Positions 1 through 64,000 of a stretch of DNA of 64,000 bases are shown here, piece after piece. How positions within the stretch are numbered: position 1 is the first letter of the stretch; every line of letters starts with the position of its first letter. The translations under genes were made by a program, and so were the position numbers. Location: assembly GCF_044324875.1 (NCBI RefSeq), contig NZ_CP172185.1; one strand, given 5' to 3'. The notes below the pieces were generated by a model, which was not told the DNA's origin, did not search any database, and saw only the letters and a list, made by a program, of their open reading frames with translations. The stretch comes from Escherichia coli. GTDB taxonomy: Bacteria; Pseudomonadota; Gammaproteobacteria; Enterobacterales; Enterobacteriaceae.

Positions 1-1238
1 GCGGGTTTGAGTGGCAGATCCCCGGTCTGCGCCGCGAACTGGTGATTGCTCTGATTAAATCGTTGCCGAAACCAGTACGCCGTAATTTTGTGCCCGCGCC
101 AAACTACGCCGAAGCTTTTTTAGGCCGCGTCACACCGCTGGAATTGCCGTTGCTCGACAGCCTTGAACGAGAGCTGCGGCGGATGACTGGCGTCACCGTT
201 GACCGCGAAGACTGGCACTGGGATCAGGTGCCCGATCACCTGAAAATCACCTTCCGCGTGGTGGATGACAAAAACAAGAAGCTAAAAGAAGGGCGCTCAT
301 TACAGGATCTGAAAGATGCTCTGAAAGGCAAAGTGCAGGAAACGCTGTCTGCGGTGGCGGATGACGGTATCGAGCAGAGCGGCTTACATATCTGGAGTTT
401 TGGGCAACTGCCGGAAAGCTACGAACAGAAGCGTGGCAACTACAAAGTGAAGGCGTGGCCAGCGTTGGTGGATGAGCGCGACAGCGTGGCGATCAAACTG
501 TTTGATAACCCGCTGGAACAAAAGCAGGCAATGTGGAACGGTCTTCGCCGTTTACTGCTGCTGAATATTCCGTCGCCAATCAAATATTTGCATGAGAAGT
601 TGCCAAACAAAGCCAAACTTGGGCTGTACTTTAACCCGTATGGCAAAGTGCTGGAGCTGATAGACGACTGTATCTCCTGCGGTGTGGATCAACTGATCGA
701 CGCCAATGGTGGCCCGGTCTGGACGGAAGAAGGCTTTGCTGCGCTGCATGAAAAAGTCCGCGCTGAACTGAACGACACGGTGGTGGATATTGCGAAGCAG
801 GTCGAGCAAATCCTTACGGCAGTGTTCAATATCAACAAACGCCTGAAAGGGCGGGTGGATATGACCATGGCGCTGGGGCTTTCTGACATTAAAGCGCAGA
901 TGGGCGGGCTGGTGTATCGCGGTTTTGTCACTGGCAACGGTTTTAAACGGCTGGGCGACACGCTGCGTTATTTGCAGGCGATTGAAAAACGACTGGAAAA
1001 ACTGGCGGTTGATCCGCATCGCGACCGTGCTCAGATGCTGAAAGTCGAAAATGTCCAGCAGGCGTGGCAGCAGTGGATCAACAAACTGCCGCCTGCACGT
1101 CGTGAGGATGAAGACGTGAAAGAGATCCGTTGGATGATAGAAGAGTTGCGCGTCAGCTACTTCGCTCAACAACTTGGTACGCCTTATCCGATTTCGGATA
1201 AGCGTATTTTGCAGGCGATGGAGCAGATTAGCGGTTAA
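1..1238 (+). CDS. hrpA: ATP-dependent RNA helicase HrpA, C-terminal part (5' end lies upstream of the window; reading frame open from position 3)
   Basis: ORF open to the window start with no stop; translation matches the HrpA C-terminal region; followed by a terminator. Confidence 0.9.
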   Translation, partial: GFEWQIPGLRRELVIALIKSLPKPVRRNFVPAPNYAEAFLGRVTPLELPLLDSLERELRRMTGVTVDREDWHWDQVPDHLKITFRVVDDKNKKLKEGRSLQDLKDALKGKVQETLSAVADDGIEQSGLHIWSFGQLPESYEQKRGNYKVKAWPALVDERDSVAIKLFDNPLEQKQAMWNGLRRLLLLNIPSPIKYLHEKLPNKAKLGLYFNPYGKVLELIDDCISCGVDQLIDANGGPVWTEEGFAALHEKVRAELNDTVVDIAKQVEQILTAVFNINKRLKGRVDMTMALGLSDIKAQMGGLVYRGFVTGNGFKRLGDTLRYLQAIEKRLEKLAVDPHRDRAQMLKVENVQQAWQQWINKLPPARREDEDVKEIRWMIEELRVSYFAQQLGTPYPISDKRILQAMEQISG

Positions 1239-1263
1239 CCCTGCTATTTGCCTGATAAATCTC

Positions 1264-1296
1264 AAACCCGGTAAGCATTTAGCGCCGGGTTTTTTC
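1264..1296 (+). terminator. Rho-independent terminator after hrpA
   Basis: GC stem (cccgg...ccggg) followed by a T-run (ttttttcttt). Confidence 0.6.
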
Positions 1297-1525
1297 TTTA
1301 TGAATTCTGAAAAATAGCAAGGGCGGTACTATTTTACATAAGTTACATTCATACTCTGCCCATGGTAAACAGGACGTATTGCAATGAGTAGGCATGATAT
1401 TTTAATGAGATCGTATTATGAGCGAATAATAGAGCTTGATTGCGTCGGTCAGGCTTTAATCTCTTTCTATGAAAAACTTCCAGAGGAAATTTTATCAGAA
1501 AATAATGGATTGGATTAATAGTATG

Positions 1526-1861
1526 AAAAATGTAGACAATATTATCTGGCATGATGGTGTTTTAGTTGAAACAAGAATGGAATGTCACCACGCCGGGTAT
1601 AATTTTATATTGACGACAGAACTTTATGTTGATGAATTTACAGCCGGAAGGGAACGAAAAAGATTCGAGTTTACAGGAGTGGAACATTTATCGCAGGTTA
1701 TGGATATTGCTGAGCTTATAGATAACCAAAACGCAGGTAATATTAAAGATGCGACAATTGTTTATAAGGCAAAGAAGTATGAAATTTCACTTCATTTGTT
1801 TGGCGGTTTTTTAAGTTTTACATTTAAAACCATGCGAGTTGTTGACAATGAATTTGAGTAA
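1526..1861 (+). CDS. hypothetical small protein (about 111 aa from MKNVDNI; alternative start 1469), AT-rich
   Basis: ORF in a markedly AT-rich segment between hrpA and ydcF; its stop overlaps the start of the next ORF. Confidence 0.35.
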   Translation, partial: KNVDNIIWHDGVLVETRMECHHAGYNFILTTELYVDEFTAGRERKRFEFTGVEHLSQVMDIAELIDNQNAGNIKDATIVYKAKKYEISLHLFGGFLSFTFKTMRVVDNEFE

Positions 1862-2297
1862 TGCCAAATGCGACAAATTGTCTTTTTATGAAGAAAAAAT
1901 CCGCTGGCGAATGCGTCGGCAAATCTCGAATGCAGAGGCAATATTTTACGAGAATCAGGAAGAACACATTCAGCGCTTTTTAGGCAGATATACCTGCCGC
2001 AAACCGGTTCTTGTTTATTGGGAAAGTGAACAAAGATGGACATCTGTAAACGGTCTGGAAGTGATGAGTATGTTTGATGGGCATTGTCATCACATCTACC
2101 TTGATGATATCAATAAAAAAATACAAGCTGAATTACCTGAAGATAAAACATTAGGTTTCAAACGTCAATTGCAATTTTTCAGTTTAGGGGATGAGAAGAT
2201 TAGAATATGGGTGCCACAGGGGGAATTATATTTCGCATTAATGAATGTATTGCAGATGTTCCCCCTGAAGAAAATGGTTAATGACTGGACAAGGTAA
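1848..2297 (+). CDS. hypothetical protein (about 149 aa from MNLSNAKCDK), AT-rich
   Basis: ORF whose ATG overlaps the stop of the preceding ORF (translational coupling); no recognisable motif. Confidence 0.35.
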   Translation: MNLSNAKCDKLSFYEEKIRWRMRRQISNAEAIFYENQEEHIQRFLGRYTCRKPVLVYWESEQRWTSVNGLEVMSMFDGHCHHIYLDDINKKIQAELPEDKTLGFKRQLQFFSLGDEKIRIWVPQGELYFALMNVLQMFPLKKMVNDWTR

Positions 2298-2415
2298 TTT
2301 CAAATCACAGTAATGTCCATCGATTATACATGGTACGTAAACAGACTCGCACCGTTTTTGCAGAAGGTTAATGTGTGTCTATTGAGTGCAGTCTCATATA
2401 TGAAGGGGTATTGAC

Positions 2416-2793
2416 ATGGATGAATGTTTTATAAATATCACTCCGACTTCATTGTCTTTTAAAAACGCCGATCTGTCAGATTTAAGCTATAAAAATGCCA
2501 GGCTTGAACTTACCCTGATATGCCCGGCGATCAAGTCAGAAGTTAAGTTATCATTTGACTGGATACATTCATTTCGTGTTACTGACGAAGGTGATTTGTT
2601 AGGAATGTCAGGAATGCACGGTATTAACCAAACAGGTATCTATAGAGTAGTGAATTCCGCCTATTTTTCATGGTTTACTATGCAAAGTTGTGAAATTTAT
2701 AAAAATAATGTGATCGAGCATTATGTCATTGCCACGTCAAATGATGTTATTGATGTTTTATCAACAGTTTCTCCGCAAATACAGTATGACTAA
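2416..2793 (+). CDS. hypothetical protein (125 aa), AT-rich
   Basis: third same-strand ORF in the AT-rich islet; no recognisable motif. Confidence 0.35.
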   Translation: MDECFINITPTSLSFKNADLSDLSYKNARLELTLICPAIKSEVKLSFDWIHSFRVTDEGDLLGMSGMHGINQTGIYRVVNSAYFSWFTMQSCEIYKNNVIEHYVIATSNDVIDVLSTVSPQIQYD

Positions 2794-2908
2794 AACCAGT
2801 GTCTGGTTCGCGATGGCGAGGTAGAAAAAGCATCATCTTCCTTTCAGAGTGCTCCGCTTCTCATTATTATCTCACGCAGTATTCTTAAGGAAACGATAAG
2901 GAGGAACC

Positions 2909-3709
2909 ATGAACATTACCCCGTTTCCGACGCTTTCGCCGGCAACCATAGATGCCATAAATGTTATCGGTCAGTGGCTGGCGCAGGATGATTTCTCCGG
3001 TGAGATGCCGTATCAGGCCGATTGCGTGATCCTTGCAGGCAATGCGGTTATGCCAACTATCGATGCGGCATGCAAGATTGCCCGCGATCAGCAAATTCCT
3101 CTACTGATTAGTGGTGGTATCGGTCACTCGACAACTTTTTTGTATAGTGCCATCGCACAGCATCCGCACTACAACACTATCCGCACCACTGGCAGAGCAG
3201 AAGCTACCATCCTGGCGGATATCGCTCATCAGTACTGGCACATTCCGCATGAAAAAATCTGGATTGAAGACCAGTCAACAAACTGCGGTGAAAACGCACG
3301 CTTTAGCATCTCGCTATTGAATCAGGCCGTAGAACGAGTTCATACGGCTATCGTTGTTCAGGACCCCACAATGCAGCGGCGCACGATGGCGACGTTCCGC
3401 CGTATGACTGGGGACAATCCCGATGCACCACGCTGGTTAAGTTATCCCGGATTCGTTCCTCAGCTAGGAAACAACGCAGACAGTGTAATCTTTGTTAATC
3501 CGTTGCAAGGATTATGGCCGGTTGAGCGTTATCTCTCACTACTCACTGGCGAGCTGCCACGTTTACGCGATGATAGCGATGGCTACGGTCCACGCGGGCG
3601 AGATTTTATCGTTCACGTTGATTTTCCGGCAGAAGTCATCCAGGCATGGCAAACGCTGAAACACGATGCGGTGCTCATCGAGGCGATGGAAAGTCGCTCG
3701 TTACGTTAA
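2909..3709 (+). CDS. ydcF: DUF218-family protein YdcF
   Basis: 266-aa ORF recognised as YdcF; RBS aaggagg upstream. Confidence 0.9.
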
Positions 3710-3905
3710 AAATTGCCCGTTTGTTAACCATTTGTTTGCAAACGGGCATGACTCCTGACGTTTATTTCTGCCTTTTATTCCTTTTACACTTGTTTTTATG
3801 AAGCCCTTCACAGAATTGTCCTTTCACGATGCCGTCTCTATGATGATTGATGTTAATTAACAATGCATTTACCAATAACAAACATATAAATCACAGGAGT
3901 CGCCC

Positions 3906-5345
3906 ATGTCAGTACCCGTTCAACATCCTATGTATATCGATGGACAGTTTGTTACCTGGCGTGGAGACGCATGGATTGATGTGGTAAACCCTGCTACAGA
4001 GGCGGTCATTTCCCGCATTCCCGATGGTCAGGCCGAGGATGCCCGTAAGGCAATCGATGCAGCAGAACGTGCACAACCAGAATGGGAAGCGTTGCCTGCC
4101 ATTGAACGCGCCAGTTGGTTGCGCAAAATCTCCGCCGGGATCCGAGAACGCGCCAGTGAAATCAGTGCGCTGATTGTTGAAGAAGGGGGCAAGATCCAGC
4201 AGCTGGCTGAAGTCGAAGTGGCTTTTACTGCGGACTATATCGATTACATGGCGGAGTGGGCACGGCGTTATGAAGGCGAGATTATTCAAAGCGATCGTCC
4301 AGGAGAAAATATTCTTCTGTTTAAACGTGCGCTTGGCGTGACTACCGGCATTCTGCCGTGGAACTTCCCGTTCTTCCTCATTGCCCGCAAAATGGCTCCC
4401 GCTCTTTTGACCGGTAATACCATCGTCATTAAACCCAGTGAATTTACGCCAAACAATGCGATTGCTTTTGCCAAAATTGTCGATGAAATAGGCCTTCCAC
4501 GCGGTGTGTTTAACCTTGTGCTAGGGCGTGGTGAAACCGTTGGGCAAGAACTGGCGGGTAACCCAAAGGTCGCAATGGTCAGTATGACAGGCAGCGTCTC
4601 TGCAGGTGAAAAGATCATGGCGACTGCAGCAAAAAATATCACAAAAGTGTGTCTGGAATTGGGTGGTAAAGCACCAGCTATCGTAATGGACGATGCCGAT
4701 CTTGAACTGGCAGTCAAAGCCATCGTTGATTCACGCGTCATTAATAGTGGGCAAGTGTGTAACTGTGCAGAACGTGTTTATGTACAGAAAGGCATTTATG
4801 ATCAGTTCGTCAATCGGCTGGGTGAAGCGATGCAGGCGGTGCAATTTGGTAACCCCGCTGAACGCAACGACATTGCGATGGGGCCGTTGATTAACGCCTC
4901 GGCGCTGGAAAGGGTCGAGCAAAAAGTGGCGCGCGCAGTAGAAGAGGGGGCGAGAGTGGCGTTGGGGGGCAAGGCAGTAGAGGGGAAAGGATATTATTAT
5001 CCGCCGACATTGCTGCTGGATGTTCGCCAGGAAATGTCGATTATGCACGAGGAAACCTTTGGCCCGGTGCTGCCAGTGGTCGCATTTGACACGCTGGAAG
5101 AGGCTATCGCAATGGCTAATGACAGTGATTACGGCCTGACCTCATCAATCTATACCCAAAATTTGAACGTCGCGATGAAAGCCATTAAAGGGCTGAAGTT
5201 TGGTGAAACTTACATTAACCGTGAAAACTTCGAAGCTATGCAAGGCTTCCACGCCGGATGGCGTAAATCCGGTATTGGCGGCGCAGATGGTAAACATGGC
5301 TTGCATGAATACCTGCAGACCCAGGTGGTTTATTTACAGTCGTAA
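3906..5345 (+). CDS. aldA: lactaldehyde dehydrogenase
   Basis: 479-aa ORF recognised as AldA (aldehyde dehydrogenase family). Confidence 0.95.
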   Translation: MSVPVQHPMYIDGQFVTWRGDAWIDVVNPATEAVISRIPDGQAEDARKAIDAAERAQPEWEALPAIERASWLRKISAGIRERASEISALIVEEGGKIQQLAEVEVAFTADYIDYMAEWARRYEGEIIQSDRPGENILLFKRALGVTTGILPWNFPFFLIARKMAPALLTGNTIVIKPSEFTPNNAIAFAKIVDEIGLPRGVFNLVLGRGETVGQELAGNPKVAMVSMTGSVSAGEKIMATAAKNITKVCLELGGKAPAIVMDDADLELAVKAIVDSRVINSGQVCNCAERVYVQKGIYDQFVNRLGEAMQAVQFGNPAERNDIAMGPLINASALERVEQKVARAVEEGARVALGGKAVEGKGYYYPPTLLLDVRQEMSIMHEETFGPVLPVVAFDTLEEAIAMANDSDYGLTSSIYTQNLNVAMKAIKGLKFGETYINRENFEAMQGFHAGWRKSGIGGADGKHGLHEYLQTQVVYLQS

Positions 5346-5355
5346 TGAGTGAAAG

Positions 5356-5379
5356 AGGCGGAGGTTTTTCCCTCCGCCT
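5356..5379. terminator. bidirectional stem-loop terminator between convergent aldA and gapC
   Basis: perfect hairpin aggcggagg-tttttc-cctccgcct. Confidence 0.6.
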
Positions 5380-5386
5380 TTGCGCG

Positions 5387-6388
5387 TCAGAGTTTAGCGA
5401 ATTTTTCGAGGGTGCGAATAAGCTGCGTGACGAAGCCATATTCGTTATCGTACCAGGCGACCGTTTTCACCAGTTGTAAATCGCCCACGGCGGTAATTTC
5501 CGTTTGCGTGGCATCAAACACCGACCCGAAATGGCTGCCAATGATATCAGAAGAGACTATTTCTTCATCGGTATAACCAAATGACTCGTTATTGTTTGTC
5601 GCCTTTTTAAGCGCGTTGTTCACCTCTTCGGCAGTCACTTTTTTTCCAAGAATAGACACCAGTTCAGTCACCGAACCTGTTTTCACGGGTACGCGTTGCG
5701 CATGACCTTTCAGTTTGCCGCTCAGTTCCGGGATCACCAGACCAATGGCTTTTGCCGCACCTGTAGTGTGGGGAATGATATTTTCTGCCGCTGCACGTGA
5801 AGCGCGTAGATCTTTACCTCGCGGACCATCCACCAGTGACTGAGTGCCGGTATAGGCATGAATGGTCGTCATCGTGCCGACTTCTATTCCGAAACTGTCG
5901 TGCAAGGCTTTGGCCATCGGTGCAAGACAGTTAGTGGTGCATGACGCCACGGAAACAATGGTGTCGTTGCCATCCAGTGTGTCGTCATTGACGTTATAAA
6001 CGATGGTTTTCATTTCACCGGCAGGGGCGGAAATCAACACTTTCTTCGCACCAGCATCAAGATGCGCCTGCGATTTCTCGGCGGAGGTATAAAAGCCAGT
6101 ACATTCGACAATGATTTCTGCGCCTTTCGCTTTCCATGGAATATTTTTAGCCTCTTTTTCGGCGTAAACCGCGATACTTTTTCCATCAACGATAAGTGAA
6201 TCTTCCGTAAAATCAACGCGCCAGGGGAACGGACCATAGTTTGAATCATGTTTCAGCAGATAGGCGAGAATTTTTGGGGAAGTGAGATCATTAATAGCAA
6301 CAATGTCTATGTTGCTTTTGACTTCAAGTAATCGACGCAACACCAGTCGACCGATACGACCAAAACCGTTAATACCAACTTTACTCAT
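5387..6388 (-). CDS. gapC: glyceraldehyde-3-phosphate dehydrogenase GapC (intact)
   Basis: uninterrupted 333-aa ORF with the GAPDH N-terminal NAD-binding motif [10 protein letters not shown] and active-site region SCTTNCLAP. Confidence 0.9.
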
Positions 6389-6576
6389 GGTCTTCTCCTG
6401 TCAGGAACGTTCGGATGAAAATTGATCCTTTCCAGGCTTAGACCAGGATGGCGGGATGGGCAATCTACATTCTTGCCGTGAAACGTAACGTACTGAAAAC
6501 GGGTGAACAATATTTAATGAAATTTTAAGAAAAGCTCGTTATGTTAACGGAAAATTGTTTTAAAGCAGGAAATGTT

Positions 6577-7107
6577 ATGGAAAATAAATACTCAAGGTTA
6601 CAAATCAGCATTCACTGGCTGGTCTTTTTGCTGGTTATCGCAGCGTATTGCGCAATGGAGTTTCGTGGTTTCTTCCCACGTAGCGATCGGCCGCTCATCA
6701 ACATGATTCATGTTTCCTGTGGCATCACAATTCTCGTGCTGATGGTGATTCGTCTTTTGTTAAGGCTGAAATACCCAACCCCGCCGATTATACCTAAGCC
6801 AAAACCGATGATGACGGGACTGGCGCATTTGGGACATTTGGTGATCTATCTCCTGTTTATTGCGCTGCCAGTGATTGGTTTGGTGATGATGTATAACCGG
6901 GGCAACCCGTGGTTTGCGTTTGGTATGACGATGCCTTATGCATCAGAGGCCAATTTCGAACGGGTTGATAGCTTAAAGTCGTGGCATGAAACGCTGGCAA
7001 ATCTGGGATACTTTGTCATCGGGTTGCACGCTGCGGCTGCACTGGCACACCACTATTTCTGGAAGGACAACACACTTCTACGCATGATGCCGCGTAAACG
7101 TTCCTGA
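6577..7107 (+). CDS. cybB: cytochrome b561
   Basis: 176-aa membrane protein from MENKYS; ORF-track start at 6541 is an upstream extension. Confidence 0.9.
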   Translation: MENKYSRLQISIHWLVFLLVIAAYCAMEFRGFFPRSDRPLINMIHVSCGITILVLMVIRLLLRLKYPTPPIIPKPKPMMTGLAHLGHLVIYLLFIALPVIGLVMMYNRGNPWFAFGMTMPYASEANFERVDSLKSWHETLANLGYFVIGLHAAAALAHHYFWKDNTLLRMMPRKRS

Positions 7108-7391
7108 AGGATATTTAAAGAAAACGCCTGTACTAAAACCGACCCGTGGTACAGGCGAAGAATACGGGTCTACATCGGAAGCGCCTATTATATTTATTTG
7201 TATGACAAATAAAACCATAATCCTGGTCCATACGTCCATCTGGCTTATCTTTAATCAATTCACCCGATCTTTGATCTCATCAACGGTATCAAAATAAACC
7301 AGCGTATAACGTTCAAATCGAACATAAGATTCGATAGGTGATGCTGCCAACTTACTGATTTAGTGTATGATGGTGTTTTTGAGGTGCTCCA

Positions 7392-7667
7392 GTGGCTTCT
7401 GTTTCTATCAGCTGTCCCTCCTGTTCAGCTACTGACGGGGTGGTGCGTAACGGCAAAAGCACCGCCGGACATCAGCGCTATCTCTGCTCTCACTGCCGTA
7501 AAACATGGCAACTGCAGTTCACTTACACCGCTTCTCAACCCGGTACGCACCAGAAAATCATTGATATGGCCATGAATGGCGTTGGATGCCGGGCAACTGC
7601 CCGCATTATGGGCGTTGGCCTCAACACGATTTTACGTCACTTAAAAAACTCAGGCCGCAGTCGGTAA
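7392..7667 (+). CDS. insA: IS1 InsA
   Basis: 91-aa ORF recognised as IS1 InsA. Confidence 0.9.
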
Positions 7668-8089
7668 CCTCGCGCATACAGCCGGGCAGTGACGTCATCG
7701 TCTGCGCGGAAATGGACGAACAGTGGGGCTATGTCGGGGCTAAATCGCGCCAGCGCTGGCTGTTTTACGCGTATGACAGGCTCCGGAAGACGGTTGTTGC
7801 GCACGTATTCGGTGAACGCACTATGGCGACGCTGGGGCGTCTTATGAGCCTGCTGTCACCCTTTGACGTGGTGATATGGATGACGGATGGCTGGCCACTG
7901 TATGAATCCCGCCTGAAGGGAAAGCTGCACGTAATCAGCAAGCGATATACGCAGCGAATTGAGCGGCATAACCTGAATCTGAGGCAGCACCTGGCACGGC
8001 TGGGACGGAAGTCGCTGTCGTTCTCAAAATCGGTGGAGCTGCATGACAAAGTCATCGGGCATTATCTGAACATAAAACACTATCAATAA
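7586..8089 (+). CDS. insB: IS1 InsB' (expressed as InsAB' by -1 frameshift)
   Basis: 167-aa ORF overlapping insA in the -1 frame, as in IS1. Confidence 0.9.
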
Positions 8090-8128
8090 GTTGGAGTCAT
8101 TACCGATTCGATAAACCATGGAGGTTAT

Positions 8129-8302
8129 ATGAAAAAACTGGCACTCATCTTTGTTATAGGAGCGCTTGTTTCCTTTTATGCCGATGCCGGGCGCAAACCC
8201 TGTTCTGGTTCGAAAGGGGGGATCTCACACTGTACGGCAGGCGGCAAATTTGTCTGTAATGATGGTTCTATTAGTGCATCGAAAAAAACATGCACTAACT
8301 GA
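8129..8302 (+). CDS. ydcA: small secreted protein YdcA (57 aa)
   Basis: short ORF with signal peptide, translated by hand (below the ORF-track length cutoff); RBS ggagg upstream. Confidence 0.8.
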   Translation: MKKLALIFVIGALVSFYADAGRKPCSGSKGGISHCTAGGKFVCNDGSISASKKTCTN

Positions 8303-8374
8303 AGCGTAAAAAGGGGTGCCATGAGAAAATGAATCTGCTAGTCAGATGCGCGGGGAAAATCCCCGCGCTTGCCC

Positions 8375-8564
<190 letters not shown>

Positions 8565-8582
<18 letters not shown>

Positions 8583-8630
8583 TCGTTGGCCTCGGTTGAT
8601 AGAAATATCGGTCGGGGCCTTCGTCTTTCT
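8565..8630 (+). ncRNA. sokB: approximate position of SokB antisense RNA (placed by analogy with hok/sok loci)
   Basis: inferred from hok/sok architecture only; ends not determined from sequence. Confidence 0.25.
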
Positions 8631-8856
8631 GATTCCCGGTTAGCCTGAAAACAGAAAGTCTCAGGCACCCGTGAGCATCCTATGTGGTTTCCTTAGGGAC
8701 GAAAATAATCACCTGACGAAATTGCGTGCTGTTTTCCAGAATTTTTCGTCATTCGGTTTAGCCAGTTTAATCATTCGTTACTCTCTTCATTCCAATGGCA
8801 TTATTCTTCTCTGCCATAATTGTTGTAAAAATGTGACGCAAAGAGGTTTTTGGTCG

Positions 8857-8883
8857 TAAGAAATTACCGTCAAGTGCCGATGA
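8857..8883 (+). promoter_or_regulatory. sigma-28 (FliA) type promoter upstream of trg
   Basis: taagaaat-N11-gccgatga resembles the FliA consensus TAAAGTTT-N11-GCCGATAA, about 40 bp upstream of the trg ATG. Confidence 0.5.
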
Positions 8884-8922
8884 CTTTCTATCAGGAGTAA
8901 ACCTGGAAGAGAGTCAACGGTA

Positions 8923-10563
8923 ATGAATACAACTCCCTCACAGCGATTAGGTTTTTTGCATCACATCAGGCTGGTTCCGTTATTTGCCTGCATTCTTGGC
9001 GGTATCTTAGTTCTATTCGCATTAAGTTCAGCTCTGGCTGGCTATTTCCTCTGGCAGGCCGATCGCGATCAGCGTGATGTTACTGCGGAGATTGAGATTC
9101 GGACCGGGTTAGCGAACAGTTCAGATTTTTTGCGTTCAGCCCGGATCAATATGATTCAGGCCGGTGCTGCGAGTCGTATTGCGGAAATGGAAGCAATGAA
9201 GCGAAATATTGCGCAAGCCGAATCGGAGATTAAACAGTCGCAGCAAGGTTATCGTGCTTATCAGAATCGGTCGGTGAAAACACCTGCTGATGAAGCCCTC
9301 GACACTGAATTAAATCAACGCTTCCAGGCTTATATCACGGGTATGCAACCGATGTTGAAATATGCCAAAAATGGCATGTTTGAAGCGATTATCAATCATG
9401 AAAGTGAGCAGATCCGACCGCTGGATAATGCTTATACCGATATTTTGAGCAAAGCCGTTAAGATACGTAGCACCAGAGCCAACCAACTGGCGGAACTGGC
9501 CCATCAGCGCACCCGCCTGGGTGGGATGTTCATGATTGGCGCGTTTGTGCTTGCCCTGGTCATGACGCTGATAACATTTATGGTGCTACGTCGGATCGTC
9601 ATTCGTCCATTGCAACATGCCGCACAACGGATTGAAAAAATCGCCAGTGGCGATCTGACGATGAATGATGATCCGGCAGGTCGTAATGAAATCGGTCGCT
9701 TAAGTCGTCATTTACAGCAAATGCAGCATTCACTGGGGATGACAGTAGGGACCGTTCGACAGGGCGCGGAAGAGATTTATCGTGGCACCAGCGAAATTTC
9801 CGCTGGCAATGCGGACCTTTCATCTCGCACCGAAGAACAAGCGGCGGCAATTGAACAAACTGCCGCCAGCATGGAGCAACTCACTGCGACGGTGAAACAG
9901 AATACAGATAACGCGCATCATGCCAGCAAACTGGCGCAGGAGGCTTCTATTAAAGCCAGCGATGGCGGGCAGACGGTTTCCGGTGTAGTAAAAACGATGG
10001 GCGCTATCTCCACGAGTTCGAAGAAAATTTCCGAGATCACCGCCGTCATCAACAGTATTGCTTTCCAGACGAATATTCTGGCACTGAATGCTGCCGTTGA
10101 AGCCGCGCGAGCGGGTGAGCAAGGGCGTGGATTTGCCGTTGTCGCCAGCGAAGTACGGACACTCGCAAGCCGCAGCGCCCAGGCGGCGAAAGAGATTGAA
10201 GGCTTGATCAGTGAATCAGTCAGGTTAATTGACCTGGGGTCGGATGAGGTAGCAACGGCAGGGAAAACCATGAGCACTATTGTTGATGCCGTCGCGAGTG
10301 TCACACATATCATGCAGGAAATCGCCGCCGCCTCGGATGAACAAAGCAGAGGCATAACACAGGTTAGCCAGGCGATTTCTGAAATGGATAAGGTGACGCA
10401 ACAGAATGCTTCTCTGGTAGAAGAGGCCTCAGCGGCGGCGGTGTCCCTTGAAGAACAGGCGGCACGATTAACTGAGGCGGTGGACGTATTCCGTCTGAAC
10501 AAACATTCTGTGTCGGCCGAACCTCGCGGAGCGGGTGAACCAGTTAGATTCGCTACGGTGTGA
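8923..10563 (+). CDS. trg: methyl-accepting chemotaxis protein III (ribose/galactose)
   Basis: 546-aa ORF with two TM segments, HAMP and conserved MCP signalling domain. Confidence 0.95.
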
Positions 10564-10576
10564 AAATGTTAAAGGA

Positions 10577-10592
10577 GGGATCGACAGATCCC
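10577..10592. terminator. stem-loop between convergent trg and ydcI
   Basis: palindrome gggatcgacagatccc. Confidence 0.4.
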
Positions 10593-10600
10593 TTCACCTT

Positions 10601-11524
10601 TCAGAACGGCATTGATTTTCGAATAGCGTTAATCATCAACTGGCAACCAGAAGAGAACGTCGCATCTACGCGGGTCAGTATTCCAATCGGTTCGCCTGCA
10701 CCATGACCCGGAACAGGCAGGGCCACCAGCGTGGCATGACGCAGGTCGTCTTTTACAGCGCCAGAAGGGACAAACCACACGTAGTCGTATTCAACCGTAA
10801 GTTGACGAGATAGCGAAGCAGACAGTGTTTCGATACAGCCCGAAGGAATTTTACAGCCCTGGCTCTGCACTAATGCATCTGAATGCTGGCGTGGCGCAGT
10901 GCCTTCTGGTGATACAACAACCGGCCATTCCAGCACCCGGCTTAGCGTTACGTTCTCCTGAAGTAGCGGGTGATTAGGGCGGACAACCAGCTTCAGCGAT
11001 TCAAGAAACAGCAGTTCGTAATTAAGCCCGGTCATCAGTTCAGGATCTGACATCCGACCAATGCCGATATCGATTTCCCCGGTTTTTAAACCTGCCAGAA
11101 TCATAGGGTTACTCATTGTCGCAACTTGCAAGGTCGTCTCTTTTTGTTGCTGATGAAACTGACCTATAACCGAAGGTAATATCCCCAGTGCCGCAGTAGG
11201 TAGTGCACCAACCCTGACGACATCATTATTAAGACCTTCTTTACGATGAAGCGACTGTCCGGCAGTGTTGATGGCGTCAAGAACTCTGACTGCATGCGTT
11301 AAAAATTGTTCGCCGGGTAAGGTAAGTTGCGCCCCCTGACGACCACGCTCAAACAAGCGAGCGCCCGTCAGTTGCTCCAGTTCATTCAATGTCTTAGAGA
11401 GCGCAGGTTGACTCAAATTAAGGGTTTCAGCCGCGCGCCCCAAAGTTCCTTGTTGTGCGACAGCTACGAATGTATGAAGGTGGCGCAAACGGATGCGCTG
11501 ACTAAACAGACTATTTTTTTCCAT
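10601..11524 (-). CDS. ydcI: LysR-family transcriptional regulator YdcI
   Basis: LysR N-terminal HTH; start taken at MEKNSL (307 aa); ORF track extends to 11593. Confidence 0.85.
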   Translation of the reverse strand: MEKNSLFSQRIRLRHLHTFVAVAQQGTLGRAAETLNLSQPALSKTLNELEQLTGARLFERGRQGAQLTLPGEQFLTHAVRVLDAINTAGQSLHRKEGLNNDVVRVGALPTAALGILPSVIGQFHQQQKETTLQVATMSNPMILAGLKTGEIDIGIGRMSDPELMTGLNYELLFLESLKLVVRPNHPLLQENVTLSRVLEWPVVVSPEGTAPRQHSDALVQSQGCKIPSGCIETLSASLSRQLTVEYDYVWFVPSGAVKDDLRHATLVALPVPGHGAGEPIGILTRVDATFSSGCQLMINAIRKSMPF

Positions 11525-11740
11525 AAGCGATGTTAAAAACGAAGCGGTGTCGCTGACAAGTGAAGTTGTTTGATTATGATAACTTGATTGCAAAATATTA
11601 TTAACAATTAAAGCAATTGTATTACATCAAAATGGGTAATATTAATGTTTTCGCGGCGAGATCACAGTTTGCAAATTCTTCCCGCCAGAGTGAATGCGGT
11701 TACCTACACTCCAGATTACTGACCACTGGAGGCAGACATT

Positions 11741-13084
11741 ATGGCGAACAGCATCACGGCGGATGAGATTCGGGAACAGTTTTCGCAGGCAATGTCAGCC
11801 ATGTACCAGCAAGAAGTTCCGCAGTACGGCACGCTGCTGGAACTGGTAGCTGATGTGAATCTGGCTGTGCTGGAAAACAATCCTCAACTGCACGAAAAAA
11901 TGGTAAATGCAGACGAGCTGGCGCGACTGAATGTTGAACGTCATGGGGCGATTCGCGTTGGGACTGCACAAGAGCTTGCTACTCTTCGGCGGATGTTTGC
12001 CATTATGGGGATGTACCCGGTGAGCTATTACGATCTCTCGCAGGCGGGCGTGCCGGTACATTCCACAGCATTTCGGCCCATTGATGATGCTTCTCTGGCG
12101 CGTAATCCCTTCCGCGTTTTTACCTCCTTACTCCGCCTTGAGCTTATCGAGAACGAAATTTTGCGCCAGAAAGCGGCGGAGATTCTGCGTCAGCGCGATA
12201 TCTTCACCCCACGTTGTCGACAACTGTTAGAGGAATATGAGCAGCAGGGCGGTTTTAACGAAACACAGGCACAGGAGTTTGTGCAGGAAGCCCTGGAAAC
12301 GTTTCGCTGGCACCAGTCAGCGACGGTGGATGAAGTAACCTATTGCGCCTTGCATAACGAACATCGGCTGATTGCTGATGTGGTCTGTTTTCCTGGATGC
12401 CATATCAACCACCTGACGCCACGCACGCTGGATATTGACCGGGTGCAGTCGATGATGCCTGAATGCGGAATTGAACCCAAAATTCTGATCGAAGGGCCGC
12501 CGCGCCGCGAGGTACCGATTTTACTACGCCAGACCAGTTTTAAAGCACTGGAAGAGACGGTGTTGTTTGCAGGGCAGAAACAGGGCACGCATACCGCGCG
12601 CTTTGGTGAAATAGAGCAGCGTGGCGTGGCATTAACGCCGAAAGGACGACAACTGTATGATGATCTACTGCGGAACGCTGGAACCGGGCAGGATAATCTC
12701 ACTCACCAAATGCATTTACAGGAAACCTTCCGCACTTTTCCTGACAGTGAGTTTTTAATGCGTCAGCAAGGGTTGGCATGGTTCCGGTACCGTCTGACGC
12801 CTTCAGGTGAGGCGCATCGTCAGGCGATTCATTCCGGAGACGATCCACAGCCCTTAATTGAACGTGGTTGGGTAGTGGCGCAACCCATTACCTATGAAGA
12901 TTTCTTGCCCGTTAGCGCGGCGGGGATCTTCCAGTCAAATCTGGGTAATGAAACGCAGGCACGCAGTCACGGTAATGCCAGTCGCGAAACATTTGAGCAG
13001 GCGTTGGGCTGCCCGGTTTTGGATGAGTTCCAGCTTTATCAGGAAGCGGAAGAACGCAGTAAACGTCGCTGTGGTTTGCTTTAA
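11741..13084 (+). CDS. ydcJ: DUF1338-family protein YdcJ
   Basis: 447-aa ORF recognised as YdcJ. Confidence 0.9.
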   Translation: MANSITADEIREQFSQAMSAMYQQEVPQYGTLLELVADVNLAVLENNPQLHEKMVNADELARLNVERHGAIRVGTAQELATLRRMFAIMGMYPVSYYDLSQAGVPVHSTAFRPIDDASLARNPFRVFTSLLRLELIENEILRQKAAEILRQRDIFTPRCRQLLEEYEQQGGFNETQAQEFVQEALETFRWHQSATVDEVTYCALHNEHRLIADVVCFPGCHINHLTPRTLDIDRVQSMMPECGIEPKILIEGPPRREVPILLRQTSFKALEETVLFAGQKQGTHTARFGEIEQRGVALTPKGRQLYDDLLRNAGTGQDNLTHQMHLQETFRTFPDSEFLMRQQGLAWFRYRLTPSGEAHRQAIHSGDDPQPLIERGWVVAQPITYEDFLPVSAAGIFQSNLGNETQARSHGNASRETFEQALGCPVLDEFQLYQEAEERSKRRCGLL

Positions 13085-13308
13085 ATTCTGACCATCCGCC
13101 TTTGCAAAAATTTGCCTGATTTTACAAACGAATCAGGCTCATCCCATCGACATAAAAAAATTGCCGATTAATGCATATTCTCTCAGTTCAACAATTGGAT
13201 TATTAATAAATATTGTCTAGAGTGAGCGGTCATAAATAAGCACTTTCTTGCCGCTGAAAACGACCAGCGCGGGACCATTCACAACACCAGAAGGACTCAC
13301 TTTCAGGT

Positions 13309-14964
13309 ATGGATCGTAGACGATTTATTAAAGGTTCAATGGCTATGGCCGCCGTGTGCGGTACCAGCGGCATTGCTTCTCTTTTTTCTCAGGCGGCATT
13401 CGCGGCAGATTCTGATATTGCCGACGGGCAAACCCAGCGTTTTGACTTCTCCATTCTACAGTCAATGGCGCACGACCTAGCGCAAACAGCGTGGCGTGGT
13501 GCGCCGCGTCCGTTACCTGACACTCTGGCGACAATGACGCCGCAGGCTTATAACAGTATTCAATACGACGCCGAAAAATCGCTCTGGCATAACGTTGAGA
13601 ACCGTCAACTGGACGCTCAGTTCTTCCATATGGGAATGGGTTTCCGTCGCCGCGTTCGTATGTTTTCTGTTGATCCCGCAACACATCTGGCGCGTGAAAT
13701 TCACTTTCGCCCGGAGTTGTTCAAATACAACGATGCGGGTGTTGATACCAAACAATTAGAAGGGCAAAGCGATCTCGGCTTTGCCGGTTTTCGCGTGTTT
13801 AAAGCCCCCGAACTGGCGCGTCGTGATGTAGTATCATTCCTCGGTGCGAGTTATTTCCGCGCCGTTGATGACACATATCAATATGGTTTGTCGGCTCGCG
13901 GCCTGGCGATCGACACTTACACCGACAGTAAAGAAGAGTTCCCCGACTTTACCGCCTTCTGGTTTGATACGGTAAAACCGGGGGCAACTACCTTTACCGT
14001 TTATGCGTTGCTCGATAGCGCCAGTATTACTGGTGCCTATAAGTTCACTATCCATTGTGAGAAAAGTCAGGTGATTATGGATGTGGAAAATCACCTGTAT
14101 GCGCGCAAAGACATTAAACAGCTGGGCATTGCGCCGATGACCAGCATGTTCAGCTGCGGCACTAATGAACGTCGGATGTGCGACACCATTCATCCGCAAA
14201 TCCATGACTCTGATCGTCTGTCCATGTGGCGGGGCAACGGCGAGTGGATTTGCCGTCCGCTGAATAATCCGCAAAAATTGCAGTTCAATGCTTACACCGA
14301 CAACAACCCGAAAGGGTTTGGTTTATTGCAACTGGATCGTGATTTCTCCCATTATCAGGACATTATGGGCTGGTATAACAAACGCCCAAGTCTGTGGGTG
14401 GAACCGCGTAACAAGTGGGGTAAGGGCACCATCGGCCTGATGGAAATCCCAACAACGGGCGAAACGCTGGATAACATTGTCTGCTTCTGGCAGCCAGAAA
14501 AAGCTGTAAAAGCGGGTGATGAGTTTGCATTCCAGTATCGTCTGTACTGGAGTGCGCAACCGCCTGTTCATTGCCCATTAGCGCGCGTTATGGCGACGCG
14601 TACCGGCATGGGCGGTTTCCCGGAAGGTTGGGCGCCAGGTGAACACTATCCCGAAAAGTGGGCGCGTCGTTTTGCCGTCGATTTCGTTGGTGGTGATCTG
14701 AAAGCTGCCGCACCAAAAGGCATTGAGCCGGTGATTACGCTTTCCAGTGGGGAAGCGAAGCAAATCGAAATTCTCTATATTGAACCCATTGAAGGTTATC
14801 GTATTCAGTTTGACTGGTATCCGACTTCGGACTCCACTGATCCGGTCGATATGCGGATGTATCTGCGTTGTCAGGGCGACGCTATCAGTGAAACATGGCT
14901 GTATCAGTATTTCCCACCAGCGCCGGATAAACGTCAGTATGTTGACGACCGCGTGATGAGTTAG
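13309..14964 (+). CDS. opgD: periplasmic glucan biosynthesis protein D (Tat-secreted)
   Basis: 551-aa ORF with twin-arginine signal [10 protein letters not shown]. Confidence 0.95.
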
Positions 14965-14976
14965 TCGTTTTTTCTT

Positions 14977-15000
14977 CGGCACCTTCTTCGGGAGGTGCCG
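14977..15000 (+). terminator. stem-loop after opgD
   Basis: inverted repeat cggcacc...ggtgccg. Confidence 0.4.
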
Positions 15001-15103
15001 TCTGGTTAAACACGATCCCGCTCGCATTTTTCCCTAAGTTAAATGAGTAATCTGATGGTGTGTATTTCAGATACACCTTGTCAGCCACTAACAGGGAGTG
15101 CGT

Positions 15104-15328
15104 ATGTTTCCAGAATACCGAGATTTAATATCCCGTCTGAAAAACGAAAATCCTCGCTTTATGTCCTTGTTCGATAAACACAATAAACTTGATCATGAAA
15201 TTGCCAGAAAGGAAGGTTCCGACGGTCGAGGGTACAATGCGGAAGTGGTCCGCATGAAAAAACAAAAGCTACAGTTAAAAGATGAGATGCTCAAAATCCT
15301 GCAGCAGGAGAGCGTCAAAGAGGTGTAA
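15104..15328 (+). CDS. ydcH: DUF465-family small protein YdcH
   Basis: 74-aa ORF from MFPEYRDL. Confidence 0.8.
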   Translation: MFPEYRDLISRLKNENPRFMSLFDKHNKLDHEIARKEGSDGRGYNAEVVRMKKQKLQLKDEMLKILQQESVKEV

Positions 15329-15337
15329 ACTTTCCTA

Positions 15338-15363
15338 AGCCGCCAGCCAGGCGGCTTTTTTAA
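15338..15363 (+). terminator. Rho-independent terminator after ydcH
   Basis: hairpin agccgccagccaggcggct followed by tttttt. Confidence 0.7.
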
Positions 15364-15390
15364 CAACTGCATGGAGTGACTGGAGATAAG

Positions 15391-15930
15391 ATGACTGAAA
15401 CGATAAAAGTAAGCGAATCACTTGAATTACATGCTGTTGCAGAAAATCACGTCACACCTCTTTATCAGTTAATCTGTAAAAATAAAACCTGGTTACAGCA
15501 GTCGCTAAACTGGCCGCAGTTTGTTCAAATTGAAGAGGACACACGAAAAACGGTGCAGGGCAATGTAATGTTGCATCAACGCGGCTATGCCAAAATGTTC
15601 ATGATTTTCAAAGAAGATGAACTTATCGGCGTTATCTCGTTTAATCGTATTGAACCACTGAATAAAACCGCTGAAATCGGCTACTGGCTGGACGAATCTC
15701 ATCAGGGGGAGGGGATCATTTCTCAGGCGCTGCAGGCATTGATTCATCATTATGCTCAGTCTGGTGAACTTAGACGCTTCGTGATCAAATGTCGGGTGGA
15801 CAATGCGCAAAGCAACCAGGTCGCTTTGCGCAATGGTTTTATCCTTGAAGGTTGCCTGAAACAGGCTGAGTTTCTGAATGATGCCTATGATGATGTGAAC
15901 TTATACGCGCGTATTATCGATTCACAATAA
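15391..15930 (+). CDS. rimL: ribosomal protein L7/L12 serine acetyltransferase
   Basis: 179-aa GNAT ORF from [10 protein letters not shown]. Confidence 0.9.
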
Positions 15931-16902
15931 CCCTGCCAGCGGCGTTCGCGTAATGCGCTCTTCGCCGTTAATGACTTTTGGACCACGGACATGAACCGTG
16001 TCGCCATCAAAGGCTTCAACGACGGCGTGGTCGGTTAACTCCACATGGTTTTCAATTATCACCGCACCTGTAATACGGCTCTCACCTTGTATTACAACGT
16101 GCTCGTCGAGCAGAATCGGTCCGCCACGTACCACGGCATTTCCGCCAATCAAGACATGATGTTTTAACACACAATTACCTTCCACAATGGCATATTCCGC
16201 TACCTGCGAACTGTAATGAATTGTCGGAATGGCATCTTCTTCTATGCCAGCTTTCACCTGCGCGTGACCGTAGACTTTAGCACAATCGCATAGCCAGACG
16301 TTGTTCTCTTCATTACCTTCAACGCTGGCAAAATCAAAAACTTCGGCGCGATGTTCAATAAAAGCATACCGGACGACGGCATCGCCATAAATTTGTGCCT
16401 GGTGAACAATACGCGAGGCGCTAACCCTTGCGCGATCATAAATTTGTAGCAGGAGTTGATGGTCGGAGGTTAAGCCTTGCGCGGCGACGATCATAGAATG
16501 TTGATCAATTAAGGCGTGACCAAATATTCTACATTGACCGCAAACTAATGCGTCACGAATGGTGACGCTGTCACTTATATGTGCACCCTGACTGATTTCA
16601 CTATTATCGATCCAGACGTTATCCGTTGCGTAAACCTCTCCCCAAAGGACGCTGGTGCCGGTGATACGCGTATTACCGGAAATCACCGTTCCGCCGAACG
16701 CAATAGCATTCTGATCGTAAATCCAGCAATTTCCTTCCTGCGCTAACACCGTTTCGCGATCGATCCAGCCGCCAGCGGTTCCTGCTATCACATCGTTAAA
16801 ATCGCTCATGGCGATAATTTGCCGTAATAACACACTTTTTTTAGTGCCATCATCCTGATAACTAAAGGCTCGCTGTTCTTCACTTAGACGATATTTGCGC
16901 AT
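15922..16902 (-). CDS. ydcK: hexapeptide-repeat protein YdcK
   Basis: 326-aa ORF with left-handed beta-helix hexapeptide repeats. Confidence 0.9.
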
Positions 16903-17025
16903 AGCGTTTTCCCACAGGTGACTTACTATAACCGTAGCAAATTCTGCGGCTCTGGCTATGCTCGAGAAAATTCCATAAAATGCATTTCAAATATACTTTA
17001 TAAATTAAACAAAATGAGTAAGAAG

Positions 17026-18018
17026 ATGCAGAGCGATAAAGTGCTCAATTTGCCGGCAGGCTACTTTGGTATTGTGTTGGGGACGATAGGGATGGGATTT
17101 GCCTGGCGCTATGCCAGCCAGGTTTGGCAGGTCAGCCACTGGTTAGGGGATGGGCTAGTGATTCTGGCGATGATCATCTGGGGATTATTGACTAGCGCAT
17201 TTATTACCCGACTCATACGCTTTCCGCATAGCGTGCTGGCGGAAGTGCGTCATCCAGTGATGAGCAGTTTTGTGAGTTTGTTTCCGGCAACGACGATGCT
17301 GGTGGCGATTGGTTTTGTTCCGTGGTTTCGCCCACTGGCGGTGTGCCTGTTCAGTTTTGGCGTCGTGGTGCAACTGGCTTATGCCGCCTGGCAAACTGCG
17401 GGATTATGGCGCGGATCTCATCCTGAAGAAGCTACCACGCCTGGACTGTATCTGCCGACAGTTGCCAACAACTTTATCAGCGCAATGGCCTGTGGTGCAT
17501 TGGGCTACACCGACGCTGGTCTGGTGTTTTTAGGCGCAGGCGTTTTCTCATGGTTAAGCCTGGAACCGGTGATCTTGCAGCGTCTGCGCAGTTCGGGAGA
17601 ATTACCCACGGCGCTGCGGACATCACTCGGCATTCAGCTCGCTCCTGCGCTGGTGGCCTGTAGTGCCTGGCTGAGCGTCAACGGCGGCGAGGGTGACACG
17701 CTGGCGAAAATGCTTTTCGGTTATGGGCTGCTGCAACTGCTGTTTATGCTACGTCTGATGCCATGGTATCTCTCCCAGCCATTTAATGCTTCATTCTGGA
17801 GTTTCTCGTTCGGCGTATCTGCACTGGCAACCACCGGTTTGCATCTGGGGAGTGGCAGCGATAATGGATTTTTCCATACGCTGGCGGTGCCGCTGTTTAT
17901 CTTTACCAATTTTATAATTGCAATACTGCTCATCCGTACTTTCGCGCTTCTGATGCAGGGGAAATTGTTAATCAGAACCGAGCGCGCCGTTTTAATGAAA
18001 GCTGAGGACAAAGAATGA
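17026..18018 (+). CDS. tehA: tellurite resistance / C4-dicarboxylate transporter family protein TehA
   Basis: 330-aa polytopic membrane ORF from MQSDKVLN. Confidence 0.9.
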
Positions 18019-18618
18019 TCATTCGTGACGAAAACTATTTTACTGATAAGTATGAATTAACCCGCACACACTCTGAAGTACTGGAAGCGGTGAAAGTGGT
18101 TAAACCCGGTAAAACGCTGGATCTGGGCTGTGGCAATGGTCGTAATAGTCTTTACCTGGCAGCCAATGGTTATGAAGTTGACGCATGGGATAAAAATGCC
18201 ATGAGTATCGCCAACGTCGAGCGTATTAAATCCATTGAAAATCTGGATAATTTACACACCCGGGTCGTTGATCTGAATAACCTTACGTTTGATGGGCAAT
18301 ACGATTTTATTCTTTCGACTGTGGTGCTGATGTTCCTTGAGGCTAAAACCATCCCAGGGCTGATTGCCAATATGCAACGTTGCACTAAACCTGGCGGTTA
18401 CAACCTGATTGTGGCGGCGATGGATACCGCTGATTATCCATGTACCGTCGTGTACCGTCGGCTTCCCGTTTGCCTTCAAAGAGGGAGAATTACGTCGATA
18501 TTACGAAGGCTGGGAGATGGTGAAATACAATGAAGACGTCGGCGAGCTGCACCGCACCGACGCCAACGGTAATCGTATTAAACTGCGTTTCGCCACGATG
18601 CTGGCACGTAAAAAATAA
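18015..18618 (+). pseudogene. tehB: tehB (SAM-dependent tellurite methyltransferase) disrupted by a frameshift
   Basis: ORFs 18015-18533 and 18409-18618 join into one continuous methyltransferase if one copy of the tandem 10-bp repeat at 18441-18460 is removed. Confidence 0.85.
18441..18460 (+). repeat. perfect 10-bp tandem duplication tgtaccgtcg x2 inside tehB
   Basis: read directly from the sequence. Confidence 0.9.
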
Positions 18619-18920
18619 CCTGGTAAGAACAAGGCGCGTGAAAATTCCCCACGCTGAGATGGTCTACTGTTCTTCTTTTCGGTAAGCATAATTTTTATCG
18701 AATGGATGTGAAATTAATCACAGTAGTCGAAGTTTTTTAGCAGCTTAACTTACTGAAATTTAACTACTGATGATTGACTTAGCCCCTTTTTCGGCATTGA
18801 CTATGTCGTCTGAAAAGGGGCTGAAAAATTTATTTTCACCAACACTTTTTTTGCCACAACACGAAGCGGCGCTTTTTGCTATAACTTAGAAAGTAATATA
18901 ATCATCTCAGGAAACTATTC

Positions 18921-19589
18921 ATGCGTACCACATCAATTGCGAAAGTTGCAGCTTTATGCGGCTTGTTGGCTCTGTCTGGTTGTGCCTCTAAAATCACCCA
19001 GCCAGATAAATATTCTGGTTTTTTAAACAATTACTCTGATTTAAAAGAAACAACCTCAGCAACAGGTAAACCTGTTTTACGTTGGGTAGACCCGAGTTTT
19101 GATCAAAGCAAATATGACAGCATCGTCTGGAACCCAGTCACTTATTATCCGGTACCGAAACCATCTACCCAGGTAGGGCAGAAAGTTCTGGATAAAATTT
19201 TGAGTTATACCAACACCGAAATGAAAGAAGCGATTGCGCAGCGTAAACCACTGGTTACCACCGCTGGGCCGCGTAGTCTGATTTTCCGTGGGGCCATTAC
19301 CGGTGTTGATACCAGCAAAGAAGGGCTGCAATTCTATGAAGTGGTTCCTGTCGCATTAGTGGTCGCGGGGACGCAAATGGCGACGGGCCACCGTACCATG
19401 GATACTCGCCTGTATTTTGAAGGTGAGCTGATTGATGCAGCTACTAATAAACCGGTTATCAAAGTCGTTCGTCAGGGCGAAGGTAAAGACCTGAATAACG
19501 AAAGTACGCCAATGGCTTTCGAAAATATTAAACAAGTTATTGATGACATGGCGACCGATGCCACCATGTTTGACGTTAACAAAAAGTAA
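18921..19589 (+). CDS. ydcL: lipoprotein YdcL
   Basis: 222-aa ORF with lipobox LSGC. Confidence 0.9.
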   Translation: MRTTSIAKVAALCGLLALSGCASKITQPDKYSGFLNNYSDLKETTSATGKPVLRWVDPSFDQSKYDSIVWNPVTYYPVPKPSTQVGQKVLDKILSYTNTEMKEAIAQRKPLVTTAGPRSLIFRGAITGVDTSKEGLQFYEVVPVALVVAGTQMATGHRTMDTRLYFEGELIDAATNKPVIKVVRQGEGKDLNNESTPMAFENIKQVIDDMATDATMFDVNKK

Positions 19590-19622
19590 TTCCAGCCGCG
19601 CCATCGTAAGATGCGCTTTTTA

Positions 19623-20795
19623 TTATCGGTTTCTGTGAGCGATTAAATTCAACACCACGTAACAAACGCCTCCGGCAATTAATCCCCAGAACGCAGAACC
19701 AATCCCGACCAGCGTCAATCCACTTGCCGTTACCAGAAATGCCACCACCGCCGCGTCGCGCTCACGCTCATTATGCAGCGCCTGATACAAACTGCCGCCA
19801 ATGGTACTCAACAGCGCCAGACCTGCCAGCATCTGGATCCAACTTACGGGCAGGGCAGCCATCATCCCGGTAATGGCACTACCAAAAAGACCTGCGAGCA
19901 AATAAAAAATGCCTGCAACGGCAGCTGCCAGCCAACGTTGATCTTTATCCGGATGCGCTTCCGGGCTTTGACAAATAGCCGCGGTGAGTGCCGCAATACC
20001 GACGGAATAAACGCCGAAAGGGGAAAAAACAAGCGCCAGCAATCCAGTAAACACAATCAACGGCGAAACAGGAGCCGAATACCCGGCTGCTTTCATTGCT
20101 GCGATACCTGGAGCGTTTTGCGATGCCATCGTCACCAGAAAAAGGGGGAGTGCAACGCTCAGACTGTGAGCAAACGAAAAATCAGGGGTAATATAAGTGG
20201 GGAGAACGGGTTTAAAGACAACATCATTTGTGACAACGTCACCTTGCGCCATAACGATCACGATCCCAATAATCATCGCGGCAATTACCGCATAGCGCGG
20301 CGCAACGGCCCTGGTTGCCAGCCATACCAGCAACATACTGCCACACAACGTAAATTGACCATCCAGACTGGCAAACGCCTGTAAACCAAAGCGTAATAAA
20401 ATCCCGGCAAGCATTGCTGCCGCAAGCGAGTGCGGAATAATGCGCATCAGACGAGCAAAGAGTCCCGTTATGCCGCAGAGGACTATTAACGCGTTGGTGA
20501 CAATAAAAACGCCGATGGCTTCGTTAAGTGTTAGTCCCTGTAATCCGGTGACCAACAAAGCCGCGCCAGGCGTTGACCATGCGGTGAGAACAGGTACGCG
20601 ATACCATAATGTCAGAGTCAGCGTACTGACGCCCATTGCCAGCCCCAGCGCCGTCATCCAGCCAGAGATTTGTGCAGTGGTGGCTCCGGCGACAATCGCT
20701 GCTTGCCAGATTATTGCCGCTGAACTGGCGTAGCCAATTAATACCGCCAGAAACCCCGCCAGTAGCGTGGGTGGAGGAATAGAAAACAGACGCAT
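19623..20795 (-). CDS. ydcO: benzoate-transporter-family membrane protein YdcO
   Basis: polytopic membrane ORF; start taken at MRLFSIPPP because the longer ORF would overlap divergent ydcN. Confidence 0.85.
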   Translation of the reverse strand: MRLFSIPPPTLLAGFLAVLIGYASSAAIIWQAAIVAGATTAQISGWMTALGLAMGVSTLTLTLWYRVPVLTAWSTPGAALLVTGLQGLTLNEAIGVFIVTNALIVLCGITGLFARLMRIIPHSLAAAMLAGILLRFGLQAFASLDGQFTLCGSMLLVWLATRAVAPRYAVIAAMIIGIVIVMAQGDVVTNDVVFKPVLPTYITPDFSFAHSLSVALPLFLVTMASQNAPGIAAMKAAGYSAPVSPLIVFTGLLALVFSPFGVYSVGIAALTAAICQSPEAHPDKDQRWLAAAVAGIFYLLAGLFGSAITGMMAALPVSWIQMLAGLALLSTIGGSLYQALHNERERDAAVVAFLVTASGLTLVGIGSAFWGLIAGGVCYVVLNLIAHRNR

Positions 20796-20886
20796 AGTCA
20801 CCTCGTGCGTTATAGCGTACAGGTACCGTAGCATTTGTCCGTTATAACGCACAAGTGATAAACTTCCGTTTTGCCGGAGGAGTCGC

Positions 20887-21423
20887 ATGGAAAATCTCGC
20901 TCGCTTTTTATCCACCACACTTAAACAACTACGCCAGCAGCGCGGCTGGAGTCTTTCGCGACTGGCCGAAGCGACAGGCGTTTCTAAAGCGATGTTAGGG
21001 CAGATTGAGCGTAATGAGTCCAGCCCGACGGTCGCGACATTATGGAAAATTGCCACCGGGTTGAATGTGCCATTTTCGACATTTATTTCTCCGCCGCAGT
21101 CCGCTACGCCTTCAGTTTATGATCCGCAACAGCAGGCGATGGTGATCACTTCGCTGTTTCCTTATGATCCACAACTCTGCTTTGAACACTTCTCGATTCA
21201 GATGGCACCTGGTGCAATAAGTGAATCGACGCCCCATGAGAAGGGAGTAATCGAACATGTTGTCGTCATTGATGGGCAACTTGATCTGTGCGTTGATGGT
21301 GAATGGCAGAGCCTTAATTGTGGAGAAGGCGCTCGATTTGCTGCAGACGTTACGCATGTCTATCGTAATGGTGGGGAGCAAATCGTACATTTTCATTCCC
21401 TCATCCATTACCCACGCAGTTAA
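20887..21423 (+). CDS. ydcN: XRE-family HTH / cupin transcriptional regulator YdcN
   Basis: 178-aa ORF with N-terminal HTH and C-terminal cupin. Confidence 0.9.
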   Translation: MENLARFLSTTLKQLRQQRGWSLSRLAEATGVSKAMLGQIERNESSPTVATLWKIATGLNVPFSTFISPPQSATPSVYDPQQQAMVITSLFPYDPQLCFEHFSIQMAPGAISESTPHEKGVIEHVVVIDGQLDLCVDGEWQSLNCGEGARFAADVTHVYRNGGEQIVHFHSLIHYPRS

Positions 21424-21495
21424 GCGGGAAAACTATTTCGCAACGTCGCGCTTGTGGCTAAAATAGCCGCCATTTTTCAGCTACTGGATAAGAAT

Positions 21496-23457
21496 GTGAC
21501 CGTATCTTCTCATCGACTTGAACTGTTAAGCCCGGCACGCGATGCCGCCATTGCCCGCGAAGCTATTTTGCACGGTGCCGATGCTGTTTATATCGGCGGC
21601 CCTGGTTTTGGTGCCCGTCATAATGCCAGTAATAGCCTGAAAGATATTGCCGAACTGGTGCCGTTTGCCCATCGTTATGGTGCAAAAATTTTCGTCACGC
21701 TTAACACCATTTTGCATGATGATGAGCTGGAACCTGCGCAACGGCTGATTACCGACCTCTACCAGACCGGCGTCGATGCGCTGATTGTTCAGGATATGGG
21801 GATTCTGGAACTTGATATTCCGCCGATTGAACTGCACGCCAGTACGCAGTGCGATATTCGCACAGTAGAAAAAGCGAAGTTCCTCTCTGATGTTGGCTTT
21901 ACGCAGATTGTGCTGGCGCGAGAGCTGAATCTTGAGCAGATCCGCGCGATTCACCAGGCCACGGACGCGACCATTGAATTCTTTATTCATGGTGCATTGT
22001 GCGTGGCCTATTCTGGTCAGTGCTACATTTCTCATGCGCAAACAGGGCGTAGCGCCAACCGTGGCGATTGCTCGCAGGCATGCCGTTTGCCATACACATT
22101 GAAAGACGATCAGGGGCGGGTGGTTTCTTATGAAAAACATCTGCTGTCGATGAAAGATAACGATCAGACTGCCAACCTTGGCGCGCTGATTGATGCTGGC
22201 GTGCGCTCCTTCAAGATTGAAGGGCGTTACAAAGATATGAGCTACGTGAAGAATATCACCGCGCATTATCGCCAAATGCTGGATGCCATTATTGAAGAAC
22301 GTGGCGATCTGGCGCGTGCTTCATCAGGTCGTACTGAACATTTCTTTGTTCCATCGACGGAAAAGACTTTCCACCGTGGTAGCACAGATTATTTTGTGAA
22401 TGCCCGTAAAGGGGATATCGGCGCGTTCGATTCGCCGAAATTTATCGGCCTGCCGGTGGGTGAAGTATTGAAAGTGGCGAAAGATCATCTTGATGTTGCC
22501 GTCACCGAGCCACTGGCAAATGGCGATGGCCTGAACGTGATGATTAAACGTGAAGTAGTCGGTTTTCGTGCCAATACGGTAGAAAAAACCGGAGAAAATC
22601 AGTACCGCGTCTGGCCAAATGAGATGCCTGCGGATTTGCATAAAATTCGTCCGCATCATCCGCTTAATCGTAATCTGGACCATAACTGGCAGCAGGCGTT
22701 GACCAAAACATCCAGCGAACGTCGCGTAGCGGTAGACATTGAACTGGGCGGATGGCAGGAACAACTGATTCTGACCCTGACCAGTGAAGAGGGCGTCAGC
22801 GTCACGCATACGCTGGATGGACAATTCGACGAAGCTAATAACGCCGAAAAAGCGCTTAATAACCTGAAAGATGGTCTGGCTAAGCTGGGGCAAACCATCT
22901 ATTACGCCCGCGATGTGCAAATTAACCTGCCTGGTGCGCTGTTTGTACCGAACAGTCTGTTAAATCAGTTCCGCCGTGAGGCCGCCGAAATGCTGGATGC
23001 TGCGCGTCTTGCCAGTTATCAGCGCGGCAGTCGTAAACCGGTTGCTGATCCTGCGCCGGTTTATCCGCAAACGCATCTGAGTTTCCTCGCGAACGTTTAC
23101 AACCAGAAAGCGCGTGAATTTTATCATCGCTATGGTGTGCAGCTGATTGACGCGGCGTATGAGGCACATGAAGAGAAGGGCGAAGTCCCGGTGATGATCA
23201 CCAAGCATTGTCTGCGCTTTGCCTTTAATCTGTGCCCGAAACAGGCGAAAGGCAATATCAAAAGCTGGAAGGCGACGCCAATGCAACTGGTTAATGGCGA
23301 TGAAGTGTTAACGCTGAAATTTGATTGCCGTCCGTGTGAGATGCACGTCATCGGCAAAATTAAAAATCACATTCTGAAAATGCCGTTACCGGGAAGCGTA
23401 GTGGCATCCGTAAGTCCGGATGATCTGCTGAAAACATTGCCGAAGCGAAAAGGGTAA
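21496..23457 (+). CDS. rlhA: U32-family peptidase-like protein YdcP/RlhA (23S rRNA hydroxylation)
   Basis: peptidase U32 family ORF; GTG start at 21496 assumed (653 aa); ORF track begins at 21454. Confidence 0.85.
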   Translation: MTVSSHRLELLSPARDAAIAREAILHGADAVYIGGPGFGARHNASNSLKDIAELVPFAHRYGAKIFVTLNTILHDDELEPAQRLITDLYQTGVDALIVQDMGILELDIPPIELHASTQCDIRTVEKAKFLSDVGFTQIVLARELNLEQIRAIHQATDATIEFFIHGALCVAYSGQCYISHAQTGRSANRGDCSQACRLPYTLKDDQGRVVSYEKHLLSMKDNDQTANLGALIDAGVRSFKIEGRYKDMSYVKNITAHYRQMLDAIIEERGDLARASSGRTEHFFVPSTEKTFHRGSTDYFVNARKGDIGAFDSPKFIGLPVGEVLKVAKDHLDVAVTEPLANGDGLNVMIKREVVGFRANTVEKTGENQYRVWPNEMPADLHKIRPHHPLNRNLDHNWQQALTKTSSERRVAVDIELGGWQEQLILTLTSEEGVSVTHTLDGQFDEANNAEKALNNLKDGLAKLGQTIYYARDVQINLPGALFVPNSLLNQFRREAAEMLDAARLASYQRGSRKPVADPAPVYPQTHLSFLANVYNQKAREFYHRYGVQLIDAAYEAHEEKGEVPVMITKHCLRFAFNLCPKQAKGNIKSWKATPMQLVNGDEVLTLKFDCRPCEMHVIGKIKNHILKMPLPGSVVASVSPDDLLKTLPKRKG

Positions 23458-23507
23458 AACGCCAGTTTTCTGGTTACTCACAACTTATCAAATCTGCATG
23501 ATATTGT

Positions 23508-23543
23508 TGGCCGGGTAAGGCGTTACGCCGCATCCGGCAATAA
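23508..23543. repeat. REP (repetitive extragenic palindrome) element
   Basis: gccgggtaaggcgttacgccgcatccggca matches the REP consensus. Confidence 0.6.
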
Positions 23544-23548
23544 ATGAC

Positions 23549-23779
23549 TCAACGTTGTCCCGCTTCTGGTTTGCGCGATTTTTGCCAGTAAAAATGCTCG
23601 CGCAAACCTTCCGCCGACTCTTCCGCCACAGCACGCAATTCATCGCTGTCCGCTTCATGACGCAGTTGATGATCCACATTCTTTACCCACATAAATTCAT
23701 GTCCTTTGTGCCCTGCCATGAGTTGTCCTGAGAACAGCGCACACGTTAATAAGACAACCGATAACGCCTTCGTAAACAT
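23549..23779 (-). CDS. yncJ: DUF2554 secreted protein YncJ
   Basis: 76-aa ORF with signal peptide. Confidence 0.85.
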   Translation of the reverse strand: MFTKALSVVLLTCALFSGQLMAGHKGHEFMWVKNVDHQLRHEADSDELRAVAEESAEGLREHFYWQKSRKPEAGQR

Positions 23780-24000
23780 CCCGCCACCTTTTTCTCACCT
23801 TTTGCCGCTATGATGCCGATCGTTTCTTGAGGTTATTATTCAGTTTTGCAAATTAGCGCAAAGAAATTCTGGAATCTTCCTTCCTGATTTTGCATTGCAT
23901 TCTGCCGTTGCGGCGATTAAGTGCTATTTTCGAGAAAATTACACACGGAGGTAAACAATAATGTTTACTTTGTTGATATACTCAGCGGCAGGGAGGCGAT

Positions 24001-24177
24001 GTGAAACAAAGCGAGTTCAGACGTTGGCTCGAATCTCAGGGCGTCAATGTAGCAAATGGCAGCAACCATTTAAAACTCAGGTTTCACGGGAGGCGCAGTG
24101 TCATGCCGCGTCACCCCAGCGAAGAGATTAAAGAACCATTACGTAAAGCCATTCTGAAACAACTCGGTTTGAGTTAA
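24001..24177 (+). CDS. hicA: type II toxin HicA (mRNA interferase), GTG start
   Basis: hand-translated 58-aa ORF MKQSEFRRWLESQGV... directly upstream of hicB. Confidence 0.85.
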   Translation: MKQSEFRRWLESQGVNVANGSNHLKLRFHGRRSVMPRHPSEEIKEPLRKAILKQLGLS

Positions 24178-24222
24178 TCGCCAATTAAAAAGGTTAATGA
24201 CATGCGAGAGACAGTCGAAATT

Positions 24223-24639
<417 letters not shown>

Positions 24640-24717
24640 TAACAGTTAATGAAAAGTTGTCATTTTTAACAACTGATATAGACTGCCGAATCACCTGCAC
24701 ATAATAACGATTCGATA

Positions 24718-26124
24718 ATGAAAAAATACCAGCAGCTTGCAGAACAATTACGCGAGCAGATTGCGTCGGGTATCTGGCAACCCGGAGATCGTTTGCCTTC
24801 GTTGCGTGACCAGGTGGCGCTTTCTGGCATGAGCTTTATGACTGTCAGCCATGCCTATCAGTTGCTCGAAAGTCAGGGATATATTATCGCGCGACCGCAG
24901 TCGGGTTATTACGTTGCGCCACAGGCAATAAAAATGCCGAAAGCGCCAGTCATTCCAGTCACACGAGATGAAGCAGTCGATATCAACACCTATATTTTTG
25001 ATATGTTGCAGGCCAGTCGTGATCCGTCGGTAGTTCCGTTTGCCTCGGCCTTTCCCGACCCGCGACTTTTCCCCCTCCAACAACTAAACCGCTCGCTGGC
25101 GCAGGTAAGCAAAACCGCCACGGCGATGAGCGTGATTGAAAACTTACCGCCAGGAAACGCAGAACTGCGTCAGGCTATTGCTCGTCGCTATGCCTTACAG
25201 GGCATCACTATTTCTCCTGATGAAATTGTCATTACCGCCGGGGCGTTAGAGGCATTAAACCTCAGTTTACAAGCGGTAACGGAACCAGGCGATTGGGTGA
25301 TAGTAGAGAATCCTTGTTTCTACGGCGCGTTGCAGGCGCTGGAGCGGTTACGGCTGAAGGCGTTATCGGTGGCGACGGATGTTAAAGAAGGGATCGATCT
25401 TCAGGCGCTGGAACTGGCGTTGCAGGAGTATCCGGTGAAAGCGTGCTGGCTGATGACTAATAGCCAGAATCCACTCGGATTTACCTTAACGCCGCAAAAA
25501 AAAGCACAACTGGTGGCGTTGCTCAATCAGTACAACGTAACGCTGATTGAAGATGACGTGTACAGCGAACTTTATTTTGGACGGGAAAAACCGCTGCCTG
25601 CGAAAGCGTGGGATCGCCACGATGGTGTTTTGCATTGCTCTTCGTTTTCGAAATGTCTGGTGCCTGGTTTTCGTATTGGTTGGGTCGCCGCCGGAAAACA
25701 TGCACGTAAAATTCAACGATTGCAGTTGATGAGTACGCTTTCCACCAGCTCACCGATGCAGCTTGCGCTGGTGGATTACCTTTCCACGCGCCGATACGAC
25801 GCCCATCTTCGTCGCCTGCGTCGCCAGCTTGCGGAACGTAAACAACGTGCCTGGCAGGCACTGCTGCGTTATCTGCCTGCGGAAGTGAAAATTCATCATA
25901 ATGACAGCGGTTATTTTCTCTGGCTGGAACTCCCCGCGCCGTTAGATGCGGGCGAATTAAGCCTGGCGGCACTGACGCATCATATCAGTATTGCGCCGGG
26001 TAAAATGTTTTCTACCGGTGAAAACTGGTCACGTTTTTTTCGTTTTAATACCGCGTGGCAGTGGGGAGAACGTGAAGAACAGGCGGTAAAACAATTAGGC
26101 AAATTTATTCAAGAACGGCTGTAA
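24718..26124 (+). CDS. ydcR: MocR/GntR-family regulator with aminotransferase-like domain, YdcR
   Basis: 468-aa ORF; N-terminal GntR HTH plus PLP-aminotransferase fold. Confidence 0.9.
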   Translation: MKKYQQLAEQLREQIASGIWQPGDRLPSLRDQVALSGMSFMTVSHAYQLLESQGYIIARPQSGYYVAPQAIKMPKAPVIPVTRDEAVDINTYIFDMLQASRDPSVVPFASAFPDPRLFPLQQLNRSLAQVSKTATAMSVIENLPPGNAELRQAIARRYALQGITISPDEIVITAGALEALNLSLQAVTEPGDWVIVENPCFYGALQALERLRLKALSVATDVKEGIDLQALELALQEYPVKACWLMTNSQNPLGFTLTPQKKAQLVALLNQYNVTLIEDDVYSELYFGREKPLPAKAWDRHDGVLHCSSFSKCLVPGFRIGWVAAGKHARKIQRLQLMSTLSTSSPMQLALVDYLSTRRYDAHLRRLRRQLAERKQRAWQALLRYLPAEVKIHHNDSGYFLWLELPAPLDAGELSLAALTHHISIAPGKMFSTGENWSRFFRFNTAWQWGEREEQAVKQLGKFIQERL

Positions 26125-26368
26125 TAGCGTTTAATTAAATTCCTCTCAGGTTGGGTAATATGAATTTCGAATAGCAGTCATATTTCCTAACTCCTTGTCT
26201 ATACTCCAGAAGATAACCTTACAGACGGCATAATGCGCGGTAGCTCACAACCTGATTAAATTTTCTCAGGGGCGAAGGTGTGCCTGCAAGCCGCCGTCTA
26301 TGGTTAAACAAGGAGATATTTTTACGGCACGGCGGCTGAACAATTAATTACGACAGGAGTAAGACCTT

Positions 26369-27514
26369 ATGAGCAAGACATTTGCCCGCAGCAGCCTGTG
26401 TGCGCTCACCATGACAATAATCACCGCTCATGCCGCCGAACCGCCTACCAATTTAGATAAACCGGAAGGGCGACTGGATATTATCGCCTGGCCGGGATAC
26501 ATCGAACGCGGACAAACTGATAAACAATACGACTGGGTAACGCAATTCGAAAAAGAGACAGGCTGCGCGGTGAATGTGAAAACCGCCGCGACTTCCGATG
26601 AAATGGTCAGTCTGATGACCAAAGGGGGTTACGATCTGGTTACAGCATCCGGCGATGCCTCGCTGCGCCTGATTATGGGCAAACGCGTGCAGCCGATTAA
26701 TACCGCATTGATTCCCAACTGGAAAACGCTCGATCCGCGCGTGGTTAAAGGCGACTGGTTTAACGTTAGTGGCAAAGTTTATGGCACACCCTACCAATGG
26801 GGGCCGAACCTGTTGATGTACAACACTAAAACCTTCCCGACGCCGCCGGATAGCTGGCAAGTGGTCTTTGTTGAGCAGAATCTGCCGGACGGCAAGAGCA
26901 ATAAAGGCCGCGTACAGGCCTATGATGGCCCTATCTACATTGCGGACGCTGCGTTGTTCGTTAAAGCCACTCAGCCGCAGTTGGGCATCAGCGATCCGTA
27001 TCAACTCACCGAAGAACAGTACCAGGCGGTGCTGAAAGTGCTGCGCGATCAACACAGTTTGATCCATCGCTACTGGCATGACACGACCGTGCAAATGAGC
27101 GATTTCAAAAACGAGGGTGTGGTTGCTTCCAGTGCCTGGCCCTATCAGGCCAACGCCCTGAAAGCCGAAGGCCAGCCTGTCGCTACCGTTTTCCCGAAAG
27201 AGGGCGTTACCGGTTGGGCTGACACCACCATGCTACATAGCGAAGCGAAACATCCGGTTTGCGCCTACAAATGGATGAACTGGTCATTAACGCCAAAAGT
27301 GCAGGGCGATGTGGCGGCCTGGTTTGGCTCGTTACCAGTAGTGCCGGAAGGGTGTAAAGCCAGTCCGTTATTAGGCGAGAAAGGTTGTGAAACAAACGGT
27401 TTTAACTATTTCGATAAAATCGCCTTCTGGAAAACGCCTATAGCAGAAGGGGGCAAGTTTGTTCCCTACAGTCGCTGGACGCAGGATTACATTGCCATTA
27501 TGGGCGGTCGCTAA
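26369..27514 (+). CDS. ydcS: periplasmic substrate-binding protein of an ABC transporter, YdcS
   Basis: 381-aa ORF with signal peptide, polyamine-binding-protein-like. Confidence 0.9.
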   Translation: MSKTFARSSLCALTMTIITAHAAEPPTNLDKPEGRLDIIAWPGYIERGQTDKQYDWVTQFEKETGCAVNVKTAATSDEMVSLMTKGGYDLVTASGDASLRLIMGKRVQPINTALIPNWKTLDPRVVKGDWFNVSGKVYGTPYQWGPNLLMYNTKTFPTPPDSWQVVFVEQNLPDGKSNKGRVQAYDGPIYIADAALFVKATQPQLGISDPYQLTEEQYQAVLKVLRDQHSLIHRYWHDTTVQMSDFKNEGVVASSAWPYQANALKAEGQPVATVFPKEGVTGWADTTMLHSEAKHPVCAYKWMNWSLTPKVQGDVAAWFGSLPVVPEGCKASPLLGEKGCETNGFNYFDKIAFWKTPIAEGGKFVPYSRWTQDYIAIMGGR

Positions 27515-27531
27515 CTTCGCTGGGGTGTTTT

Positions 27532-28545
27532 ATGACGTACGCAGTGGAGTTTGACAACGTCTCGCGGTTGTACGGTGACGTGCGCGCAGTAGATGGCGTC
27601 AGTATTGCGATAAAAGATGGTGAGTTCTTCTCTATGCTGGGGCCGTCCGGCTCCGGCAAAACCACCTGCCTGCGCCTGATTGCTGGCTTCGAACAGCTTT
27701 CCGGCGGGGCTATCTCTATCTTTGGTAAACCCGCCAGCAATCTGCCACCGTGGGAGCGGGACGTGAATACCGTCTTTCAGGACTACGCGCTATTTCCGCA
27801 TATGTCGATTCTTGACAACGTGGCCTATGGGCTGATGGTCAAAGGCGTGAATAAAAAGCAGCGGCATGCGATGGCGCAAGAGGCGCTGGAGAAAGTGGCG
27901 TTGGGGTTTGTACAGCAACGTAAACCGTCACAACTTTCTGGTGGTCAGCGCCAACGGGTTGCTATTGCCAGAGCACTGGTGAATGAACCGCGCGTATTGC
28001 TGTTGGATGAACCGCTCGGCGCGCTGGATCTCAAATTGCGTGAGCAGATGCAACTTGAGCTGAAAAAGCTGCAACAGTCTCTCGGTATCACTTTTATCTT
28101 CGTTACCCACGATCAGGGCGAAGCGTTATCGATGTCCGATCGTGTTGCGGTTTTCAATAATGGACGCATTGAGCAGGTCGATTCCCCGCGTGACCTCTAT
28201 ATGCGCCCGCGCACGCCGTTTGTTGCCGGATTCGTCGGGACATCGAATGTTTTTGATGCACTGATGGCAGACAAACTTTGTGGCATGACGGGAAGCTTCG
28301 CCCTGCGACCGGAACATATCCGCTTCAACATCCCCGGCGAAGTGCAGGCCAATGGCACGATCCAGGCGGTGCAATATCAGGGCGCAGCGACTCGTTTTGA
28401 ACTGAGACTGAACGGTGGTGAAAAACTGCTGGTGAGTCAGGCCAATATGACAGGCGAAGAACTGCCTGCCACGCTCACGCCCGGACAACAAGTGATGGTT
28501 TCCTGGTCGCGTGATGTGATGGTGCCGCTGGTTGAGGAGAGGTGA
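27532..28545 (+). CDS. ydcT: ABC transporter ATP-binding protein YdcT
   Basis: Walker A GPSGSGKTT, signature LSGGQRQR, Walker B LLLDEP. Confidence 0.9.
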   Translation: MTYAVEFDNVSRLYGDVRAVDGVSIAIKDGEFFSMLGPSGSGKTTCLRLIAGFEQLSGGAISIFGKPASNLPPWERDVNTVFQDYALFPHMSILDNVAYGLMVKGVNKKQRHAMAQEALEKVALGFVQQRKPSQLSGGQRQRVAIARALVNEPRVLLLDEPLGALDLKLREQMQLELKKLQQSLGITFIFVTHDQGEALSMSDRVAVFNNGRIEQVDSPRDLYMRPRTPFVAGFVGTSNVFDALMADKLCGMTGSFALRPEHIRFNIPGEVQANGTIQAVQYQGAATRFELRLNGGEKLLVSQANMTGEELPATLTPGQQVMVSWSRDVMVPLVEER

Positions 28546-29487
28546 ATGGCGATGAACGTATTGCAATCACCTTCACGTCCAGGAGTTGGAAAGATATCCG
28601 GCTTTTTCTGGCGAAAACCAGGACTGGGGCTGTTTTTGTTGCTGCTTGGCCCGCTAATGTGGTTTGGCATTGTCTATTTCGGCTCGCTGCTAACGCTGTT
28701 ATGGCAGGGCTTTTATACTTTTGACGATTTCACCATGTCGGTAACGCCGGAACTGACGCTGGCGAATATCCGTGCGCTGTTTAATCCGGCGAATTACGAC
28801 ATCATTCTCCGCACGCTGATTATGGCTGTGGCAGTCACTATCGCCAGCGCCATTCTGGCTTTTCCAATGGCGTGGTATATGGCGCGCTATACCAGCGGGA
28901 AAATGAAAGCGTTTTTTTATATCGCGGTAATGTTGCCGATGTGGGCGAGCTACATTGTTAAAGCCTATGCCTGGACGTTATTGCTGGCGAAAGATGGTGT
29001 GGCGCAGTGGTTTTTACAACATCTGGGGCTGGAACCACTGCTGACAGCGTTCCTTACATTACCAGCGGTGGGCGGTAACACGCTGTCAACTTCCGGGCTG
29101 GGGCGCTTTCTGGTGTTTCTCTATATCTGGCTGCCGTTCATGATCCTGCCCGTGCAGGCGGCGCTTGAGCGTTTGCCGCCGTCATTGTTGCAGGCGTCGG
29201 CTGATCTTGGCGCACGTCCACGGCAAACCTTTCGCTATGTGGTACTGCCGCTGGCAATCCCGGGTATTGCCGCTGGCTCTATCTTTACCTTTTCACTCAC
29301 ACTGGGCGATTTTATCGTCCCGCAGCTGGTTGGCCCTCCAGGATATTTTATCGGCAATATGGTTTATTCCCAGCAGGGAGCGATTGGCAATATGCCGATG
29401 GCGGCGGCATTCACCCTGGTGCCGATTGTTCTCATCGCACTGTACCTGGCGTTCGTGAAACGTCTGGGAGCGTTCGATGCACTCTGA
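28546..29487 (+). CDS. ydcU: ABC transporter permease YdcU
   Basis: 313-aa polytopic permease. Confidence 0.9.
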
Positions 29488-30271
29488 ACGCGCACCGTTT
29501 TTCCTCAAACTGGCGGCCTGGGGCGGCGTGGTTTTCCTACATTTTCCCATTCTGATTATCGCCGCCTATGCGTTTAACACTGAAGATGCGGCGTTTAGTT
29601 TTCCACCGCAAGGCCTGACGCTGCGCTGGTTTAGCGTGGCAGCACAGCGCAGTGATATTCTTGAGGCTGTGACACTGTCACTTAAAGTGGCGGTGCTGGC
29701 GACATTAATTGCGCTGGTGTTAGGGACGCTGGCCGCTGCCGCGCTGTGGCGACGAGACTTTTTCGGCAAAAACGCCATTTCGCTGTTACTGCTGCTGCCC
29801 ATTGCGCTGCCGGGTATTGTCACTGGTCTGGCGCTATTAACCGCCTTTAAAACCATCGATCTGGAGCCGGGATTTTTCACCATCGTGGTCGGTCATGCGA
29901 CTTTTTGCGTAGTGGTGGTGTTTAACAATGTCATCGCCCGTTTTCGCCGCACCTCGTGCAGTCTGGTTGAGGCGTCAATGGATCTTGGGGCCAATGGCTG
30001 GCAAACCTTCCGCTACGTAGTGTTGCCGAATCTCAGTTCGGCGCTACTGGCAGGAGGAATGCTGGCGTTTGCCTTGTCGTTCGATGAAATCATCGTGACG
30101 ACCTTTACGGCAGGTCATGAACGAACGTTACCGTTGTGGTTGCTCAATCAGCTTGGGCGACCGCGTGATGTACCGGTAACCAACGTGGTGGCACTGCTGG
30201 TTATGTTGGTAACAACCTTGCCGATCCTGGGAGCCTGGTGGCTAACCCGCGAAGGCGACAATGGTCAATAA
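29477..30271 (+). CDS. ydcV: ABC transporter permease YdcV
   Basis: 264-aa polytopic permease overlapping ydcU stop. Confidence 0.9.
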
Positions 30272-30292
30272 CCACTGATACAGGAATATGCT

Positions 30293-31717
30293 ATGCAACA
30301 TAAGTTACTGATTAACGGAGAACTGGTTAGCGGCGAAGGGGAGAAACAGCCTGTCTATAATCCGGCAACGGGGGAAGTTTTACTGGAGATTGCCGAGGCA
30401 TCCGCAGAGCAGGTCGATGCCGCTGTTCGTGCAGCAGATGCAGCATTTGCCGAATGGGGGCAAACCACGCCGAAAGCGCGTGCGGAATGCCTGCTGAAAC
30501 TGGCGGATGTAATCGAAGAAAATGGTCAAGTTTTTGCCGAACTGGAGTCCCGTAACTGTGGCAAACCGCTGCATAGTGCGTTCAATGATGAAATTCCGGC
30601 GATTGTCGATGTCTTTCGCTTTTTCGCCGGAGCAGCTCGCTGCCTGAATGGTCTGGCGGCAGGTGAATATCTTGAAGGTCATACTTCGATGATCCGTCGC
30701 GATCCGTTGGGGGTCGTGGCTTCGATCGCTCCGTGGAATTATCCGCTGATGATGGCTGCGTGGAAACTGGCTCCGGCGCTGGCGGCAGGGAATTGCGTAG
30801 TGCTCAAACCATCAGAAATTACCCCGCTGACAGCGTTGAAGTTGGCAGAGCTGGCGAAAGATATCTTCCCAGCTGGCGTGATTAACGTGCTGTTTGGCAG
30901 AGGCAAAACGGTGGGCGATCCGCTGACCGGACATCCCAAAGTACGGATGGTGTCACTGACGGGCTCTATCGCCACTGGGGAACACATCATCAGCCATACC
31001 GCGCCGTCCATAAAGCTTACTCATATGGAACTTGGAGGCAAAGCGCCAGTGATAGTTTTTGATGATGCGGATATTGAAGCGGTGGTCGAAGGTGTACGTA
31101 CTTTTGGCTATTACAATGCCGGACAGGATTGTACTGCGGCTTGTCGGATCTACGCGCAAAAAGGTATTTACGATACGCTGGTGGAAAAACTCGGTGCTGC
31201 AGTGGCAACGTTAAAATCTGGTGCGCCGGATGACGAGTCTACGGAGCTTGGACCTTTAAGCTCACTGGCGCATCTCGATCGCGTCAGCAAAGCAGTAGAA
31301 GAGGCGAAAGCGACAGGGCACATCAAAGTGATCACTGGCGGTGAAAAGCGCAAGGGTAATGGCTATTACTATGCGCCGACGCTACTGGCTGGCGCATTAC
31401 AGGACGATGCCATCGTGCAAAAAGAGGTATTTGGTCCGGTAGTGAGTGTTACGCTCTTTGACAATGAAGAACAGGTGGTAAACTGGGCAAATGACAGCCA
31501 GTACGGACTTGCATCCTCGGTATGGACGAAAGATGTGGGCAGGGCGCATCGCGTCAGCGCGCGGCTGCAATATGGTTGTACCTGGGTCAATACCCATTTC
31601 ATGCTGGTAAGTGAAATGCCGCACGGTGGGCAGAAACTTTCTGGTTACGGCAAGGATATGTCACTTTATGGGCTGGAGGATTACACCGTCGTCCGCCACG
31701 TCATGGTTAAACATTAA
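30293..31717 (+). CDS. patD: gamma-aminobutyraldehyde dehydrogenase
   Basis: 474-aa aldehyde dehydrogenase recognised as PatD/YdcW. Confidence 0.95.
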
Positions 31718-31926
31718 GTTAGATGTTAGTGGCTGTTATAGGACGGCCACTATCGTTTTAGGTTCTGAGTTTAATGGCGGTTAAGTATTAGAATGATTAC
31801 ATTAATAACTAGCGTAAAAATTAGGCTAAATGTTTGATGGCGATTTTTCATCCTGTCACAGTTGATTAGCATAAGGCTTTAGAGTATCGTTATTAAACTA
31901 ATAATTTATAAGTAGAAGTATTAACA

Positions 31927-32736
31927 ATGAAAGTTCAATTGTACAAATTCACGGAAGATAAAAATAAAACCCTTACCTTCAGATGGACGAAAAAACACTT
32001 TGAGTTTTGTATGGATAATAAAATCTTTTTAAATCATAAGGGGAAGAAGTCGTATAAAGAAAGGAATTTATTTCTTTTCTCAAAAGGTGACAAGATAACA
32101 ATTGAAGATAATGTTATTGCTGAAGAATATTCAACAATGCCTGTAAAAAATTTCTCCAGTGTCGGCGCTTTTTCATTCCCGACCTGTCATTTTACAGGGA
32201 ATATACATATAGGTCGATTTTGTAGTATTGCATCAAATGTAAAAATAATGGGTGGAAATCATCCTTTGAATCGTTTTACTACTCACATGATGACTTATAA
32301 CGGTGAATTTGATAAGTTTGCTATGAGTGAGTTTGAACGTAGCTGGACATTGAAACCATTCATTACCAAACCTGAAAATCCGATTATAGGAAATGATGTC
32401 TGGATAGGAAATGATGTTGTATTGAAAGGTGGCATCGCAATAGGTGATGGTGCTGTTATTGCTGCCAATTCCGTTGTTACAAAAGATGTGCCCCCATATG
32501 CCATAGTTGCAGGAGTTCCTGCAAAAATAATCAGATTTAGATTTGATTCAAATATTATTGATGAATTGTTGAGAATAAAGTGGTGGAATTATAATTACTC
32601 AGATCTTCCGGATAATAACAAATGTGATGATATAAATTATTTTGTTGAAGAGATGAATCGATTGATATCAAATGGAAATATTCAAGAGATGGACTATAAA
32701 AAATTCAATCTTTCTGAGATATTTAGAGACCTATAA
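31927..32736 (+). CDS. xenobiotic-acetyltransferase-class (Vat/CatB-like) hexapeptide acetyltransferase, AT-rich
   Basis: IGNDVWIGNDVVL...GDGAVIAANSVVTKDVPPYAIVAGVPAKIIRFRF...IDELLRIKWWNY matches the Vat/CatB catalytic core and C-terminal KWW motif; composition unlike flanking genes. Confidence 0.7.
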   Translation: MKVQLYKFTEDKNKTLTFRWTKKHFEFCMDNKIFLNHKGKKSYKERNLFLFSKGDKITIEDNVIAEEYSTMPVKNFSSVGAFSFPTCHFTGNIHIGRFCSIASNVKIMGGNHPLNRFTTHMMTYNGEFDKFAMSEFERSWTLKPFITKPENPIIGNDVWIGNDVVLKGGIAIGDGAVIAANSVVTKDVPPYAIVAGVPAKIIRFRFDSNIIDELLRIKWWNYNYSDLPDNNKCDDINYFVEEMNRLISNGNIQEMDYKKFNLSEIFRDL

Positions 32737-33137
32737 TTATCTGTTCTGCATGATAAATGGGCAAGATAACCAGTGCGGGGTTTGCAATTTCAATGGGACA
32801 GCGTCATCAAGGAGATTGCAATCATCCTGCCATGCATATACTTTTCGCCATCTTTTTATATTTACTTTATTCCCTGAAAGTATAAAGCATTTATAGACTC
32901 CAGCGCGTCTAAAGTATTGATGATAGAAAAATGTGAAAACAAGGTTCCCTTTGAATCAGTAAGCTGTCTGTATAGACGACAGGGGGGGGATGTTTTCTAC
33001 TTATTTCAATGTAGATGTCAGCAAAAAGAAGTAAATATTAAGGATAATGTTGTAAGCCTGGAGAGTATGAGATGATCTTGCGTACTGTCAGAGCACTGAT
33101 TTCTCTGACAGTACGTGCTGCGTGCAAAATCACTACA

Positions 33138-33233
33138 TCAAATAAACCAGCCAAATCTCATAGAGATAAGAGTAAACAAACCAACAGCAGCAAAGACATT
33201 TATCAGTACTACAGTTCTACTGGAAACATTCAT
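33138..33233 (-). CDS. yncL: small membrane protein YncL (31 aa)
   Basis: hand translation of the minus strand: MNVSSRTVVLINVFAAVGLFTLISMRFGWFI. Confidence 0.8.
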   Translation of the reverse strand: MNVSSRTVVLINVFAAVGLFTLISMRFGWFI

Positions 33234-33427
33234 TTTTGCCACCTTTTATCATTGCCCCTATGTGTATAGTACGGGTTAAGAAAATCCGCAATAATGCTCA
33301 TTCTGAAGATGGATAAGGGCAAGTTGCTGTTTGATGATTTTTTCTCAAACCGGTTAAAAAACTTGATGTGCGTCAAAAAATGACGCATATTTGCGCGCGT
33401 TTTATTCATCTGGCTGGACGCCCGTAC

Positions 33428-33601
33428 ATGTCTCTCTATCAACACATGCTTGTTTTTTATGCGGTTATGGCAGTAATCGCATTTCTTATCACCTGGTTTC
33501 TTTCTCACGATAAGAAACGCATCCGTTTCTTAAGCGCCTTTCTGGTGGGGGCAACATGGCCGATGAGTTTCCCGGTGGCGCTGTTGTTTTCACTGTTTTA
33601 A
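33428..33601 (+). CDS. ortT: small membrane toxin OrtT/YdcX (57 aa)
   Basis: MSLYQHMLVFYAVMAVIAFL...; ORF track begins upstream at 33368. Confidence 0.8.
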   Translation: MSLYQHMLVFYAVMAVIAFLITWFLSHDKKRIRFLSAFLVGATWPMSFPVALLFSLF

Positions 33602-33686
33602 ATCTTACTCACTGGCTTGACGGCACCACGCAGACTTATATCATTTGGATGAATCGATAAATTTCACAAGTGGCTAAGGAGAAAGT

Positions 33687-33920
33687 ATGTCGCATCTGGA
33701 TGAAGTCATCGCGCGCGTGGATGCCGCGATTGAAGAGAGCGTCATTGCCCATATGAACGAATTATTAATCGCCCTGAGCGATGACGCGGAGTTAAGTCGG
33801 GAAGATCGCTATACCCAGCAGCAGCGTCTGCGCACAGCGATCGCCCATCACGGTCGCAAACATAAAGAAGATATGGAAGCGCGCCACGAACAGTTAACCA
33901 AAGGTGGCACCATCCTCTGA
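33687..33920 (+). CDS. ydcY: DUF2526 protein YdcY
   Basis: 77-aa ORF recognised as YdcY. Confidence 0.85.
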   Translation: MSHLDEVIARVDAAIEESVIAHMNELLIALSDDAELSREDRYTQQQRLRTAIAHHGRKHKEDMEARHEQLTKGGTIL

Positions 33921-34370
33921 TTAAAATGTGCGCCTGGCCACCAGCCAGGCACCAACCACAAGTAAAATTGCGCCACAAATTGGGCCGATCAACGCCCGTA
34001 GTGGTACGCCATGGCTGCGGAAGATATCCAGCACCAGACCGCCAATCAGCTGGCTGGCGACCAGTACCGCAATAGTTGTCGCCGCTCCCACATTCTGATA
34101 TCCGCTGATACTGGCGAAGACAAAAAACGATCCCAGCAAGCCAGGTATAAGTGTCCACCAGCGCACGTTGGACACCAGTTCGCCAAACCCCGCCATACCT
34201 TGTTTAAACCATAAAATAGAAACAAAGAGCACAATCCCCACCAGTGAGTTCAGCAACATGGCGATGAGAATGGTAGAGGAGGTCTGGGTGATGCGCACCA
34301 TCAGCGTGTTCTGGACTACCAGACCAATTCCGGCGGCAATCAAAAAAGCAAGGGTGAGCGACTGATTCAT
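33921..34370 (-). CDS. ydcZ: inner membrane protein YdcZ
   Basis: 149-aa polytopic membrane ORF. Confidence 0.85.
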   Translation of the reverse strand: MNQSLTLAFLIAAGIGLVVQNTLMVRITQTSSTILIAMLLNSLVGIVLFVSILWFKQGMAGFGELVSNVRWWTLIPGLLGSFFVFASISGYQNVGAATTIAVLVASQLIGGLVLDIFRSHGVPLRALIGPICGAILLVVGAWLVARRTF

Positions 34371-34885
34371 CCAATCGCGTCCGGTTCAGTGCGCTCGTCG
34401 AGTTGCAACTGCATAAATGTCAGATCCAGCCAACGACCAAATTTAGTGCCTACCTGCGGCATTTGTGCGGTGACGACAAATCCCAGCGTCTGGTGGAGAT
34501 GCAGCGAGGCCTGGTTTTGCGATTCGATCCCGGCGACCATGACATGCTTCCCGCAATCCCGCGCTTCATCAATCAATCGGCTTAACAATTTACGCCCCAG
34601 ACCTTTGCCCTGATGATCGGGATGGACATAAACCGAATGTTCCACGGTATGGCGAAAACCATCGAAACTACGCCAGTCGCCAAACGAGGCATATCCCGTC
34701 ACTACGCCATCTTCTTCGCTCACCAGCACCGGATAACCTGCTATGGTCCGCGCTTCAAACCAGGCAATGCGGTTATCAGCATCCACCGTTTGGTCATTCC
34801 AGATAGCCGCCGTATACAACACGGCGTGGTTATAAATTTCCGCAATGGCAGCACAGTCGGCTTTGCGGGCAAAACGGATGGACAT
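34367..34885 (-). CDS. mnaT: GNAT L-amino acid N-acyltransferase MnaT/YncA
   Basis: 172-aa GNAT ORF. Confidence 0.9.
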   Translation of the reverse strand: MSIRFARKADCAAIAEIYNHAVLYTAAIWNDQTVDADNRIAWFEARTIAGYPVLVSEEDGVVTGYASFGDWRSFDGFRHTVEHSVYVHPDHQGKGLGRKLLSRLIDEARDCGKHVMVAGIESQNQASLHLHQTLGFVVTAQMPQVGTKFGRWLDLTFMQLQLDERTEPDAIG

Positions 34886-35065
34886 GTTTGGCCTCGATTA
34901 AATAATGATGATGACGTTATCAATACTATCGAAAACAGCCCGAAGCAACGGATTCCTCGATGAAATTATTGCGTGTTGCAGAGGGGATGTGACGGCTGCA
35001 AACAAAACCATTCCTGCGAGCCTGCTACTATTGATGGATTCATGCCAAAAGCACAGGAGAGCATT

Positions 35066-36103
35066 ATGGGGCAACAAAAGCAGCGTAATCGACGTTGGGT
35101 TCTGGCCTCGCGTCCGCATGGCGCGCCGGTTCCGGAGAATTTCCGTCTTGAAGAAGATGATATCGCCACACCGGGTGAAGGACAGGTGTTACTGCGCACA
35201 GTTTATTTGTCACTGGACCCGTATATGCGTGGACGTATGAGCGATGAGCCATCTTATTCACCGCCGGTTGATATTGGCGGCGTGATGGTCGGCGGCACGG
35301 TGAGCCGTGTCGTGGAGTCGAATCATCCTGATTATCAGCCTGGCGACTGGGTGCTGGGCTACAGTGGATGGCAGGACTATGACATATCCAGTGGTGATGA
35401 TCTGGTGAAACTTGGCGATCATCCCCAAAATCCATCGTGGTCGCTGGGTGTGCTGGGGATGCCAGGCTTTACCGCTTATATGGGGCTGCTGGATATCGGT
35501 CAGCCCAAAGAGGGCGAAACATTGGTTGTTGCTGCGGCGACAGGTCCTGTGGGGGCGACGGTGGGTCAAATCGGCAAACTTAAAGGTTGCAGGGTGGTGG
35601 GGGTTGCCGGTGGCGCGGAAAAATGCCGCCATGCTACCGAGGTGTTAGGCTTCGATGTATGCCTTGATCACCACGCGGATGATTTTGCCGAACAACTGGC
35701 GAAAGCGTGCCCAAAAGGCGTTGATATCTATTATGAAAACGTTGGCGGTAAAGTATTTGATGCGGTGCTACCGTTACTTAATACATCTGCGCGCATTCCC
35801 GTCTGCGGCTTAGTGAGCAGCTATAACGCTACAGAGCTACCACCCGGCCCGGATCGATTACCTCTGTTGATGGCTACGGTGCTGAAAAAACGTATTCGCT
35901 TGCAAGGGTTTATTATCGCGCAGGATTATGGTCACCGCATCCATGAGTTTCAGAAGGAGATGGGGCAATGGGTGAAAGAGGATAAAATCCACTACCGCGA
36001 AGAAATTACTGACGGTTTAGAGAATGCGCCACAGACATTTATCGGCCTGCTGAAGGGTAAAAACTTCGGCAAAGTGGTGATCCGCGTGGCGGGTGATGAT
36101 TAA
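35066..36103 (+). CDS. curA: NADPH-dependent curcumin/dihydrocurcumin reductase
   Basis: 345-aa medium-chain reductase from MGQQKQRN; ORF track begins at 34973. Confidence 0.9.
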   Translation: MGQQKQRNRRWVLASRPHGAPVPENFRLEEDDIATPGEGQVLLRTVYLSLDPYMRGRMSDEPSYSPPVDIGGVMVGGTVSRVVESNHPDYQPGDWVLGYSGWQDYDISSGDDLVKLGDHPQNPSWSLGVLGMPGFTAYMGLLDIGQPKEGETLVVAAATGPVGATVGQIGKLKGCRVVGVAGGAEKCRHATEVLGFDVCLDHHADDFAEQLAKACPKGVDIYYENVGGKVFDAVLPLLNTSARIPVCGLVSSYNATELPPGPDRLPLLMATVLKKRIRLQGFIIAQDYGHRIHEFQKEMGQWVKEDKIHYREEITDGLENAPQTFIGLLKGKNFGKVVIRVAGDD

Positions 36104-36301
36104 AGATACGACGGCGGCGTAAAGCCGCCATAAAAATCTAGGCAAAAATCTTATTTCCAGCTTTAATTAACTTACCACTTCTCTGTTCTGTAGCTAATAA
36201 CAATAAAGGTGAGTGGATAATGATTATTCAGCTTCATACGCCAGGTAAACGACTTCTGTTGTGCTGGCAGAGTTGGAACGAAAACGCCTAAAGGAAATAA
36301 C

Positions 36302-36967
36302 ATGCCTGGAACGGAAAAAATACCGCATATCAGTTTAACTATGAAGGTTGAGAACGACCTGAAACATCAGCTTAGTATTGGCGCACTAAAACCTGGCGCA
36401 CGCCTGATTACTAAAAATCTGGCGGAGCAATTAGGTATGAGTATTACACCCGTGCGTGAAGCATTATTACGTCTGGTTTCGGTGAATGCGCTTTCTGTCG
36501 CACCTGCGCAAGCATTTACAGTTCCGGAAGTGGGGAAACGTCAATTAGACGAAATCAATCGGATCCGCTACGAACTGGAATTAATGGCAGTTGCTCTGGC
36601 TGTTGAAAACCTCACCCCGCAAGACCTGGCGGAACTCCAGGAATTGCTCGAGAAATTACAGCAGGCGCAAGAAAAGGGCGACATGGAACAAATCATTAAT
36701 GCGAACAGGCTATTTCGTTTAGCGGTTTATAATCGCTCAAATATGCCCATCCTGTGTGAAATGATTGAGCAACTGTGGGTCAGAATGGGACCTGGTTTAC
36801 ATTATCTCTATGAAGCGATTAATCCAGCGGAATTACGGGAGCGTATAGAAAACTATCATCTATTACTCGCCGCGTTAAAAGCAAAAGACAAAGAGGGATG
36901 CAGACATTGTCTTGCTGAAATTATGCATCAAAATATTTCTATTTTATATCAGCAATACAATCGTTAA
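36302..36967 (+). CDS. mcbR: GntR-family regulator McbR/YncC
   Basis: 221-aa ORF with GntR HTH and FCD domain. Confidence 0.9.
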   Translation: MPGTEKIPHISLTMKVENDLKHQLSIGALKPGARLITKNLAEQLGMSITPVREALLRLVSVNALSVAPAQAFTVPEVGKRQLDEINRIRYELELMAVALAVENLTPQDLAELQELLEKLQQAQEKGDMEQIINANRLFRLAVYNRSNMPILCEMIEQLWVRMGPGLHYLYEAINPAELRERIENYHLLLAALKAKDKEGCRHCLAEIMHQNISILYQQYNR

Positions 36968-36971
36968 ATAA

Positions 36972-36995
36972 AATGCCCGGCAAATACCGGGCATC
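36972..36995. terminator. bidirectional terminator between convergent mcbR and yncD
   Basis: hairpin gcccggcaaataccgggc. Confidence 0.6.
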
Positions 36996-37002
36996 AAGGT
37001 AA

Positions 37003-39105
37003 TTACTCAAATCGCCACGCAATATTCATGCCGACACCATAATTTCGCCCGGGTGCAGGTTCGTAATATCGCCCGTTTGACTCATTGACAATGACAGAAC
37101 CAACGTATTCTTTATCGAATAAATTATCGACACGACCAAATAAATCCACAGTTAAATTGTGGTAATTGTATTTATACCCGGTGAATAAGCCGACGAGAGT
37201 ATAAGACGGCGCTTTGGCCGTATTTTCATCATCTGCCATAATATCGCCCATGTAACGCGCTTCCGTACCTGCATACCAGCCATCTTCCGGTACATAACCT
37301 ATCGACGCAAAGCCCATATTACGGGCGATCCCTGGCATCCGGTTACCGTTACAATCCTGTTCATTGCACACATTGCTGCGATAGGTCGCATCGAGCCAGG
37401 TCCAGGACGCTTTTACACGAAAATCTCCCGCGAAACGTTGATCCCATGCCAGTTCAGCACCTTGACGACGGGTCTTTCCGGCATTTTTGTAAGTCGTACG
37501 CCCACCGCTACTGCTATCGACAACAATTTCATCATCGGTGTCGGTCTGGAACAATGCGAGACTAAGCAGCCCATCACCAATACGCGTTTTACTGCCGATT
37601 TCAATGGTATCGTTGGTGGATGGTTTTAAACCAAAGTTCATACCGCTTTGCCCATCAGCGCGATAAGAGAGCTCATTAATCGTCGGCGTTTCAAAACCAC
37701 GCCCGGCTGCCAGATAGATATTCCAGGCATCGGTCATTGCATATTTTAACGAACCGGCAGGTAGCCATATGTGATAACTGGCATCACCGCTGTCATCACC
37801 GTTACCCGGAGTAACGTAATGGTCGTTGGAATCAAACCACACGGAGCTGTAGCGCACGCCAGCATCCAGCGACAGTTTTTCGCTCAGCTGCCACTGCGTC
37901 TGTAAATAGGGATCGACGTTCCACATCAGATTGCGTTCGTCGCGGCGCAACTCACCTTTTTGCCCGTATTCCGGCATGCCGCTATTCAGGCGGAAGTTAT
38001 TGTAGCCCTTGCGGTTTTCACTCATGTTTTCGTAGTTCAGGCCGGTAGTGAACGTGAGCGGAACGCCCAGTTCACCACGGTGTGTCCAGCGGCTGTCTAT
38101 CCCCTGGTAATGGCGTTGCAGAGTAATCACGCCGCCCGCATGTGACGGATTAAGTTGGGGAGCCATCGGGATTGACTGGTACTGGGTCGTTTCTCGCTCC
38201 CCGGCATACATCATCACACTCATCTCATCCCGCGAACTCAGGCTACGCTCATAGCGCAGCCCAGCCTGAGTTTGCTTGATGGTTTTTCGCGTGTAGTACT
38301 GTTCAGCGCGTGGCGCTTGTTGCGGATTCGCCTTCCATTCTGCTTCGGTTAGCCCACCTGGGTCATCTGCTTTGATATCCACACTATTGAAAATCAGGCT
38401 TAATTTGCTGGCGTCATCAATGCGTACGCCCAGTTTGGCATTGGCTAAATTTTTCTGTGCGCCACTATGATCACGATAGCCGTGGGTCGTAAAGCGCGTG
38501 GTTGAGACGGTGTAATCGACATCGCCAGGCTGTGTGCCGTCGCCCGTTGCGCCCGTTGCTTTCAGCCCATAGCGCCAGCTGCCAAAACTGCCGTAGTAAC
38601 TACTGGCTTCAATGGTTGGTGGCTGTTGTCCGGTCTGGGTGATGACATTCATTACACCGCCAGACGCGTTGCCATACAGAGCAGAGAAGGGGCCGCGCAG
38701 CACTTCCACATTTTGTACACTGCTTAAATCGATGTTGGATGTTTGCCCTTGTCCGTCGGGCATGGTGGCGGGAATACCGTCCACATACAGGCGAATACCG
38801 CGAATTCCGTAAGTGGAGCGGGAGCCAAATCCGCGAATCGACAGCTGTAAATCTTGCGCATAGTTCTGCCGGTTTTGTACCTGCAAACCAGGCACGCTGG
38901 TCAGTGATTCGGACAAGTTAATGCGCGGTGTTGCCAGGCGCATCTCCTCGCCATCCACCACGCTTACTGCTGCTGGGGTATCCAGTTCTGAAACCACCTG
39001 CGGTGCGGCACTGACAATCATAGTCTGTTCATCAGCGGCAAAAACAACGGGGGAAAGGACAAGCAGTGCGGGCAAAACGGTCTGTCGGACGGAAAAAATC
39101 TTCAT
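37003..39105 (-). CDS. yncD: TonB-dependent outer membrane receptor YncD
   Basis: 700-aa ORF with signal peptide, plug and beta-barrel, C-terminal aromatic residue. Confidence 0.9.
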   Translation of the reverse strand: MKIFSVRQTVLPALLVLSPVVFAADEQTMIVSAAPQVVSELDTPAAVSVVDGEEMRLATPRINLSESLTSVPGLQVQNRQNYAQDLQLSIRGFGSRSTYGIRGIRLYVDGIPATMPDGQGQTSNIDLSSVQNVEVLRGPFSALYGNASGGVMNVITQTGQQPPTIEASSYYGSFGSWRYGLKATGATGDGTQPGDVDYTVSTTRFTTHGYRDHSGAQKNLANAKLGVRIDDASKLSLIFNSVDIKADDPGGLTEAEWKANPQQAPRAEQYYTRKTIKQTQAGLRYERSLSSRDEMSVMMYAGERETTQYQSIPMAPQLNPSHAGGVITLQRHYQGIDSRWTHRGELGVPLTFTTGLNYENMSENRKGYNNFRLNSGMPEYGQKGELRRDERNLMWNVDPYLQTQWQLSEKLSLDAGVRYSSVWFDSNDHYVTPGNGDDSGDASYHIWLPAGSLKYAMTDAWNIYLAAGRGFETPTINELSYRADGQSGMNFGLKPSTNDTIEIGSKTRIGDGLLSLALFQTDTDDEIVVDSSSGGRTTYKNAGKTRRQGAELAWDQRFAGDFRVKASWTWLDATYRSNVCNEQDCNGNRMPGIARNMGFASIGYVPEDGWYAGTEARYMGDIMADDENTAKAPSYTLVGLFTGYKYNYHNLTVDLFGRVDNLFDKEYVGSVIVNESNGRYYEPAPGRNYGVGMNIAWRFE

Positions 39106-39346
39106 GAAAAAAGCCAGGTTAAGAATGGGAAAGCGCCGCTATGGTAATAAAATTGTAAATTTATGGAAAACGAAACGGCACGATACGTTAAGTAATTGAG
39201 AAAATTGTAGTCGTAACGGCAAGAAATGCTCCACATTTGAGAAAATAATGATTACCATTCCCATTTATAACAAGAGCGTAACGATGATTACGCTTAGCGA
39301 AGCATTGTGAAGCAGCAAAAATATCGGTTCATCAAAGGGAGTCGTC

Positions 39347-40408
39347 ATGCATTTACGTCATCTGTTTTCATCGCGCCTGCGTGGTTCATTACTGTTAGGT
39401 TCATTGCTTGTTGCTTCATCATTCAGTACGCAGGCCGCAGAAGAAATGCTGCGTAAAGCGGTAGGTAAAGGTGCCTACGAAATGGCTTATAGCCAGCAAG
39501 AAAACGCGCTGTGGCTCGCCACTTCGCAAAGCCGCAAACTGGATAAAGGCGGCGTGGTTTATCGTCTTGATCCGGTCACTCTGGAAGTGACGCAGGCGAT
39601 CCATAACGATCTCAAGCCGTTTGGTGCCACCATCAATAACACGACTCAGACGTTGTGGTTTGGTAACACTGTAAACAGCGCGGTCACGGCGATAGATGCC
39701 AAAACGGGCGAAGTGAAAGGCCGTCTGGTGCTGGATGATCGTAAGCGCACGGAAGAGGTGCGTCCGCTGCAACCGCGTGAGCTGGTGGCAGACGATGCCA
39801 CGAACACCGTTTACATCAGTGGTATTGGTAAAGAGAGCGTGATTTGGGTCGTTGATGGCGAGAATATCAAACTGAAAACCGCCATCCAGAACACCGGTAA
39901 AATGAGTACCGGTTTAGCGCTGGATAGCAAAGGCAAACGTCTTTACACCACTAACGCTGACGGTGAATTGATTACCATCGACACCGCCGACAATAAAATC
40001 CTCAGCCGTAAAAAGCTGCTGGATGACGGCAAAGAGCACTTCTTTATCAACATCAGCCTTGATACCGCCAGGCAGCGTGCATTTATCACCGACTCTAAAG
40101 CGGCAGAAGTGTTAGTGGTCGATACCCGTAATGGCAATATTCTGGCGAAGGTTGCGGCACCGGAATCACTGGCTGTGCTGTTTAACCCCGCGCGTAATGA
40201 AGCCTACGTAACGCATCGTCAGGCAGGTAAAGTCAGTGTGATTGACGCGAAAAGCTATAAAGTGGTGAAAACGTTCGATACGCCGACTCATCCGAACAGC
40301 CTGGCGCTGTCTGCCGATGGTAAAACGCTGTATGTCAGTGTGAAACAAAAATCCACTAAACAGCAGGAAGCTACCCAGCCGGATGATGTGATTCGTATTG
40401 CGCTGTAA
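39347..40408 (+). CDS. yncE: secreted beta-propeller protein YncE
   Basis: 353-aa ORF with signal peptide. Confidence 0.9.
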   Translation: MHLRHLFSSRLRGSLLLGSLLVASSFSTQAAEEMLRKAVGKGAYEMAYSQQENALWLATSQSRKLDKGGVVYRLDPVTLEVTQAIHNDLKPFGATINNTTQTLWFGNTVNSAVTAIDAKTGEVKGRLVLDDRKRTEEVRPLQPRELVADDATNTVYISGIGKESVIWVVDGENIKLKTAIQNTGKMSTGLALDSKGKRLYTTNADGELITIDTADNKILSRKKLLDDGKEHFFINISLDTARQRAFITDSKAAEVLVVDTRNGNILAKVAAPESLAVLFNPARNEAYVTHRQAGKVSVIDAKSYKVVKTFDTPTHPNSLALSADGKTLYVSVKQKSTKQQEATQPDDVIRIAL

Positions 40409-40491
40409 TAGATATGGCGAGGGTGAAAACGGAGAGACTTGCCTGACTTTTATCACGCCGTATCCGGCACCTTCGTCAGTAATTTGAATTT

Positions 40492-40510
40492 GCCCGGCAC
40501 GTAGCCGGGC
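40492..40510. terminator. stem-loop between convergent yncE and ansP
   Basis: hairpin gcccggcacgtagccgggc. Confidence 0.5.
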
Positions 40511-40520
40511 AATTTTGCAA

Positions 40521-42020
40521 TTAACTCGCCGTTTCAGGTTTAAACACAATTTCCTGTTGTTCTTCATCTTCCTCGACGACTGGCGCAGTGCTGTGAATTT
40601 CAGCAACGCGTTTGCGCACACCAAACCAGCCTATAACCAGCAGAATACCGATAATCGGCAGCGCCGCGATGGTATAAGTCCCGTTCGGGTAATCGAACGC
40701 CATCAGCACCAGGACGCTCAGCAAAAACAGTAATGTCAGCCAGGAAGTGAAGGGCGCGCCAGGCAGTTTAAAACTGACATCCGCTGCTTTGCCTTCTTTA
40801 ATCGCTTTACGCAGGCGCATCTGGCACACGATGATAAACGCCCATGAAGCGATGATTCCCAGCGACGCGAAGTTCAACACAATCTCAAATACGCGCGACG
40901 GCACCAGATAGTTGAGGAATACGCCGACGACATACACAACCAGTGTCGCCAGAATCCCGGCATACGGCACATGCTGACGACTCATTTTCGCCATAAAACT
41001 CGGTGCGGAACCGCCCATCGCCATCGAGCGCAGAATACGTCCGGTGCAGTACAGACCTGAGTTCAGGCTGGAGAGGGCAGCGGTCAGCACCACAATGTTC
41101 ATAATGCTGCCGATGTACGGCACACCCAGTTTAGAGAAAAACGTCACGAACGGACTTTGCCCCGCCTGATACGCGCTCCACGGCAATAACATAACCAGCA
41201 ACACCACGGAGCCGACGTAAAACAGGCCAATACGCCAAATCACACTGTTAATCGCTTTAGGCACCATGGTCTGCGGATCTTTACATTCTCCGGCAGCTGT
41301 ACCCACCATTTCAATGGAGGCAAAAGCAAACACTACGCCCTGAATCAACACCAGCGCAGGCAGCAAACCGTGGGGGAAGAAGCCGCCGTTATCGGTAATT
41401 AAATGAAAGCCAGTGGTGTTGCCATCCAGCGGCTGGCCGCTACCGAGGAACACTGTACCCACGACCAAAAAGGTCACAATGGCGAGCACTTTAATAAGCG
41501 CAAACCAGAACTCCATCTCCGCAAACCATTTCACACCGATCATATTCATGGTGCCAACGATGGTCAGCGCAGCGAGCGCAAAGACCCACTGCGGCACGCC
41601 GCCAAACGCACCCCAGTAATGCATATACAGAGCGACGGCGGTGATATCGACAATTCCCGTCATCGCCCAGTTGATGAAGTACATCCAGCCTGCAACGTAA
41701 GCGGCTTTCTCTCCTAAAAACTCACGGGCATAAGAGACAAAACTGCCACTGGAAGGGCGGTGTAACACCAGCTCACCCAATGCACGCAGAATAAAAAATG
41801 AAAACAGGCCGCAGATTAAATAGACCAGTGCCAGTGCTGGCCCCGCCATTTGCAGTCGGGCTCCTGCACCTAAAAACAAGCCGGTGCCAATCGCGCCGCC
41901 AATGGCGATCATCTGCACCTGGCGATTGCCCATCGCTTTGTGATACCCCTCTTCGTGGGCATTAAGCCAGCGGCGTTTCGCGGCGTGTTGATCTGAAGTG
42001 TCGGTGTCGTGTTTACTCAT
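40521..42020 (-). CDS. ansP: L-asparagine permease
   Basis: 499-aa APC-family transporter from MSKHDTD; ORF track extends to 42071. Confidence 0.9.
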   Translation of the reverse strand: MSKHDTDTSDQHAAKRRWLNAHEEGYHKAMGNRQVQMIAIGGAIGTGLFLGAGARLQMAGPALALVYLICGLFSFFILRALGELVLHRPSSGSFVSYAREFLGEKAAYVAGWMYFINWAMTGIVDITAVALYMHYWGAFGGVPQWVFALAALTIVGTMNMIGVKWFAEMEFWFALIKVLAIVTFLVVGTVFLGSGQPLDGNTTGFHLITDNGGFFPHGLLPALVLIQGVVFAFASIEMVGTAAGECKDPQTMVPKAINSVIWRIGLFYVGSVVLLVMLLPWSAYQAGQSPFVTFFSKLGVPYIGSIMNIVVLTAALSSLNSGLYCTGRILRSMAMGGSAPSFMAKMSRQHVPYAGILATLVVYVVGVFLNYLVPSRVFEIVLNFASLGIIASWAFIIVCQMRLRKAIKEGKAADVSFKLPGAPFTSWLTLLFLLSVLVLMAFDYPNGTYTIAALPIIGILLVIGWFGVRKRVAEIHSTAPVVEEDEEQQEIVFKPETAS

Positions 42021-42284
42021 TGCTCTCCCTGATTGCTTTAATGAAAAAGTCATATAAGTTGCCATGAACAATGTTTATTCATCCTGGCGATGATAGTTAT
42101 CACCATTATTCTTTATGGGTATAAAACTATCGGCGCAGCATCCTACCCGTTATCGATAAACGATGCAAAACATCCCCTTACAATCCTGAAGGGAATTTAT
42201 ACAACTGACAAAAAATGACCATCCTTTTGCAGGTTAACCTGTGTGCTGTCCTACACTTAATCTTTAAAGGATTGTGAGGGGCAT

Positions 42285-42902
42285 ATGATTAAGTTGTATG
42301 GCGTACCCGGATGGGGCTCTACAATCAGTGAGCTGATGCTAACACTGGCTGATATCCCTTATCAGTTCGTTGGTGTCAGTGGTTTTGACCACGAGGGAAC
42401 TTCACGCGAGTTATTGAAAACCCTGAACCCGTTGTGTCAGGTTCCGACACTGGCGCTGGAAAATGACGAGATTATGACGGAGACAGCGGCGATTGCATTG
42501 ATGGTTCTCGATCGTCGCCCGGACCTTGCGCCACCGGTTGGGCGCGCCGAACGTCAGCAGTTTCAACGGCTATTGGTCTGGCTGGTTGCTAATGTCTATC
42601 CAGCGTTTACTTTCGCCGATTACCCTGAGCGTTGGGCATCTGACGCACCTGAACAGTTAAAGAAGAATGTAATTGAATATCGCAAATCGCTTTATATCTG
42701 GCTGAATTCACAATTGACCGCTGAACCTTATGCCTTTGGTGAGCAACTAACGCTGGTGGACTGTTATCTCTGCACCATGCGCACATGGGGGCCGGGGCAT
42801 GAATGGTTTCAGGATAATGCCACGAATATCAGTGCGATTGCTGATGCTGTATGCCAGATACCAAAGTTACAAGAAGTACTAAAAAAGAATGCCATTATTT
42901 AG
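42285..42902 (+). CDS. yncG: glutathione S-transferase homologue YncG
   Basis: 205-aa GST-fold ORF. Confidence 0.9.
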   Translation: MIKLYGVPGWGSTISELMLTLADIPYQFVGVSGFDHEGTSRELLKTLNPLCQVPTLALENDEIMTETAAIALMVLDRRPDLAPPVGRAERQQFQRLLVWLVANVYPAFTFADYPERWASDAPEQLKKNVIEYRKSLYIWLNSQLTAEPYAFGEQLTLVDCYLCTMRTWGPGHEWFQDNATNISAIADAVCQIPKLQEVLKKNAII

Positions 42903-43441
42903 CAATAATGCCGGAGATTAATGTTAATAAATCACCGGCAAAGTTAACTGGACGTCCATTTGTTTGCTATGAATGGTAATTGAAGATAGTACAACTATTT
43001 ATATGATTGATGAAATTTCGTTTTTTATATTAAATATCAATTTGATTTAATCTGAAAATAAAACATCTTTTCGCATATAGAGAAACATGTCGATATGATA
43101 GTGCAGTGCAGATCATGTCATCAGGGTAGGGCGGTAGCGTATTTAATCAGGGAAAGATTACGCAATGCTGCTTTTTTGTATTGAACGATTCGCATTTTAT
43201 GTTTAAAAATTGCGATATTCCTTATTTCCTGAAGCTGTTTTTATTGCTTATACATGATCAAATACTCCTTACATAATTAAGGGGAACAAAATGGAACTTA
43301 ATACACGCCAACAATTTGTATTACTTAAATAGACCAGTGAAGGTACGTATCAGAATATCCGGTGAAGTGATTAATATTTCGTTGAATATTTCTCCGGATT
43401 TTTGAAACCTGCTGCTGTAGAAATTCTGAACAGGAGGAATT

Positions 43442-43726
43442 ATGCCCTTAGCCGCCAAACTTACCGACAAAGGCACCCAGCACGACGGTTATTACGAGAC
43501 CGTCATCATCGCCGGGTCATCCACCGTTTTTATCGATGGTCTCCCCGCAGCCCGCCAGGGAGATCCGCTGACGCCGCATGCTAAACCGAAGCATCCCCCT
43601 CATCCCCGTAAAATCGCCAGAGGTTCTTCAACCGTCTTTATTGACGGTCTGCCCGCCGCCAGAAGCGGTGATGCTGTTGACTGCGGCGGCGTGGTTATCG
43701 GTGGCGGTACGGTAAATATAGGCTGA
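43442..43726 (+). CDS. PAAR-domain protein (type VI secretion spike tip)
   Basis: 94-aa ORF with two literal PAAR motifs in a duplicated segment (SSTVFIDGLPAARQGD / SSTVFIDGLPAARSGD); strong RBS aggagg. Confidence 0.8.
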   Translation: MPLAAKLTDKGTQHDGYYETVIIAGSSTVFIDGLPAARQGDPLTPHAKPKHPPHPRKIARGSSTVFIDGLPAARSGDAVDCGGVVIGGGTVNIG

Positions 43727-43744
43727 TATGTCTGAGAGGTATTT

Positions 43745-46150
43745 ATGTCCTTAAAAGGTCTTCACTTTACGCTGGAGGTTGACGGCCAGGAGCCGGACAC
43801 CTTTGCAGTGGTGCATTTCAGGTTAATCCAGAACCAGTCTTATCCGTTTGTGATGAGTGTGGATGTTGCCAGCGACTCTTTTATGCAGACGGCGGAGATG
43901 CTGCTGGAGAAGAAGGCGACGCTGACCATCTGGCAGGGCGTCATCCCGCTGCGTTATGTCACCGGCGTGGTGGCGGGTTTTGGCATGCAGGAGAACAATG
44001 GCTGGCAGATGCGTTACCACCTGCGTATCCAGCCGCCGTTATGGCGGTGCGGGCTGCGGCAGAACTTCCGTATCTTCCAGCAGCAGGATATCCGGACGAT
44101 ATCGGCCACGTTACTGAACGAGAACGGCGTCACGGAGTGGACGCCGCTGTTTTATGAGGACCATCCGGCGCGGGAGTTCTGTGTCCAGTACGGGGAGTCG
44201 GACCTGGCGTTTCTGTCCCGGCTGTGGGCGGAGGAGGGTCTTTTCTTCTTTGAGCGGTTTGCGGCGGACAGTCCGGAGCAGAAGCTGACGCTGTGCGACG
44301 ATGTGGCGGGGCTGTCACAGGCGGGGGAGTTTCCGTTTAACCCGGACACATCGGCAGGTGCGGAGACGGAGTGTGTCAGTATGTTCCGTTATGAGGCGCA
44401 TGTCCGCCCGTCATCGGTGCAGAGCCAGGATTACACCTTTAAGGTGCCGGACTGGCCGGGGATGTATGAGCAGCAGGGTGAGAACCTGAACGGACAGCTG
44501 GAGCAGTATGAGATATTTGATTATCCGGGAAGGTACAAGGATGAACAGCACGGCAAGGATTTCACGCTGTACCAGATGGAGAGCCTGCGCAGTGATGCGG
44601 AAAAGGCCACAGGGCAGAGTAATTCGCCGAAGCTGTGGCCGGGAACGCGGTTTATGCTGACGGGGCATCCGCAGAAGATGCTGAACCGTGAATGGCAGGT
44701 GGTACAGAGCATACTGTCAGGAAACCAGCCGCAGGCGCTGCACGGCAGCCAGGGAAAGGGAACCACGCTGGGCAATCAGTTAGAGGTGATACCGGCGGAC
44801 CGGACGTGGCGTCCACGGCTGCAAAACAAACCGAAGGTGGACGGGCCACAGAGCGCCATCGTCACCGGTCCTGCGGGAGAGGAAATCTTCTGCGATGAAC
44901 ATGGACGGGTACGGGTGAAGTTCCACTGGGACCGTTATCACGGGATGACGGAGGCGAGTTCATGCTGGGTGCGGGTATCGCAGGCGTGGGCGGGGCCGGG
45001 GTTCGGTAACCTGGCGATACCACGGGTGGGTCAGGAGGTGATAGTGGACTTCCTGAACGGCGACCCGGACCAGCCGATAATCATGGGGCGGACGTACCAT
45101 GAGGACAACCGTTCGCCGGGCGACCTGCCGGGAACGAAGACGCAGATGACCATCCGGTCAAAAACCTATAAAGGAAGCGGATTTAACGAGCTGCGGTTTG
45201 AAGACGCCACCAGTAATGAGCAGGTGTATATCCATGCCCAGAAGAACATGGATACGGAGGTGCTCAACGACCGGACAACGGATGTGAAACATGACCATAC
45301 GGAAACCATCGGGAACGACCAGAAGATAACGGTGGTGAAGGGGCAGACGGTTCAGGTCGGGACCAGAAAAGAAGGGGGCCACGACCAGAGTATCACGGTG
45401 GCGAACGACCGGTGCATCACGGTACGTAATGACCAGACGCTGCAGGTGACGAATGACCGGACGGTGAGCGTGAGTAATGATGACGGCCTGTACGTCAGAA
45501 ATGACCGTAAAGTGACGGTGGAAGGGAAGCAGGAGCATAAGACGACGGGGAACCATATCAGTCTGGTGGAGGGAAAGCACAGCCTGGTGGTGAAGGGGAA
45601 CCTGGCGAGGAAGGTGAGTGGCGCGCTGGGGATAAAGGTGGACGGGGATATCGTGCTGGAGAGCAGCAGCCGGATAAGCCTGAAGGTGAGTGGCTCGTTT
45701 GTGGTCATCCATTCAGGGGGCGTGGACATCGTCGGGCCGAAAATCAATCTCAATAGCGGCGGTAGTCCGGGGACGCCGGTGCCGGCGCTGCAACCGGCGG
45801 TGCTGAAGACACTGGGGGATGAGAAGAGTGGTGATGGCAGTGATTCCGGAGAAGAAAATGAAGACTCTGGAGGGAACTGCGTGACCGGAAGTGGTGGTGA
45901 TGATCGAGGTGACGATGAGGATGAACCTGAAAAATATACTCTCCAGTTCCATTTTACAGACGATGACGGGATACCGTATTCAGAAACCCGCTACATTGCC
46001 TTCTTTGAGGATGGCACGCAGACCCGCGGAGAAACGGATGAAGAGGGGTATACAGAGCGTTTTTTTGTATCTAGCAAACATGAAATTAAAGTGAAGTTGT
46101 TATTTGCGAATGATGATTTTCTCTCAATGGAAGGACACTATGGACGATAA
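43745..46150 (+). CDS. vgrG: type VI secretion spike protein VgrG with acidic C-terminal extension
   Basis: 801-aa ORF; gp27/gp5-like N-terminal region, repeat-rich beta-helix, then Asp/Glu-rich tail. Confidence 0.9.
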   Translation: MSLKGLHFTLEVDGQEPDTFAVVHFRLIQNQSYPFVMSVDVASDSFMQTAEMLLEKKATLTIWQGVIPLRYVTGVVAGFGMQENNGWQMRYHLRIQPPLWRCGLRQNFRIFQQQDIRTISATLLNENGVTEWTPLFYEDHPAREFCVQYGESDLAFLSRLWAEEGLFFFERFAADSPEQKLTLCDDVAGLSQAGEFPFNPDTSAGAETECVSMFRYEAHVRPSSVQSQDYTFKVPDWPGMYEQQGENLNGQLEQYEIFDYPGRYKDEQHGKDFTLYQMESLRSDAEKATGQSNSPKLWPGTRFMLTGHPQKMLNREWQVVQSILSGNQPQALHGSQGKGTTLGNQLEVIPADRTWRPRLQNKPKVDGPQSAIVTGPAGEEIFCDEHGRVRVKFHWDRYHGMTEASSCWVRVSQAWAGPGFGNLAIPRVGQEVIVDFLNGDPDQPIIMGRTYHEDNRSPGDLPGTKTQMTIRSKTYKGSGFNELRFEDATSNEQVYIHAQKNMDTEVLNDRTTDVKHDHTETIGNDQKITVVKGQTVQVGTRKEGGHDQSITVANDRCITVRNDQTLQVTNDRTVSVSNDDGLYVRNDRKVTVEGKQEHKTTGNHISLVEGKHSLVVKGNLARKVSGALGIKVDGDIVLESSSRISLKVSGSFVVIHSGGVDIVGPKINLNSGGSPGTPVPALQPAVLKTLGDEKSGDGSDSGEENEDSGGNCVTGSGGDDRGDDEDEPEKYTLQFHFTDDDGIPYSETRYIAFFEDGTQTRGETDEEGYTERFFVSSKHEIKVKLLFANDDFLSMEGHYGR

Positions 46151-46523
46151 TAATCAAACTTCTGGACAACCAAAGCCAGAGCCAGAAGAATGTGTGAAAG
46201 AGCAAAAAATAACTGATCATTTTAAAATAATGATTGATAAGGCTCGTAAGGCACAAAAGTTGGTTTTGATAAAAAGAGCAGATGATCTTTTGAGATGGGG
46301 AGCACAGGAGGAATATGATTTCAGTAAGATCTTTGGTGTTAAAGGAAATAAGGAGGTTAATATAAGAAAATATGGACATAATACAGGTAGGCGCATGAAT
46401 GCTAGATTTCTTATGATGGATGGTGTGAGAAGATTAATGATTATAGCTAATGATTTAACAATGAGCAGTTTTATAAATTATATGGATTTGCCCCTATATT
46501 TCCAGACATCTGTTATCACTTAA
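46140..46523 (+). pseudogene. AT-rich gene translationally coupled to vgrG (candidate T6SS cargo/adaptor), 3' end interrupted by IS2
   Basis: ATG at 46140 overlaps the vgrG stop; ORF runs into the IS2 terminal repeat at 46483; removing IS2 and one TSD copy restores a 137-codon ORF ending at 53243. Confidence 0.6.
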
Positions 46524-47059
46524 CCCATTACAAGCCCGCTGCCGCAGATATTCCCGTGGCGAGCGATAACCCAGCGCACTATGCGGATGCCATTCGTTAT
46601 AATGCTCGAACGCCTCTGCAAGGTTCTTTGCTGCCGTTAACCCGTCTGGTTTGGGCATGATACTGATGTAGTCACGCTTTATCGTTTTCACGAAGCTCTC
46701 TGCTATTCCGTTACTCTCCGGACTCCGCACCGCCGTGTTCTTCGGTTCAAGTCCCAACATCCGGGCGAACTGGCGTGTTTCATTAGCCCGGTAGCATGAA
46801 CCATTATCGTAACCGGCTCATTTAAACCGTCTGGTCTGTTTCCTCCGGCTCTACAAAAATAATGTCCATCATTTTTAATGGACACTATCGTATGAAACAC
46901 CGGACCTGGATCACTGAAGCTTTACGTCTTCACTTTGAAGAACATTTACCCCGGGTTGTGGCCGGGCGTCGCCTGGGTGTACCAAAATCAACAGTTTGTA
47001 GTATGTTCGTGCGCTTTCGGAGAGCTGGCCTTTCGTGGCTGCAAAATGGCATCTGAATC

Positions 47060-47160
47060 GATCGCAGTTTGGCATTCGAATCGATCATGATTTGGCATCC
47101 ATCTCCGATCACAGTTTGGCATCACAATCGATCACGATTTGGCATGCTTCCGATCATTGA
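47060..47160 (+). repeat. IS21-family subterminal multiple repeats (tttggcat motifs spaced about 20 bp apart)
   Basis: five or six copies of gatc...tttggcat upstream of istA; inverted copies (atgccaa) at the other end near 49640-49650. Confidence 0.6.
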
Positions 47161-47241
47161 TTGGCATCCTGCCAGTCACTCCGGGAATTAACTCTTTTCA
47201 CCACAGTCTCCATTGCCGTGTTTAAACCAGTGGAGACGTCA

Positions 47242-48807
47242 ATGTCCAGAAAGAGAAAATCCAGGAGCACTATGGAAACCTGTTTTAAGATCCTTCAGCT
47301 CAAGTTCGACAAGAAGCTGACTAACCGTTGTATCGGACTGACGTTACACATCAGCGCCTCAACCGTTTTTGAGGTTCTTGCCCGCTTCAAAGCCTCTTCT
47401 CTGTCATGGCCATTACCTGCTGATATATCCCATGACACGCTGGAGAAACTCATTTTTCCGCCCAAAGACACCTTTGCATCAGAGCTTGTAATGCCTGACA
47501 TGTTGTACTTCGATACGGAAATGAGAAAACCAGGTGTGACGCGGCAACTGTTGTGGATGGAATACAAGGCACAGGCGGGTAACAAAGCGATGGGATACTC
47601 GCACTTCTGCCGTTGCTACCGGGAGTGGAAAAAAACGCGACGTCTCTCCATGCGCCAGGAGCATCGTGCCGGCGAAAAGCTTTTTATCGACTTCTGTGGT
47701 CCTACGGTTCCTGTTATTAATCCGGACACCGGTGAGATACGCCGCGTGGCAATCTTCGTGGCCGTAATGGGGGCGTCCAACTATACCTACGTTGAAGCGT
47801 GCGAAGGTCAGGACATGATGTCATGGTTAAATGCCCACAGCCGTTGCCTGACCTTCCTGGGCGGCGTACCGAAGCTGCTCATCCCCGATAACCTCAGAAG
47901 CGCAGTGAAAAAGGCCGATCGATATGAGCCTGTCATCAACGACAGTTATCAGGCACTGGCTGAGCACTATGGCACGGTTATCATCCCGGCCCGACCACGC
48001 AAACCTAAAGATAAACCAAAAGCAGAAAACGGCGTCCTCATCGTTGAACGATGGCTTCTTGCCCGCATCCGTAATGAAACCTTCCACACGCTCAGGGCGC
48101 TGAATGCGCGCCTTAGGGAGTTACTGACAGACATGAATAACCGGCCAATGAAGGGGTACGGCAATCAAACCCGTGCAGAACGCTTCCGCATACTGGATGC
48201 GCCAGCACTCTCTCCGCTGCCTCTGGCACCTTATGAATACACGGAATACAAAGCTGTGAAGGTTGGCCCTGACTACCACGTTGAATATGCCCGTCACTGG
48301 TACTCCGTTCCACACGAACTGGTCGGTCAGCGTCTGTCACTGAAGGCGGGGCAGTCGGTGGTACAGCTCTGGCACAAGGGGCAGTGTGTGGCGCAACATC
48401 CGCGCAGCACACATGAATATAAACACACAACCAATCCGCTTCACATGCCAGAGCGCCACCGGCAGCACGGGACATGGACACCGGAACGCCTGATCGAGCA
48501 GGGAAAACGTACGGGCCCGTCCACAGGCCGGGTGGTTGAATCCATGCTGAAGGCAAAACCCCATCCGGAACTGGCTTATCGTGCAGTTCTGGGGCTGCTG
48601 GCACTTCAGAAAAAATACGGCCCGGAACGGCTGGAAAAGGCCTGTTACGTTGCCCTGCACTATAACGCCCCTGACAGACGCTTTATCGACAATCTGCTGC
48701 GTCACCATCGGGAGAACCTGGAGCTTCCATTATCCCGCCAGGGCGAACAACATCCGGCATATGCTTCAGAGCATGAAAACCTGCGTGGTCCGGGCTACTA
48801 CCACTGA
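47242..48807 (+). CDS. istA: IS21-family transposase IstA
   Basis: about 521 aa from MSRKRKS with N-terminal HTH and integrase-like core; ORF track begins at 47161. Confidence 0.85.
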   Translation: MSRKRKSRSTMETCFKILQLKFDKKLTNRCIGLTLHISASTVFEVLARFKASSLSWPLPADISHDTLEKLIFPPKDTFASELVMPDMLYFDTEMRKPGVTRQLLWMEYKAQAGNKAMGYSHFCRCYREWKKTRRLSMRQEHRAGEKLFIDFCGPTVPVINPDTGEIRRVAIFVAVMGASNYTYVEACEGQDMMSWLNAHSRCLTFLGGVPKLLIPDNLRSAVKKADRYEPVINDSYQALAEHYGTVIIPARPRKPKDKPKAENGVLIVERWLLARIRNETFHTLRALNARLRELLTDMNNRPMKGYGNQTRAERFRILDAPALSPLPLAPYEYTEYKAVKVGPDYHVEYARHWYSVPHELVGQRLSLKAGQSVVQLWHKGQCVAQHPRSTHEYKHTTNPLHMPERHRQHGTWTPERLIEQGKRTGPSTGRVVESMLKAKPHPELAYRAVLGLLALQKKYGPERLEKACYVALHYNAPDRRFIDNLLRHHRENLELPLSRQGEQHPAYASEHENLRGPGYYH

Positions 48808-48823
48808 CAGAAGGAACAACAGT

Positions 48824-49579
48824 ATGAGTGATAACCTGTTAAACAAACTGACCCAACTGAAACTCCCGGCGATGGCCGGGAGCCTGATACGGCAGCGGGA
48901 AACGCCTCAGACCTACGACGAACTGTCGTTCGAGGAAAGGCTGACGCTGCTGGTTGATGACGAGCTTCTGAGCAGGGAAAACAGCCGTGTGGCACGGTTG
49001 AGAAAAAATGCCGGCCTGAAATACCAGGCAACACCGGAAGGGCTGCGCTATCCGGCCTCAAGAGGTCTGCGGGCTGAACAGATGAGAGAACTGCTGAACG
49101 GCCACTACATAACCCACAGGAAAAACCTGCTGATAACCGGTCCGACAGGATGTGGCAAGAGCTGGATAGCCAATGCGCTGGGCGAACAGGCATGTCGACA
49201 GAAACACAGCGTCCGGTACTGTAGAACCGGGCGATTACTGGAACAACTGGCTCAGGGACGTGTTGATGGCAGCTGGCTGAAATATCTGAAACAGTTGCAA
49301 AAAATACAGGTTCTAATCCTGGACGATCTGGGGCTGGAACAGTTAAGTAACGCCCAGTGTAATGACCTTCTGGAGCTCATAGAGGATCGTTACGGACAAA
49401 GCAGCACGATAGTGGTAAGCCAGTTCCCGGTAGATAAATGGCATGGTCTGATGGAGAACCCAACAACAGCAGATGCCATCCTGGACAGACTGGTACATAA
49501 CTCACACCGAGTGGTCCTTCAGGGAGAGTCACTGAGGAAAAATCCCCCGGTAGTGGAAAGCAGCGAAAAAACGCGTTAA
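48824..49579 (+). CDS. istB: IS21-family ATP-binding helper IstB
   Basis: 252-aa ORF with Walker A GPTGCGKS and Walker B LILDDLG. Confidence 0.9.
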   Translation: MSDNLLNKLTQLKLPAMAGSLIRQRETPQTYDELSFEERLTLLVDDELLSRENSRVARLRKNAGLKYQATPEGLRYPASRGLRAEQMRELLNGHYITHRKNLLITGPTGCGKSWIANALGEQACRQKHSVRYCRTGRLLEQLAQGRVDGSWLKYLKQLQKIQVLILDDLGLEQLSNAQCNDLLELIEDRYGQSSTIVVSQFPVDKWHGLMENPTTADAILDRLVHNSHRVVLQGESLRKNPPVVESSEKTR

Positions 49580-50182
49580 AAAGCGGTAGAAAAAGTTAAG
49601 TTCCCGGTTGATCGAATGGATGCGAATCGCTGATCGGACTTCGATGCCAATCCGTGATCGAATAGAGCGGAATACGCAGTGGCCTTTGCCCGCAGGCATG
49701 TCGGAGCAGGAACTTGATGCCTGCCTTTACGGACAATTTTCCACGGTACCAGTCGTACGTCCTGAAAGCACCGTTATATCCGAAGCCCCCGTGGTAAAAA
49801 AACGTCCCCGGCGGCCCAACTTCCCTTATGAGTTTAAAATCGCCTTAGTGGAGCAGTCACTGCAGCCCGGAGCCTGTGTGGCGCAGATCGCCCGGGAAAA
49901 CGGAATCAACGATAACCTGCTCTTCAACTGGCGCCATCAATACCGGAAAGGTGGCCTGCTGCCTTCCGGAAAAAATATGCCGGCACTGCTTCCCGTGACG
50001 TTAACGCCGGAGCCGGATAATAAAATCCCGGCCCCCGCACAGGAACCAGAGCAGATAAATACACCGTCCGACAGTCTGTGTTGTGAGCTGGTTCTGCCGG
50101 CCGGAACTCTCAGGCTTAAAGGTAAACTGACGCCGGCGTTATTACAGACACTTATCCGCGAAATAAAAGGGAGCAGCCACTG

Positions 50183-50530
50183 ATGATATCTCTCCCTGCA
50201 GGTTCGCGTATCTGGCTGGTTGCAGGTATCACCGATATGCGAAATGGCTTTAACGGCCTGGCATCAAAAGTTCAGAACGTCCTGAAGGATGACCCGTTCT
50301 CCGGACACCTGTTCATCTTCCGCGGACGCCGGGGTGACCAGATAAAAGTGTTGTGGGCTGACAGTGACGGACTGTGCCTCTTCACCAAACGCCTGGAGCG
50401 GGGCCGCTTCGTCTGGCCAGTCACCCGTGACGGCAAGGTGCACCTTACTCCGGCTCAGTTATCCATGCTTCTTGAAGGTATCAACTGGAAGCACCCGAAA
50501 CGAACGGAACGCGCTGGAATCCGCATATAA
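50183..50530 (+). CDS. IS66-family TnpB (orf2)
   Basis: 115-aa ORF recognised as IS66 family Orf2. Confidence 0.85.
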   Translation: MISLPAGSRIWLVAGITDMRNGFNGLASKVQNVLKDDPFSGHLFIFRGRRGDQIKVLWADSDGLCLFTKRLERGRFVWPVTRDGKVHLTPAQLSMLLEGINWKHPKRTERAGIRI

Positions 50531-50549
50531 CCCGTTGTAAAGTGAGGAT

Positions 50550-52121
50550 ATGGACACCTCACTTGCTCATGAGAACGCCCGCCTGCGGGCACTGTTGCAG
50601 ACGCAACAGGACACCATCCGCCAGATGGCTGAATACAACCGCCTGCTCTCACAGCGGGTGGCGGCTTATGCTTCCGAAATCAACCGGCTGAAGGCGCTGG
50701 TTGCGAAACTGCAACGTATGCAGTTCGGTAAAAGCTCAGAAAAACTTCGTGCAAAAACCGAACGGCAGATACAGGAAGCACAGGAGCGAATCAGCGCACT
50801 TCAGGAAGAAATGGCGGAAACGCTGGGTGAGCAATATGACCCGGTACTGCCATCCGCCCTGCGCCAGTCTTCAGCCCGTAAACCGTTACCGGCCTCACTT
50901 CCCCGTGAAACCCGGGTTATCCGGCCGGAAGAGGAATGCTGTCCTGCCTGTGGTGGTGAACTCAGTTCTCTGGGATGTGATGTGTCAGAGCAACTGGAGC
51001 TTATCAGCAGCGCCTTTAAGGTTATCGAAACACAACGTCCGAAACAGGCCTGTTGCCGGTGCGACCATATCGTGCAGGCACCAGTACCTTCAAAACCCAT
51101 TGCACGCAGTTATGCCGGAGCGGGGCTTCTGGCCCATGTTGTCACCGGGAAATATGCAGACCATCTGCCGTTATACCGCCAGTCAGAAATATACCGTCGT
51201 CAGGGAGTGGAGCTGAGCCGTGCCACACTGGGGCGCTGGACAGGTGCTGTTGCTGAACTGCTGGAGCCGCTGTATGACGTCCTGCGCCAGTATGTGCTGA
51301 TGCCCGGTAAAGTCCATGCTGATGATATCCCCGTCCCGGTCCAGGAGCCGGGCAGCGGTAAAACCCGGACAGCCCGGCTGTGGGTCTACGTCCGTGATGA
51401 CCGTAACGCCGGTTCACAGATGCCCCCGGCGGTCTGGTTCGCGTACAGTCCGGACCGGAAAGGTATCCATCCACAAAATCACCTGGCCGGTTACAGCGGT
51501 GTGCTTCAGGCCGATGCTTACGGTGGTTACCGGGCGTTATACGAATCCGGCAGAATAACGGAAGCCGCGTGTATGGCTCATGCCCGGAGAAAAATCCACG
51601 ATGTGCATGCAAGAGCGCCCACCTACATCACCACGGAAGCCCTGCAGCGTATCGGTGAACTGTATGCCATCGAGGCAGAGGTCCGGGGCTGTTCAGCAGA
51701 ACAGCGTCTGGCGGCAAGAAAAGCCAGAGCCGCGCCACTGATGCAGTCACTGTATGACTGGATACAGCAACAGATGAAAACACTGTCGCGTCACTCAGAT
51801 ACGGCAAAAGCGTTCGCATACCTGCTGAAACAGTGGGATGCACTGAACGTGTACTGCAGTAATGGCTGGGTGGAAATCGACAACAACATCGCAGAGAACG
51901 CCTTACGGGGAGTGGCCGTAGGCCGGAAAAACTGGATGTTCGCGGGTTCCGACAGCGGTGGTGAACATGCGGCGGTGTTGTACTCGCTGATCGGCACATG
52001 CCGTCTGAACAATGTGGAGCCAGAAAAGTGGCTGCGTTACGTCATTGAACATATCCAGGACTGGCCGGCAAACCGGGTACGCGATCTGTTGCCCTGGAAA
52101 GTTGATCTGAGCTCTCAGTAA
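50550..52121 (+). CDS. IS66-family transposase TnpC (orf3)
   Basis: 523-aa ORF with leucine-zipper N-terminus, CxxC zinc motif and IS66 DDE core. Confidence 0.85.
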
Positions 52122-52151
52122 ATATCAATACGGTTCTGACGAGTCGCTTAC

Positions 52152-52750
52152 CCATTATCCGTCAGCCACTCCACTGGAGACGACGGAAGATCGTTGCCGA
52201 AGCGGCGTTCCACCGCTCCCAGCATGACGTCCTGTACTGTTTCACTGTTGAAGCCGCCGGTAGTGACCGCCCAGTGCAGTGCCTCACGATCACAGCAGTC
52301 CAGCGCGAACGTGACACGCAGTCTCTCTCCGTTATCACAGCAGAACTCGAACCCGTCAGAGCACCATCGCTGATTGCTTTCTTTCACGGCCACTCTGCCT
52401 GTATGTGCCCGTTTCGATGGCGGTACAGCAGGTTTTCGCTCAAGCAACAGCGCATTCTGGCGCATGATCCGGTAAACACGTTTGGCATTGATCGCAGGCA
52501 TACCATCAAGTTCTGCCTGTCTGCGAAGCAGCGCCCATACCCGACGATAACCATACGTTGGCAGCTCTCCGATAACATGGTGTATACGGAGAAGCACATC
52601 CGTATCATCAGTGTGACGACTGCGGCGGCCATCCATCCAGTCATCGGTTCGTCTGAGAATGACGTGCAACTGCGCACGCGACACCCGGAGACAACGGCTG
52701 ACTAAGCTTACTCCCCATCCCCGGGCAATAAGGGCGCGTGCGCTATCCAC
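52152..52750 (-). pseudogene. insD: IS2 insD, N-terminal two-thirds, truncated by the IS66-family insertion (C-terminal part at 46494-46808)
   Basis: translation recognised as IS2 InsD up to ...VEWLTDNG, where the IS66-family end begins. Confidence 0.85.
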
Positions 52751-53073
52751 TTTTTTGCCCGTCCATATTCAACGGCTTCTTTGAGGAGTTCATTTTCCAT
52801 CGTTTTCTTGCCGAGCAGGCGCTGGAGTTCTTTAATCTGCTTCATGGCGGCAGCAAGTTCAGAGGCAGGAACAACCTGTTCTCCGGCGGCGACAGCAGTA
52901 AGACTTCCTTCCTGGTATTGCTTACGCCAGAGAAATAACTGGCTGGCTGCTACACCATGTTGCCGGGCAACGAGGGAGACCGTCATCCCCGGTTCAAAGC
53001 TCTGCTGAACAATTGCGATCTTTTCCTGTGTGGTACGCCGTCTGCGTTTCTCCGGCCCTAAGACATCAATCAT
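52708..53073 (-). CDS. insC: IS2 InsC (orfA)
   Basis: 121-aa ORF from [18 protein letters not shown] recognised as IS2 InsC. Confidence 0.9.
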
Positions 53074-53310
53074 CTGTTCTCCAATGACTAGTCTAAAAAC
53101 TAGTATTAAGACTATCACTTATTTAAGTGATACTGGTTGTCTGGAGATTCAGGGGGCCAGTCTATTATACAGGTTGTAATGAATTTGCAGCATTCGTCAG
53201 CCCAAGTAAGGATATGCCCTATATAATTAACATAGGAATTTGAGTATAGAGATGGCAAAAAAAATCCAGTAACGGGAAAGGATTCTCATGTTGCTACTTT
53301 ATGTCATGAA

Positions 53311-53613
53311 ATGTCTCATATTCAGTGGTATTATGGGGATAATAAAAAAGGTGGTATGTGGTCACAGGATTATACAACTACTGATAAATATTCAACGTGC
53401 AAAGAGGATGAAGTTTCATATGACGAACATATCCGTATTGCAACTAAACTGATCTCTAAACAAAAAGATCAAATATTCGAGAATGCATATAACATAGAAA
53501 GATATTTTGAAATAAGATTAATTGAAAGTGAGATAGACTCGATTAATGATGAAATATTAAGCAATTCAGTTAAGAAAAAAATAGCGGAATTAGAAAAAGC
53601 ACTTCTCCATTAA
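53311..53613 (+). CDS. hypothetical protein (100 aa), AT-rich
   Basis: ORF in the AT-rich segment between IS2 and the H-repeat fragment. Confidence 0.3.
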   Translation: MSHIQWYYGDNKKGGMWSQDYTTTDKYSTCKEDEVSYDEHIRIATKLISKQKDQIFENAYNIERYFEIRLIESEIDSINDEILSNSVKKKIAELEKALLH

Positions 53614-53636
53614 CTAATAAGTCGAGAAATATATTA

Positions 53637-53900
53637 ATGCTGCAAGCTATAAAAAAAATCATAATAATGACAATCGTAAATATTATATTTTTCTATTCCT
53701 TTCAATCGACTGCGGATGAAATGGTTTTAATAAAAAAATACGGGTTTGGGCTTGAGAGAGATATCAAAGGAAGGCCATTAATTTATCCTATCGAAAATTA
53801 TGATGAGTGTAAGAAAAAATGCAATCATATGAATTATATAGCGGATGTCAATGCTCAATTAGCTATGAGTAAAAAAATAACAGGATTTTTGCTAACATAA
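53637..53900 (+). CDS. hypothetical small exported protein (87 aa), AT-rich
   Basis: N-terminal hydrophobic signal-like segment ending STA, cysteines in the mature part. Confidence 0.35.
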   Translation: MLQAIKKIIIMTIVNIIFFYSFQSTADEMVLIKKYGFGLERDIKGRPLIYPIENYDECKKKCNHMNYIADVNAQLAMSKKITGFLLT

Positions 53901-53953
53901 CCTTTACTAACAATAGCTCTACCACGTATTTTTTTTCTAAATATTACCTACCT

Positions 53954-54457
53954 ATGAAAGTAAAAGATGGAAAAGGAGATGAATATGATGCGATATGCAA
54001 AAAACCATTCAGAATCAACTCTGGGAATATCACGTTGGACTACTTAGGTGGTTCATGTCCTTTTGAAATTAATACGAATCCTGAACGGTGGAATACTATT
54101 AAACCAGGTCGTAGTTTTTTGTTGAGTATAACCTTAAATGATATGTATGCCTTTATACCAGGAGATAATTATTATTTTATAAAATCATCTGGCTATAAAT
54201 TTGTTAATGACAAGTGGTTTACACTCAAATCAATCAATAATATTTTTCTTTATTTTTTAAATTTAAAAATTAATTGTGCTGATGATTTTTTTGATATTAA
54301 TAATTTTACTACATGTGATAATTTGTTATTAGATGAAAAAAAACACTTTTTTATTAATCAGTTATGGGCAATTGAGGATGAAAAAAATTCTATTTACGTC
54401 ACCCCTGATGAAATTTCTATAAGTATAGACGGCGATAACTTAAAGTTGCCATATTAG
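53954..54457 (+). CDS. hypothetical protein (167 aa), AT-rich
   Basis: ORF ending immediately before the H-repeat fragment. Confidence 0.35.
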   Translation: MKVKDGKGDEYDAICKKPFRINSGNITLDYLGGSCPFEINTNPERWNTIKPGRSFLLSITLNDMYAFIPGDNYYFIKSSGYKFVNDKWFTLKSINNIFLYFLNLKINCADDFFDINNFTTCDNLLLDEKKHFFINQLWAIEDEKNSIYVTPDEISISIDGDNLKLPY

Positions 54458-54476
54458 GAATCTGTGAAAGAACAAG

Positions 54477-54965
54477 GTGCGCCGCTTTTTTGTACTAAAT
54501 AATTCGCATTTTAGTCACGGCAGAGAAGAAATCCATCTTCATATTGTTTGCGATGTCCCTGATGAACTTATTGATTTCACGTTTGAATGGAAAGGTCAGA
54601 AGAAATTATGCGTGGCAGTCTCCTTTTGGTCAATAATAGCAGAACAAAAGAAAGAGCCAGAAATGACGGTCAGATATTATATCAGTTCTGCTGATTTAAC
54701 CGCAAAAAAGTTCGCCACAGCGATACGAAATCACTGGCACGTGGAGAATAAGCTGCACTGGCGTCTGGACGTGGTAATGAACGAAGACGACTGCAAAATA
54801 AGAAGAGGAAACGCCGCAGAATTATTTTCAGGGATACGGCACATCGCTATTAATATTTTAACGAATGATAAGGTATTCAAGGCAGGGTTAAGACGCAAGA
54901 TGCGAAAAGCAGCTATGGACAGAGACTACCTCGCGTCAGTCCTTGCGGGGAGCGGGCTTTCGTAA
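54477..54965 (+). pseudogene. H-repeat-associated (ISAs1-family) transposase, C-terminal fragment, 5'-truncated
   Basis: ...[46 protein letters not shown]... matches the C-terminus of H-rpt proteins such as YdcC; N-terminal part absent. Confidence 0.75.
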
Positions 54966-55073
54966 TCTTGCCCTGGCGATCGAATAGCGCAGATGACGGT
55001 GCTCTAAATTTGAATCTAATAAGCCGGTGTTATTTTTCATCCACTATTAAAATCTTGACACAACGAGGCAACA

Positions 55074-55535
55074 ATGAAAAAAAGCAAAAAAATTAAAACA
55101 ATGAACCATCAAAATAATAGCGGGATACAAAATCAACCAGACTATCACATCGAAATAGAAAGAAAAAATATGGTAAGATTGCTTGATGAACGTATTGATA
55201 AAGTTTACGGTTCATTGCTAGGACCAATGAAAAAGAAAAATATAGATAAAATACGTCATTTTACACTTGATGTAATGGTGTTTATTCTTGACACGAACCC
55301 TCGTGTTTGTAATAAATTATCCAGGGAAATAATATCTTTAGCGCAAAATACCTTCATTGAAAAAAACGTTAATTTTTCAACTTTTAATAATGAACAGCAT
55401 AGAATAAGGGAGTATATGAATGAAGTGGTGGAATACGATGGTTTACATGGGATAACCCCGAGATATCTTTTGTTCGTGCATCTTTTGGCCTTTTTGTCAA
55501 AATGGAAACAAAAGGTGATCATGAACATACACTAA
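55074..55535 (+). CDS. hypothetical protein (153 aa), very AT-rich
   Basis: ORF with no recognisable motif. Confidence 0.3.
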   Translation: MKKSKKIKTMNHQNNSGIQNQPDYHIEIERKNMVRLLDERIDKVYGSLLGPMKKKNIDKIRHFTLDVMVFILDTNPRVCNKLSREIISLAQNTFIEKNVNFSTFNNEQHRIREYMNEVVEYDGLHGITPRYLLFVHLLAFLSKWKQKVIMNIH

Positions 55536-55992
55536 GTGACACATTTCTTCAGATTGTTGAGTGTGTTAATTTAAATATAGGACTTATTGCAAAAGATGAA
55601 CTGGTAAAAATCATCAATAAACACTTTATGTAAAAATATACTTCTGTATGAAGTTATAATAATACAGTGAAAATCATCAAATTATTAATTAATGATGCTC
55701 TTTGTTATTATTTACTTTTTACAATTGAATCAGGGGTTTTATTTTCTGTAGTAAAGTTGTATTTTTGCTAAAGGTGATAAAGTACAGGTGTTTATATTAA
55801 ATTAGAACTCCCCTTAATTATCATAAATACAAAGAGGTGAAAACATGCGGGGGTGTTTTCGTTAAATAATACCATGGTGAATTAATAACATGCTATCAGT
55901 GATATACATATTTTCTCTAACAAAGTTTTAGTAAAATTACGCGTAGTAAGAAGATTCCGCCAAAGATTCCATATAATAATATTAAGGTTGTT

Positions 55993-56628
55993 ATGAATAA
56001 AGGTAATAGATTACAACAGTTAGAAGATGCGTGTCGTGATATTATTAAAATTAACATGTGGTATGAACTCCCCGATTATGTATTTTTTTCAATATCTGAC
56101 ACCATCGATGGGACGAGTGATGAATTCGCAATAAATGTGTATAAAAATATCGATAAAAGTCTTCTTGAAATATTATTGCATCCATCTGTTTTACTGTCAG
56201 TTGTTGAGTCCTTACAAAGTAATACTATAGCTGAGTATATCGTGAAATTGTCTGAAATAGAGATGAATTATGACGACTTGCTAATATCGGATGTTAAATC
56301 ATGTCTTTTTATCAACTATGGATTCAATAACAGTGAATCGGTTGCGCTATTTAATAAGATTTACCGCGAATTAAAAGATATTGTAAAATCATCAAGAGTA
56401 CATATAGATCATGAGAAAGATATTTTTGATGGCCTTAATCAAATCTTGGCTTTTTCCGATAATAATAAACATGAGTATTTTTTATATATAAAGGCATATT
56501 GGCTCAGTTTATACTTTTGTGAAATTTCACAGAACGTGAGAGAAAGAGATAAGTTGTCATTTTATTATAATGAATTTTCTGTCCGATTTCCTAATGTTGT
56601 CCTATATCCGTCATGCTACAAATTGTAA
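55993..56628 (+). CDS. hypothetical protein (211 aa), very AT-rich
   Basis: ORF with no recognisable motif. Confidence 0.35.
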   Translation: MNKGNRLQQLEDACRDIIKINMWYELPDYVFFSISDTIDGTSDEFAINVYKNIDKSLLEILLHPSVLLSVVESLQSNTIAEYIVKLSEIEMNYDDLLISDVKSCLFINYGFNNSESVALFNKIYRELKDIVKSSRVHIDHEKDIFDGLNQILAFSDNNKHEYFLYIKAYWLSLYFCEISQNVRERDKLSFYYNEFSVRFPNVVLYPSCYKL

Positions 56629-57020
56629 GGCTTGGCACCTGAAATTCATTGTTAATTCGAGACGCTTGATTGTCCACTATATCAAAACAGTCATACCTCG
56701 GAATTTTCTCGCATTAGTCCATACGGTATTCAATATTCGCAACTGTGCCCTGAAATAAAAAACTGCAAAACTGCTTTTTCTTGACCTGTCCCAATCACGC
56801 AAGACTACTTTTAGTAGAGACCTCCAGCTATGTCGATTTTAGTGCCGCCCGCGCATTTTATACAAAACAGGGCTTTATTAATGAAGCTATAATACGCAAT
56901 TACTATGATGTTGGTGAGGATAAATTAATCTTCACTAAAAATATGCAATCGTGAGATAAAATATGCTTTTAACTCATATTGAAACATTGCTTAAGCAACT
57001 TGGTTGCTGCATATGATTCT

Positions 57021-57590
57021 TTAGCCCGCGGTGACTCGCTTGCCGCTGGTAACAAACGTGCCAGCACCTAAGTGATGTAGTGTATTGAGTTTATCATCAT
57101 CAAACTGCCAGCGGCCTTCGACAAATACCCGTGCGTCTGCCGCTGCTGATACCACCTCGCCAAACAGCGTGTCGTATTTTTCTTGTGCGGAAGTCGCAGG
57201 TAGCAAGCGACACTCCATCCATGCCAGACATTTTTCTTCAACAAGTGGCAAACCAAGCACCGGACCTTTCACCACCGGAATGCCATAGCAATTAAATTTA
57301 TCCTCTTCACGCCCCGAAACACTTCCCACCGCCCACGTCCAGTTAGTCGCTGCAACGCCCGGGATAACGATGCCAAATTTACCGTTACGTTCAATCAACT
57401 CCCTGGTCCATGTCGATTTATCTACCACAATCGCCACACGTGGCGGTTCAAACTCTACCGGCATTGACCAGGCCGCAGCCATAAGGTTACGCCGCTGAGA
57501 TTGATCATCGAAACTGGTTATCAAAACTGTAGGGCCGTGGTTTAACAGACGGCTGGCATGATGCAACTCGACGGAGATAAATCGGCTCAC
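57021..57590 (-). CDS. yddH: flavin-reductase-like protein YddH
   Basis: 189-aa ORF recognised as YddH. Confidence 0.85.
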   Translation of the reverse strand: MSRFISVELHHASRLLNHGPTVLITSFDDQSQRRNLMAAAWSMPVEFEPPRVAIVVDKSTWTRELIERNGKFGIVIPGVAATNWTWAVGSVSGREEDKFNCYGIPVVKGPVLGLPLVEEKCLAWMECRLLPATSAQEKYDTLFGEVVSAAADARVFVEGRWQFDDDKLNTLHHLGAGTFVTSGKRVTAG

Positions 57591-57764
57591 GATAGCGCCT
57601 TGCTATGAAGGGTGTTTTAAAAGCGTAGCTCGTAACGCAATAAGCAACGAAATTAACGGGATCGGCGATTTGCGAACGTGATGTATGTCCGCGATCGCAC
57701 AAAATAGCCTGTGCGGCGTCTATTCCAGGTTATAAGTTGATAAAACCACTAACGGAAACGCCTG

Positions 57765-58610
57765 ATGACGCCCATTCTGAATCATTATTTTGCTCGCATT
57801 AACTGGTCGGGAGCTGCTGCGGTCAATATCGATACGCTTCGTGCATTACACCTGAAACACAATTGCACCATTCCATTTGAAAATCTCGATGTTCTGCTGC
57901 CGAGGGAAATGCAGCTTGATGATCAATCTCTGGAAGAGAAATTGGTGTTCGCCCGGCGTGGCGGTTACTGCTTTGAACAGAATGGCGTGTTTGAGCGGGT
58001 ATTACGCGAGCTGGGTTTTCATGTGCGCAGTCTGTTAGGGCGCGTAGTGTTATCTAATCCGCCATCATTACCGCCGCGCACGCACCGTCTGTTGTTAGTA
58101 GAACTGGAAGGTGAACAATGGATTGCCGACGTTGGTTTTGGTGGTCAGACGCTGACCGCGCCAATCCGTTTAGTGCCGGATATCGCGCAAACAACGCCAC
58201 ATGGCGAATATCGGCTGTTACAGGAAGGGGACGACTGGGTTTTGCAGTTTAATCATCATCAGCACTGGCAGTCGATGTACCGTTTTGATCTCTGCGAGCA
58301 GCAACAAAGCGATTATGTGATGGGTAATTTCTGGTCGGCGCACTGGCCGCAATCGCATTTTCGCCATCATTTGTTAATGTGCCGCCATTTGCCGGACGGT
58401 GGCAAGCTGACACTGACCAATTTTCATTTCACCCATTATGAAAATGGACATGCAGTGGAGCAGCTAAATCTACCGGATGTGGTGTCGTTGTATGCAGTGA
58501 TGCAGGAGCAGTTTGGACTGGGCGTGGATGATGCCAAACATGGGTTTACAGTGGATGATTTAGCGTTGGTGATGGCAGCGTTTGATACGCATCCGGAGGC
58601 GGGGAAATAG
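57765..58610 (+). CDS. nhoA: arylamine N-acetyltransferase
   Basis: 281-aa ORF recognised as NhoA, with the NAT-family catalytic cysteine in RRGGYCFE. Confidence 0.9.
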   Translation: MTPILNHYFARINWSGAAAVNIDTLRALHLKHNCTIPFENLDVLLPREMQLDDQSLEEKLVFARRGGYCFEQNGVFERVLRELGFHVRSLLGRVVLSNPPSLPPRTHRLLLVELEGEQWIADVGFGGQTLTAPIRLVPDIAQTTPHGEYRLLQEGDDWVLQFNHHQHWQSMYRFDLCEQQQSDYVMGNFWSAHWPQSHFRHHLLMCRHLPDGGKLTLTNFHFTHYENGHAVEQLNLPDVVSLYAVMQEQFGLGVDDAKHGFTVDDLALVMAAFDTHPEAGK

Positions 58611-58623
58611 TTTATATCAGGTT

Positions 58624-58721
<98 letters not shown>

Positions 58722-58728
58722 AACGGTT

Positions 58729-59622
58729 TCAGAGTTCAATTGCCCATTCGGCATGAAACAAAATCACCGCCGTGCCGGAAATGGTAACTTTCTCCGGCTG
58801 GTTATCGCGAATTGTCACCGTTACATCAATCACTCCATCACGACCCAATGCGCGCCCCTGATGGCCTTTAACACGCAACACGTTGCCATCGTGGGGCAAT
58901 ACGTTGTGATGTACTAACCATGCGCCCATCGGGCCATTGGCATTGCCGGTCACCGGATCTTCCACGATACCAATCGCAGGCGAGAACATGCGACCATCGG
59001 TTTCATTTTTGCCAGGGCGGATCTGGAACGGGAAGAAACCATTGCAGCCAATCTGTTTACTGATAGCGGTCAGCGCAGCAAGGTCAGGCGAAAGGGCGTC
59101 GATATCCACTTCTGGTTTCAGCGGAATCATCACTTTTGAGTGTCCTGTGGTTGCCACCTGGATTGGCAAGCCTGGCAAAATATCGTCTTCAGTGAGATGA
59201 AGCGCGTTGATAATCGCCGCACGTGTTTCGCCTTCCAGCGGTGGCTCAAAGCCCGGCGTACCTTGTTCCAGCGAAATACGATAATCATCGTTTTGCTTTT
59301 CAACAGTCACGCGATGCCGTCCTGCCAGAGATGTTTGCCAGACCGTGCAATTTCCCAAACCTAATACCTTCGAACGTACATAATGCGCTGCTATCGTCGC
59401 GTGACCGCAAATCGGTACTTCAACCGTTGGCGTAAAGTAGCGAATGCGCACATCGCTGTCGTCGCTGTGCAGCAGAAAAGCAGTTTCGGAATGACCTAAT
59501 TCGCGGGCGATAAGCTGCATTTGCGCTTCGCTGAGATTATCGGCGGGGAAAACAACACCGGCAGAATTGCCGCGAAATGGTTGAGAGGTAAAAGCATCGA
59601 CGTGGTAAACCTGCGGTTTCAT
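58729..59622 (-). CDS. yddE: PhzF-family isomerase YddE
   Basis: 297-aa ORF recognised as YddE. Confidence 0.9.
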   Translation of the reverse strand: MKPQVYHVDAFTSQPFRGNSAGVVFPADNLSEAQMQLIARELGHSETAFLLHSDDSDVRIRYFTPTVEVPICGHATIAAHYVRSKVLGLGNCTVWQTSLAGRHRVTVEKQNDDYRISLEQGTPGFEPPLEGETRAAIINALHLTEDDILPGLPIQVATTGHSKVMIPLKPEVDIDALSPDLAALTAISKQIGCNGFFPFQIRPGKNETDGRMFSPAIGIVEDPVTGNANGPMGAWLVHHNVLPHDGNVLRVKGHQGRALGRDGVIDVTVTIRDNQPEKVTISGTAVILFHAEWAIEL

Positions 59623-59700
59623 TAACGTTCTCCTGTGACTGGAGAACTATCATAGCCTGCAAGTGGCCGGAGAGCGAAGGGCTATCCGGCCTGGTGAGAA

Positions 59701-60381
59701 TTATCGCCGCGAGCGCACAATCTGATACCGACGAGTAAAGTACTCAAACGGCGCACTCCACACATGCACCAGTCGGGTGAACGGGAAGAGCAGGAAGATG
59801 GTCATCCCAAGCACCAGATGAACGCGGAAAATAAAGGCGACGCCATCAAGATGTGTTGATGCACCACCCTGGAAAGTGACAATGCTTTGCGCCCAGCCCA
59901 CCAGCTTCATCATTTCACTGCCGTCTGGATGTTGTGCTGAAAAGGGAATGGTGGTTAACCCAAGAATGCACTGAATTAACAAAATGGTGAGGATCAGGAT
60001 ATCTGCACCAGAAGACGTCGCCCTGATACGTGGATTTGTTAAACGACGCACCAGCAGCCCCGCACCGCCAATCAACGTCAACACACCGCAAATACCACCG
60101 AGCACCATCGCCATCTGCTGTTTTACCGCCACTGGCAGAAACCACGCGTACATCCAGTGGGGCGTTAACATGCCGAACAGATGGCCGAAGAAGATCCCCA
60201 GAATGCCGATATGGAACAAGTTCGACCATAGCACCATCCCGCGTTTATCGAGCATCTGGCTGGAGGCGGCGCGCCAGGTATACTGCCCGTAATCGTAGCG
60301 CAGCCAGCTTCCGAGGATAAAAACCGTGCCACACAAGTACGGGTAGATATCGTAAAAAAAGACGTTCAGATACTGAATCAT
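59701..60381 (-). CDS. narV: respiratory nitrate reductase 2 gamma subunit
   Basis: 226-aa haem-b membrane subunit; operon context with yddE/nhoA. Confidence 0.9.
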
Positions 60382-61073
60382 TTCCCACCTCCCGCACTGA
60401 TGTCGACATACTGCGGCGCGACATCCTGGCTAAAGCGTCGCTGATATTGATTAAGCGGCGAGCTGTCACACGCCGTGGCGTTATCTTCAATAAACTTCAC
60501 CTGTTCCTCTTCCCACACCGCATCCAGCGCCTGGCGGGTATCATCGCGCTCTTCGCTACGAATCTGTTTAGTGACACTGTCACTTGAAAGAGTACTTCCC
60601 GCAAGATGCAGCAGGGCGTCAAACAACGAATACCACGGTGCCTCGCGTTGTTTTAAGCGTCCGCCAAGCAGAGCAAGGATCGGCGCAACGTTGAGTAACC
60701 CTTCTTTCGCCTGATCGTCCGGCAGTACGCTTAAATACTCCAGATACAGCGGCAGATAATCAGGCAGTTCCCGACAATCCAGTTGCAGACCGACCTTTTC
60801 ATACTCCGCCAGCAGGTCCACCATTGCCTGGCCGCGATCGCGGGACTCAGCATGAACATGTTCAAACAGCAGCAGCGACGTGGTGCGCCCGCGGTCGAAC
60901 ACTTCACACCACTCGGCCTGTTTATCCAGCAGAGGCGCGTTGAGAAGGTCAAGTGCGAAATCGGTGAGCATCGGCGCGTCGCGGCGGATCAACGCCAGCG
61001 CGTCGTCCTTGCATTCCCACAACAGCTCGTCCGGGTACTCCATCAACAGGCCGATCACTTTGAGGATCTGCAT
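60378..61073 (-). CDS. narW: nitrate reductase 2 assembly chaperone
   Basis: 231-aa NarJ-family ORF. Confidence 0.9.
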
Positions 61074-62617
61074 TATTCGCCCTCCGCTTTATCGCGCACT
61101 TCGGTGATGTTGATGGCATCGATACGGCTACTGTTAAACAGGTTGAATTTGCTGTCTGAGCCGTGGCAACCATCGCCAAAGCTGAAGCCGCAGCCGTTGC
61201 GTTCTGCGAAGGCATCGCCCGCCATTTCCCGATGACTCGTTGGAATGACAAAACGGTCTTCATAGTTGGCAATGGCGAGGTAGCGATACATTTCTTCGAC
61301 CTGGGCGACGCTCAGGCCTACTTCGTCGATGGCACGGGTATCGGTCACGCCTTCCACGGTTTGTGAACGCATATAGTGGCGCATCGCCATCATCCGTTTT
61401 AGTGCCCGCAGCACCGGACCGGTATCGCCCGCACTCAACATATTGGCAAGATATTGCACCGGTATACGTAGGCTTTCGATAGCGGGGAGCACGCCTTCGC
61501 TTTTTGGCAAACCGCCCGCATCAGCGTAGGACTGAATCGGCGACAACGGCGGAACGTACCAGACCATCGGCAGGGTGCGATATTCAGGGTGCAGCGGTAG
61601 CGCCAGTTTCCAGTCCATCGCCATTTTGTAAACAGGCGAACGTTGGGCCGCTTCAATCACGTTTTGTGGAATACCTTGTTTCAGGGCTTCTTCGATCACT
61701 GAGGGATCGTGCGGATCGAGGAATACTTCGCACTGACGTTCATAGAGATCAACCTCGCGTTCGGTGCTCGCCGCTTCCTCGATGCGATCGGCGTCATAAA
61801 GCAGCACGCCAAGATAGCGGATGCGGCCCACGCAGGTTTCTGAGCACACGGTCGGTTGACCGGACTCAATTCGCGGATAACAGAAGATGCATTTTTCTGA
61901 CTTGCCGCTTTTCCAGTTGAAGTAAATTTTTTTGTACGGACAACCGCTAATGCACAAACGCCAGCCACGGCATTTATCCTGATCGATCAGCACAATGCCG
62001 TCTTCTTCGCGTTTGTAGATAGCGCCGCTTGGGCAGGTCGCCACGCAACTGGGATTGAGGCAGTGTTCGCACAAGCGCGGCAGGTACATCATGAAGGTGT
62101 TTTCAAACTGCCCGTACATCTCCTTTTGCATGGCCTCGAAGTTGCGGTCATGGGCGCGTTTTTCGAATTCGCCGCCCAACAATTCTTCCCAGTTTGGCCC
62201 CCAGATCACTTTGTCCATCCGTTTGCCGTCAATCAGTGAACGCGGGCGAGCAGTAGGGATATGTTTGCCTTCCGGTGCGCTATGCAAATGTTCGTAGTCG
62301 AAGGTGAAAGGTTCGTAGTAATCATCAATCTGCGGCACCACCGGGTTGGCGAAGATTTTGGTTATTACGCCCATCTTGCTGCCCAGACGCGGGCGGATCT
62401 TGCCATTCACATCACGCACCCAGCCGCCTTGCCACTCTTCCTGATCTTCCCAGTTTTTCGGATAACCAATGCCCGGTTTGGTTTCGACGTTGTTAAACCA
62501 TGCGTAGTCCATGCCTTCGCGTCCGGTCCAGACGTTTTTACAGGTCACCGAACAGGTATGGCAGCCGATACATTTATCGAGGTTAAGCACCATGCCGACT
62601 TGCGAACGTATTTTCAT
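61073..62617 (-). CDS. narY: respiratory nitrate reductase 2 beta subunit
   Basis: 514-aa ORF with four Cys clusters for Fe-S centres. Confidence 0.95.
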   Translation of the reverse strand: MKIRSQVGMVLNLDKCIGCHTCSVTCKNVWTGREGMDYAWFNNVETKPGIGYPKNWEDQEEWQGGWVRDVNGKIRPRLGSKMGVITKIFANPVVPQIDDYYEPFTFDYEHLHSAPEGKHIPTARPRSLIDGKRMDKVIWGPNWEELLGGEFEKRAHDRNFEAMQKEMYGQFENTFMMYLPRLCEHCLNPSCVATCPSGAIYKREEDGIVLIDQDKCRGWRLCISGCPYKKIYFNWKSGKSEKCIFCYPRIESGQPTVCSETCVGRIRYLGVLLYDADRIEEAASTEREVDLYERQCEVFLDPHDPSVIEEALKQGIPQNVIEAAQRSPVYKMAMDWKLALPLHPEYRTLPMVWYVPPLSPIQSYADAGGLPKSEGVLPAIESLRIPVQYLANMLSAGDTGPVLRALKRMMAMRHYMRSQTVEGVTDTRAIDEVGLSVAQVEEMYRYLAIANYEDRFVIPTSHREMAGDAFAERNGCGFSFGDGCHGSDSKFNLFNSSRIDAINITEVRDKAEGE

Positions 62618-64000
62618 TTTTTCGCCTCCTGTACCTGATCGCGACCTTCATCATCCAGCCAGTTAACGTTCTTCATCTTGCGGATCATGATGAATTCGTC
62701 ACGGTTCGAGCCGACGGAGCCGTAGTAATTAAAGCCCCAGGCCAGCTGCGCGTAACCGCCAATCATATGCGTTGGTTTCGGACAAACGCGGGTGACCGAG
62801 TTATGAATGCCGCCGCGCATGCCAGTTACTTCCGAACCAGGAATATTCATAATGCGTTCCTGGGCGTGATACATCATGGTCATACCCGGCGGTACACGTT
62901 GGCTGACCACCGCGCGGGCAGTCAGCGCGCCGTTGGCGTTAAACACTTCCACCCAGTCGTTATCGACAATGGTCAGTTCACGGGCATCGGTTTCGCTGAT
63001 CCAGACAATTGGTCCACCGCGAGAGAGCGTCAGCATTAGCAGGTTTTCACTGTAGGTTGAGTGAATGCCCCATTTCTGGTGCGGCGTCAGGAAGTTAAGT
63101 GCTTTTTCCGGGAAGCCGTTTGGCGGTATCTGGCGCATTTCACTGACGCTACGGGTGTCGATAGGCGGGCGATAAGCCACCAGGCTTTCACCAAAAGCAC
63201 GCATCCACGGATGATCCTGATAAAGCTGCTGGCGTCCCGACAGCGTGCGCCACGGAATTAACTCATGAACGTTGGTGTATCCCGCGTTATAGGAGACGTG
63301 ATCGCTTTCCAGACCAGACCATGTGGGGCTGGAGATAATTTTACGTGGCTGCGCCTGAATATCGCGAAAGCGAATCTTCTCGTCCTCTTTGTGCAGCGCC
63401 AGATGGGTATGTTCGCGTCCGGTGATCTCGCCCAGCGCCTGCCACGCTTTGACTGCAACATGACCGTTGGTTTCCGGTGCCAGCGCCAGAATCACTTCTG
63501 ATGCGTCAATGGCGGTGTCAATCAGCGGACGCCCCTGTGCCGGGCCTTCACGCTTGGTGTAGTTGAGTTTGCCGAGGAAATCGATTTCATCCTGGGTATT
63601 CCACGAAATCCCTTTACCGCCGTTGCCAAGTTTGTCCATCAATGGCCCGAGCGAGGTAAAGCGTTCATAGGTAGCAGGGTAGTCGCGTTCCACCGCCACA
63701 ATATTGGGCGCAGTTTTACCTGGAATCAGATCGCATTCGCCTTTGCGCCAGTCGAGCACTTCACACGGCTGTGAGAGTTCTGCCGGAGAGTCATGCAGCA
63801 GTGGTTGTAATACCACGTCGGTTTCTTTGCCAAGATGGCCCACGCACACTTGCGAAAAGGCTTTGGCAATACCTTTGTAGATTTCCCAGTCGCTGCGTGA
63901 TTCCCACGCCGGATCGACCGCCGCAGAAAGCGGATGAATAAACGGATGCATATCCGAGGTGTTCATATCGTCTTTTTCGTACCAGGTGGCGGTGGGCAGA
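62614..64000 (-). CDS. narZ: respiratory nitrate reductase 2 alpha subunit, C-terminal part (gene continues beyond the window end)
   Basis: molybdopterin oxidoreductase C-terminal region; reading frame open to the window end. Confidence 0.9.
   Translation of the reverse strand, partial: LPTATWYEKDDMNTSDMHPFIHPLSAAVDPAWESRSDWEIYKGIAKAFSQVCVGHLGKETDVVLQPLLHDSPAELSQPCEVLDWRKGECDLIPGKTAPNIVAVERDYPATYERFTSLGPLMDKLGNGGKGISWNTQDEIDFLGKLNYTKREGPAQGRPLIDTAIDASEVILALAPETNGHVAVKAWQALGEITGREHTHLALHKEDEKIRFRDIQAQPRKIISSPTWSGLESDHVSYNAGYTNVHELIPWRTLSGRQQLYQDHPWMRAFGESLVAYRPPIDTRSVSEMRQIPPNGFPEKALNFLTPHQKWGIHSTYSENLLMLTLSRGGPIVWISETDARELTIVDNDWVEVFNANGALTARAVVSQRVPPGMTMMYHAQERIMNIPGSEVTGMRGGIHNSVTRVCPKPTHMIGGYAQLAWGFNYYGSVGSNRDEFIMIRKMKNVNWLDDEGRDQVQEAKK

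Follow-up and report, generated by a model that had tools for sequence, protein, structure and literature searches.

What are the small "hypothetical" genes that separate hrpA from ydcF in part of the Escherichia coli population, and why are they there? In the window (the whole stretch of 64 kb analysed here), a first-pass annotation made from the letters alone had described an AT-rich segment of roughly 1.6 kb between the hrpA terminator and ydcF, with three same-strand ORFs of about 111, 149 and 125 aa, and had read it as a toxin-immunity or small defence module in foreign-looking DNA. The segment and its three ORFs are present as described, the latter being of 112, 149 and 125 aa, all on the plus strand. 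The features relevant to the discussion below are as follows.

42..1238, plus strand: 3' end of hrpA, the left flank (ORF call and RefSeq annotation of the matching region of E. coli 042)
1265..1295, plus strand: hrpA terminator-like hairpin, AACCCGG, a 13-nt loop and CCGGGTT followed by a T run (read off the sequence)
1313..2835, plus strand: the islet, 1523 bp, 36.5% GC (blastn against the empty site L004)
1384..1518, plus strand: stump of gene A, a 44-codon ORF in which ~35 codons remain from the start of a family-A gene, 141 aa when intact (a pseudogene in RefSeq)
1523..1861, plus strand: gene B (family B, 112 aa; WHDG and AGNI motifs conserved); predicted Rhs immunity protein
1848..2297, plus strand: gene C, 149 aa, family C, N-terminal helices and a bacterial PH-like domain; predicted Rhs immunity protein
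2416..2793, plus strand: gene D, 125 aa, family D; predicted CdiI-type immunity protein
2909..3709, plus strand: ydcF, the right flank (ORF call and RefSeq annotation of the matching 042 region)

Boundaries and Composition of the Islet

Alignment of the hrpA-ydcF interval with other E. coli genomes places the boundaries at 1313 and 2835: the left flank is common with K-12-type genomes up to 1312 and the right flank from 2836 onwards (blastn against L004). The place of the islet is taken in K-12-type genomes by 128 unrelated bp, so that the islet substitutes for other DNA rather than having been cleanly inserted. The K-12-type spacer between hrpA and ydcF is ~270 bp in L004, and in K-12 MG1655 the 235 bp upstream of ydcF, which is the span covered, contain no annotated feature. 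This agrees with the earlier impression that K-12 has no annotated genes here, and the interval is neither identical to that of K-12-type genomes nor devoid of conserved ORFs (dN/dS 0.14–0.58). The terminator-like hairpin at 1265–1295 belongs to the flank that is common to islet-free genomes; it was missed by a consensus terminator scan because its loop exceeds 8 nt.

The GC content of the islet is well below that of the hrpA part (52.6%) and ydcF (51.6%), i.e., about 52% for the flanks, and also below that of the 64-kb window as a whole (48.9%); of the segments of equal size in the 64 kb, only 6% are as AT-rich. AT-rich DNA in E. coli is often silenced by H-NS. A consensus scan detected no promoter-like site upstream of the islet. 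Segments as AT-rich as the islet are mostly located in a second foreign-looking block, at 53–56 kb.

The direct neighbors of the islet are hrpA and ydcF, with no adjacent recombinase; the flanks contain no direct repeats, integrase or tRNA and yielded no Rfam match. Beyond plasmid fragments that cover the flanks only, no phage or plasmid copies of the islet were found. On these grounds, an origin of the islet as a mobile element was rejected.

Genes of the Islet

All genes of the islet are encoded on the plus strand, with spacings of 4, −14 and 118 nt; in E. coli 042, RefSeq annotates the same genes as hypothetical proteins and one pseudogene. The ORF at 1384–1518, which had been listed as a possible small gene, does exist but is the remnant of gene A, with 86% identity over 35 aa to the intact gene of the O157-type islet (L003, ECs2016) and an E-value of 9.5e-7 against the family-A HMM. 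Mapping against the intact gene shows that ~0.28 kb is deleted here. In O157:H7, where the islet corresponds to ECs2016–2019, gene A is intact and encodes 141 aa.

Genes B and C overlap at their stop and start, as had been noted, by 14 nt (ATGAATTTGAGTAATG at 1848–1863), and given this overlap, the two are probably co-translated. Gene D starts 118 nt after C, is preceded by its own Shine-Dalgarno-like GAAGGGG and would be translated from its own ribosome-binding site. Because B/C is the sole overlap and D has a separate Shine-Dalgarno-like site, the translational coupling envisaged for the entire cluster holds for one junction only.

The earlier failure to recognize any motif is borne out by searches of proteins A to D against Pfam, NCBIfam, PADLOC and PHROGs, none of which gave a significant match; in PADLOC-DB, all four proteins had zero families at E ≤ 1. 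A has a SieB-like PHROGs match that is weak and non-significant (E 0.066), and D has weak, non-significant matches to unknown phrogs. No toxin-antitoxin (TA), toxin or DNA-binding antitoxin domains were detected in the islet proteins with Pfam and NCBIfam. Sequence-profile searches of the PDB with families A to D and the toxins linked to them (see below) produced one real match, to a linker shared with solved CdiA-CTs, and NCBIfam searches with the fusion proteins and linked toxins produced none. A match of family C to MRPS33 in the PDB profile search (E 7e-4) was judged to be due to chance, being low-complexity-like. A literature search with the protein accessions and the ECs2016–2019 locus tags found nothing.

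Homologs of the islet genes are spread across Proteobacteria. Exhaustive phmmer with a concatenated A+B+C query identified 151 representatives of these three families together at E ≤ 1e-3, and family D has 55. For B and C, word-indexed searches recovered close Escherichia relatives only, and the distant homologs came from exhaustive phmmer alone. Loci of family B were additionally sought with the degenerate DNA pattern WHDG...N..AGNI, which gave 15 loci, 11 of them confirmed by the family-B HMM. Every match to families A to D is at most 281 aa long, and none is the C-terminal domain of a long delivery protein.

Homologs of the Islet Genes Are Located Behind Rhs and CdiA Toxin Genes

The genomic context of the homologs is the principal source of functional information. 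A member of family A is encoded 16 nt after a full-length Rhs gene (L021), with a second copy in the same array, and the family is also found in an array that includes Deam_C.

Family B genes follow Rhs-CT genes in four loci from three lineages (L026, L025, L041 and L042). The linked toxin is a Rhs-CT with a Cys/His-rich segment and a Tox-WTIP tail, without detectable relation to any PDB chain, and is the only one of the B-, C- and D-type toxins that is clearly present in E. coli according to DNA-level searches; for the C and D types, these searches detected the shared linker region only. Gene B is predicted to encode an immunity protein for Rhs-CT toxins with the Tox-WTIP tail; the toxin-linked relatives closest to B include those of E. 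coli ATCC 8739 and Citrobacter youngae. Several family-B genes are solitary, surrounded by housekeeping genes, and in another genus, a family-B gene is located directly after hrpA (L019; hrpA dS 1.06).

The family-B sequence profile has no match in the PDB, but in a structural-similarity test, the modeled all-beta fold of B resembles PIM7 (8owu_E), a likeness at the fold level only, with 14% identity. PIM7 is the immunity protein of the DNase polymorphic toxin PT7(Bc) (PDB 8owu), in which an aspartate is used at a position comparable to the WHDG loop of B; PIM7 failed to block PT7 in vitro (bioRxiv 10.1101/2021.10.19.465003). The toxins differ, PT7(Bc) being a DNase and that of family B a Tox-WTIP-tailed Rhs-CT. 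With the PIM7-like fold as a guide, B may neutralize its target through the loop at the start of the first strand, where the invariant WHDG, including D11, is located.

The AlphaFold2 model of C (AF2 pLDDT 91) predicts a PH-like/YokE-like fold. In L017, where a VgrG-linked Rhs gene is intact, the 3' end of this gene is overlapped by that of a homolog with 42% identity; in L016 and L018, family members belong to orphan Rhs arrays, and one relative is fused to a CdiI_3-like segment. The toxin linkage of family C thus comes from one enterobacterial lineage (L016–L018) and one fusion protein, the weakest case of the four families; in Undibacterium, a family-C gene is solitary among housekeeping genes. 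We predict that C is a Rhs immunity protein.

The homologs of D share 38–49% identity, with 28 invariant columns in the alignment. In three Duffyella loci (L005–L007), homologs with 46% identity are encoded 6 nt downstream of cdiA (Fil_haemagg_2 and PT-VENN), and others are embedded in orphan cdiA-CT/cdiI or Rhs arrays in Cedecea, in a metagenome and in L016–L018. The Duffyella CdiA-CT contains no Pfam toxin domain and has no solved relative beyond the shared linker. Gene D itself is an orphan, with no cdiA in the 64-kb window, and is predicted to be a CdiI-type immunity protein. Gene C was also considered as the cognate toxin of D and was rejected given its lack of similarity to the Duffyella CdiA-CT.

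Neither a toxin gene nor the remnant of one is present in the islet: Rhs-core and VENN motifs are lacking, tblastn with the linked toxins gave no match, no toxin fragment precedes B, C or D, no rhs gene is adjacent, and there is no room for a toxin cassette. Given that families A to D are found behind Rhs/T6SS and CdiA toxin genes elsewhere, the islet is most likely a toxin-free polyimmunity locus, and the combination of no fusion to delivery domains with no toxin gene or remnant fits a heterogeneous polyimmunity locus. We therefore favor, with good though not full confidence and on comparative sequence grounds, the view that the islet is a heterogeneous polyimmunity locus, i.e., a toxin-free, same-strand array of orphan immunity genes. 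Under this scenario, each product would be cytosolic and would bind and neutralize a cognate toxin domain injected by a neighboring cell, so that, we propose, the carrier would survive those toxins of competitors that are absent from its own repertoire. The islet proteins are 35–49% identical to their toxin-linked relatives, and immunity is usually allele-specific.

Distribution, Decay and Age

The islet, counted as present when at least 80% of the region was found, is carried by about 584–586 of the 5426 complete E. coli genomes, approximately a tenth. The four genes are intact in O157, and A is truncated in the 042 type. Elsewhere, the islet shows mosaic decay across Escherichia: C is frameshifted in L014 and L015, both B and C are broken in Escherichia albertii (L013), and L012 retains B alone with a stump of D. 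In 186 genomes, the hrpA-ydcF site holds SMI1/KNR4 (SUKH) cargo along with stumps of C and D; sites of this type in E. coli also contain a gene for a 99-aa protein, other E. coli sites are empty, and some E. coli carry an extra DUF7021+DUF2262 gene alongside A to D.

At the same site, the islet is found in E. albertii, in E. fergusonii-like genomes and in other Escherichia. The synonymous divergence of the islet genes is like that of the neighboring ydcF, with B and D in step with it, which suggests ancient residence rather than recent insertion. The islet DNA is thus foreign-looking in composition, as stated originally, but appears to be old. Probably, the islet is ancestral to Escherichia, and most E. 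coli lineages have since lost it wholly or in part; K-12 is among them, and loss is the more likely explanation of its present state. The dN/dS values of the islet genes (0.14–0.58, the highest for C) compare with 0.00–0.13 for hrpA and ydcF. That they stay well below 1 even at dS ~1 indicates long-term purifying selection, and frequent pseudogenization indicates that this selection is intermittent.

A stronger version of this history, in which an immunity-only operon was fixed between hrpA and ydcF before the split of the Escherichia species and was kept by purifying selection throughout, rather than being a recently acquired shield, is something we can advance only tentatively and consider unlikely. 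If true, it would imply either an unbroken threat from particular Rhs/CDI toxin families, among them the Tox-WTIP-tailed Rhs toxins that have no catalogued immunity protein, or a second cellular role of immunity-fold proteins.

Alternative Explanations

The lineage-specific frameshifts, truncations and deletions, the absence of the islet from most E. coli, the stump of A in this very window, dN/dS above that of the flanks (up to 0.58 for C) and the lack of a detected promoter-like site would all be expected if the islet were a decaying relic, that is, what remains of an ancient Rhs/CDI orphan array, without function and disappearing through drift. However, intact copies of B, C and D are retained by about 584 complete genomes from divergent lineages, O157:H7 and the 042 type among them, and dN/dS is well below 1 even at dS ~1; furthermore, the toxin cassettes are cleanly gone, yet the immunity genes are still tightly packed, and in other genomes the site has received a different immunity cargo (SMI1/KNR4). 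We accordingly regard the relic scenario as improbable. A different kind of objection is that immunity-family proteins were co-opted for a housekeeping-like role tied to hrpA or ydcF, which would explain the very long residence at one site and would agree with the family-B gene directly after hrpA in a different genus (L019, hrpA dS 1.06), with the divergence of B and D tracking ydcF and with the occurrence, in several phyla, of B and C family genes that stand alone amid housekeeping genes. Given that there is no known functional link to HrpA or YdcF, that most E. coli lack the islet and that the content of the site has been swapped for other immunity-type genes, we find co-option hardly credible.

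Two further possibilities go back to the original annotation. The 14-nt overlap of B and C is like that of many TA pairs and, together with the small size of the genes and the AT-rich, strain-variable DNA, might point to a self-contained toxin-immunity or toxin-antitoxin module, with B and C, for example, as toxin and antidote. This appears very improbable because B occurs without C (L012, L019 and L026) and C without B (L016–L018 and L044), because in toxin loci, the genes of both families come after a recognizable Rhs toxin gene, where immunity genes are located, because no family member is the C-terminal domain of a delivery protein and Pfam and NCBIfam reveal no TA, toxin or DNA-binding antitoxin domain, and because the predicted fold of B matches an immunity protein. 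What survives of the toxin-immunity proposal is the relation to such systems: all four families occupy the immunity position, and the islet is immunity-only. As for a small defense module, against phages or otherwise, that has nothing to do with bacterial toxins, the variability and AT-richness of the islet and the lack of known functions for its small genes are compatible with it, as are the weak, non-significant PHROGs matches of A (SieB-like, E 0.066) and D (unknown phrogs). Nevertheless, there is no PADLOC match and no enzymatic or sensor domain, the homologs reside in Rhs and CDI loci, not in defense islands, and phage or plasmid copies were not found; no recognizable anti-phage module is present, and we give this proposal almost no credence.

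Implications

Under the polyimmunity interpretation, four "hypothetical" genes carried by roughly one in ten complete E. coli genomes, including O157:H7 (ECs2016–ECs2019) and the enteroaggregative 042 type, acquire a predicted function, and four families of predicted immunity proteins are defined that neither Pfam nor NCBIfam models, with a candidate toxin partner for each. Among these, family B would be the first candidate for immunity to Tox-WTIP-tailed Rhs toxins. An enterobacterial toxin-free polyimmunity locus that is seemingly old and eroding also bears on the persistence of resistance to contact-dependent toxins in gut bacteria, and, should the proteins be protective, having the islet could affect which E. 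coli lineages withstand T6SS/CDI attack in the gut.

Comparison With Known Systems

The islet differs from type II toxin-antitoxin systems in that TA domains were not detected and B and C occur independently. The AID clusters of Bacteroidales are large and are located on mobile elements with recombinases. They have been described as arrays of orphan immunity genes that shield their carriers from the T6SS toxins of other strains and species (Ross et al., 2019; bioRxiv 10.1101/471110). The islet is found in Enterobacteriaceae and has no mobility genes, repeats or tRNA, so that it does not belong to this class.

In the orphan cdiA-CT/cdiI and rhs-CT/rhsI arrays, a toxin-CT fragment precedes every immunity gene, and the array hangs off cdiA or rhs (Poole et al., 2011, PMC3150448). 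Arrays of this type share protein families with the islet (L008, L010, L016, L021, L026 and L041), and the islet genes probably derive from them, but the islet itself has neither toxin fragments nor a delivery gene and hence is not such an array.

The putative immunity islet of Salmonella Typhi at yegQ is AT-rich and consists of 14 genes, mostly orphan immunity genes against T6SS/CDI toxins absent from the genome; it was inferred from the genomic context of homologs, and related strains have alternative versions or an empty site (Barretto and Fowler, 2020, PMC7400221). Both are AT-rich chromosomal orphan-immunity islets in an enteric pathogen, identified by context, and they are likened here by description, not by gene homology. 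The location (yegQ vs. hrpA-ydcF) and the number of genes (14 vs. 4) are different, and the Rhs/PAAR fragments found there have no counterpart here.

Polyimmunity loci are a known kind, and the hrpA-ydcF site has not previously been described as one. They have been defined as tandem genes from unrelated immunity families that share one orientation and lie close together, without toxin cassettes and with strain-variable content (Zhang et al., 2012, Biol Direct 7:18; PMC3482391); two or more genes suffice, four or more make an extended locus, and an adjacent recombinase is present in several cases without being obligatory (PMC3482391). Unlike those loci, the islet is small, lacks an adjacent recombinase, consists of families outside the Pfam Imm/SUKH catalogue, and is apparently old and vertically inherited in Escherichia. 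It resembles them in being a tandem set of genes that, judging by the context of their homologs, belong to immunity families, uninterrupted by toxins, in the same orientation with short gaps and variable in gene content between strains. There are three intact genes and one stump in the window and four genes in the O157 type, and with an intact gene A, the islet would be classified as an "extended" polyimmunity locus.

Gene Content and Borders of the hrpA-ydcF Islet

The AT-rich islet between hrpA and ydcF has a GC content of 36.5%, against 52.6% and 51.6% in its flanks, and contains a short head-to-tail series of small genes. The annotation reference was E. coli 042, the best-matching genome, with 99.9% identity across 1100–3100.

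Features of the interval (ORF listing and RefSeq 042)
ends 1238, + strand, 3' part of hrpA (left flank)
1384–1518, + strand, 44-codon ORF, truncated pseudogene in RefSeq
1523–1861, + strand, gene B, 112 aa
1848–2297, + strand, gene C, 149 aa
2416–2793, + strand, gene D, 125 aa
2909–3709, + strand, ydcF (right flank)

The ORF listing, RefSeq and the GC values bear out the first-pass annotation, which had described an AT-rich segment of small plus-strand ORFs between hrpA and ydcF. The translational coupling claimed there probably holds for B and C, which overlap by 14 nt inside ATGAATTTGAGTAATG, but not for D, which lies 118 nt beyond C and has a separate ribosome-binding site, GAAGGGG. The 44-codon ORF is present too, although as a truncated pseudogene rather than a small gene: its parent is the 141-aa gene A of O157:H7, with 86% identity in the first 35 residues and about 0.28 kb deleted.

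Alignment of the interval with a genome that lacks the islet, a check of the kind that annotation had proposed, placed the islet borders at 1313 and 2835. In K-12-type genomes, this position is taken by 128 bp of unrelated sequence, and the difference is therefore a replacement, not a clean insertion. A search of the islet for flanking repeats, mobility genes, tRNA and Rfam matches found none.

In its first 6.1 kb, the window differs from RefSeq 042 (NC_017626.1) by two bases, at 1997 and 2984. The latter is part of a CAG codon in the window and of TAG in 042, so that ydcF is intact in the window, whereas the 042 copy has an internal stop and is listed as a pseudogene. Farther on, SNPs and coordinate offsets are numerous; the window is distinct from E. 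coli 042 itself.

Variation and Age of the Site

At least 80% of the islet is carried by about 584–586 of 5426 complete E. coli genomes, and it is most complete in O157:H7, where all four genes are intact (Sakai ECs2016–ECs2019). In a further 186 genomes, the site is occupied by an opposite-strand SMI1/KNR4 (SUKH) gene and a 99-aa gene, with stumps of C and D alongside. In E. albertii and E. fergusonii-like genomes, the order is hrpA, a DUF7021+DUF2262 gene, A, B, C, D, ydcF, with frameshifted genes that vary by genome; the DUF2262 version is also found in five E. coli genomes, and in another Escherichia genome only B and a D stump remain. As the variant gene sets show, the hrpA-ydcF site has long been variable within the genus. 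Two of the cargo proteins are uncharacterised, namely the 99-aa protein, whose gene overlaps the SMI1/KNR4 gene (L002, 1745–2535), and the 285-aa DUF7021+DUF2262 protein (L013–L015, ~2692–4003).

The dN/dS of the islet genes is 0.14–0.58 versus 0.00–0.13 for hrpA and ydcF, i.e., they evolve faster than their neighbours, yet are constrained. The dS of D and B is about 1.0–1.1 (E. coli against E. albertii and against another Escherichia lineage), compared with 0.9–1.2 for ydcF in the identical genome pairs. Furthermore, a B-family gene lies right after hrpA in a genus farther from E. coli (dS of about 1.06 between the two hrpA genes), and is overlapped and succeeded by a gene for an LprI-domain (lysozyme-inhibitor-like) protein (L019, 6002–6815). 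Genes of this sort may have a conserved place in the 3' flank of hrpA. Because D and B match ydcF in dS and a B-family gene sits behind hrpA in a distant genus, the sequence comparisons point to old residence with repeated loss rather than a late introduction into the 042 and O157 lineages. Low GC would then be a property of the gene class, not a mark of recent arrival. A more unusual possibility is that the islet operon is ancient and continuously maintained.

In two genomes with frameshifted C (L014 and L015), dS is 0.13–0.31 for hrpA and the islet, which resemble those of E. coli, but about 1.2 for the strongly divergent ydcF. This contrast indicates a recombination breakpoint at or beside the islet.

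Protein Families and Their Toxin-Linked Relatives

None of the A–D proteins had a significant match in Pfam, NCBIfam, PADLOC or PHROGs, and a search of the available literature found no mention of the islet genes. An exhaustive phmmer search with a joined A+B+C query and an indexed search for D delineated four separate families of stand-alone small proteins in Proteobacteria and beyond (151 representatives for A–C, 55 for D). All matches are at most 281 aa long, and none is a C-terminal domain within a long secreted toxin. AlphaFold models built from the family alignments were confident, with pLDDT 92 for B and 91 for C; C is predicted to have a helical N-terminus followed by a bacterial PH-like (YokE-like) domain, a fold that, taken alone, does not point to a function.

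Members of each family are found next to polymorphic toxins, at only 35–49% identity to the islet proteins. In three Duffyella gerundensis loci, a D-family gene starts 6 nt past a cdiA encoding Fil_haemagg_2 and PT-VENN domains; others lie within orphan cdiA-CT/cdiI or Rhs arrays (Cedecea, a metagenome, an enterobacterial chromosome), beside CdiI_3 and other immunity genes. An A-family gene starts 16 nt past a full-length Rhs, with a second copy further along that orphan array, and another belongs to an array containing a deaminase-toxin fragment. A C-family gene (42% identity) overlaps by ~60 nt the end of a 1523-codon Rhs, itself intact and directly 3' of vgrG; the gene is found again in related orphan arrays, together with a D-family gene, all within one lineage. 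A B-family gene lies 18 nt past an Rhs-CT ORF in Citrobacter youngae and overlaps one in a gammaproteobacterial MAG. In about 400 E. coli genomes, the yncH-yddH (rhsE-type) locus has an orphan Rhs-CT with a B-family gene 26 nt behind it; the 114-aa protein encoded by this B-family gene matches the B-family HMM with an E-value of 5e-38.

In a 237-aa protein of Enterobacteriaceae (P0230/P0082), named CDI immunity protein by NCBI, a complete C-family domain is attached to the N-terminal portion of a CdiI_3-like immunity protein. This is the result of a polyimmunity fusion or else of a deletion within an array.

In the B-linked Rhs-CT toxin, a Cys/His-rich segment, GKWKDCGKGCRIRIDGDAVGDGRHLHWEC, is conserved, and the hydrophobic tail matches Pfam Tox-WTIP (PF15654), a predicted pore-former without a listed immunity partner in the 2012 polymorphic-toxin catalogue. 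A B-family gene always follows the toxin:

Tox-WTIP-tailed Rhs-CT ORFs
L025, 2205–2702, − strand
L026, 2845–3285, − strand
L041, 5812–6387

The toxin cassette is interrupted by an internal stop in both of the E. coli genomes examined, L041 and L042.

The linker LT(D/E)xEKxELGGxGxGxPxGWGPxDEE is common to an Rhs-CT (L017, ~6700–6800) and a CdiA-CT (L007, ~7650–7750) from different genera, with unrelated toxin domains right after it, and is also present in the solved CdiA-CT tRNases 5j43, 5j5v and 8zyc. Such sharing would fit an exchange of cassettes between the Rhs and CDI systems.

A T6SS-linked region lies elsewhere in the window:

Features of this region
43442–46150, PAAR gene and vgrG (T6SS spike), between yncG and yddH
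~46200–52900, ~6.7 kb just past vgrG, missing from RefSeq 042
53000–56630, very AT-rich cargo of unannotated small genes, GC down to 29.5%

The ~6.7 kb stretch is an IS66-family element (TnpA, TnpB-like, 523-aa transposase) and, within or beside it, an IS21-family element (transposase and IstB). At the yncG-yddH site, E. coli ATCC 8739 and 2014C-3061 have vgrG-rhs and orphan Rhs-CT/immunity cassettes, including a B-family toxin and immunity pair.

A Probable Polyimmunity Locus

The first-pass annotation had proposed a toxin-immunity or small defence module. The immunity part of this proposal probably stands, but there is no toxin cassette between the islet genes, and a self-contained toxin-antidote pair is unlikely because B and C are found independently of one another, both are downstream genes in toxin loci, and the islet proteins have no toxin-like domain or delivery fusion. 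Defence in the anti-phage sense is unsupported, PADLOC and PHROGs having yielded nothing significant. The most serious rival is a functionless relic array, as suggested by the mosaic of pseudogenes among lineages and by the fact that no promoter was detected for the islet; against this, the genes are intact across hundreds of divergent genomes, with dN/dS far under 1 at saturating dS.

Elsewhere, members of each of the A–D families occupy the immunity slot behind polymorphic toxins. By the standard behaviour of such proteins, each islet product would bind and block its cognate toxin domain, brought in by the T6SS-Rhs or CdiA of a neighbouring cell, and would thus shield a cell that makes no such toxin.

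We conclude that the islet is most likely a genuine and hitherto unreported representative of a known class of loci, composed of four unnamed putative immunity families. Heterogeneous polyimmunity loci are defined as packed, one-strand, toxin-free and strain-variable arrays of unrelated immunity families (PMC3482391), and the islet, with four unrelated families head to tail on one strand and a strain-dependent gene set, fits this definition. The closest published enterobacterial case is the orphan-immunity islet at yegQ in Salmonella Typhi, which is also AT-rich (PMC7400221).

Follow-up and report, generated by a model that had tools for sequence, protein, structure and literature searches.

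An uninterrupted gapC gene in Escherichia coli and the second GAPDH that it most likely encodes

Escherichia coli carries two related loci for glyceraldehyde-3-phosphate dehydrogenase (GAPDH), gapA and gapC, and the K-12 copy of gapC has been known as a pseudogene since the 1990s. A sequence-only reading of the DNA studied here, a 64,000-nucleotide stretch of E. coli contig NZ_CP172185.1 (assembly GCF_044324875.1) that we call the window, singled out gapC as a gene without interruption. The locus thereby raises two questions: whether an intact gapC is the exception or the rule in the species, and whether the intact gene specifies a working enzyme in addition to GapA.

The gapC locus in the window

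We found that the proposed uninterrupted reading frame stands: in the ORF list, gapC occupies 5387..6388 of the minus strand as a single frame of 333 codons from ATG to TGA, with zero internal stops. That this is not a chance ORF is confirmed by matches to the GAPDH profile TIGR01534 and to the Pfam domains Gp_dh_N and Gp_dh_C. Overlapping ORFs on the other frames and strands of gapC were considered as an alternative feature and found to be without support. The features of the locus are as follows.

3906..5345, plus strand: aldA, convergent neighbour of gapC (ORF list, comparison with strain 042)
5356..5379, no strand assigned: hairpin between the aldA and gapC stops, with a GC-rich 9-bp stem (RNA fold)
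5387..6388, minus strand: gapC coding sequence, type I NAD-dependent GAPDH (ORF, TIGR01534, Pfam, 100% match to the 'gap' coding sequence of 042)
5639..5645, minus strand: run of seven A (A7), gene nucleotides 744-750, Gly248-Lys249-Lys250; A6, a -1 frameshift, in K-12 (alignment, probes)
5858..5860, minus strand: CAT codon of catalytic His177 (translation; H177A tested in a near-identical enzyme)
5939..5941, minus strand: TGC codon of catalytic Cys150, within the SCTTNC motif (translation; C150 essential in a 329/333-identical enzyme)
6272..6274, minus strand: codon 39, AAA (Lys) in the window and a TAA stop in K-12 (alignment, probes)
6350..6367, minus strand: Rossmann-fold dinucleotide-binding motif G8-F-G10-R11-I12-G13 (translation)
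6389..6576, no strand assigned: divergent intergenic region between gapC and cybB, the presumed promoter region of gapC
6395..6399, minus strand: Shine-Dalgarno sequence AGGAG, 6 nt 5' of the gapC ATG (read from the sequence)
6577..7107, plus strand: cybB (cytochrome b561), divergent neighbour of gapC (ORF list, comparison with 042)

The order aldA-gapC-cybB is identical in the window and in all 18 genomes that we inspected, 042, K-12 and BLR(DE3) included. On the minus strand, the sequence CAGGAGAAGACC, which contains the AGGAG Shine-Dalgarno, immediately precedes the ATG. Between an upstream stop and this ATG (6388) there is no other start codon, so no longer form of GapC is possible in the window. 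Metagenome gene calls P0001, P0003-P0005 and P0007, at 383 amino acids and 98-99% identity to GapC, are about 50 residues longer, which probably reflects an upstream start call. At the other end of the gene, the 41-bp gap between the convergent aldA and gapC genes holds a hairpin of -20.7 kcal/mol (z = -3.98 versus shuffled sequences) that is a probable terminator for both genes. Its stem is strong but its flanking U-tracts are weak, and it was absent from the output of a strict terminator scan; for these reasons, we infer termination of gapC at this site. An Rfam scan of 3000-9000 gave no RNA match within gapC, and its only matches close by were the RydC small RNA just downstream of cybB (7118..7181, minus strand, 92.5 bits) and sok, the antisense RNA at the hokB locus (8519..8670, minus strand, 109.7 bits).

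The disruption of gapC in K-12, which the sequence-only reading had named, was borne out by RefSeq, where the BW25113 gene is flagged 'frameshifted; internal stop', and by a pairwise alignment that displays both lesions. Along its 1,002 nt this alignment, which the same reading had put forward as a check, has 44 differences, two of them disabling, both in K-12, while the frame in the window is open. The first lesion converts the Lys39 codon AAA to TAA, and the second shortens the A7 run at gene nucleotides 744-750 (codons 248-250) to A6, shifting the frame. The K-12 pseudogene, b4493 (formerly gapC_1/gapC_2, b1417/b1416), otherwise shares its locus and neighbours with the window gene and is 95.6% identical to it in DNA. 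K-12 gapC also has the substitution R18G, common to 7/7 sampled alleles that carry the stop; the window gene lacks R18G along with both lesions.

The closest relative of the window gene is that of E. coli 042, annotated as 'gap' (WP_000048642.1, EC042_RS08170) and not as a pseudogene, with 100% DNA identity across the whole gene. Around gapC, about 13 kb of the window are 99.96-100% identical to the 042 genome (NC_017626.1). In the part of the window at 13166..64000, identity to that genome stays at 99.85% as far as ~23.5 kb and then drops to 98.4%, 97.3% and 94.8%, a pattern suggestive of a recombination boundary or of a related strain. We ruled out that the window is strain 042 itself, given an extra IS1, three single-nucleotide differences, the lower identity past ~23.5 kb and a different set of insertion sequences. 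The 768-bp IS1 lies at 7337..8104 between rydC and ydcA, some 15 bp ahead of where ydcA is annotated to start, and is flanked by a 9-bp target duplication (GATTCGATA, at 7328..7336 and 8105..8113); RefSeq 042 lacks this element, and a probe spanning the IS1 junction had no match in 5,426 complete E. coli genomes. One of the single-base differences, at 2984, falls in ydcF (2909..3709), which is intact in the window with 266 codons and a CAG codon for Gln26, whereas RefSeq 042 has an amber TAG at codon 26 and flags ydcF as a pseudogene. The other two are at 1997 and 7202. The IS1397 copy of 042 is absent from the window at ~23526. Conversely, a 6.7-kb block of the window at 46483..53163, encoding IS21-family IstA/IstB-like proteins and IS66-family transposase proteins, is absent from this site in 042; it adjoins a type VI secretion vgrG/tssI gene at 43745..46150.

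Intact and broken gapC across E. coli

We counted gapC states in a reference set of 5,426 complete E. coli genomes. The gene was matched in 5,417 of them, with one matching place in the median genome and 90-100% identity; five gapC and five aldA matches in the genome search fall on records labelled as plasmids. For each lesion we used probes with every 28-base seed word spanning the lesion, which hence match only in carriers. The K-12 TAA at codon 39 was detected in 1,155/5,426 genomes and the A6 frameshift allele in 1,050/5,426, while AAA at codon 39 was detected in at least 3,878/5,426; neither codon-39 probe matched in 384 genomes. The probe census covers the two K-12 lesions, and the figure of 3,878 stands for an intact codon 39 and not for a fully intact gene; inactivating lesions that lie outside the census include an extra deletion in one allele (L017) and a 20% partial match (H40).

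In 17 further genomes, drawn from all along the identity ranking, gapC was intact in 10, carried just the stop in two, and carried both stop and frameshift in five. Among the intact ones are those of Nissle 1917, an ST95 strain, an O111:H8 strain and an O55:H7 strain. Intact gapC is the ordinary, majority state in E. coli, and the broken state is confined to about one fifth of sequenced E. coli, a set that is itself inflated by laboratory derivatives of K-12. As judged from the alleles, the K-12 pseudogene appears to be the derived product of stepwise decay, with the stop first and the frameshift second, because the stop occurs alone in two of the sampled genomes and together with the frameshift in five, and because the stop is the more frequent lesion overall (1,155 versus 1,050). 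One of the five stop-plus-frameshift alleles (L017) bears a further deletion and another pseudogene allele (L018) has further nonsynonymous changes, extra damage of the kind expected after inactivation. In O111:H8 strain 1074-2 (L009, 1344..1602), gapC is intact and the adjoining aldA is annotated as frameshifted; decay at the locus is therefore not limited to gapC.

Set against these counts, the suggestion that intact gapC is a useful strain marker was overstated: no fewer than 3,878 genomes of the reference set have codon 39 intact, and the K-12 stop is found in 1,155. Since the majority of genomes are intact, intactness says only that a strain is not of the K-12-like lineage, and the state of gapC is a coarse lineage marker that separates K-12-like strains from the rest. 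The counts also indicate that GapC is not essential, since about 21% of genomes retain GapA but no longer have GapC.

The window allele is rare, with only one record at 99% identity or higher, that of E. coli 042 at 100%. We ruled out foreign import of the allele: aldA alongside it shows a like pattern, with three records at 99% or higher, and the rarity of the allele is that of a lineage rare among complete genomes. At the protein level, Arg57 in the window GapC is likewise not private to this lineage, as 177/5,426 genomes carry the R57 codon (by probe, counted regardless of whether gapC is intact), and Ile29, Lys262 and Asn265 recur in other sampled intact alleles. In the protein database, GapC orthologues are 96% identical in E. 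albertii, ~90% in Citrobacter and 87-89% in other genera, including Trabulsiella, Klebsiella oxytoca/grimontii, Enterobacter and Kluyvera; an orthologue is also present in Pseudescherichia (87-96% range overall). With orthologues across the Enterobacteriaceae, gapC is therefore an old resident and not a recent import into this strain.

Selection on gapC and its expression

Across 11 intact alleles, we calculated a mean dS of 0.104 and a mean dN of 0.0038, for a dN/dS of 0.037. Of the segregating sites in these alleles, 63 are synonymous and 8 nonsynonymous, whereas under neutrality about 76% should be nonsynonymous (binomial p = 9e-31). The GapC protein is under strong purifying selection in intact alleles.

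These data bear directly on the less improbable of two alternative readings, in which gapC of the window strain is intact yet physiologically silent (cryptic), having not yet acquired a lesion. A scan of the gapC upstream region for a sigma-70 consensus promoter gave no match, and the gene is dispensable, with 1,155 genomes carrying a stop in it. Mobile elements also enter the locus: in the BL21 lineage an IS1A has landed between gapC and cybB, and the IS1 of the window lies ~950 bp away from gapC. We nevertheless consider silence unlikely. The low dN/dS and the 63:8 ratio of synonymous to nonsynonymous sites across divergent intact alleles require selection at the level of the protein, and both the Shine-Dalgarno sequence and the upstream region are intact in the window. 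Moreover, even the pseudogene region of K-12 binds sigma-S RNA polymerase and yields a regulated transcript: a ChIP-seq peak of the sigma-S polymerase has gapC_1 and cybB as its nearest genes (PMC4447067), and gapC_1 is found in a published table of K-12 genes regulated by RpoS or cAMP-CRP. We propose that gapC is probably expressed in the window strain, from a weak or sigma-S-dependent promoter like that reported for K-12.

GapC as a probable active GAPDH

Window GapC matches the NCBIfam profile for type I GAPDH (TIGR01534) with E = 4.7e-134 and 446.8 bits, where the curated equivalog cut-off is 367.2, and the match runs over GapC residues 3-325 and the complete profile (positions 1-330 of 330). 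In Pfam, Gp_dh_N covers residues 3-102 (122.4 bits) and Gp_dh_C residues 155-313 (196.1 bits), the two-domain GAPDH architecture of an N-terminal NAD-binding domain and a C-terminal catalytic domain. Models for more specific members of the family scored below their cut-offs: GapA (NF011954, 301.8 bits versus 662), Epd (TIGR01532, 277.8 versus 530.55; NF010058, 280.5 versus 539) and the ArsJ-associated GAPDH (NF033735, 307.5 versus 450). The neighbours of gapC are aldA and cybB, and arsJ is not adjacent to it.

The translated protein has R11, I12, D34, S120, C150, H177, T180, T182, T209, G210, R232 and N315. Within this set, Cys150 sits in the motif VASCTTNCL and His177 in TTIHAYTG, and the anion-site residues Thr180, Thr182, Thr209, Gly210 and Arg232 are all kept. 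The NAD fold is marked by G8-F-G10-R-I-G13, a GxGxxG motif, together with Asp34; in GAPDH, an acidic residue at this position favours NAD over NADP.

The GAPDHs of E. coli are of two types, GapA being 'eukaryote-like' and GapC 'bacterial-like'. GapA (WP_000153502.1) has in common with GapC its fold family, the Cys-His pair with the SCTTNC motif, the NAD-binding motif and the chemistry, but K-12 GapA is only 47% identical to window GapC and is encoded elsewhere, at msrB-gapA-yeaD, in contrast to the position of gapC between aldA and cybB. In comparisons with PDB entries, those that rank next after 7C5F score ~409-483 bits against window GapC, versus 279 bits for GapA; these higher scores are consistent with the assignment of GapC as bacterial-like and GapA as eukaryote-like.

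The best PDB matches to window GapC are 7C5F, 7C5H, 7C5P and 7C7K plus a mutant series, 329/333 identical over the full length. The native 7C5F sequence is exactly the GapC of BLR(DE3), a strain of the BL21 lineage (WP_000048667.1), and the same protein occurs in three other sampled genomes, including O111:H8. BL21-lineage GapC (PDB 7C5F-7C5R, 7C7K) shares with the window protein its aldA-gapC-cybB locus, its length and its catalytic and NAD-binding residues. From window to BL21, the two proteins differ by I29V, R57S, K262Q and N265T, none of which is among the listed catalytic or NAD-contact residues; the genes differ at 42 nucleotides, mostly synonymous. In BLR(DE3) (NZ_CP020368.1; L022, 8352..9049), an IS1A lies within the gapC-cybB spacer and leaves the gapC coding sequence intact. 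The window lacks this IS1A, which, by its position in the presumed promoter region, may alter native gapC expression in BL21.

The enzyme in these structures, named EcGAPDH1, is an active NAD-dependent phosphorylating GAPDH, with a KM of 0.73 mM for glyceraldehyde 3-phosphate (G3P) and a kcat of ~2.2e5 per min (PMC8615399). It was assayed at its reported optimum of 50 C and pH 10; activity was lost in C150A and dropped ~8,000-fold in H177A and ~38,000-fold in C150S (PMC8615399). Structures trapped both the thioacyl intermediate and complexes with 1,3-bisphosphoglycerate, and the NAD contacts named include Arg11, Ile12 and Asp34 (PMC8615399). The same paper gives Arg78 as an NAD contact; residue 78 is Lys in window GapC and likewise in the 7C5F chain, a mismatch of numbering. 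Because the paper never mentions gapA or gapC (PMC8615399), it is easily missed that the EcGAPDH1 structures (the 7C5F series) are those of GapC and not of the housekeeping GapA. In vivo, according to two reviews, BL21 gapC substituted for gapA in engineered methylotrophic E. coli, for which it was chosen as the less active enzyme, with ~40% of GapA activity (PMC9214030, PMC8879981). Both experiments that had been proposed as checks on the window gene have thus effectively been carried out on the BL21 allele four residues away, the enzyme assay on EcGAPDH1 (PMC8615399) and gapA complementation by replacement of gapA in the engineered strain (PMC9214030, PMC8879981).

On this evidence, the earlier suggestion of a potentially functional second GAPDH is plausible: the catalytic and NAD-binding residues are present, the protein is under purifying selection, and a 329/333-identical enzyme is active. 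As read from its sequence, window gapC is the intact ancestral form of the gene, and we hold it very likely that it encodes an active NAD+-dependent phosphorylating GAPDH. Its mechanism is most likely that of a textbook phosphorylating GAPDH, as documented structurally for the BL21 orthologue. Cys150 would attack G3P to form a thiohemiacetal, with His177 acting as base; hydride would then pass to NAD+ held in the N-terminal Rossmann domain (G8xG10xxG13, Asp34); and phosphate would enter last, cleaving the thioacyl intermediate to give 1,3-bisphosphoglycerate.

It is very improbable that GapC has instead diverged to another main activity with GAPDH activity incidental (as an Epd-like erythrose-4-phosphate dehydrogenase, an arsenate-linked enzyme like the ArsJ-associated GAPDH or a moonlighting protein with a non-glycolytic role). 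In favour of such divergence, glycolysis in E. coli is already served by GapA, to which GapC is only 47% identical, and GapC reportedly has the lower activity of the two. Against it, the Epd and ArsJ-GAPDH models fall under their cut-offs where the cut-off of the generic type I model is exceeded, no arsJ is adjacent, cells in which BL21 gapC replaced gapA were able to grow, and G3P, NAD and phosphate are substrates of the near-identical enzyme, whose thioacyl and bisphosphoglycerate structures have been solved. Returning to GapC as an active GAPDH, we infer that its role in the window strain is auxiliary to GapA. An intact gapC is in itself already known, having been annotated in RefSeq as a non-pseudo type I GAPDH, characterised structurally and enzymatically, and used in strain engineering.

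The data support purifying selection on gapC and a lineage-restricted decay of the gene, and speak to these and not to the condition in which GapC would matter. Work by Espinosa-Urgel and Kolter in 1998, as relayed by a review, reportedly gave gapC a role in aquatic environments. The assay optimum of EcGAPDH1 is at odds with the role in water at low temperature that has been ascribed to the gene. We tentatively suggest, at somewhat less than even odds in our own judgement, that GapC is more than a redundant copy and that selection maintains it, across most E. coli and numerous Enterobacteriaceae, for a condition-specific role, for example in sigma-S stationary phase or in low-temperature survival outside the host. 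If so, the loss of the gene in two steps by K-12-like strains would signal a shift of niche, and the window allele, identical to that of 042 and belonging to the R57 minority, would serve that role as a working gene. Metabolic models and annotations carried over from K-12 will wrongly lack a second GAPDH, both for the strain studied here and for the majority of E. coli outside K-12.

Follow-up and report, generated by a model that had tools for sequence, protein, structure and literature searches.

We analysed a stretch of 64,000 nucleotides from Escherichia coli (contig NZ_CP172185.1 of assembly GCF_044324875.1), hereafter the window, in which a complete copy of the insertion sequence IS1 is located between the small RNA gene rydC and the gene ydcA (Table 1). 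The original prediction had placed the element between cybB and ydcA, which is right as to the spacer, but the nearest left neighbour of the element is the rydC sRNA gene, which was detected with Rfam and had been missed. In E. coli, rydC is bordered by cybB on its 3' side and by ydcA on its 5' side (PMC11340327). In the empty site, +1 of rydC and the ATG of ydcA are 170 bp apart, and the two genes are divergent. The IS1 splits this divergent control region, leaving 155 bp with rydC and 24 bp, 9 of which are duplicated, with ydcA.

Table 1 Features of the cybB-ydcA region, with positions given in the window
Feature	Position	Strand	Basis or remark
cybB (cytochrome b561), upstream neighbour	6577-7107	+	NCBIfam NF008566, 377 bits; annotated in E. 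coli 042
rydC sRNA gene	7118-7181	-	Rfam RF00505, 92.5 bits (gathering score 48), model 1-64 of 64
rydC -10 box TATAAT	7187-7192	-	Sequence; perfect -10 described in PMC11340327
Exact match to the YieP operator consensus, ATTTGTATGACAAAT	7196-7210		-15 to -29 of rydC; separated from ydcA by IS1
Hybrid promoter-like site created by the insertion, -35 TTGGCA (in IRL), 18-nt spacer, -10 TATGTT (in flank)	7321-7350	-	9/12 matches
Target-site duplication, left copy, GATTCGATA, 9 bp	7328-7336		Repeat search
Complete IS1 (IS1A type), 768 bp	7337-8104	+	IRL to IRR toward ydcA; read from sequence
Left terminal inverted repeat of IS1 (IRL)	7337-7359	+	Repeat search and terminal-sequence match
Promoter-like site in IRL, CTGCCA-16-TATGAT	7344-7371	+	Promoter scan; location fits the IS1 transposase promoter
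insA, 91 aa	7392-7667	+	Matches to both NCBIfam transpos_IS1 and the IS1 zinc-binding domain
insB frame, catalytic part of InsAB'	7586-8089	+	NCBIfam NF033558, 145.6 bits (cutoff 100)
A6C -1 programmed frameshift motif giving InsAB', TTAAAAAAC	7641-7649	+	Sequence
Right terminal inverted repeat of IS1 (IRR)	8082-8104	+	Outward hexamer TTGGAG at 8091-8096
Target-site duplication, right copy, GATTCGATA, 9 bp	8105-8113		Repeat search
ydcA Shine-Dalgarno sequence GGAGG, retained	8120-8124	+	Sequence
ydcA, intact, 57-aa predicted periplasmic protein	8129-8302	+	NCBIfam NF007462, 140 bits (cutoff 118)

The element has the length, ends and genes of the IS1 family. It starts with GGTGATGCTGCCAACTTACTGAT and ends with ATCAATAAGTTGGAGTCATTACC, and its two termini are imperfect inverted repeats, each about 23 bp long (GGTGATGCTGCCAACTTACTGAT / GGTAATGACTCCAACTTATTGAT). 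The canonical IRL and IRR 39-mers each matched the window once with 0 mismatches, and neither was found in 100 shuffles, which confirmed the boundaries of the complete 768-bp IS1 that had been proposed. The insA gene and the overlapping insB' frame were present together with the A6C motif and a match to the transposase model; the insA fragment itself scored 91.3 bits against NCBIfam NF033558 (cutoff 100). The promoter-like site in IRL corresponds in position to the known transposase promoter of IS1, P_IRL. The own promoter of IS1 is weak and repressed by InsA. The copy in the window was 100% identical to copies in 4 other E. coli records (annotated as 'IS1-like element IS1A family transposase'), and identity to many further copies was 99.9%. 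It resembles the IS1A/IS1E type of E. coli in its 768-bp length, its terminal inverted repeats, its insA/insB' arrangement with the A6C motif and its 9-bp duplication in AT-rich DNA, and differs from it in location alone. As far as can be read from the DNA, every sequence feature of this IS1 copy is intact.

The target site could be reconstructed completely. The exact 9-bp duplication expected from the original prediction, GATTCGATA, was recovered at both ends of the element, and the probability of such a 9-mer match at a fixed position is about 4e-6. The closest complete genome is that of E. coli 042, which is 99.8% identical over 25 kb and carries no IS1 at the site. When IS1 and one copy of GATTCGATA were removed from the window, the 247-bp cybB-ydcA spacer of 042 was obtained with one unrelated SNP, so that a 9-bp duplication with a recoverable empty site in a relative, as is typical of the IS1 family, was found. 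Since the empty site of 042 is rebuilt by the removal of IS1, the repeat reflects real transposition with target-site duplication and not a chance repeat. Identity to 042 was 99.96% over positions 1-7336 of the window and 99.91% over positions 8105-23526, and these near-identical flanks suggest that the insertion is recent. The GC content around the insertion point was 33%, compared with 49% for the window, and an AT-rich target is expected for IS1. All these sequence comparisons indicate that the event is a recent, strain- or clone-specific transposition of an intact canonical IS1 between rydC and ydcA.

To see how widely the insertion occurs, we searched 5,426 complete E. coli genomes with junction-specific 120-mers for the left and the right junction. 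The left junction was found in 0 of the 5,426 genomes, and the right junction revealed only a different insertion among them. Five genomes had full coverage in the right-junction search, but they were rejected as carriers of the same insertion: in 2013C-4991, which was inspected, the IS1 sits 73 bp upstream of ydcA, and the other four showed the same two-piece geometry. The comparison across E. coli genomes at the cybB-ydcA junction that had been suggested as a check thus showed the junction of the window to be absent from all 5,426 complete genomes. The site is empty in K-12 MG1655, which agrees with the original prediction that K-12 has no IS1 here. Among 24 assemblies with an identical YdcA protein, the 5 distinct places shown were all empty, the other 19 having been collapsed as similar. 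A right-junction 35-mer had no match in JGI metagenome contigs. A whole-region BLAST search returned 48 genomes that seemingly had the same arrangement; this was rejected, as the junction-specific searches spoke against it. The best 40 of these 48 were E. coli B derivatives with one common match geometry, and REL606, the only B derivative inspected, carries its IS1 between gapC and cybB with the duplication TGAAAACGG.

The neighbourhood holds other IS1 copies that arose separately. The copy in 2013C-4991 (positions 893-1660 of the retrieved locus) is an independent insertion in the rydC-ydcA spacer with the duplication ATCAACGGT, shared by a group of five related genomes, and the copy in REL606 (positions 1501-2268 of the retrieved locus) is another independent insertion, upstream of cybB, which belongs to the E. 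coli B lineage, of which BL21 is a member. The REL606 copy differs from that of the window by 1 nt, a synonymous change. These insertions are like that of the window in the element, its orientation, the AT-rich intergenic setting and the location within about 1.2 kb, whereas their sites and duplications are different, and they are separate events. We considered whether the locus is an IS1 hotspot under selection and rejected this, since about 160 unique IS1 sites have been reported in 95 ST131 genomes (PMC8764528) and such numbers make two or three events in 1.2 kb unremarkable. IS1 itself was present in 4,969 of the 5,426 genomes, the median being about 11 places in each. That IS1 has entered 1.2 kb of AT-rich intergenic DNA three times independently and in the same orientation is not surprising among 5,426 genomes. 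In the literature, no paper was found that links ydcA with IS1.

On the rydC side of the split control region, the known elements have been preserved. YieP represses rydC about 20-fold, and rydC in turn controls cfa (PMC11340327). The predicted YieP site in the window agrees exactly with the published operator consensus atTTGTaTGAcaAAT (PMC7642389), and together with the cybB and ydcA neighbours and the TATAAT box it places this locus in the typical RydC context. The rydC gene, its -10 box and the YieP operator are all intact and are located at least 127 bp from IS1. Little conservation has been described upstream of the rydC core promoter (PMC11340327). As the insertion spares the core promoter and the operator and conservation farther upstream is slight, YieP probably controls rydC as before. 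The operator sequence varies among the genomes compared: 042 and another assembly contig have G for A (ATTTGTGTGACAAAT), and REL606 and 2013C-4991 have ...TGATAAAT.

On the ydcA side, the coding sequence is intact, and Pfam PF27300 (YdcA) is assigned in precomputed results to proteins identical to its product. The end of IS1 and the ydcA ATG at 8129 are separated by 24 bp (8105-8128), as the original prediction had it. This interval is too short for -35 and -10 hexamers and a leader, so that the native ydcA promoter is expected to have been either displaced or destroyed. Judging from this geometry and not from a mapped promoter, all native ydcA promoter elements and upstream regulatory sites would now be at least 777 bp away or broken. 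A search of the empty site for a consensus sigma-70 promoter was negative, so that the sequence did not reveal where the native ydcA promoter lies; the only outside sign of a promoter in the rydC/ydcA spacer is a SELEX peak of sigma-S RNA polymerase (PMC5493296). Two further observations concern the start of ydcA. The TAA of insB is in the ydcA frame, 13 sense codons upstream of the ATG (8087-8131), and if this stop codon were read through, an InsAB'-YdcA fusion would result. The start of ydcA is also overlapped by a native mini-ORF of 4 codons, ATGGAGGTTATATGA.

We then examined whether the element supplies a new promoter. The earlier claim that IS1 replaces or alters the ydcA promoter held for the displacement, which follows from the geometry, but not for the replacement, for which the best outward promoter-like match facing ydcA, TTGGAG-17-AACCAT, has only 6 of 12 matches. 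The predicted start of this site is 2-3 nt before the ATG and thus downstream of the Shine-Dalgarno sequence, and a standard promoter scan revealed no promoter facing ydcA. An IS-generated hybrid promoter combines an outward -35 in the IS end with a good -10 in the flank at 16-18 nt and faces the gene. Such an arrangement was absent toward ydcA, and toward rydC it was represented by a 9/12 site at chance frequency.

Taken together, the observations are most probably explained by a recent IS1 insertion that cut ydcA from its promoter, so that the expression of ydcA would be lowered and deregulated while rydC is probably unaffected. With moderate confidence, reduced, deregulated or read-through-dependent expression of ydcA is the likeliest outcome. 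The displaced ydcA promoter would now direct transcription into IS1, co-directionally with insA, and ydcA would be transcribed only by read-through across IS1 of transcripts that start at this displaced promoter or at the weak IS1 promoter, which InsA represses. Such read-through into ydcA is possible because IS1 and ydcA are co-oriented. Most ribosomes would stop at the stop codon of insA, leaving about 420 nt of insB largely untranslated, and a largely untranslated insB would be prone to Rho-dependent polarity, by which ydcA would be lowered. IS1 insertions are classically polar.

Published insertions in ST131 provide the closest precedents, as in these cases, too, IS1 shortly precedes a gene and is co-oriented with it (PMC8764528). 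With IS1 upstream of osmB, no hybrid promoter was formed and the transcript was about 4-fold lower; upstream of ugd, the transcript was unchanged; and upstream of afaA, a strong hybrid promoter was formed and the transcript rose by about 7 log2, the outcome being set by a -10 at the right spacing from the outward -35 in the inverted repeat (PMC8764528). Unlike afaA, the ydcA side appears to have no good -10 at the right spacing, and by this comparison the site resembles those of osmB and ugd.

The precedent of ugd raises the alternative that the insertion is silent for ydcA, with enough transcription from cybB or the displaced promoter crossing IS1 to keep expression roughly unchanged. This would agree with the scan of IS1, which gave no strong candidate for an intrinsic terminator on the + strand, but the 768 bp between promoter and gene would be largely untranslated and are usually polar, and the osmB precedent is a decrease. 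We consider a silent insertion rather unlikely. Activation of ydcA by IS1 is a further alternative, either from a hybrid promoter composed of TTGGAG in IRR and a -10 in the duplicated target or by read-through from the IS1 promoter, and expression would then be constitutive and independent of the native regulators. The inverted repeat of IS1 does contain an outward -35, and IS1 can form hybrid promoters, as the increase of afaA illustrates; it is co-oriented with ydcA, and the five genomes of the 2013C-4991 group have an independent IS1 upstream of ydcA in the same orientation. The poor match and unfavourable start of TTGGAG-17-AACCAT, the lack of a ydcA-facing promoter in the standard scan and the weakness of the InsA-repressed IS1 promoter all argue against it, and activation is unlikely.

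The relevant target could also be rydC rather than ydcA. In this case, TTGGCA-18-TATGTT would produce a YieP-independent, 5'-extended RydC, and the regulation of cfa would be altered. The hybrid site points toward rydC, antisense to cybB, at a distance of about 130 nt, and its 9/12 match exists in the filled site only, the same -10 having a 7/12 partner in the empty site. The scan found 2 promoter-like sites in the region where 2.0 were expected from shuffles, and since the count equals the chance expectation, the site is a weak lead only. In addition, its 18-nt spacer is non-optimal and its -10 matches in 4 of 6 positions, and a transcript from this site would run through the YieP operator and, unless processed, bury the 5' seed of RydC in the extension. 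An effect through rydC is therefore very unlikely.

A more elaborate reading is a rewiring in both directions, in which the displaced ydcA promoter drives the transposase, the hybrid promoter feeds rydC and cfa, and the locus is a selected target of IS1. Host transcription from upstream that reads into IS1 has been shown to increase both insAB' transcription and IS1 transposition (PMC12428005). If the rewiring were true, IS1 activity would be coupled to the conditions that induce ydcA, YieP-independent RydC would change the activation of cfa and with it membrane cyclopropanation, and the two other same-orientation IS1s within 1.2 kb would mark the locus as selected for regulatory change. We regard this combination as highly improbable. 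Finally, the wrong placement of a multi-copy element such as IS1 by the assembly, a known risk with repeats of this kind, is barely credible here, since the exact 9-bp duplication and the reconstruction of the empty site indicate true transposition and not a repeat collapse or misjoin.

Promoter displacement through a recent IS1 insertion thus remains the preferred explanation, and the insertion itself appears to be a neutral or mildly deleterious IS event; nothing suggests otherwise. The element and the mechanisms involved (promoter displacement, polarity, possible hybrid promoters) are already known, and the site is strain-specific. The locus is a clean example of IS1 parting a gene from its promoter, with little import beyond the annotation of the strain, and the junction, which none of the 5,426 complete genomes has, can serve as a lineage marker. 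Deletion of ydcA renders E. coli W sensitive to 3-hydroxypropionate, and the gene is stated to be induced by acid through YdcI (PMC7642389). The main text of the ChIP-exo paper on YdcI makes no mention of ydcA, so that the statement in PMC7642389 is the single source for the link between YdcI and ydcA. Work on ydcA or rydC in this strain calls for some caution, as 3-hydroxypropionate and cfa phenotypes might differ modestly.

Several other features of the window were noted. Just downstream of ydcA is a hokB/sokB type I toxin-antitoxin locus (8375-8670), with a HokB ORF of 49 aa at 8375-8524 on the minus strand and a sok antitoxin RNA at 8670-8519 on the minus strand (Rfam, 109.7 bits). The window has an intact 266-aa ydcF ORF, whose counterpart in 042 has an internal stop and is annotated as a pseudogene, and an intact gapC-type GAPDH gene of 333 aa on the minus strand (ydcF and gapC are at 2909-3709 and 5387-6388 of the window); gapC is presumably a pseudogene in K-12. 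In 042, IS1397, an IS3-family element, is located between rlhA and yncJ (positions 22830-24263 of the retrieved locus) and is missing from the window at 23524-23526. Identity to 042 is 99.9% on the left of this point and 98.4% over 23.5-46.5 kb, a drop suggestive of a recombination boundary. In the T6SS-associated variable region, no Pfam match was found for a 167-aa ORF (53954-54457) within a very AT-rich segment (53600-54460). Adjoining the T6SS PAAR/VgrG genes, 6.7 kb (46482-53164) that are missing from 042 form a pile of insertion sequences, which includes IS21-like istA/istB (47161-49579), an IS66-family element (49608-52121) and an IS3-family fragment on the minus strand (52148-52750).

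What the first reader, a model, noticed from the sequence alone, without database searches (positions are those of the whole stretch)
18409..18533. tehB inactivated by a perfect 10-bp tandem duplication
The tellurite methyltransferase gene is split into two overlapping ORFs. The sequence tgtaccgtcg occurs twice in tandem at 18441-18460, and removing one copy restores a single continuous reading frame (...[21 protein letters not shown]...). This could be a genuine strain-specific frameshift, possibly reversible by slippage, or an assembly artefact.
Basis: seen in the sequence. Interest (0 to 1): 0.5.

Follow-up and report, generated by a model that had tools for sequence, protein, structure and literature searches.

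The report
Frameshifted tehB: private 10-bp duplication
A tellurite-detoxifying methyltransferase gene (tehB) in this E. coli strain carries a real, strain-private 10-base tandem duplication that shifts the reading frame. This is an ordinary recent pseudogene, not a new biological mechanism.

Summary
TGTACCGTCG occurs twice head-to-tail at 18441-18460, the only exact 10+10 tandem in the window (about 0.04 expected by chance). It splits tehB into ORFs 18015-18533 and 18409-18618. Deleting one copy gives a 197-aa TehB, 195/197 identical to PDB 4dq0.

The duplication is derived and private. None of 5,412 complete RefSeq E. coli genomes carrying tehB has it. E. coli 042, which is 99.9% identical across the surrounding 22.7 kb, has one copy. 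No GTDB species representative or JGI metagenome contig contains the junction.

It is probably not an assembly artefact. Independent Logan assemblies of two SRA runs (SRR31073000, SRR31072984) carry it on contigs 100% identical to the window.

The product keeps residues 1-145 and loses the last 52. That segment is the most conserved part of the family and contains His176, Arg177 and Arg184, so the allele is most likely null.

Chromosomal tehAB gives tellurite resistance only when overexpressed, so the loss is probably near-neutral. Precise reversion by slippage is possible but untested, and nothing suggests a switch. Interest is low.

The parts
17026..18018 (+). tehA (330 aa, SLAC1-family transporter), intact. 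Its stop codon overlaps the tehB start (ATGA).
   Evidence: Gene call in L001 (8951-9943, plus an offset of 8075) with PF03595. tehA is annotated at the same position in KE40 and 042.
18015..18618 (+). tehB pseudogene: 604 nt instead of the normal 594 nt.
   Evidence: It matches annotated tehB at 594 of 604 positions, and the only difference is the 10-nt gap.
18015..18533 (+). 5' ORF of 172 aa: native TehB residues 1-145 followed by 27 out-of-frame residues and a TGA stop.
   Evidence: It matches Pfam PF03848 at model positions 1-147 of 193 only.
18441..18450 (+). Copy 1 of TGTACCGTCG (codons Cys143-Thr144-Val145 plus one base).
18451..18460 (+). Copy 2 of TGTACCGTCG. These are the extra 10 nt, absent from 042 and from all complete E. 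coli genomes checked.
18409..18618 (+). 3' ORF in the +1 frame (69 aa, mechanical TTG start). It encodes native TehB residues 143-197, including His176, Arg177 and Arg184. A gene caller reported only a 33-aa piece (18517-18618).

Best explanation
This is a recent, lineage-private 10-bp tandem duplication inside the chromosomal tehB gene of an E. coli strain closely related to EAEC 042 in this region. The insertion shifts the frame after Val145. Translation runs 27 wrong codons and stops, giving a 172-aa product. That product keeps the N-terminal SAM-binding part but lacks the last 52 residues of the TehB domain. The allele is therefore most likely a null (a pseudogene). tehA upstream is untouched. 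Because native-level tehAB is not reported to confer tellurite resistance, the loss is probably neutral or nearly so. It most likely arose as a spontaneous replication or repair error. Loss of one copy by slipped misalignment would restore the wild type exactly, but the locus does not behave as a switch in the available data. Shown: the sequence, its derived and private status, its presence in two independently assembled runs, and the loss of the conserved C-terminus from the frame. Inferred: loss of enzyme activity, neutrality, mode of origin and reversibility.
For: The exact 10+10 tandem lies at 18441-18460 and is unique in the window. The repaired gene gives a 197-aa protein, 195/197 identical to PDB 4dq0 and aligned over its full length to 2xva/2xvm. 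In 5,412 of 5,426 complete E. coli genomes tehB is present and none has the duplication: the best hits are 594/604, and an 80-nt query across the junction always maps to 70 nt. E. coli 042 differs from window 1-7336 and 8105-23526 by only 6 SNPs, one intergenic 1-nt indel, one IS1 and this duplication, so the single copy is ancestral and the local assembly is clean. The exact 172-aa product is encoded on Logan contigs from SRR31073000 and SRR31072984, which are 100% identical to the window over 20.5 and 18.5 kb. The truncated ORF covers only positions 1-147 of 193 in PF03848. The lost segment is nearly invariant from E. coli to Salmonella (2i6g) and Haemophilus (3m70), including H176, R/K177 and R184. 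tehAB confers resistance when overexpressed from multicopy plasmids (PMC12348037).
Against: I did not see raw reads. The two Logan runs have neighbouring accession numbers and identical sequence, so they are probably the same clone and possibly the source of the window. They show the allele is in the reads but are not independent biological occurrences. Loss of function is inferred from conservation, not measured. The role of His176, Arg177 and Arg184 comes from my memory of Choudhury et al. 2011 (Biochem J 435:85), which is not held in the library. There is no microhomology at the junction, so simple slippage does not obviously explain the origin.
Confidence: 0.9

Rival explanations
1. It is an assembly or sequencing artefact, and the real genome has one copy.
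For: The allele is seen in no other genome, which is what a one-off error would also look like.
Against: Two separately assembled SRA runs carry the identical junction on contigs of about 35 kb. From my knowledge of the method, Logan uses k=31 de Bruijn assembly, so a 20-nt tandem is spanned by single k-mers and cannot be created by repeat collapse or expansion. The surrounding 22.7 kb shows no other coding indel against 042, so the assembly is not indel-prone. The usual sequencing errors are 1-nt homopolymer indels, not exact 10-nt tandems.
Confidence: 0.03
2. It is a reversible contingency (phase-variation-like) switch that turns TehB off and on by gain and loss of a 10-nt unit.
For: Two perfect adjacent copies can misalign during replication, and loss of one restores the wild type exactly (sequence).
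Against: There are only two copies. All 5,412 other genomes have exactly one, and no 3-copy or other variant appeared. The Logan contigs are unbranched across the site in both runs. Other tehB-disrupting alleles are unrelated lesions, for example P0003, whose tail fits a 1-nt deletion at codon 155.
Confidence: 0.02
3. It is a selected loss of function: inactivating tehB gave this lineage an advantage, for example slightly lower trimethoprim susceptibility.
For: In K-12 W3110, a tehB deletion raised the trimethoprim MIC from 0.16 to 0.32 ug/ml and complementation restored it (PMC8355897). Independent tehB-truncating alleles exist in other isolates.
Against: The effect is only two-fold in a laboratory strain. 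tehB is intact in essentially all sampled complete genomes, so there is no sign of recurrent selection. A single private allele cannot demonstrate selection.
Confidence: 0.07
4. The duplication is the footprint of a mobile element: a 10-bp target-site duplication left after an IS inserted into tehB and was later removed with both target copies retained.
For: The junction has no microhomology, as expected for a target-site duplication. The strain shows much IS activity nearby: IS1 with a 9-bp target duplication, and nested IS66, IS21 and IS2 elements.
Against: From general knowledge, E. coli lacks canonical end joining, and IS loss normally occurs by slippage between the target repeats, which leaves one copy. 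No IS remnant is present, and the IS elements seen nearby do not typically make 10-bp duplications.
Confidence: 0.04
5. Function is retained, either through ribosomal frameshifting or through two fragments that reassemble.
For: The 3' part remains open in the +1 frame, and a gene caller predicted a 33-aa C-terminal ORF (18517-18618).
Against: The allele is private, so no frameshift site is conserved. Any read-through product would carry extra residues in the core of the fold. There is no evidence that the C-terminal fragment is translated or assembles.
Confidence: 0.01

Closest known systems
E. coli TehB, SAM-dependent tellurite/selenite methyltransferase (PDB 2xva, 2xvm, 4dq0; Pfam PF03848), encoded in the tehA-tehB operon
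   Same: It has the same overlap with tehA and the same neighbours: ydcK, tehA, tehB, ydcL, ydcO.
   Different: The gene here carries a 10-nt insertion after codon 145. The translated product covers only positions 1-147 of 193 in the family model and lacks the conserved C-terminus.
Ordinary frameshift pseudogenes in E. coli genomes, annotated 'frameshifted' by PGAP
   Same: It is a small indel in an accessory gene, private to a lineage. Examples seen in neighbouring loci of other strains are yncG 'frameshifted' in strain 16843 and ydcF 'internal stop' in 042. Another tehB allele (P0003, 165 aa) has a different frameshift.
   Different: The lesion is a 10-nt perfect tandem duplication without junction microhomology, rather than the more common 1-nt homopolymer indel.
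Short-sequence-repeat contingency loci (phase variation by slipped-strand mispairing)
   Same: It is a tandem repeat inside a coding region whose unit length is not a multiple of three, so copy number sets the frame.
   Different: There are only two copies, no copy-number polymorphism was seen among more than 5,400 genomes, and the ancestral state is non-repetitive.

Membership tests
TehB (PF03848) tellurite methyltransferase | Full-length match to the TehB domain (about 193 model positions; 197 aa in E. coli) | tested here: not met
   The translated ORF 18015-18533 matches PF03848 at positions 1-147 of 193 only. After removing one repeat copy in silico, the match is full length. So this is a tehB gene by descent but does not encode a complete TehB.
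TehB (PF03848) tellurite methyltransferase | Class I SAM-binding motif (DLGCGxGRN) in the N-terminal half | tested here: met
   [11 protein letters not shown] at residues 35-45 is identical to 2xva and 4dq0. Generic Methyltransf_25, _11 and _12 domains hit residues 35-130.
TehB (PF03848) tellurite methyltransferase | Conserved C-terminal active-site residues His176, Arg177 and Arg184 in frame (their role is recalled from Choudhury et al. 2011, which I could not read here) | tested here: not met
In the actual gene they lie in the +1 frame, downstream of the premature stop. The segment is conserved in the Salmonella and Haemophilus homologues.
TehB (PF03848) tellurite methyltransferase | Operon context: tehB start overlapping the tehA stop | tested here: met
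   tehA lies at 17026-18018 and tehB starts at 18015 (ATGA overlap). The layout is the same in KE40, 042 and Ecol_316.
TehB (PF03848) tellurite methyltransferase | SAM-dependent methylation of tellurite/selenite; resistance when overexpressed | not testable with these tools
   This needs an enzyme assay or MIC measurement with the cloned allele.
Contingency locus / phase-variable gene | Repeat copy number varies among close relatives or within populations | tested here: not met
   All complete genomes have one copy. The window and both SRA runs have two. No other copy number was seen and no metagenome hit was found.
Contingency locus / phase-variable gene | Observed reversible ON/OFF switching | not testable with these tools
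   This needs a fluctuation assay or deep read analysis.
Programmed ribosomal frameshift gene | Frameshift conserved in homologues, with a slippery or stimulatory signal | tested here: not met
   The frameshift is absent from all 5,412 other tehB copies.

The most novel reading that the evidence does not exclude
The duplication is not neutral decay. Instead it is either an adaptive knockout (for example contributing to reduced trimethoprim susceptibility, as a tehB deletion does two-fold in K-12) or one that can be precisely reverted by slippage when chalcogen stress returns, making it a rudimentary two-state switch.
Probability: 0.05. Interest if true: 0.3.

Novelty: already known. Interest (0 to 1): 0.1.

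Why it matters
It matters little beyond annotation. tehB in this strain should be labelled a frameshifted pseudogene, and the strain should not be credited with a functional TehB. The allele could serve as a clonal marker for this lineage, since it is absent from more than 5,400 complete genomes. It is a clean example of a microhomology-free 10-bp tandem duplication. It does not open or resolve any outstanding question.

Tried and rejected
1. A single-sequence AlphaFold2 model of the repaired TehB, meant to map the lost secondary-structure elements, gave mean pLDDT 37 and pTM 0.28. It is unusable and I drew nothing from it. I relied instead on the Pfam model span and alignments to solved homologues.

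2. The primary TehB papers are not held in the library: Choudhury 2011, Taylor 1994, Liu 2000, and Choudhury & Beis 2010. A search for papers naming His176 or Arg177 together with TehB found nothing relevant. The active-site statement therefore rests on memory, on the matching residue numbers and on conservation.

3. An exact-junction scan of GTDB species representatives found 0 hits, as did a scan of JGI metagenome contigs. A paper search for the two SRR accessions also found nothing, so the strain and study remain unidentified.

4. I checked the other exact tandems in the window as controls. The 9+9 at 38541 in pqqU has the same length in other strains and differs only by SNPs, so it is not an insertion.

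5. The promoter and terminator scan around tehAB showed nothing above shuffle expectation.

6. The first wide search ranked KE40-like genomes best at 97.9%. This briefly suggested a divergent lineage, but local comparison showed 042 is 99.9% identical up to about position 23.5 kb.

Full report
**Observation.** The window reads ...GATTATCCA TGTACCGTCG TGTACCGTCG GCTTCCCG... with the two copies at 18441-18450 and 18451-18460.
- Tandem Repeats Finder reports one array in 17000-20000: period 10, 2.0 copies, 100% match.
- The register is unique. The base before the array is A and the unit ends in G; the base after is G and the unit starts with T. The repeat therefore cannot be extended, and the junction has no microhomology.
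- A scan of the whole window for exact adjacent repeats of period 8-30 found three: 8+8 at 56759, 9+9 at 38541, and this 10+10.
- Mononucleotide shuffles give on average 0.04 exact 10+10 tandems per 64 kb.
- Removing one copy gives 594 nt and a single 197-aa product containing ...[21 protein letters not shown]....

**Identity of the gene.**
- The repaired protein matches solved TehB structures end to end: 4dq0 (E = 6e-133, 195/197 identical), 2xva/2xvm from E. coli K-12, Salmonella 2i6g, and Haemophilus 3m70.
- The start codon overlaps the stop of a 330-aa SLAC1-family gene (tehA, 17026-18018).
- The neighbours are rimL, ydcK, tehA, tehB, ydcL, ydcO and sutR, exactly as annotated in strains KE40, 042 and Ecol_316.

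**The duplication is derived and private.**
- The 604-nt gene was searched against 5,426 complete RefSeq E. coli genomes. It found tehB in 5,412, and none matched at 99% or better. The best hits are 98.3%, which is 594 of 604, meaning identical apart from a 10-nt gap.
- An 80-nt query centred on the junction always mapped to 70 nt of the subject when fully covered. The 36 records scoring 99% or better are the ones with only partial coverage.
- The nearest complete genome in this region is EAEC strain 042. Window 1-7336 and 8105-23526 differ from it by six SNPs, one intergenic 1-nt indel (19613), an IS1 insertion (7337-8104) and this duplication.
- The ancestral state is therefore one copy. The surrounding assembly also has no tendency to indel errors in coding sequence.
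- Exact-junction scans of GTDB species representatives and of JGI metagenome contigs found nothing.

**Artefact or real.**
- The exact 172-aa frameshift product is present in the protein collection, from Logan assemblies only, on two contigs.
- These contigs are SRR31073000 contig 48 (35,201 nt) and SRR31072984 contig 16 (35,200 nt).
- The fetched stretches are 100% identical to the window over 20,458 and 18,519 nt, duplication included.
- From my knowledge of the method, Logan contigs come from k=31 de Bruijn assembly of raw reads. A 20-nt array is spanned by single k-mers, so an assembler cannot invent it.
- The neighbouring accession numbers and identical sequence suggest the two runs are one clone, perhaps the very source of the window. 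They show that the allele is in the reads of two runs, not that it arose twice. I could not inspect read pile-ups.

**Consequence for the protein.**
- The frame is native through Val145. It is followed by 27 unrelated residues ([27 protein letters not shown]) and a stop at 18531-18533.
- Against Pfam, the product matches the TehB model at positions 1-147 of 193 and still matches generic SAM-methyltransferase models over residues 35-130.
- The 52 lost residues are the best conserved stretch of the family. From E. coli to Haemophilus the segment YNE..GELH(R/K)[17 protein letters not shown] is almost invariant.
This matches my recollection that Choudhury et al. 2011 named these residues as the oxyanion-binding residues of the active site. 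That paper could not be read here.
- The allele is thus very probably null. This is an inference.
- tehA is unaffected. ydcL begins 300 nt downstream of the native tehB stop, so I expect no polar effect on it, although no promoter was identified.

**Likely significance.**
- A 2025 paper restates that tehAB confers tellurite resistance when overexpressed from multicopy plasmids (PMC12348037). Loss of native-level TehB is therefore probably of little consequence.
- One reported phenotype of a tehB deletion in K-12 is a two-fold, complementable rise in trimethoprim MIC (PMC8355897). This allows a weak adaptive reading, but a single private allele cannot support it.
- Another lesion does occur: cluster member P0003 (165 aa, present in a 5.2-Mb genome) has a tail that fits a 1-nt deletion at codon 155. 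Most other short cluster members appear to be contig-end partials.
- Pseudogenes of the same ordinary kind are annotated in neighbouring genes of other strains: ydcF in 042 and yncG in strain 16843.

**Origin and reversibility (inference).**
- With no microhomology at the junction, simple primer slippage is not an obvious route. A spontaneous replication or repair error is the default explanation.
- A retained transposon target-site duplication is a minor alternative. IS activity is evident nearby, but E. coli has no efficient end joining and no IS remnant is present.
- Once formed, two perfect adjacent 10-mers can misalign, and loss of one restores the wild type exactly, so reversion is possible.
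- Nothing suggests a functional switch. There are only two copies, the ancestral sequence is non-repetitive, and no other copy number appears anywhere.

**Comparison and verdict.**
- This is the known tehB gene carrying a routine inactivating indel. It is a tehB by descent and context.
- It fails the family tests that require a complete domain and in-frame C-terminal residues.
- It is not a contingency locus and not a programmed frameshift.
- Novelty is minimal and interest is low (0.1).

Noticed in passing
window 7337-8104: An IS1 copy (768 bp) flanked by a 9-bp target duplication GATTCGATA (7328-7336 and 8105-8113). It lies in the cybB-ydcA intergenic region and is absent at this site in E. 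coli 042.
   Followed up: partly
window 46483-53163: A 6.7-kb nest of insertion sequences relative to 042, inside the peptidase-M35 gene just downstream of the T6SS vgrG/tssI gene (43745-46150). An IS66-family (ISCro1-like) element has its tnpA split by an IS21-family element (istA 47161-48807, istB 48581-49579), followed by a partial IS2 (52148-53118, minus strand). No complete E. coli genome covers 80% or more of 42900-58700.
   Followed up: partly
window 38541-38558: An exact 9+9 tandem GCCCGTTGC x2 inside pqqU/yncD. Other strains have the same length with one SNP in each unit, so it is not an insertion and the gene stays in frame.
   Followed up: yes
window 56759-56774: An exact 8+8 tandem AAAACTGC x2 in an apparently intergenic stretch between ORFs 55993-56628 and 57021-57590.
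   Followed up: no
window ~23500: Identity to E. coli 042 drops from 99.9% (1-23526) to 98.7% (23524-37170). This suggests a recombination boundary near the 3' end of rlhA. 042 carries an IS1397 there and the window does not.
   Followed up: partly
window 19613: A 1-nt deletion relative to 042 in the ydcL-ydcO intergenic region. It is the only other indel in 22.7 kb of near-identical sequence.
   Followed up: no
protein P0003 (other E. coli genomes; BDY94759.1, BDZ03353.1): An independent tehB truncation (165 aa) seen on 13 contigs, including a 5.2-Mb chromosome. Its out-of-frame tail [12 protein letters not shown] fits a 1-nt deletion in GGAGAA at codon 155.
   Followed up: partly

Follow-up and report, generated by a model that had tools for sequence, protein, structure and literature searches.

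A conserved Escherichia stem-loop between tehB and ydcL as the probable 3' end of tehAB transcripts

The inverted repeat in the spacer between tehB and ydcL of Escherichia coli is a real, single-copy RNA stem-loop conserved in Escherichia, and in K-12 a published + strand RNA 3' end lies directly behind it. On balance we favor the interpretation that this is the hairpin at which tehAB transcripts end, with release of RNA polymerase by Rho or diffusely farther downstream and exonuclease trimming back to the stem, and that it separates tehAB from the ydcL promoter. The accurate wording is "transcript-end hairpin," working probably by a Rho-assisted or otherwise non-canonical mechanism. The 3' end itself is already known: a published table lists it, though with an automatic label that misleads. 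The value of the finding is chiefly for annotation. It provides the tehAB operon with a probable 3' end, about 205-210 nt after the tehB stop, where RefSeq annotates none, and it corrects the label "premature terminus in the ydcL 5'UTR," which was given automatically and by distance alone. The hairpin is an ordinary feature and opens no new biological question; what stays curious is that its loop and flank are invariant and that a CRP site lies close by.

The stem-loop and its conservation

The window is a stretch of 64,000 nucleotides (64 kb) of the E. coli chromosome, which carries the genes ydcK (-), tehA, tehB and ydcL (+), ydcO (-), and sutR (+). The features of the locus, all on the + strand, are as follows.

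18015..18618, +, tehB, upstream of the hairpin, where its transcript most likely ends
18755..18780, +, 5' flank GAAATTTAACTACTGATGATTGACTT, conserved among Escherichia and holding one invariant ATTGACT
18781..18822, +, stem-loop; outer stem 18781-18791 with 18812-18822
18792-18797 with 18803-18808, +, inner stem, CGGCAU/AUGUCG, 6 pairs
18798-18802 (5 nt), +, apical loop, and 18809-18811 (3 nt), bulge, both from the RNA fold
18823..18832, +, RNA 3'-end zone, transferred from K-12 by sequence identity
18823..18837, +, A/U-rich tail GAAAAAUUUAUUUUC, with no U-tract adjoining the stem
18848..18885, +, ydcL core promoter region: box TTTTTGCCACAAC at 18848-18860 and TTTTTGCTATAAC at 18873-18885
18921..19589, +, ydcL (DUF3313 lipoprotein), the downstream gene

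The arms AGCCCCTTTT (18781-18790) and AAAAGGGGCT (18813-18822) match each other at every position (100% complementarity) across a gap of 22 nt. The sequence-only reading had described this repeat at these coordinates as a 10-bp stem around 22 nt, followed on the 3' side by an A/T-rich tract, and it was right on each count, the tract being GAAAAATTTATTTTC. The 22-nt "loop" is not open in the + strand RNA; it holds the additional pair U18791-G18812 and the inner stem, so the hairpin totals about 17 bp, and a U18780-G18823 pair is able to lengthen it. The RNA fold prediction that the same reading had proposed as a check gives a stable + strand stem-loop of -22.1 kcal/mol (z = -5.3; 0 of 200 shuffles fold as well), with estimates ranging from -22 to -25 kcal/mol at z of about -5, and the - strand of the hairpin reaches only -15.9 kcal/mol. 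The stable G+C-rich stem-loop that is expected of an intrinsic terminator is therefore present at 18781-18822. A perfect 10-bp inverted repeat is by itself weak evidence: seven with loops of 3-30 nt occur in the 64-kb window, against 1.6 +/- 1.0 in Markov-1 simulated windows. The six others lie at 3714-3748, 15804-15832, 20805-20852, 23568-23608, 33081-33115, and 38235-38272.

The tehB-ydcL spacer (302 bp, 18619-18920) was found in 5412 of 5426 complete E. coli genomes, at a median of one place per genome in these 5412, by a search that detects near-identical copies only; no annotated feature lies on the spacer or the hairpin in E. coli genomes. The hairpin is identical in K-12 MG1655 (NC_000913.3, 1502317-1502358). 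Its sequence is limited to Escherichia, namely E. coli, three cryptic or related lineages, E. albertii, and Escherichia sp. MOD1; the exact pattern given by the sequence-only reading matches only the E. coli loci L001 and L002, with variants only in the Escherichia loci L005-L009, and no similar hairpin sequence is found in non-Escherichia ydcL loci. The conservation across Enterobacteriaceae which that reading had asked about thus holds within Escherichia, where the core is kept in six lineages, and fails outside the genus. The conserved core is GCCCCUUUU(U)/(G)AAAAGGGGC. The outermost pair A18781-U18822 is present in E. coli proper only, and the inner stem varies among Escherichia lineages. 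A C-to-U change in L008 gives a G-U pair, on the + strand only, and in L005 a U-A pair has become C-G with a register shift, giving a 13-bp stem of -26 kcal/mol; the changes seen in the aligned Escherichia hairpins are compatible with pairing. Covariation was not significant across the six Escherichia lineages under two structures (88-91% of cells paired, no better than shuffles). Judged from these alignments the structure is conserved, with no support from covariation, and the stem is upheld mostly by plain sequence conservation.

Conservation extends beyond the stem. The block 18755-18920 is much better conserved than 18619-18750, and in Escherichia neither the apical loop CATTGACTAT nor the 27-nt stretch leading into the hairpin varies. 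ATTGACT occurs twice at a spacing of 23 bp, immediately before the hairpin (18773-18779) and at its apex (18796-18802), and both copies are invariant in the six lineages while the stems vary. An invariant loop and 5' flank are not accounted for by the transcript-end hairpin reading; they go beyond the needs of a mere exonuclease block and count against it. In its favor, the hairpin core is kept in L005 (Escherichia sp. MOD1-EC7003, 2827-3000) even though the 127 bp that separate the stop codon of tehB from the flank of the hairpin have been lost, the CRP site described below included; the spacer there is 174 bp long instead of about 300 bp, and the retained hairpin stands about 40 nt after tehB.

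A few further observations concern the spacer. In L003 (E. coli Jnd12, around 1660-1700) the hairpin contains a 36-bp insertion in which parts of the 5' arm and of the loop are duplicated (repeats of CCCCTTTTTCGGCA...), which may reflect slippage at the palindrome or an assembly artefact. In L004 (E. coli E66, 3056-6055) the spacer is broken after 55 bp by IS1 copies, other DNA with hokD replaces ydcL, and the hairpin and ydcL are missing from this position. A small ORF at 18770-18889 (39 aa) was rejected, because L007 and L009 lack its ATG and L009 also has a frameshift from a 1-nt deletion. Flanking CTGAAA(AA)TTTA repeats were considered as a trace of a MITE or a target-site duplication and discarded, there being no terminal inverted repeats by eye. 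Rfam 15 has no family for the hairpin (best scores of 14-20 bits against thresholds of 40-100); the models involved, eukaryotic C/D-box snoRNA and miRNA models, are sub-threshold chance matches, the flank carrying UGAUGA and CUGA.

The mapped RNA 3' end and its surroundings

Bar, Argaman, Eldar, and Margalit (Nat Commun 2023, PMC10687069) report a + strand 3' terminus of MG1655 at this hairpin in two of their tables, with the following entries.

Supplementary Data 3, LB RNAtag-seq, +, peak 1502359-1502368, dominant 1502361, adjusted p 1.5e-14, 1.0e-18, and 4.5e-28
Supplementary Data 2, earlier data, +, peak 1502359-1502367, dominant 1502365, adjusted p 4.4e-13, 3.4e-11, and 5.9e-13

As listed there, the terminus is significant in three of three libraries of both RNAtag-seq datasets, and the sequence and fold printed for it are exactly this hairpin, at -25.4 kcal/mol (PMC10687069). 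The stem ends at 1502358 in K-12, so the 3' ends fall 1-10 nt past it, and the dominant positions 1502361 and 1502365 correspond to 18825 and 18829 in the window (+3 and +7). RNA-seq 3'-end mapping was the first check that the sequence-only reading had named, and a missing transcript end together with missing conservation was what it had said would count against it; the entries in these tables and the Escherichia comparison show both to be present.

The published class of this terminus, as given in the tables, is "premature in 5'UTR of ydcL" (PMC10687069). The "distant primary" ends of that study are restricted to 200 nt after a stop codon (PMC10687069), and the 3' end at the hairpin lies 92-96 nt before the ydcL ATG and 206-210 nt after the tehB stop. 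The "ydcL 5'UTR" label was assigned by a distance rule and therefore says nothing about the origin of the transcript. Among the entries listed in Supplementary Data 2 there is no other + strand terminus between ydcH (1498909) and the hairpin, and "tehB" does not occur among the entries listed in either table (PMC10687069). The Term-seq entries listed by Adams et al. (2021) include no 3' end at the hairpin and none for tehB or ydcL, and no tehB or ydcL entry is among those listed for TERMITe 2025 and SMRT-Cappable-seq. With respect to those listed entries, the Term-seq and long-read absence is a weak negative because tehAB is poorly expressed. Literature searches on tehB with CRP, on tehB with Rho-dependent termination, and on tehB-ydcL found nothing relevant.

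The ydcL promoter lies on the other side of the hairpin. The segment TTTTTGCTATAAC holds an extended -10, TGC-TATAAC (motif 18877-18885), with C at -13 and TG, which is sigma-S-like and agrees with the sigma-S holoenzyme SELEX peak found in the tehB>ydcL spacer (PMC5493296). A TGYTAY -10-like motif is present 42-49 nt upstream of the ydcL ATG in 81 of 81 Enterobacteriaceae loci and reads TGCTATAAC in 46 of these 81, and a TTTTGYCACAA-like box precedes it by about 28 bp in 41 loci. The hairpin is 52-55 nt upstream of this conserved -10 motif. Both the motif and the box are downstream of the hairpin, so a leader transcribed from this promoter does not include it. The suggestion of the sequence-only reading that the repeat may be a protein-binding site in the ydcL leader is not supported by this arrangement, nor by the absence of the hairpin outside Escherichia. 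By eye, nothing convincing was found around the hairpin for a marbox or for sigma-32, sigma-E, or sigma-28. Downstream of the gene, the ydcL terminator hairpin (19598-19616) has one G fewer than in K-12 (GATGCGC vs GATGGCGC), which takes it from -14.8 to -7.7 kcal/mol. IS609 (insQ, yncK), which lies between ydcL and ydcO in K-12 (L001, 3662-5409), is absent from the window (19590-19622) and from Ecol_316.

On the upstream side, tehB is frameshifted in the window by a 10-bp tandem duplication (tgtaccgtcg x2) at 18441-18460; it measures 604 bp against 594 bp in K-12 and Ecol_316, its reading frame is split into 172 aa and 69 aa, and it is probably a pseudogene in this strain. The spacer holds a perfect CRP consensus core, TGTGAAATTAATCACA (TGTGA-N6-TCACA), at 18707-18722, which corresponds to K-12 1502243-1502258. 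From there it is 59 bp to the hairpin and about 177 bp to the predicted ydcL start, both downstream. It is the sole such match in the 64-kb window (0.03 expected), and the core is conserved in four other Escherichia lineages while its flanks vary. Overlapping it on the - strand is a promoter-like site, TTCACA-16-TATGCT, followed by a terminator-like hairpin GCGTGGGGAATTTTCACGC, the two together spanning 18712-18636; the pair could make a tiny antisense transcript at the 3' end of tehB, or could be chance. Directly after tehB, at 18626-18682, AAGAACA...TGTTCTT and CTTTTCGG surround GCGTG..CACGC, and the AACAG/CTGTT pairing with a T run after tehB recurs in L006 and L009. A complex terminator at 18626-18682 was considered and rejected, since its fold is no better than that of shuffles (z = -0.5) and no 3' end is listed for it among the entries of the published tables (PMC10687069).

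A YdcL scan with one genome per species supplied 80 Enterobacteriaceae loci. Many of the sampled genera have a hairpin whose end is about 50-60 nt from the conserved -10 motif, on its upstream side, regardless of the preceding gene. In Enterobacter, Leclercia, Silvania, and Raoultella that gene encodes an ABC-transporter binding protein, and a T run comes after the hairpin. The tehB-linked Trabulsiella and Yokenella also have T-run hairpins, although the positional survey had picked a different, coding-region hairpin for them. Escherichia, Citrobacter, and Salmonella have tehB-linked stem-loops without a T run, and in Kluyvera the T run is at best weak. In sequence the hairpins of Citrobacter and Salmonella are unrelated to that of E. 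coli, and their folds compare as follows.

L021 (Citrobacter), + strand -21.8, - strand -15.0 kcal/mol
L017 (Salmonella), + strand -11.2, - strand -1.3 kcal/mol
L010 (Salmonella), + strand -14.6, - strand -3.8 kcal/mol
L018 (C. amalonaticus), + strand -15.7, - strand -15.0 kcal/mol, little asymmetry

Most of them fold much better on the + strand because of G-U pairs. That the place is kept while the sequence is replaced is the behavior of transcript-end hairpins and not of operators. The locus shows compactly how terminators are exchanged at a single syntenic site ahead of the conserved ydcL promoter, and easy turnover between T-run and U-less stem-loops was predicted by Dar and Sorek.

Routes to the 3' end and other readings

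According to the interpretation that we favor, the inverted repeat would act as + strand RNA. Transcripts started at the tehAB promoter would run about 160 nt beyond the tehB stop and gain the stable stem-loop at 18781-18822, and the steady-state tehAB 3' ends would be those 1-10 nt past the stem. Since its stem lacks a following U-tract, the hairpin probably does not suffice by itself as an intrinsic terminator. RNA polymerase would instead be released slightly farther downstream, by Rho, by inefficient release at the A5U3AU4 tract, or by both, after which 3'-to-5' exonucleases (PNPase and RNase II) would trim the RNA to the hairpin. The hairpin would block them and stabilize the message, as in the class described by Dar and Sorek (2018), and at its distance of 52-55 nt from the ydcL -10 the element would insulate an independently regulated ydcL promoter from tehAB transcription. 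Rho-assisted or diffuse termination with trimming is favored because of the missing U-tract and because the C/G ratio rises from 0.88 upstream of the hairpin to 1.67 in 18823-18920 (up to 1.89 in 78-nt windows), a signature described in PMC6061677, although this region is also the promoter and the bias is mild.

The main rival is that the hairpin alone releases RNA polymerase 7-9 nt downstream over the weak all-A/U tract GAAAAAUUU, free of Rho, as a non-canonical intrinsic terminator; we give it about one third of the weight of the favored reading. The hairpin is very stable, the 9 nt past the stem are all A/U but for one G, and mixed or transitional cases were noted by Dar and Sorek (PMC6061677). 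The dominant end of one dataset (1502365, as listed in the table) lies at +7, the distance expected for intrinsic release, which would fit direct hairpin-driven release and so tells against trimming; the dominant end listed for the other dataset is at +3. The canonical U-tract of about 7-8 nt directly 3' of the stem is lacking here, since five A's come after the stem before any U. The T-tract weight is 0.18-0.29, as against 4.0 for the K-12 ydcL terminator and 5.4 for the Leclercia terminator at the equivalent site, a simple consensus terminator scan does not call the hairpin, and a d'Aubenton-Carafa-type score is about -62, of which only the contrast is meaningful. An alternative 9-bp stem, UUUUUCGGC/GCUGAAAAA, would adjoin UUUAUUUU, and it was set aside at only -9.5 kcal/mol against -24.1 kcal/mol for the main fold. 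The proposal of the sequence-only reading that the repeat may be a terminator for the tehAB transcript is accordingly supported in part: the mapped + strand 3' end lies 1-10 nt past the stem (PMC10687069), but with no U-tract this is not a canonical intrinsic terminator.

It is rather unlikely that the RNA starts within the spacer, for instance with the help of CRP at 18707-18722, so that the hairpin would be a premature terminator, an attenuator, or a 5'-terminal stabilizer of a long ydcL leader, or would make up most of a small RNA some 50-75 nt long. The perfect and conserved CRP core 59 bp upstream, the invariance in Escherichia of the apical loop and the 27-nt 5' flank with the two ATTGACT copies, and the label "premature in 5'UTR of ydcL" printed in the tables (PMC10687069) would all suit such a start, as would a weak -35/-10 candidate found by eye, TTAACT-18-GATGAT (GATAAT in E. 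albertii), with a start at about 18781. The promoter scan finds no + strand promoter upstream of the hairpin, however, and CRP would sit at about -66.5 from the candidate start, out of phase. Moreover L005 retains the hairpin without the CRP site or the candidate -35, no sRNA predicted from RIL-seq is tabulated for the tehB-ydcL spacer, be it as intergenic, 3'UTR, or 5'UTR, nothing is found in Rfam, and other genera have no room for such a promoter.

Related to this is a doubtful, slightly less probable proposal, that the hairpin with its loop CAUUGACUAU and the flank CUGAUGAUUGACUU, which holds the second AUUGACU, forms an Escherichia-specific small RNA or a regulatory element of a 3' UTR or leader. 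If so, it would come from a CRP-dependent start in the spacer or be cut from the tehAB 3' UTR, and its single-stranded AUUGACU motifs would pair with targets, bind a protein, or gate read-through into ydcL.

We hold it improbable that the repeat acts as DNA, as a dyad site for a regulator of ydcL centered about 90 bp upstream of the predicted start. Its perfect 10-bp dyad symmetry and its position would suit an upstream activator, but the arms are 32 bp apart from center to center, and we know of no regulator with this half-site. The arms and center are highly conserved within Escherichia, and ydcL is down-regulated in a rob mutant, a Rob dependence that would agree with such a site (PMC7537768). 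The sequence is nevertheless missing at all ydcL loci outside Escherichia, where the promoter and the box upstream of it are still conserved, the change in L008 keeps pairing by a G-U pair that exists only in + strand RNA, the Citrobacter and Salmonella analogues are unrelated in sequence and mostly fold well only as + strand RNA, and the RNA 3' end listed in the published tables maps exactly at the stem (PMC10687069).

A chance palindrome without function is the least credible reading of all: it can appeal to the approximately 1.6 perfect 10-bp inverted repeats expected per 64 kb and to the lack of significant covariation, but the folding z of -5, the core conserved in six Escherichia lineages, the hairpins at the equivalent place in other genera, and the RNA 3' end listed for K-12 contradict it.

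Comparison with known systems

Several known systems resemble the hairpin in part. REP/BIME elements are likewise intergenic palindromes able to block 3' exonucleases; they occur in many dispersed copies, whereas this hairpin is single-copy (median 1 per genome) and has no REP consensus. With the premature terminators and attenuators of 5' UTRs (Adams et al., 2021) it shares a 3' end 92-96 nt upstream of a start codon, that of ydcL; it differs from them in that the conserved ydcL promoter lies downstream of the hairpin and no upstream start is known or predicted. A canonical intrinsic terminator is like it in stability, in standing at an operon end, and in the 3' end 3-7 nt past the stem, and several other genera carry a hairpin with a T run at the equivalent place. 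The difference is the U-tract, which adjoins the stem in the canonical terminator and is missing at the tehB-ydcL hairpin.

The closest match was described by Dar and Sorek (2018; PMC6061677), who found that Rho-dependent E. coli transcripts end directly after stable stem-loops without U tracts, with a mild excess of C over G downstream and with ends produced by PNPase and RNase II trimming to the stem (PMC6061677). Like these, the tehB-ydcL hairpin is stable and contains GC pairs, an RNA 3' end, precise according to the literature, falls a few nucleotides past it, and it has no U-rich tract after it and no A-tract upstream. C exceeds G mildly in the downstream DNA, a region that is also a promoter. 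Its stem is longer than is typical of them (about 17 bp with a bulge), and its loop and 5' flank are unusually conserved. We place it with the U-less 3' stem-loops, a class already described, and not with the canonical terminators.

Follow-up and report, generated by a model that had tools for sequence, protein, structure and literature searches.

The ydcL-ydcO junction

How did two convergent genes of Escherichia coli, ydcL and ydcO, come to be only 33 bp apart in one strain and separated by a complete insertion sequence in another? The question is raised by a stretch of 64,000 nucleotides from E. coli (NCBI RefSeq assembly GCF_044324875.1, contig NZ_CP172185.1), referred to here in its full length as the window. 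An earlier note on this DNA had described the two genes as convergent with 33 bp between them, which the coordinates of the open reading frames and the sequence itself (19590-19622) bear out, and had suggested that this may be an uninterrupted ancestral junction. Very probably the spacer is a never-occupied allele of a polymorphic insertion site of IS609, an element of the IS200/IS605 family, and has its length of 33 bp through a private 1-bp deletion. The evidence for this reading consists of the element boundaries, the absence of a target duplication, the TTAT rule at the insertion sites, the frequencies of both states in the population and an empty junction in outgroup species. The features of the junction are as follows.

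18921-19589, + strand: ydcL coding sequence, DUF3313 lipoprotein, 222 aa (ORF list; Pfam DUF3313, E 5.7e-63)
19590-19622, no strand: spacer between the stop codons of ydcL and ydcO, 33 bp (sequence)
19598-19616, + strand: ydcL terminator-like hairpin, GCGCCATC-GTAA-GATG(G)CGC, with one G of the 3' arm absent in the window (RNA folds)
19617-19623, + strand: T-run of the terminator, TTTTTAT, whose last four bases, TTAT (19620-19623), are the target motif of IS609 (the TAM in TnpB terms)
19623-20795, - strand: ydcO coding sequence, BenE-family transporter, 390 aa from the K-12-equivalent start (ORF list; Pfam BenE, E 1.9e-161)

The stop codon of ydcL, TAA, occupies 19587-19589, and that of ydcO, also TAA, is the reverse complement of 19623-19625. 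The frame at 18921-19589 is annotated as ydcL in the RefSeq records of both E. coli 042 and K-12. A blastn search with the K-12 IS609 against the whole 64-kb window returned no match, which excludes a displaced or partial copy, and the claim that no IS609-type gene lies between ydcL and ydcO stands; within the spacer, no residual IS609 footprint is present. An Rfam scan of 19200-20000 (E ≤ 1) found no known RNA family, and a scan of 19300-19900 for promoter and terminator consensus sequences found no promoter, its sole call (19815-19794, - strand) being located inside ydcO and at chance level.

IS609 at the same site in K-12

In K-12 MG1655 (NC_000913) the annotated gene order is ydcL, IS609 (1503161-1504908, 1748 bp) and ydcO. 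Two genes lie within the element: yncK, a pseudogene of an IS200-type tnpA on the - strand, and insQ (b1432; ydcM in older nomenclature), which is annotated as a 'putative RNA-guided DNA endonuclease'. The statement of the earlier note that K-12 has a transposase gene, ydcM/insQ, between the two genes was therefore right as to the presence of IS609 with insQ, but insQ is a TnpB-type nuclease gene, while the transposase gene tnpA is a pseudogene. IS609 is single-copy in K-12 and was immobile in mutation-accumulation lines (PMC5009759).

Alignment of K-12 with the window across ydcL-ydcO broke exactly at 19623/19624, with IS609 filling the gap on the K-12 side. By local blastn, positions 1-5161 of the K-12 locus correspond to 14453-19623 of the window (97.4%) and positions 6910-10001 to 19624-22715 (96.7%), and the only K-12 segment left without alignment, 5162-6909, is the annotated IS609 to the base. 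K-12 does not share the 33-bp junction of the window, as the 1748-bp element is found in its place. Two further features can be defined from this comparison.

19623/19624, no strand: insertion point of IS609 in K-12 and in 3,250 complete genomes (break in the K-12 alignment; BLAST split at query 724/725; identical to the annotated IS609 ends)
19624-19639, + strand: the 16 bases abutting the right end of IS609, TATCGGTTTCTGTCAG in K-12 and TATCGGTTTCTGTGAG in the window (junction comparison)

The flanks in K-12 read …GCGCTTTTTAT/CCGGTGCGCC…(IS609)…GGAGGATGTCAA/TATCGGTTTCTG…, and the window reads …GCGCTTTTTAT/TATCGGTTTCTG…. Joining the K-12 flanks yields the empty junction exactly, with no base lost and no target-site duplication. 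A 3-bp duplication of TAT, which is found on both sides of the element in K-12, was considered and rejected, since the empty site already reads TATTAT. The joined state also exists in other genomes: a synthetic 300-mer of 'K-12 minus IS609' (150 bp of left flank and 150 bp of right flank), searched in 5,426 complete genomes, matched strain EcN_Sk perfectly (100% identity) and O157:H7, O55:H7 and E2348/69 at 99.7%.

The insertion point falls between the first and second + strand bases of the ydcO stop codon, and the stop codon used by ydcO in K-12 is a TGA within the right end of IS609, formed from its TCAA terminus. By splitting the stop codon the insertion made the YdcO of K-12 one residue, a tyrosine, longer, so that the protein ends in …ADRNRY in K-12 and in …AHRNR in the window. 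Overall, both sequences represent the same chromosomal site, with collinear flanks of 96.7-97.4% identity and a window sequence equal to that left after removal of the annotated element. They differ in that the window lacks the element, has a ydcO ending in …NR, carries a 1-bp deletion in the spacer and has one mismatch in the 16 bases by the insertion point.

Spacer length and the terminator-like hairpin

The spacer consists mostly of a terminator-like hairpin, GCGCCATC-GTAA-GATGGCGC, followed by TTTTTAT. The usual spacer at the empty site is 34 bp long, as in 042 and in every top match listed from the search of 5,426 complete genomes. E. coli 042 is the complete genome closest to the window, with 99.8% identity over 7.6 kb, and over this distance only four changes separate the two: tehB of the window has a 10-bp tandem duplication, two positions are SNPs, and a single G is missing from the window at 19613, within the 3' arm of the terminator stem that follows ydcL. 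A query of 91 bp spanning the window junction found no exact match in the 5,426 genomes among the matches listed, the top ones all having the extra G. Judged by these alignments, the length of 33 bp is an apparent private 1-bp deletion in the terminator stem of the window, which may be a real mutation or a sequencing error.

The deletion at 19613 weakens the predicted hairpin from -16.2 kcal/mol in 042 (z -3.5) to -9.1 kcal/mol in the window (z -0.75), with K-12 at -16.3 kcal/mol (z -3.1), and the window version is not called by a simple scan for the terminator consensus. In 042 and K-12 the hairpin resembles an intrinsic (Rho-independent) terminator, since the ydcL stop codon is directly followed by a GC-rich stem of 8 bp with a loop of 4 nt and then by five Ts, whereas the stem in the window is weakened by the 1-bp deletion; the terminator function is a predicted one.

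IS609 as a member of the IS200/IS605 family

The intact copy of IS609 in O157:H7 encodes a Y1 (HUH) transposase TnpA (Pfam Y1_Tnp, E 1.8e-41), while the K-12 copy of tnpA (yncK) has an internal stop. InsQ matches the Pfam families OrfB_IS605 (E 8e-35), Cas12f1-like_TNB (E 2e-23) and HTH_OrfB_IS605, and it aligns to the structures of the ISDra2 TnpB (E 1.9e-54) with acidic residues aligned in three RuvC-like motifs (GLDAG, VIEDL and NADVN). Both ends of the element carry subterminal hairpins, CCCCATCC-TTCA-GGGCGGGG at the left end and CCACGTCC-TTCA-GGGCGTGG at the right end, and the right end terminates in TCAA. Five independent sites were compared (ydcL-ydcO, yedK, a DUF3251 gene, a TetR gene next to ytfB, and gltX-yfeD). 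All five have TTAT directly 5' of the left end (four times as TTTAT and once as CTTAT), and their right flanks are mutually unrelated. The Y1 TnpA, the TnpB, the subterminal hairpins, the absence of a duplication and the TTAT rule place IS609 in the IS200/IS605 family.

Members of this family target single-stranded DNA, in which their left end comes to lie 3' of a tetra- or pentanucleotide specific to the element; no duplication results, and excision reseals the donor joint, with the lagging-strand template being preferred (PMC5027513). The donor joint, consisting of the TAM and the right-end flank, is in turn the target of TnpB (10.1101/2023.03.14.532601). The ydcL-ydcO site compares well with the donor joints or vacant sites of IS608 (TTAC), ISDra2 (TTGAT) and ISGst2 of G. 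stearothermophilus (TTTAT), in which a tetra- or pentanucleotide likewise lies 5' of the left end without duplication and the vacant site is composed of TAM and right-end flank, and its TTTAT context equals the TAM reported for GstTnpB2. It differs from those joints in being a natural site that was probably never occupied, rather than an experimentally excised one, and it is a putative substrate of IS609 TnpA and InsQ.

On this basis, IS609 would have been pasted as a single-stranded circle by the Y1 transposase TnpA between the equivalents of 19623 and 19624 in a K-12-like ancestor, without duplication, and the 042-like lineage of the window would never have acquired it. We infer the single-strand 'peel and paste' route and the preference for the lagging-strand template. 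By replichore geometry, the strand of K-12 that bears TTAT (+, at 1.50 Mb) would be the lagging-strand template, consistent with the bias of the family.

A variant of the left end was observed in the first 95 bases of IS609 (L090-L092, copies at ydcL-ydcO), where the outer inverted repeat around the hairpin is changed from GCGCC to GTGCC and from GGCGC to GGTGC. Both changes would give G-T pairs in the folded single strand.

Distribution of occupied and empty sites

Both states of the site are common in E. coli. With a 3,148-bp query from K-12 (700 bp, IS609 and 700 bp) and a coverage of at least 80%, the occupied state was found in 3,250 of 5,426 complete genomes (~60%). The uninterrupted segment of the window (2,001 bp, coverage again at least 80%) identified the empty state in 2,138 of the same genomes, and in genomes below this threshold the match to the 2,001-bp segment splits at query 724/725, which is 19623/19624 of the window. 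IS609 is present somewhere in the genome in 5,015 of the 5,426. Named strains with an empty site include 042, E2348/69, O157:H7, O55:H7 and MS6198, and those with an occupied site include K-12 derivatives, O103 and O111:H8. Judged by a handful of named strains and their usual phylogroup assignments, the site is presumably occupied in A/B1-type and empty in B2/D/E-type strains, and the gain of IS609 looks to be placed in the A/B1-type part of the E. coli tree.

Outgroups were surveyed with YdcL in one genome per GTDB species, which gave 80 loci. Three other Escherichia species (L009, L010 and L011), only 86-89% identical to E. coli in DNA (4 kb upstream), have convergent ydcL and ydcO genes with an uninterrupted 34-bp spacer, and no InsQ match was found outside E. 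coli among the 80 species loci. As the empty junction is shared by these three species and by E. coli strains, the vacant state predates the insertion of IS609.

Other members of the genus show different arrangements. In Escherichia albertii NBRC 107761 (L012, 4667-4853) rlhA (ydcP) directly follows ydcL, and ydcO and sutR are absent save for a few bases resembling the 3' end of ydcO. Escherichia sp. MOD1-EC7003 (L008, 4705-4750) has a 46-bp IS609-like relic at the same TTAT 3' of the ydcL terminator, in which the start of the left end is fused to the hairpin arm and end of the right end (…GGATGCCAA). Beyond the relic, what is left of ydcO runs directly into the 3' part of sutR, the greater share of ydcO and the 5' portion of sutR having been deleted.

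Divergence of IS609 copies and a possible role of InsQ

The copies of IS609 at ydcL-ydcO differ by 2.1-2.3%, compared to 0.4-1.3% for their flanks (700 bp on each side), in the five occupied alleles analysed; between O103 and PK-F-10122, for example, there are 41 differences in 1748 positions of the element and 6 in 1400 positions of the flanks. An element more divergent than its flanks points to an accelerated decay of the element, to gene conversion among its copies or to a renewed insertion. Together with the relic in MOD1-EC7003, this excess hints at a site history more complicated than one insertion. Lesions in tnpA also differ among the occupied strains: the K-12 gene (L001, 5219-5650) has an internal stop, that of O103 a stop together with a 1-bp deletion, and those of UTAK-12, PK-F-10122 and T28R a stop together with a 5-bp deletion. 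insQ, on the other hand, has an open frame in 11 of 11 copies examined, a small sample, with a pN/pS of 0.2-0.3. Read from these sequences, an open insQ next to a lesioned tnpA would be compatible with retained TnpB function.

A copy at another site, yedK in E. coli O91 RM7190 (L002, 401-2143), shares its tnpA lesion, the 5-bp deletion and the stop, with some of the ydcL-ydcO copies, to which it is 99.6-99.8% identical. With this defect being shared, a tnpA-defective element would have been mobilised in trans or homogenised by conversion.

According to the donor-joint model of TnpB systems, the guide RNA comes from the tnpB 3' end together with the right end of the element and continues into the flank, and the nuclease recognises the TAM and this flank, which together make up the vacant site (10.1101/2023.03.14.532601). 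By analogy, the TAM of K-12 InsQ would be TTAT and its guide-matching sequence TATCGGTTTCTGTCAG, and InsQ/TnpB of K-12 with a guide RNA derived from the right end would recognise exactly the TTAT and flank of a vacant site. TATCGGTTTCTGTCAG and the window sequence TATCGGTTTCTGTGAG are identical at 15 of 16 positions, the mismatch being at position 14. Over the insQ 3' end and the IS609 right end in K-12 (L001, 6793-6919) the fold z-score is -2.3, and matches to Rfam were sub-threshold only, namely HgcC (22 bits), sot0042 (15 bits) and RAGATH-18 (25 bits). HgcC and sot0042 are families whose members coincide with the 3'-terminal portions of IS605-type orfB genes. For the third family, RAGATH-18-derived RNAs are reported to adjoin IS607 TnpBs (PMC11061315). 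These matches, although well under the gathering scores, are consistent with a putative guide-RNA scaffold. In the literature on IS609, and on InsQ with TnpB, we found no functional study of the TAM or the nuclease activity of this element; its single and immobile state in K-12 was the one point that we found addressed directly.

Perhaps the TTAT at ydcL-ydcO is a homing site, at which InsQ/TnpB with a flank-reading guide RNA cuts vacant alleles and recombination restores IS609, a conjecture that we regard as quite unlikely. If true, it would explain why 60% of E. coli keep an element with a dead transposase but with insQ under purifying selection, and it would likewise account for the divergence of the element in excess of its flanks and for the relic that a different Escherichia lineage has at the same TTAT. 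In that case the window, whose allele mismatches the guide at position 14, would show a vacant allele that had survived in nature.

Alternative explanations

Excision in the IS200/IS605 family is scarless, and for this reason the sequence of the junction by itself fits a site that was never occupied as well as one that was occupied and then excised; the word 'ancestral' therefore depends on the distribution among strains and species and not on the junction sequence. The lineage of the window could once have had IS609 and lost it by TnpA-catalysed excision that restored the pre-insertion sequence. Such excision is precise in this family (PMC5027513; 10.1101/2023.03.14.532601), an intact tnpA exists in some E. 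coli, e.g. in the O157:H7 copy in the TetR gene next to ytfB, and IS609 is found somewhere in 5,015 of the 5,426 genomes. The 64-kb window, however, has no IS609 anywhere, the empty junction is common to three other Escherichia species and to diverse lineages of E. coli, and the flanks of the window differ by ~3% from the occupied alleles, as would be expected of a separate lineage. TnpB, if it acts as in the published model, would moreover work against a permanent loss (10.1101/2023.03.14.532601). Parsimony and the IS609-free window make prior occupation in this lineage unlikely, and a secondary loss is accordingly judged very improbable. A collapse of the element during assembly, with IS609 being present in the real genome, deserves next to no credence: two small indels relative to 042 (the 10-bp tehB duplication and the 1-bp spacer deletion) could cast some doubt on the assembly, but 2,138 complete genomes show this uninterrupted junction too, with 042 as the nearest relative among them, the join is base-perfect, and there is no second IS609 in the 64-kb window that could drive a collapse.

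A different type of alternative concerns the occupied alleles, which might not reflect a single event if IS609 entered this TTAT repeatedly or spread by recombination after TnpB had cut empty alleles. The IS609-like relic at the same TTAT in MOD1-EC7003, the divergence of the copies beyond that of their flanks, the variation of tnpA lesions between strains and the open insQ in 11 of 11 copies (pN/pS 0.2-0.3) would all agree with such a recurrent or homing site. One old insertion followed by independent decay of tnpA and relaxed constraint nevertheless explains the same data, and the comparison took in five occupied alleles only. In addition, IS609 of K-12 did not move in mutation-accumulation lines (PMC5009759), and the activity of InsQ is putative. 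We consider recurrence improbable, and repeated insertion, conversion or homing leaves the reading of the window as a never-occupied allele unchanged.

Deeper history of the junction

The interpretation of the spacer as ancestral depends on the timescale. In 66 of the 80 species loci an EamA-family transporter gene (- strand) and an AraC-family regulator gene (+ strand), together ~2 kb, lie between ydcL and ydcO. Carriers include Citrobacter, Enterobacter, Klebsiella (e.g. Klebsiella pneumoniae ATCC 13883, L064, 4716-6662), Raoultella, Kluyvera, Leclercia and others. Both genes are absent in Escherichia, in one Salmonella subspecies locus, in Atlantibacter and in a few other loci, and neither has a homologue in the window. 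These 66 loci speak against the short junction as the original state of the whole family, and that possibility was rejected. Since the EamA and AraC genes occupy this position in most other Enterobacteriaceae, the tight junction is in turn a derived state over a deeper timescale. The 'uninterrupted ancestral junction' of the earlier note is thus supported relative to the IS609 event, by the K-12 alignment and the outgroups, but its canonical spacer is 34 bp rather than 33 bp, and it does not extend to that deeper timescale.

Significance and neighbouring observations

The presence or absence of IS609 at ydcL-ydcO is an ordinary polymorphism of an insertion sequence that is already annotated and known. 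It is visible in any alignment of K-12 with, for instance, 042, O157:H7 or E2348/69 and matters little by itself. Nevertheless, the window provides the exact pre-insertion sequence of the only IS609 of K-12, identifies the C-terminus of K-12 YdcO (…NRY) as an artefact created by the insertion, and defines TTAT as the target of IS609 and its presumed TAM. It also offers a natural substrate of TAM and target with which to test whether the E. coli TnpB, InsQ, is an active RNA-guided nuclease.

Two differences from 042 were noticed in the surroundings of the junction. The alignment of the window with 042 ends at ~23526, just after rlhA, where 042 has a copy of the IS3-like element IS1397 (L088, 7661-8002). 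No open reading frame of at least 100 aa was found in the window between 23457 and 24202, and the window appears to be without the IS1397 insertion of 042. Upstream of ydcL, tehB (18015-18618) contains a 10-bp tandem duplication, TGTACCGTCG, at 18441-18450 compared to both E. coli 042 and K-12. The duplication shifts the reading frame and splits the gene into the open reading frames 18015-18533 and 18409-18618, so that this tellurite methyltransferase gene looks inactivated.
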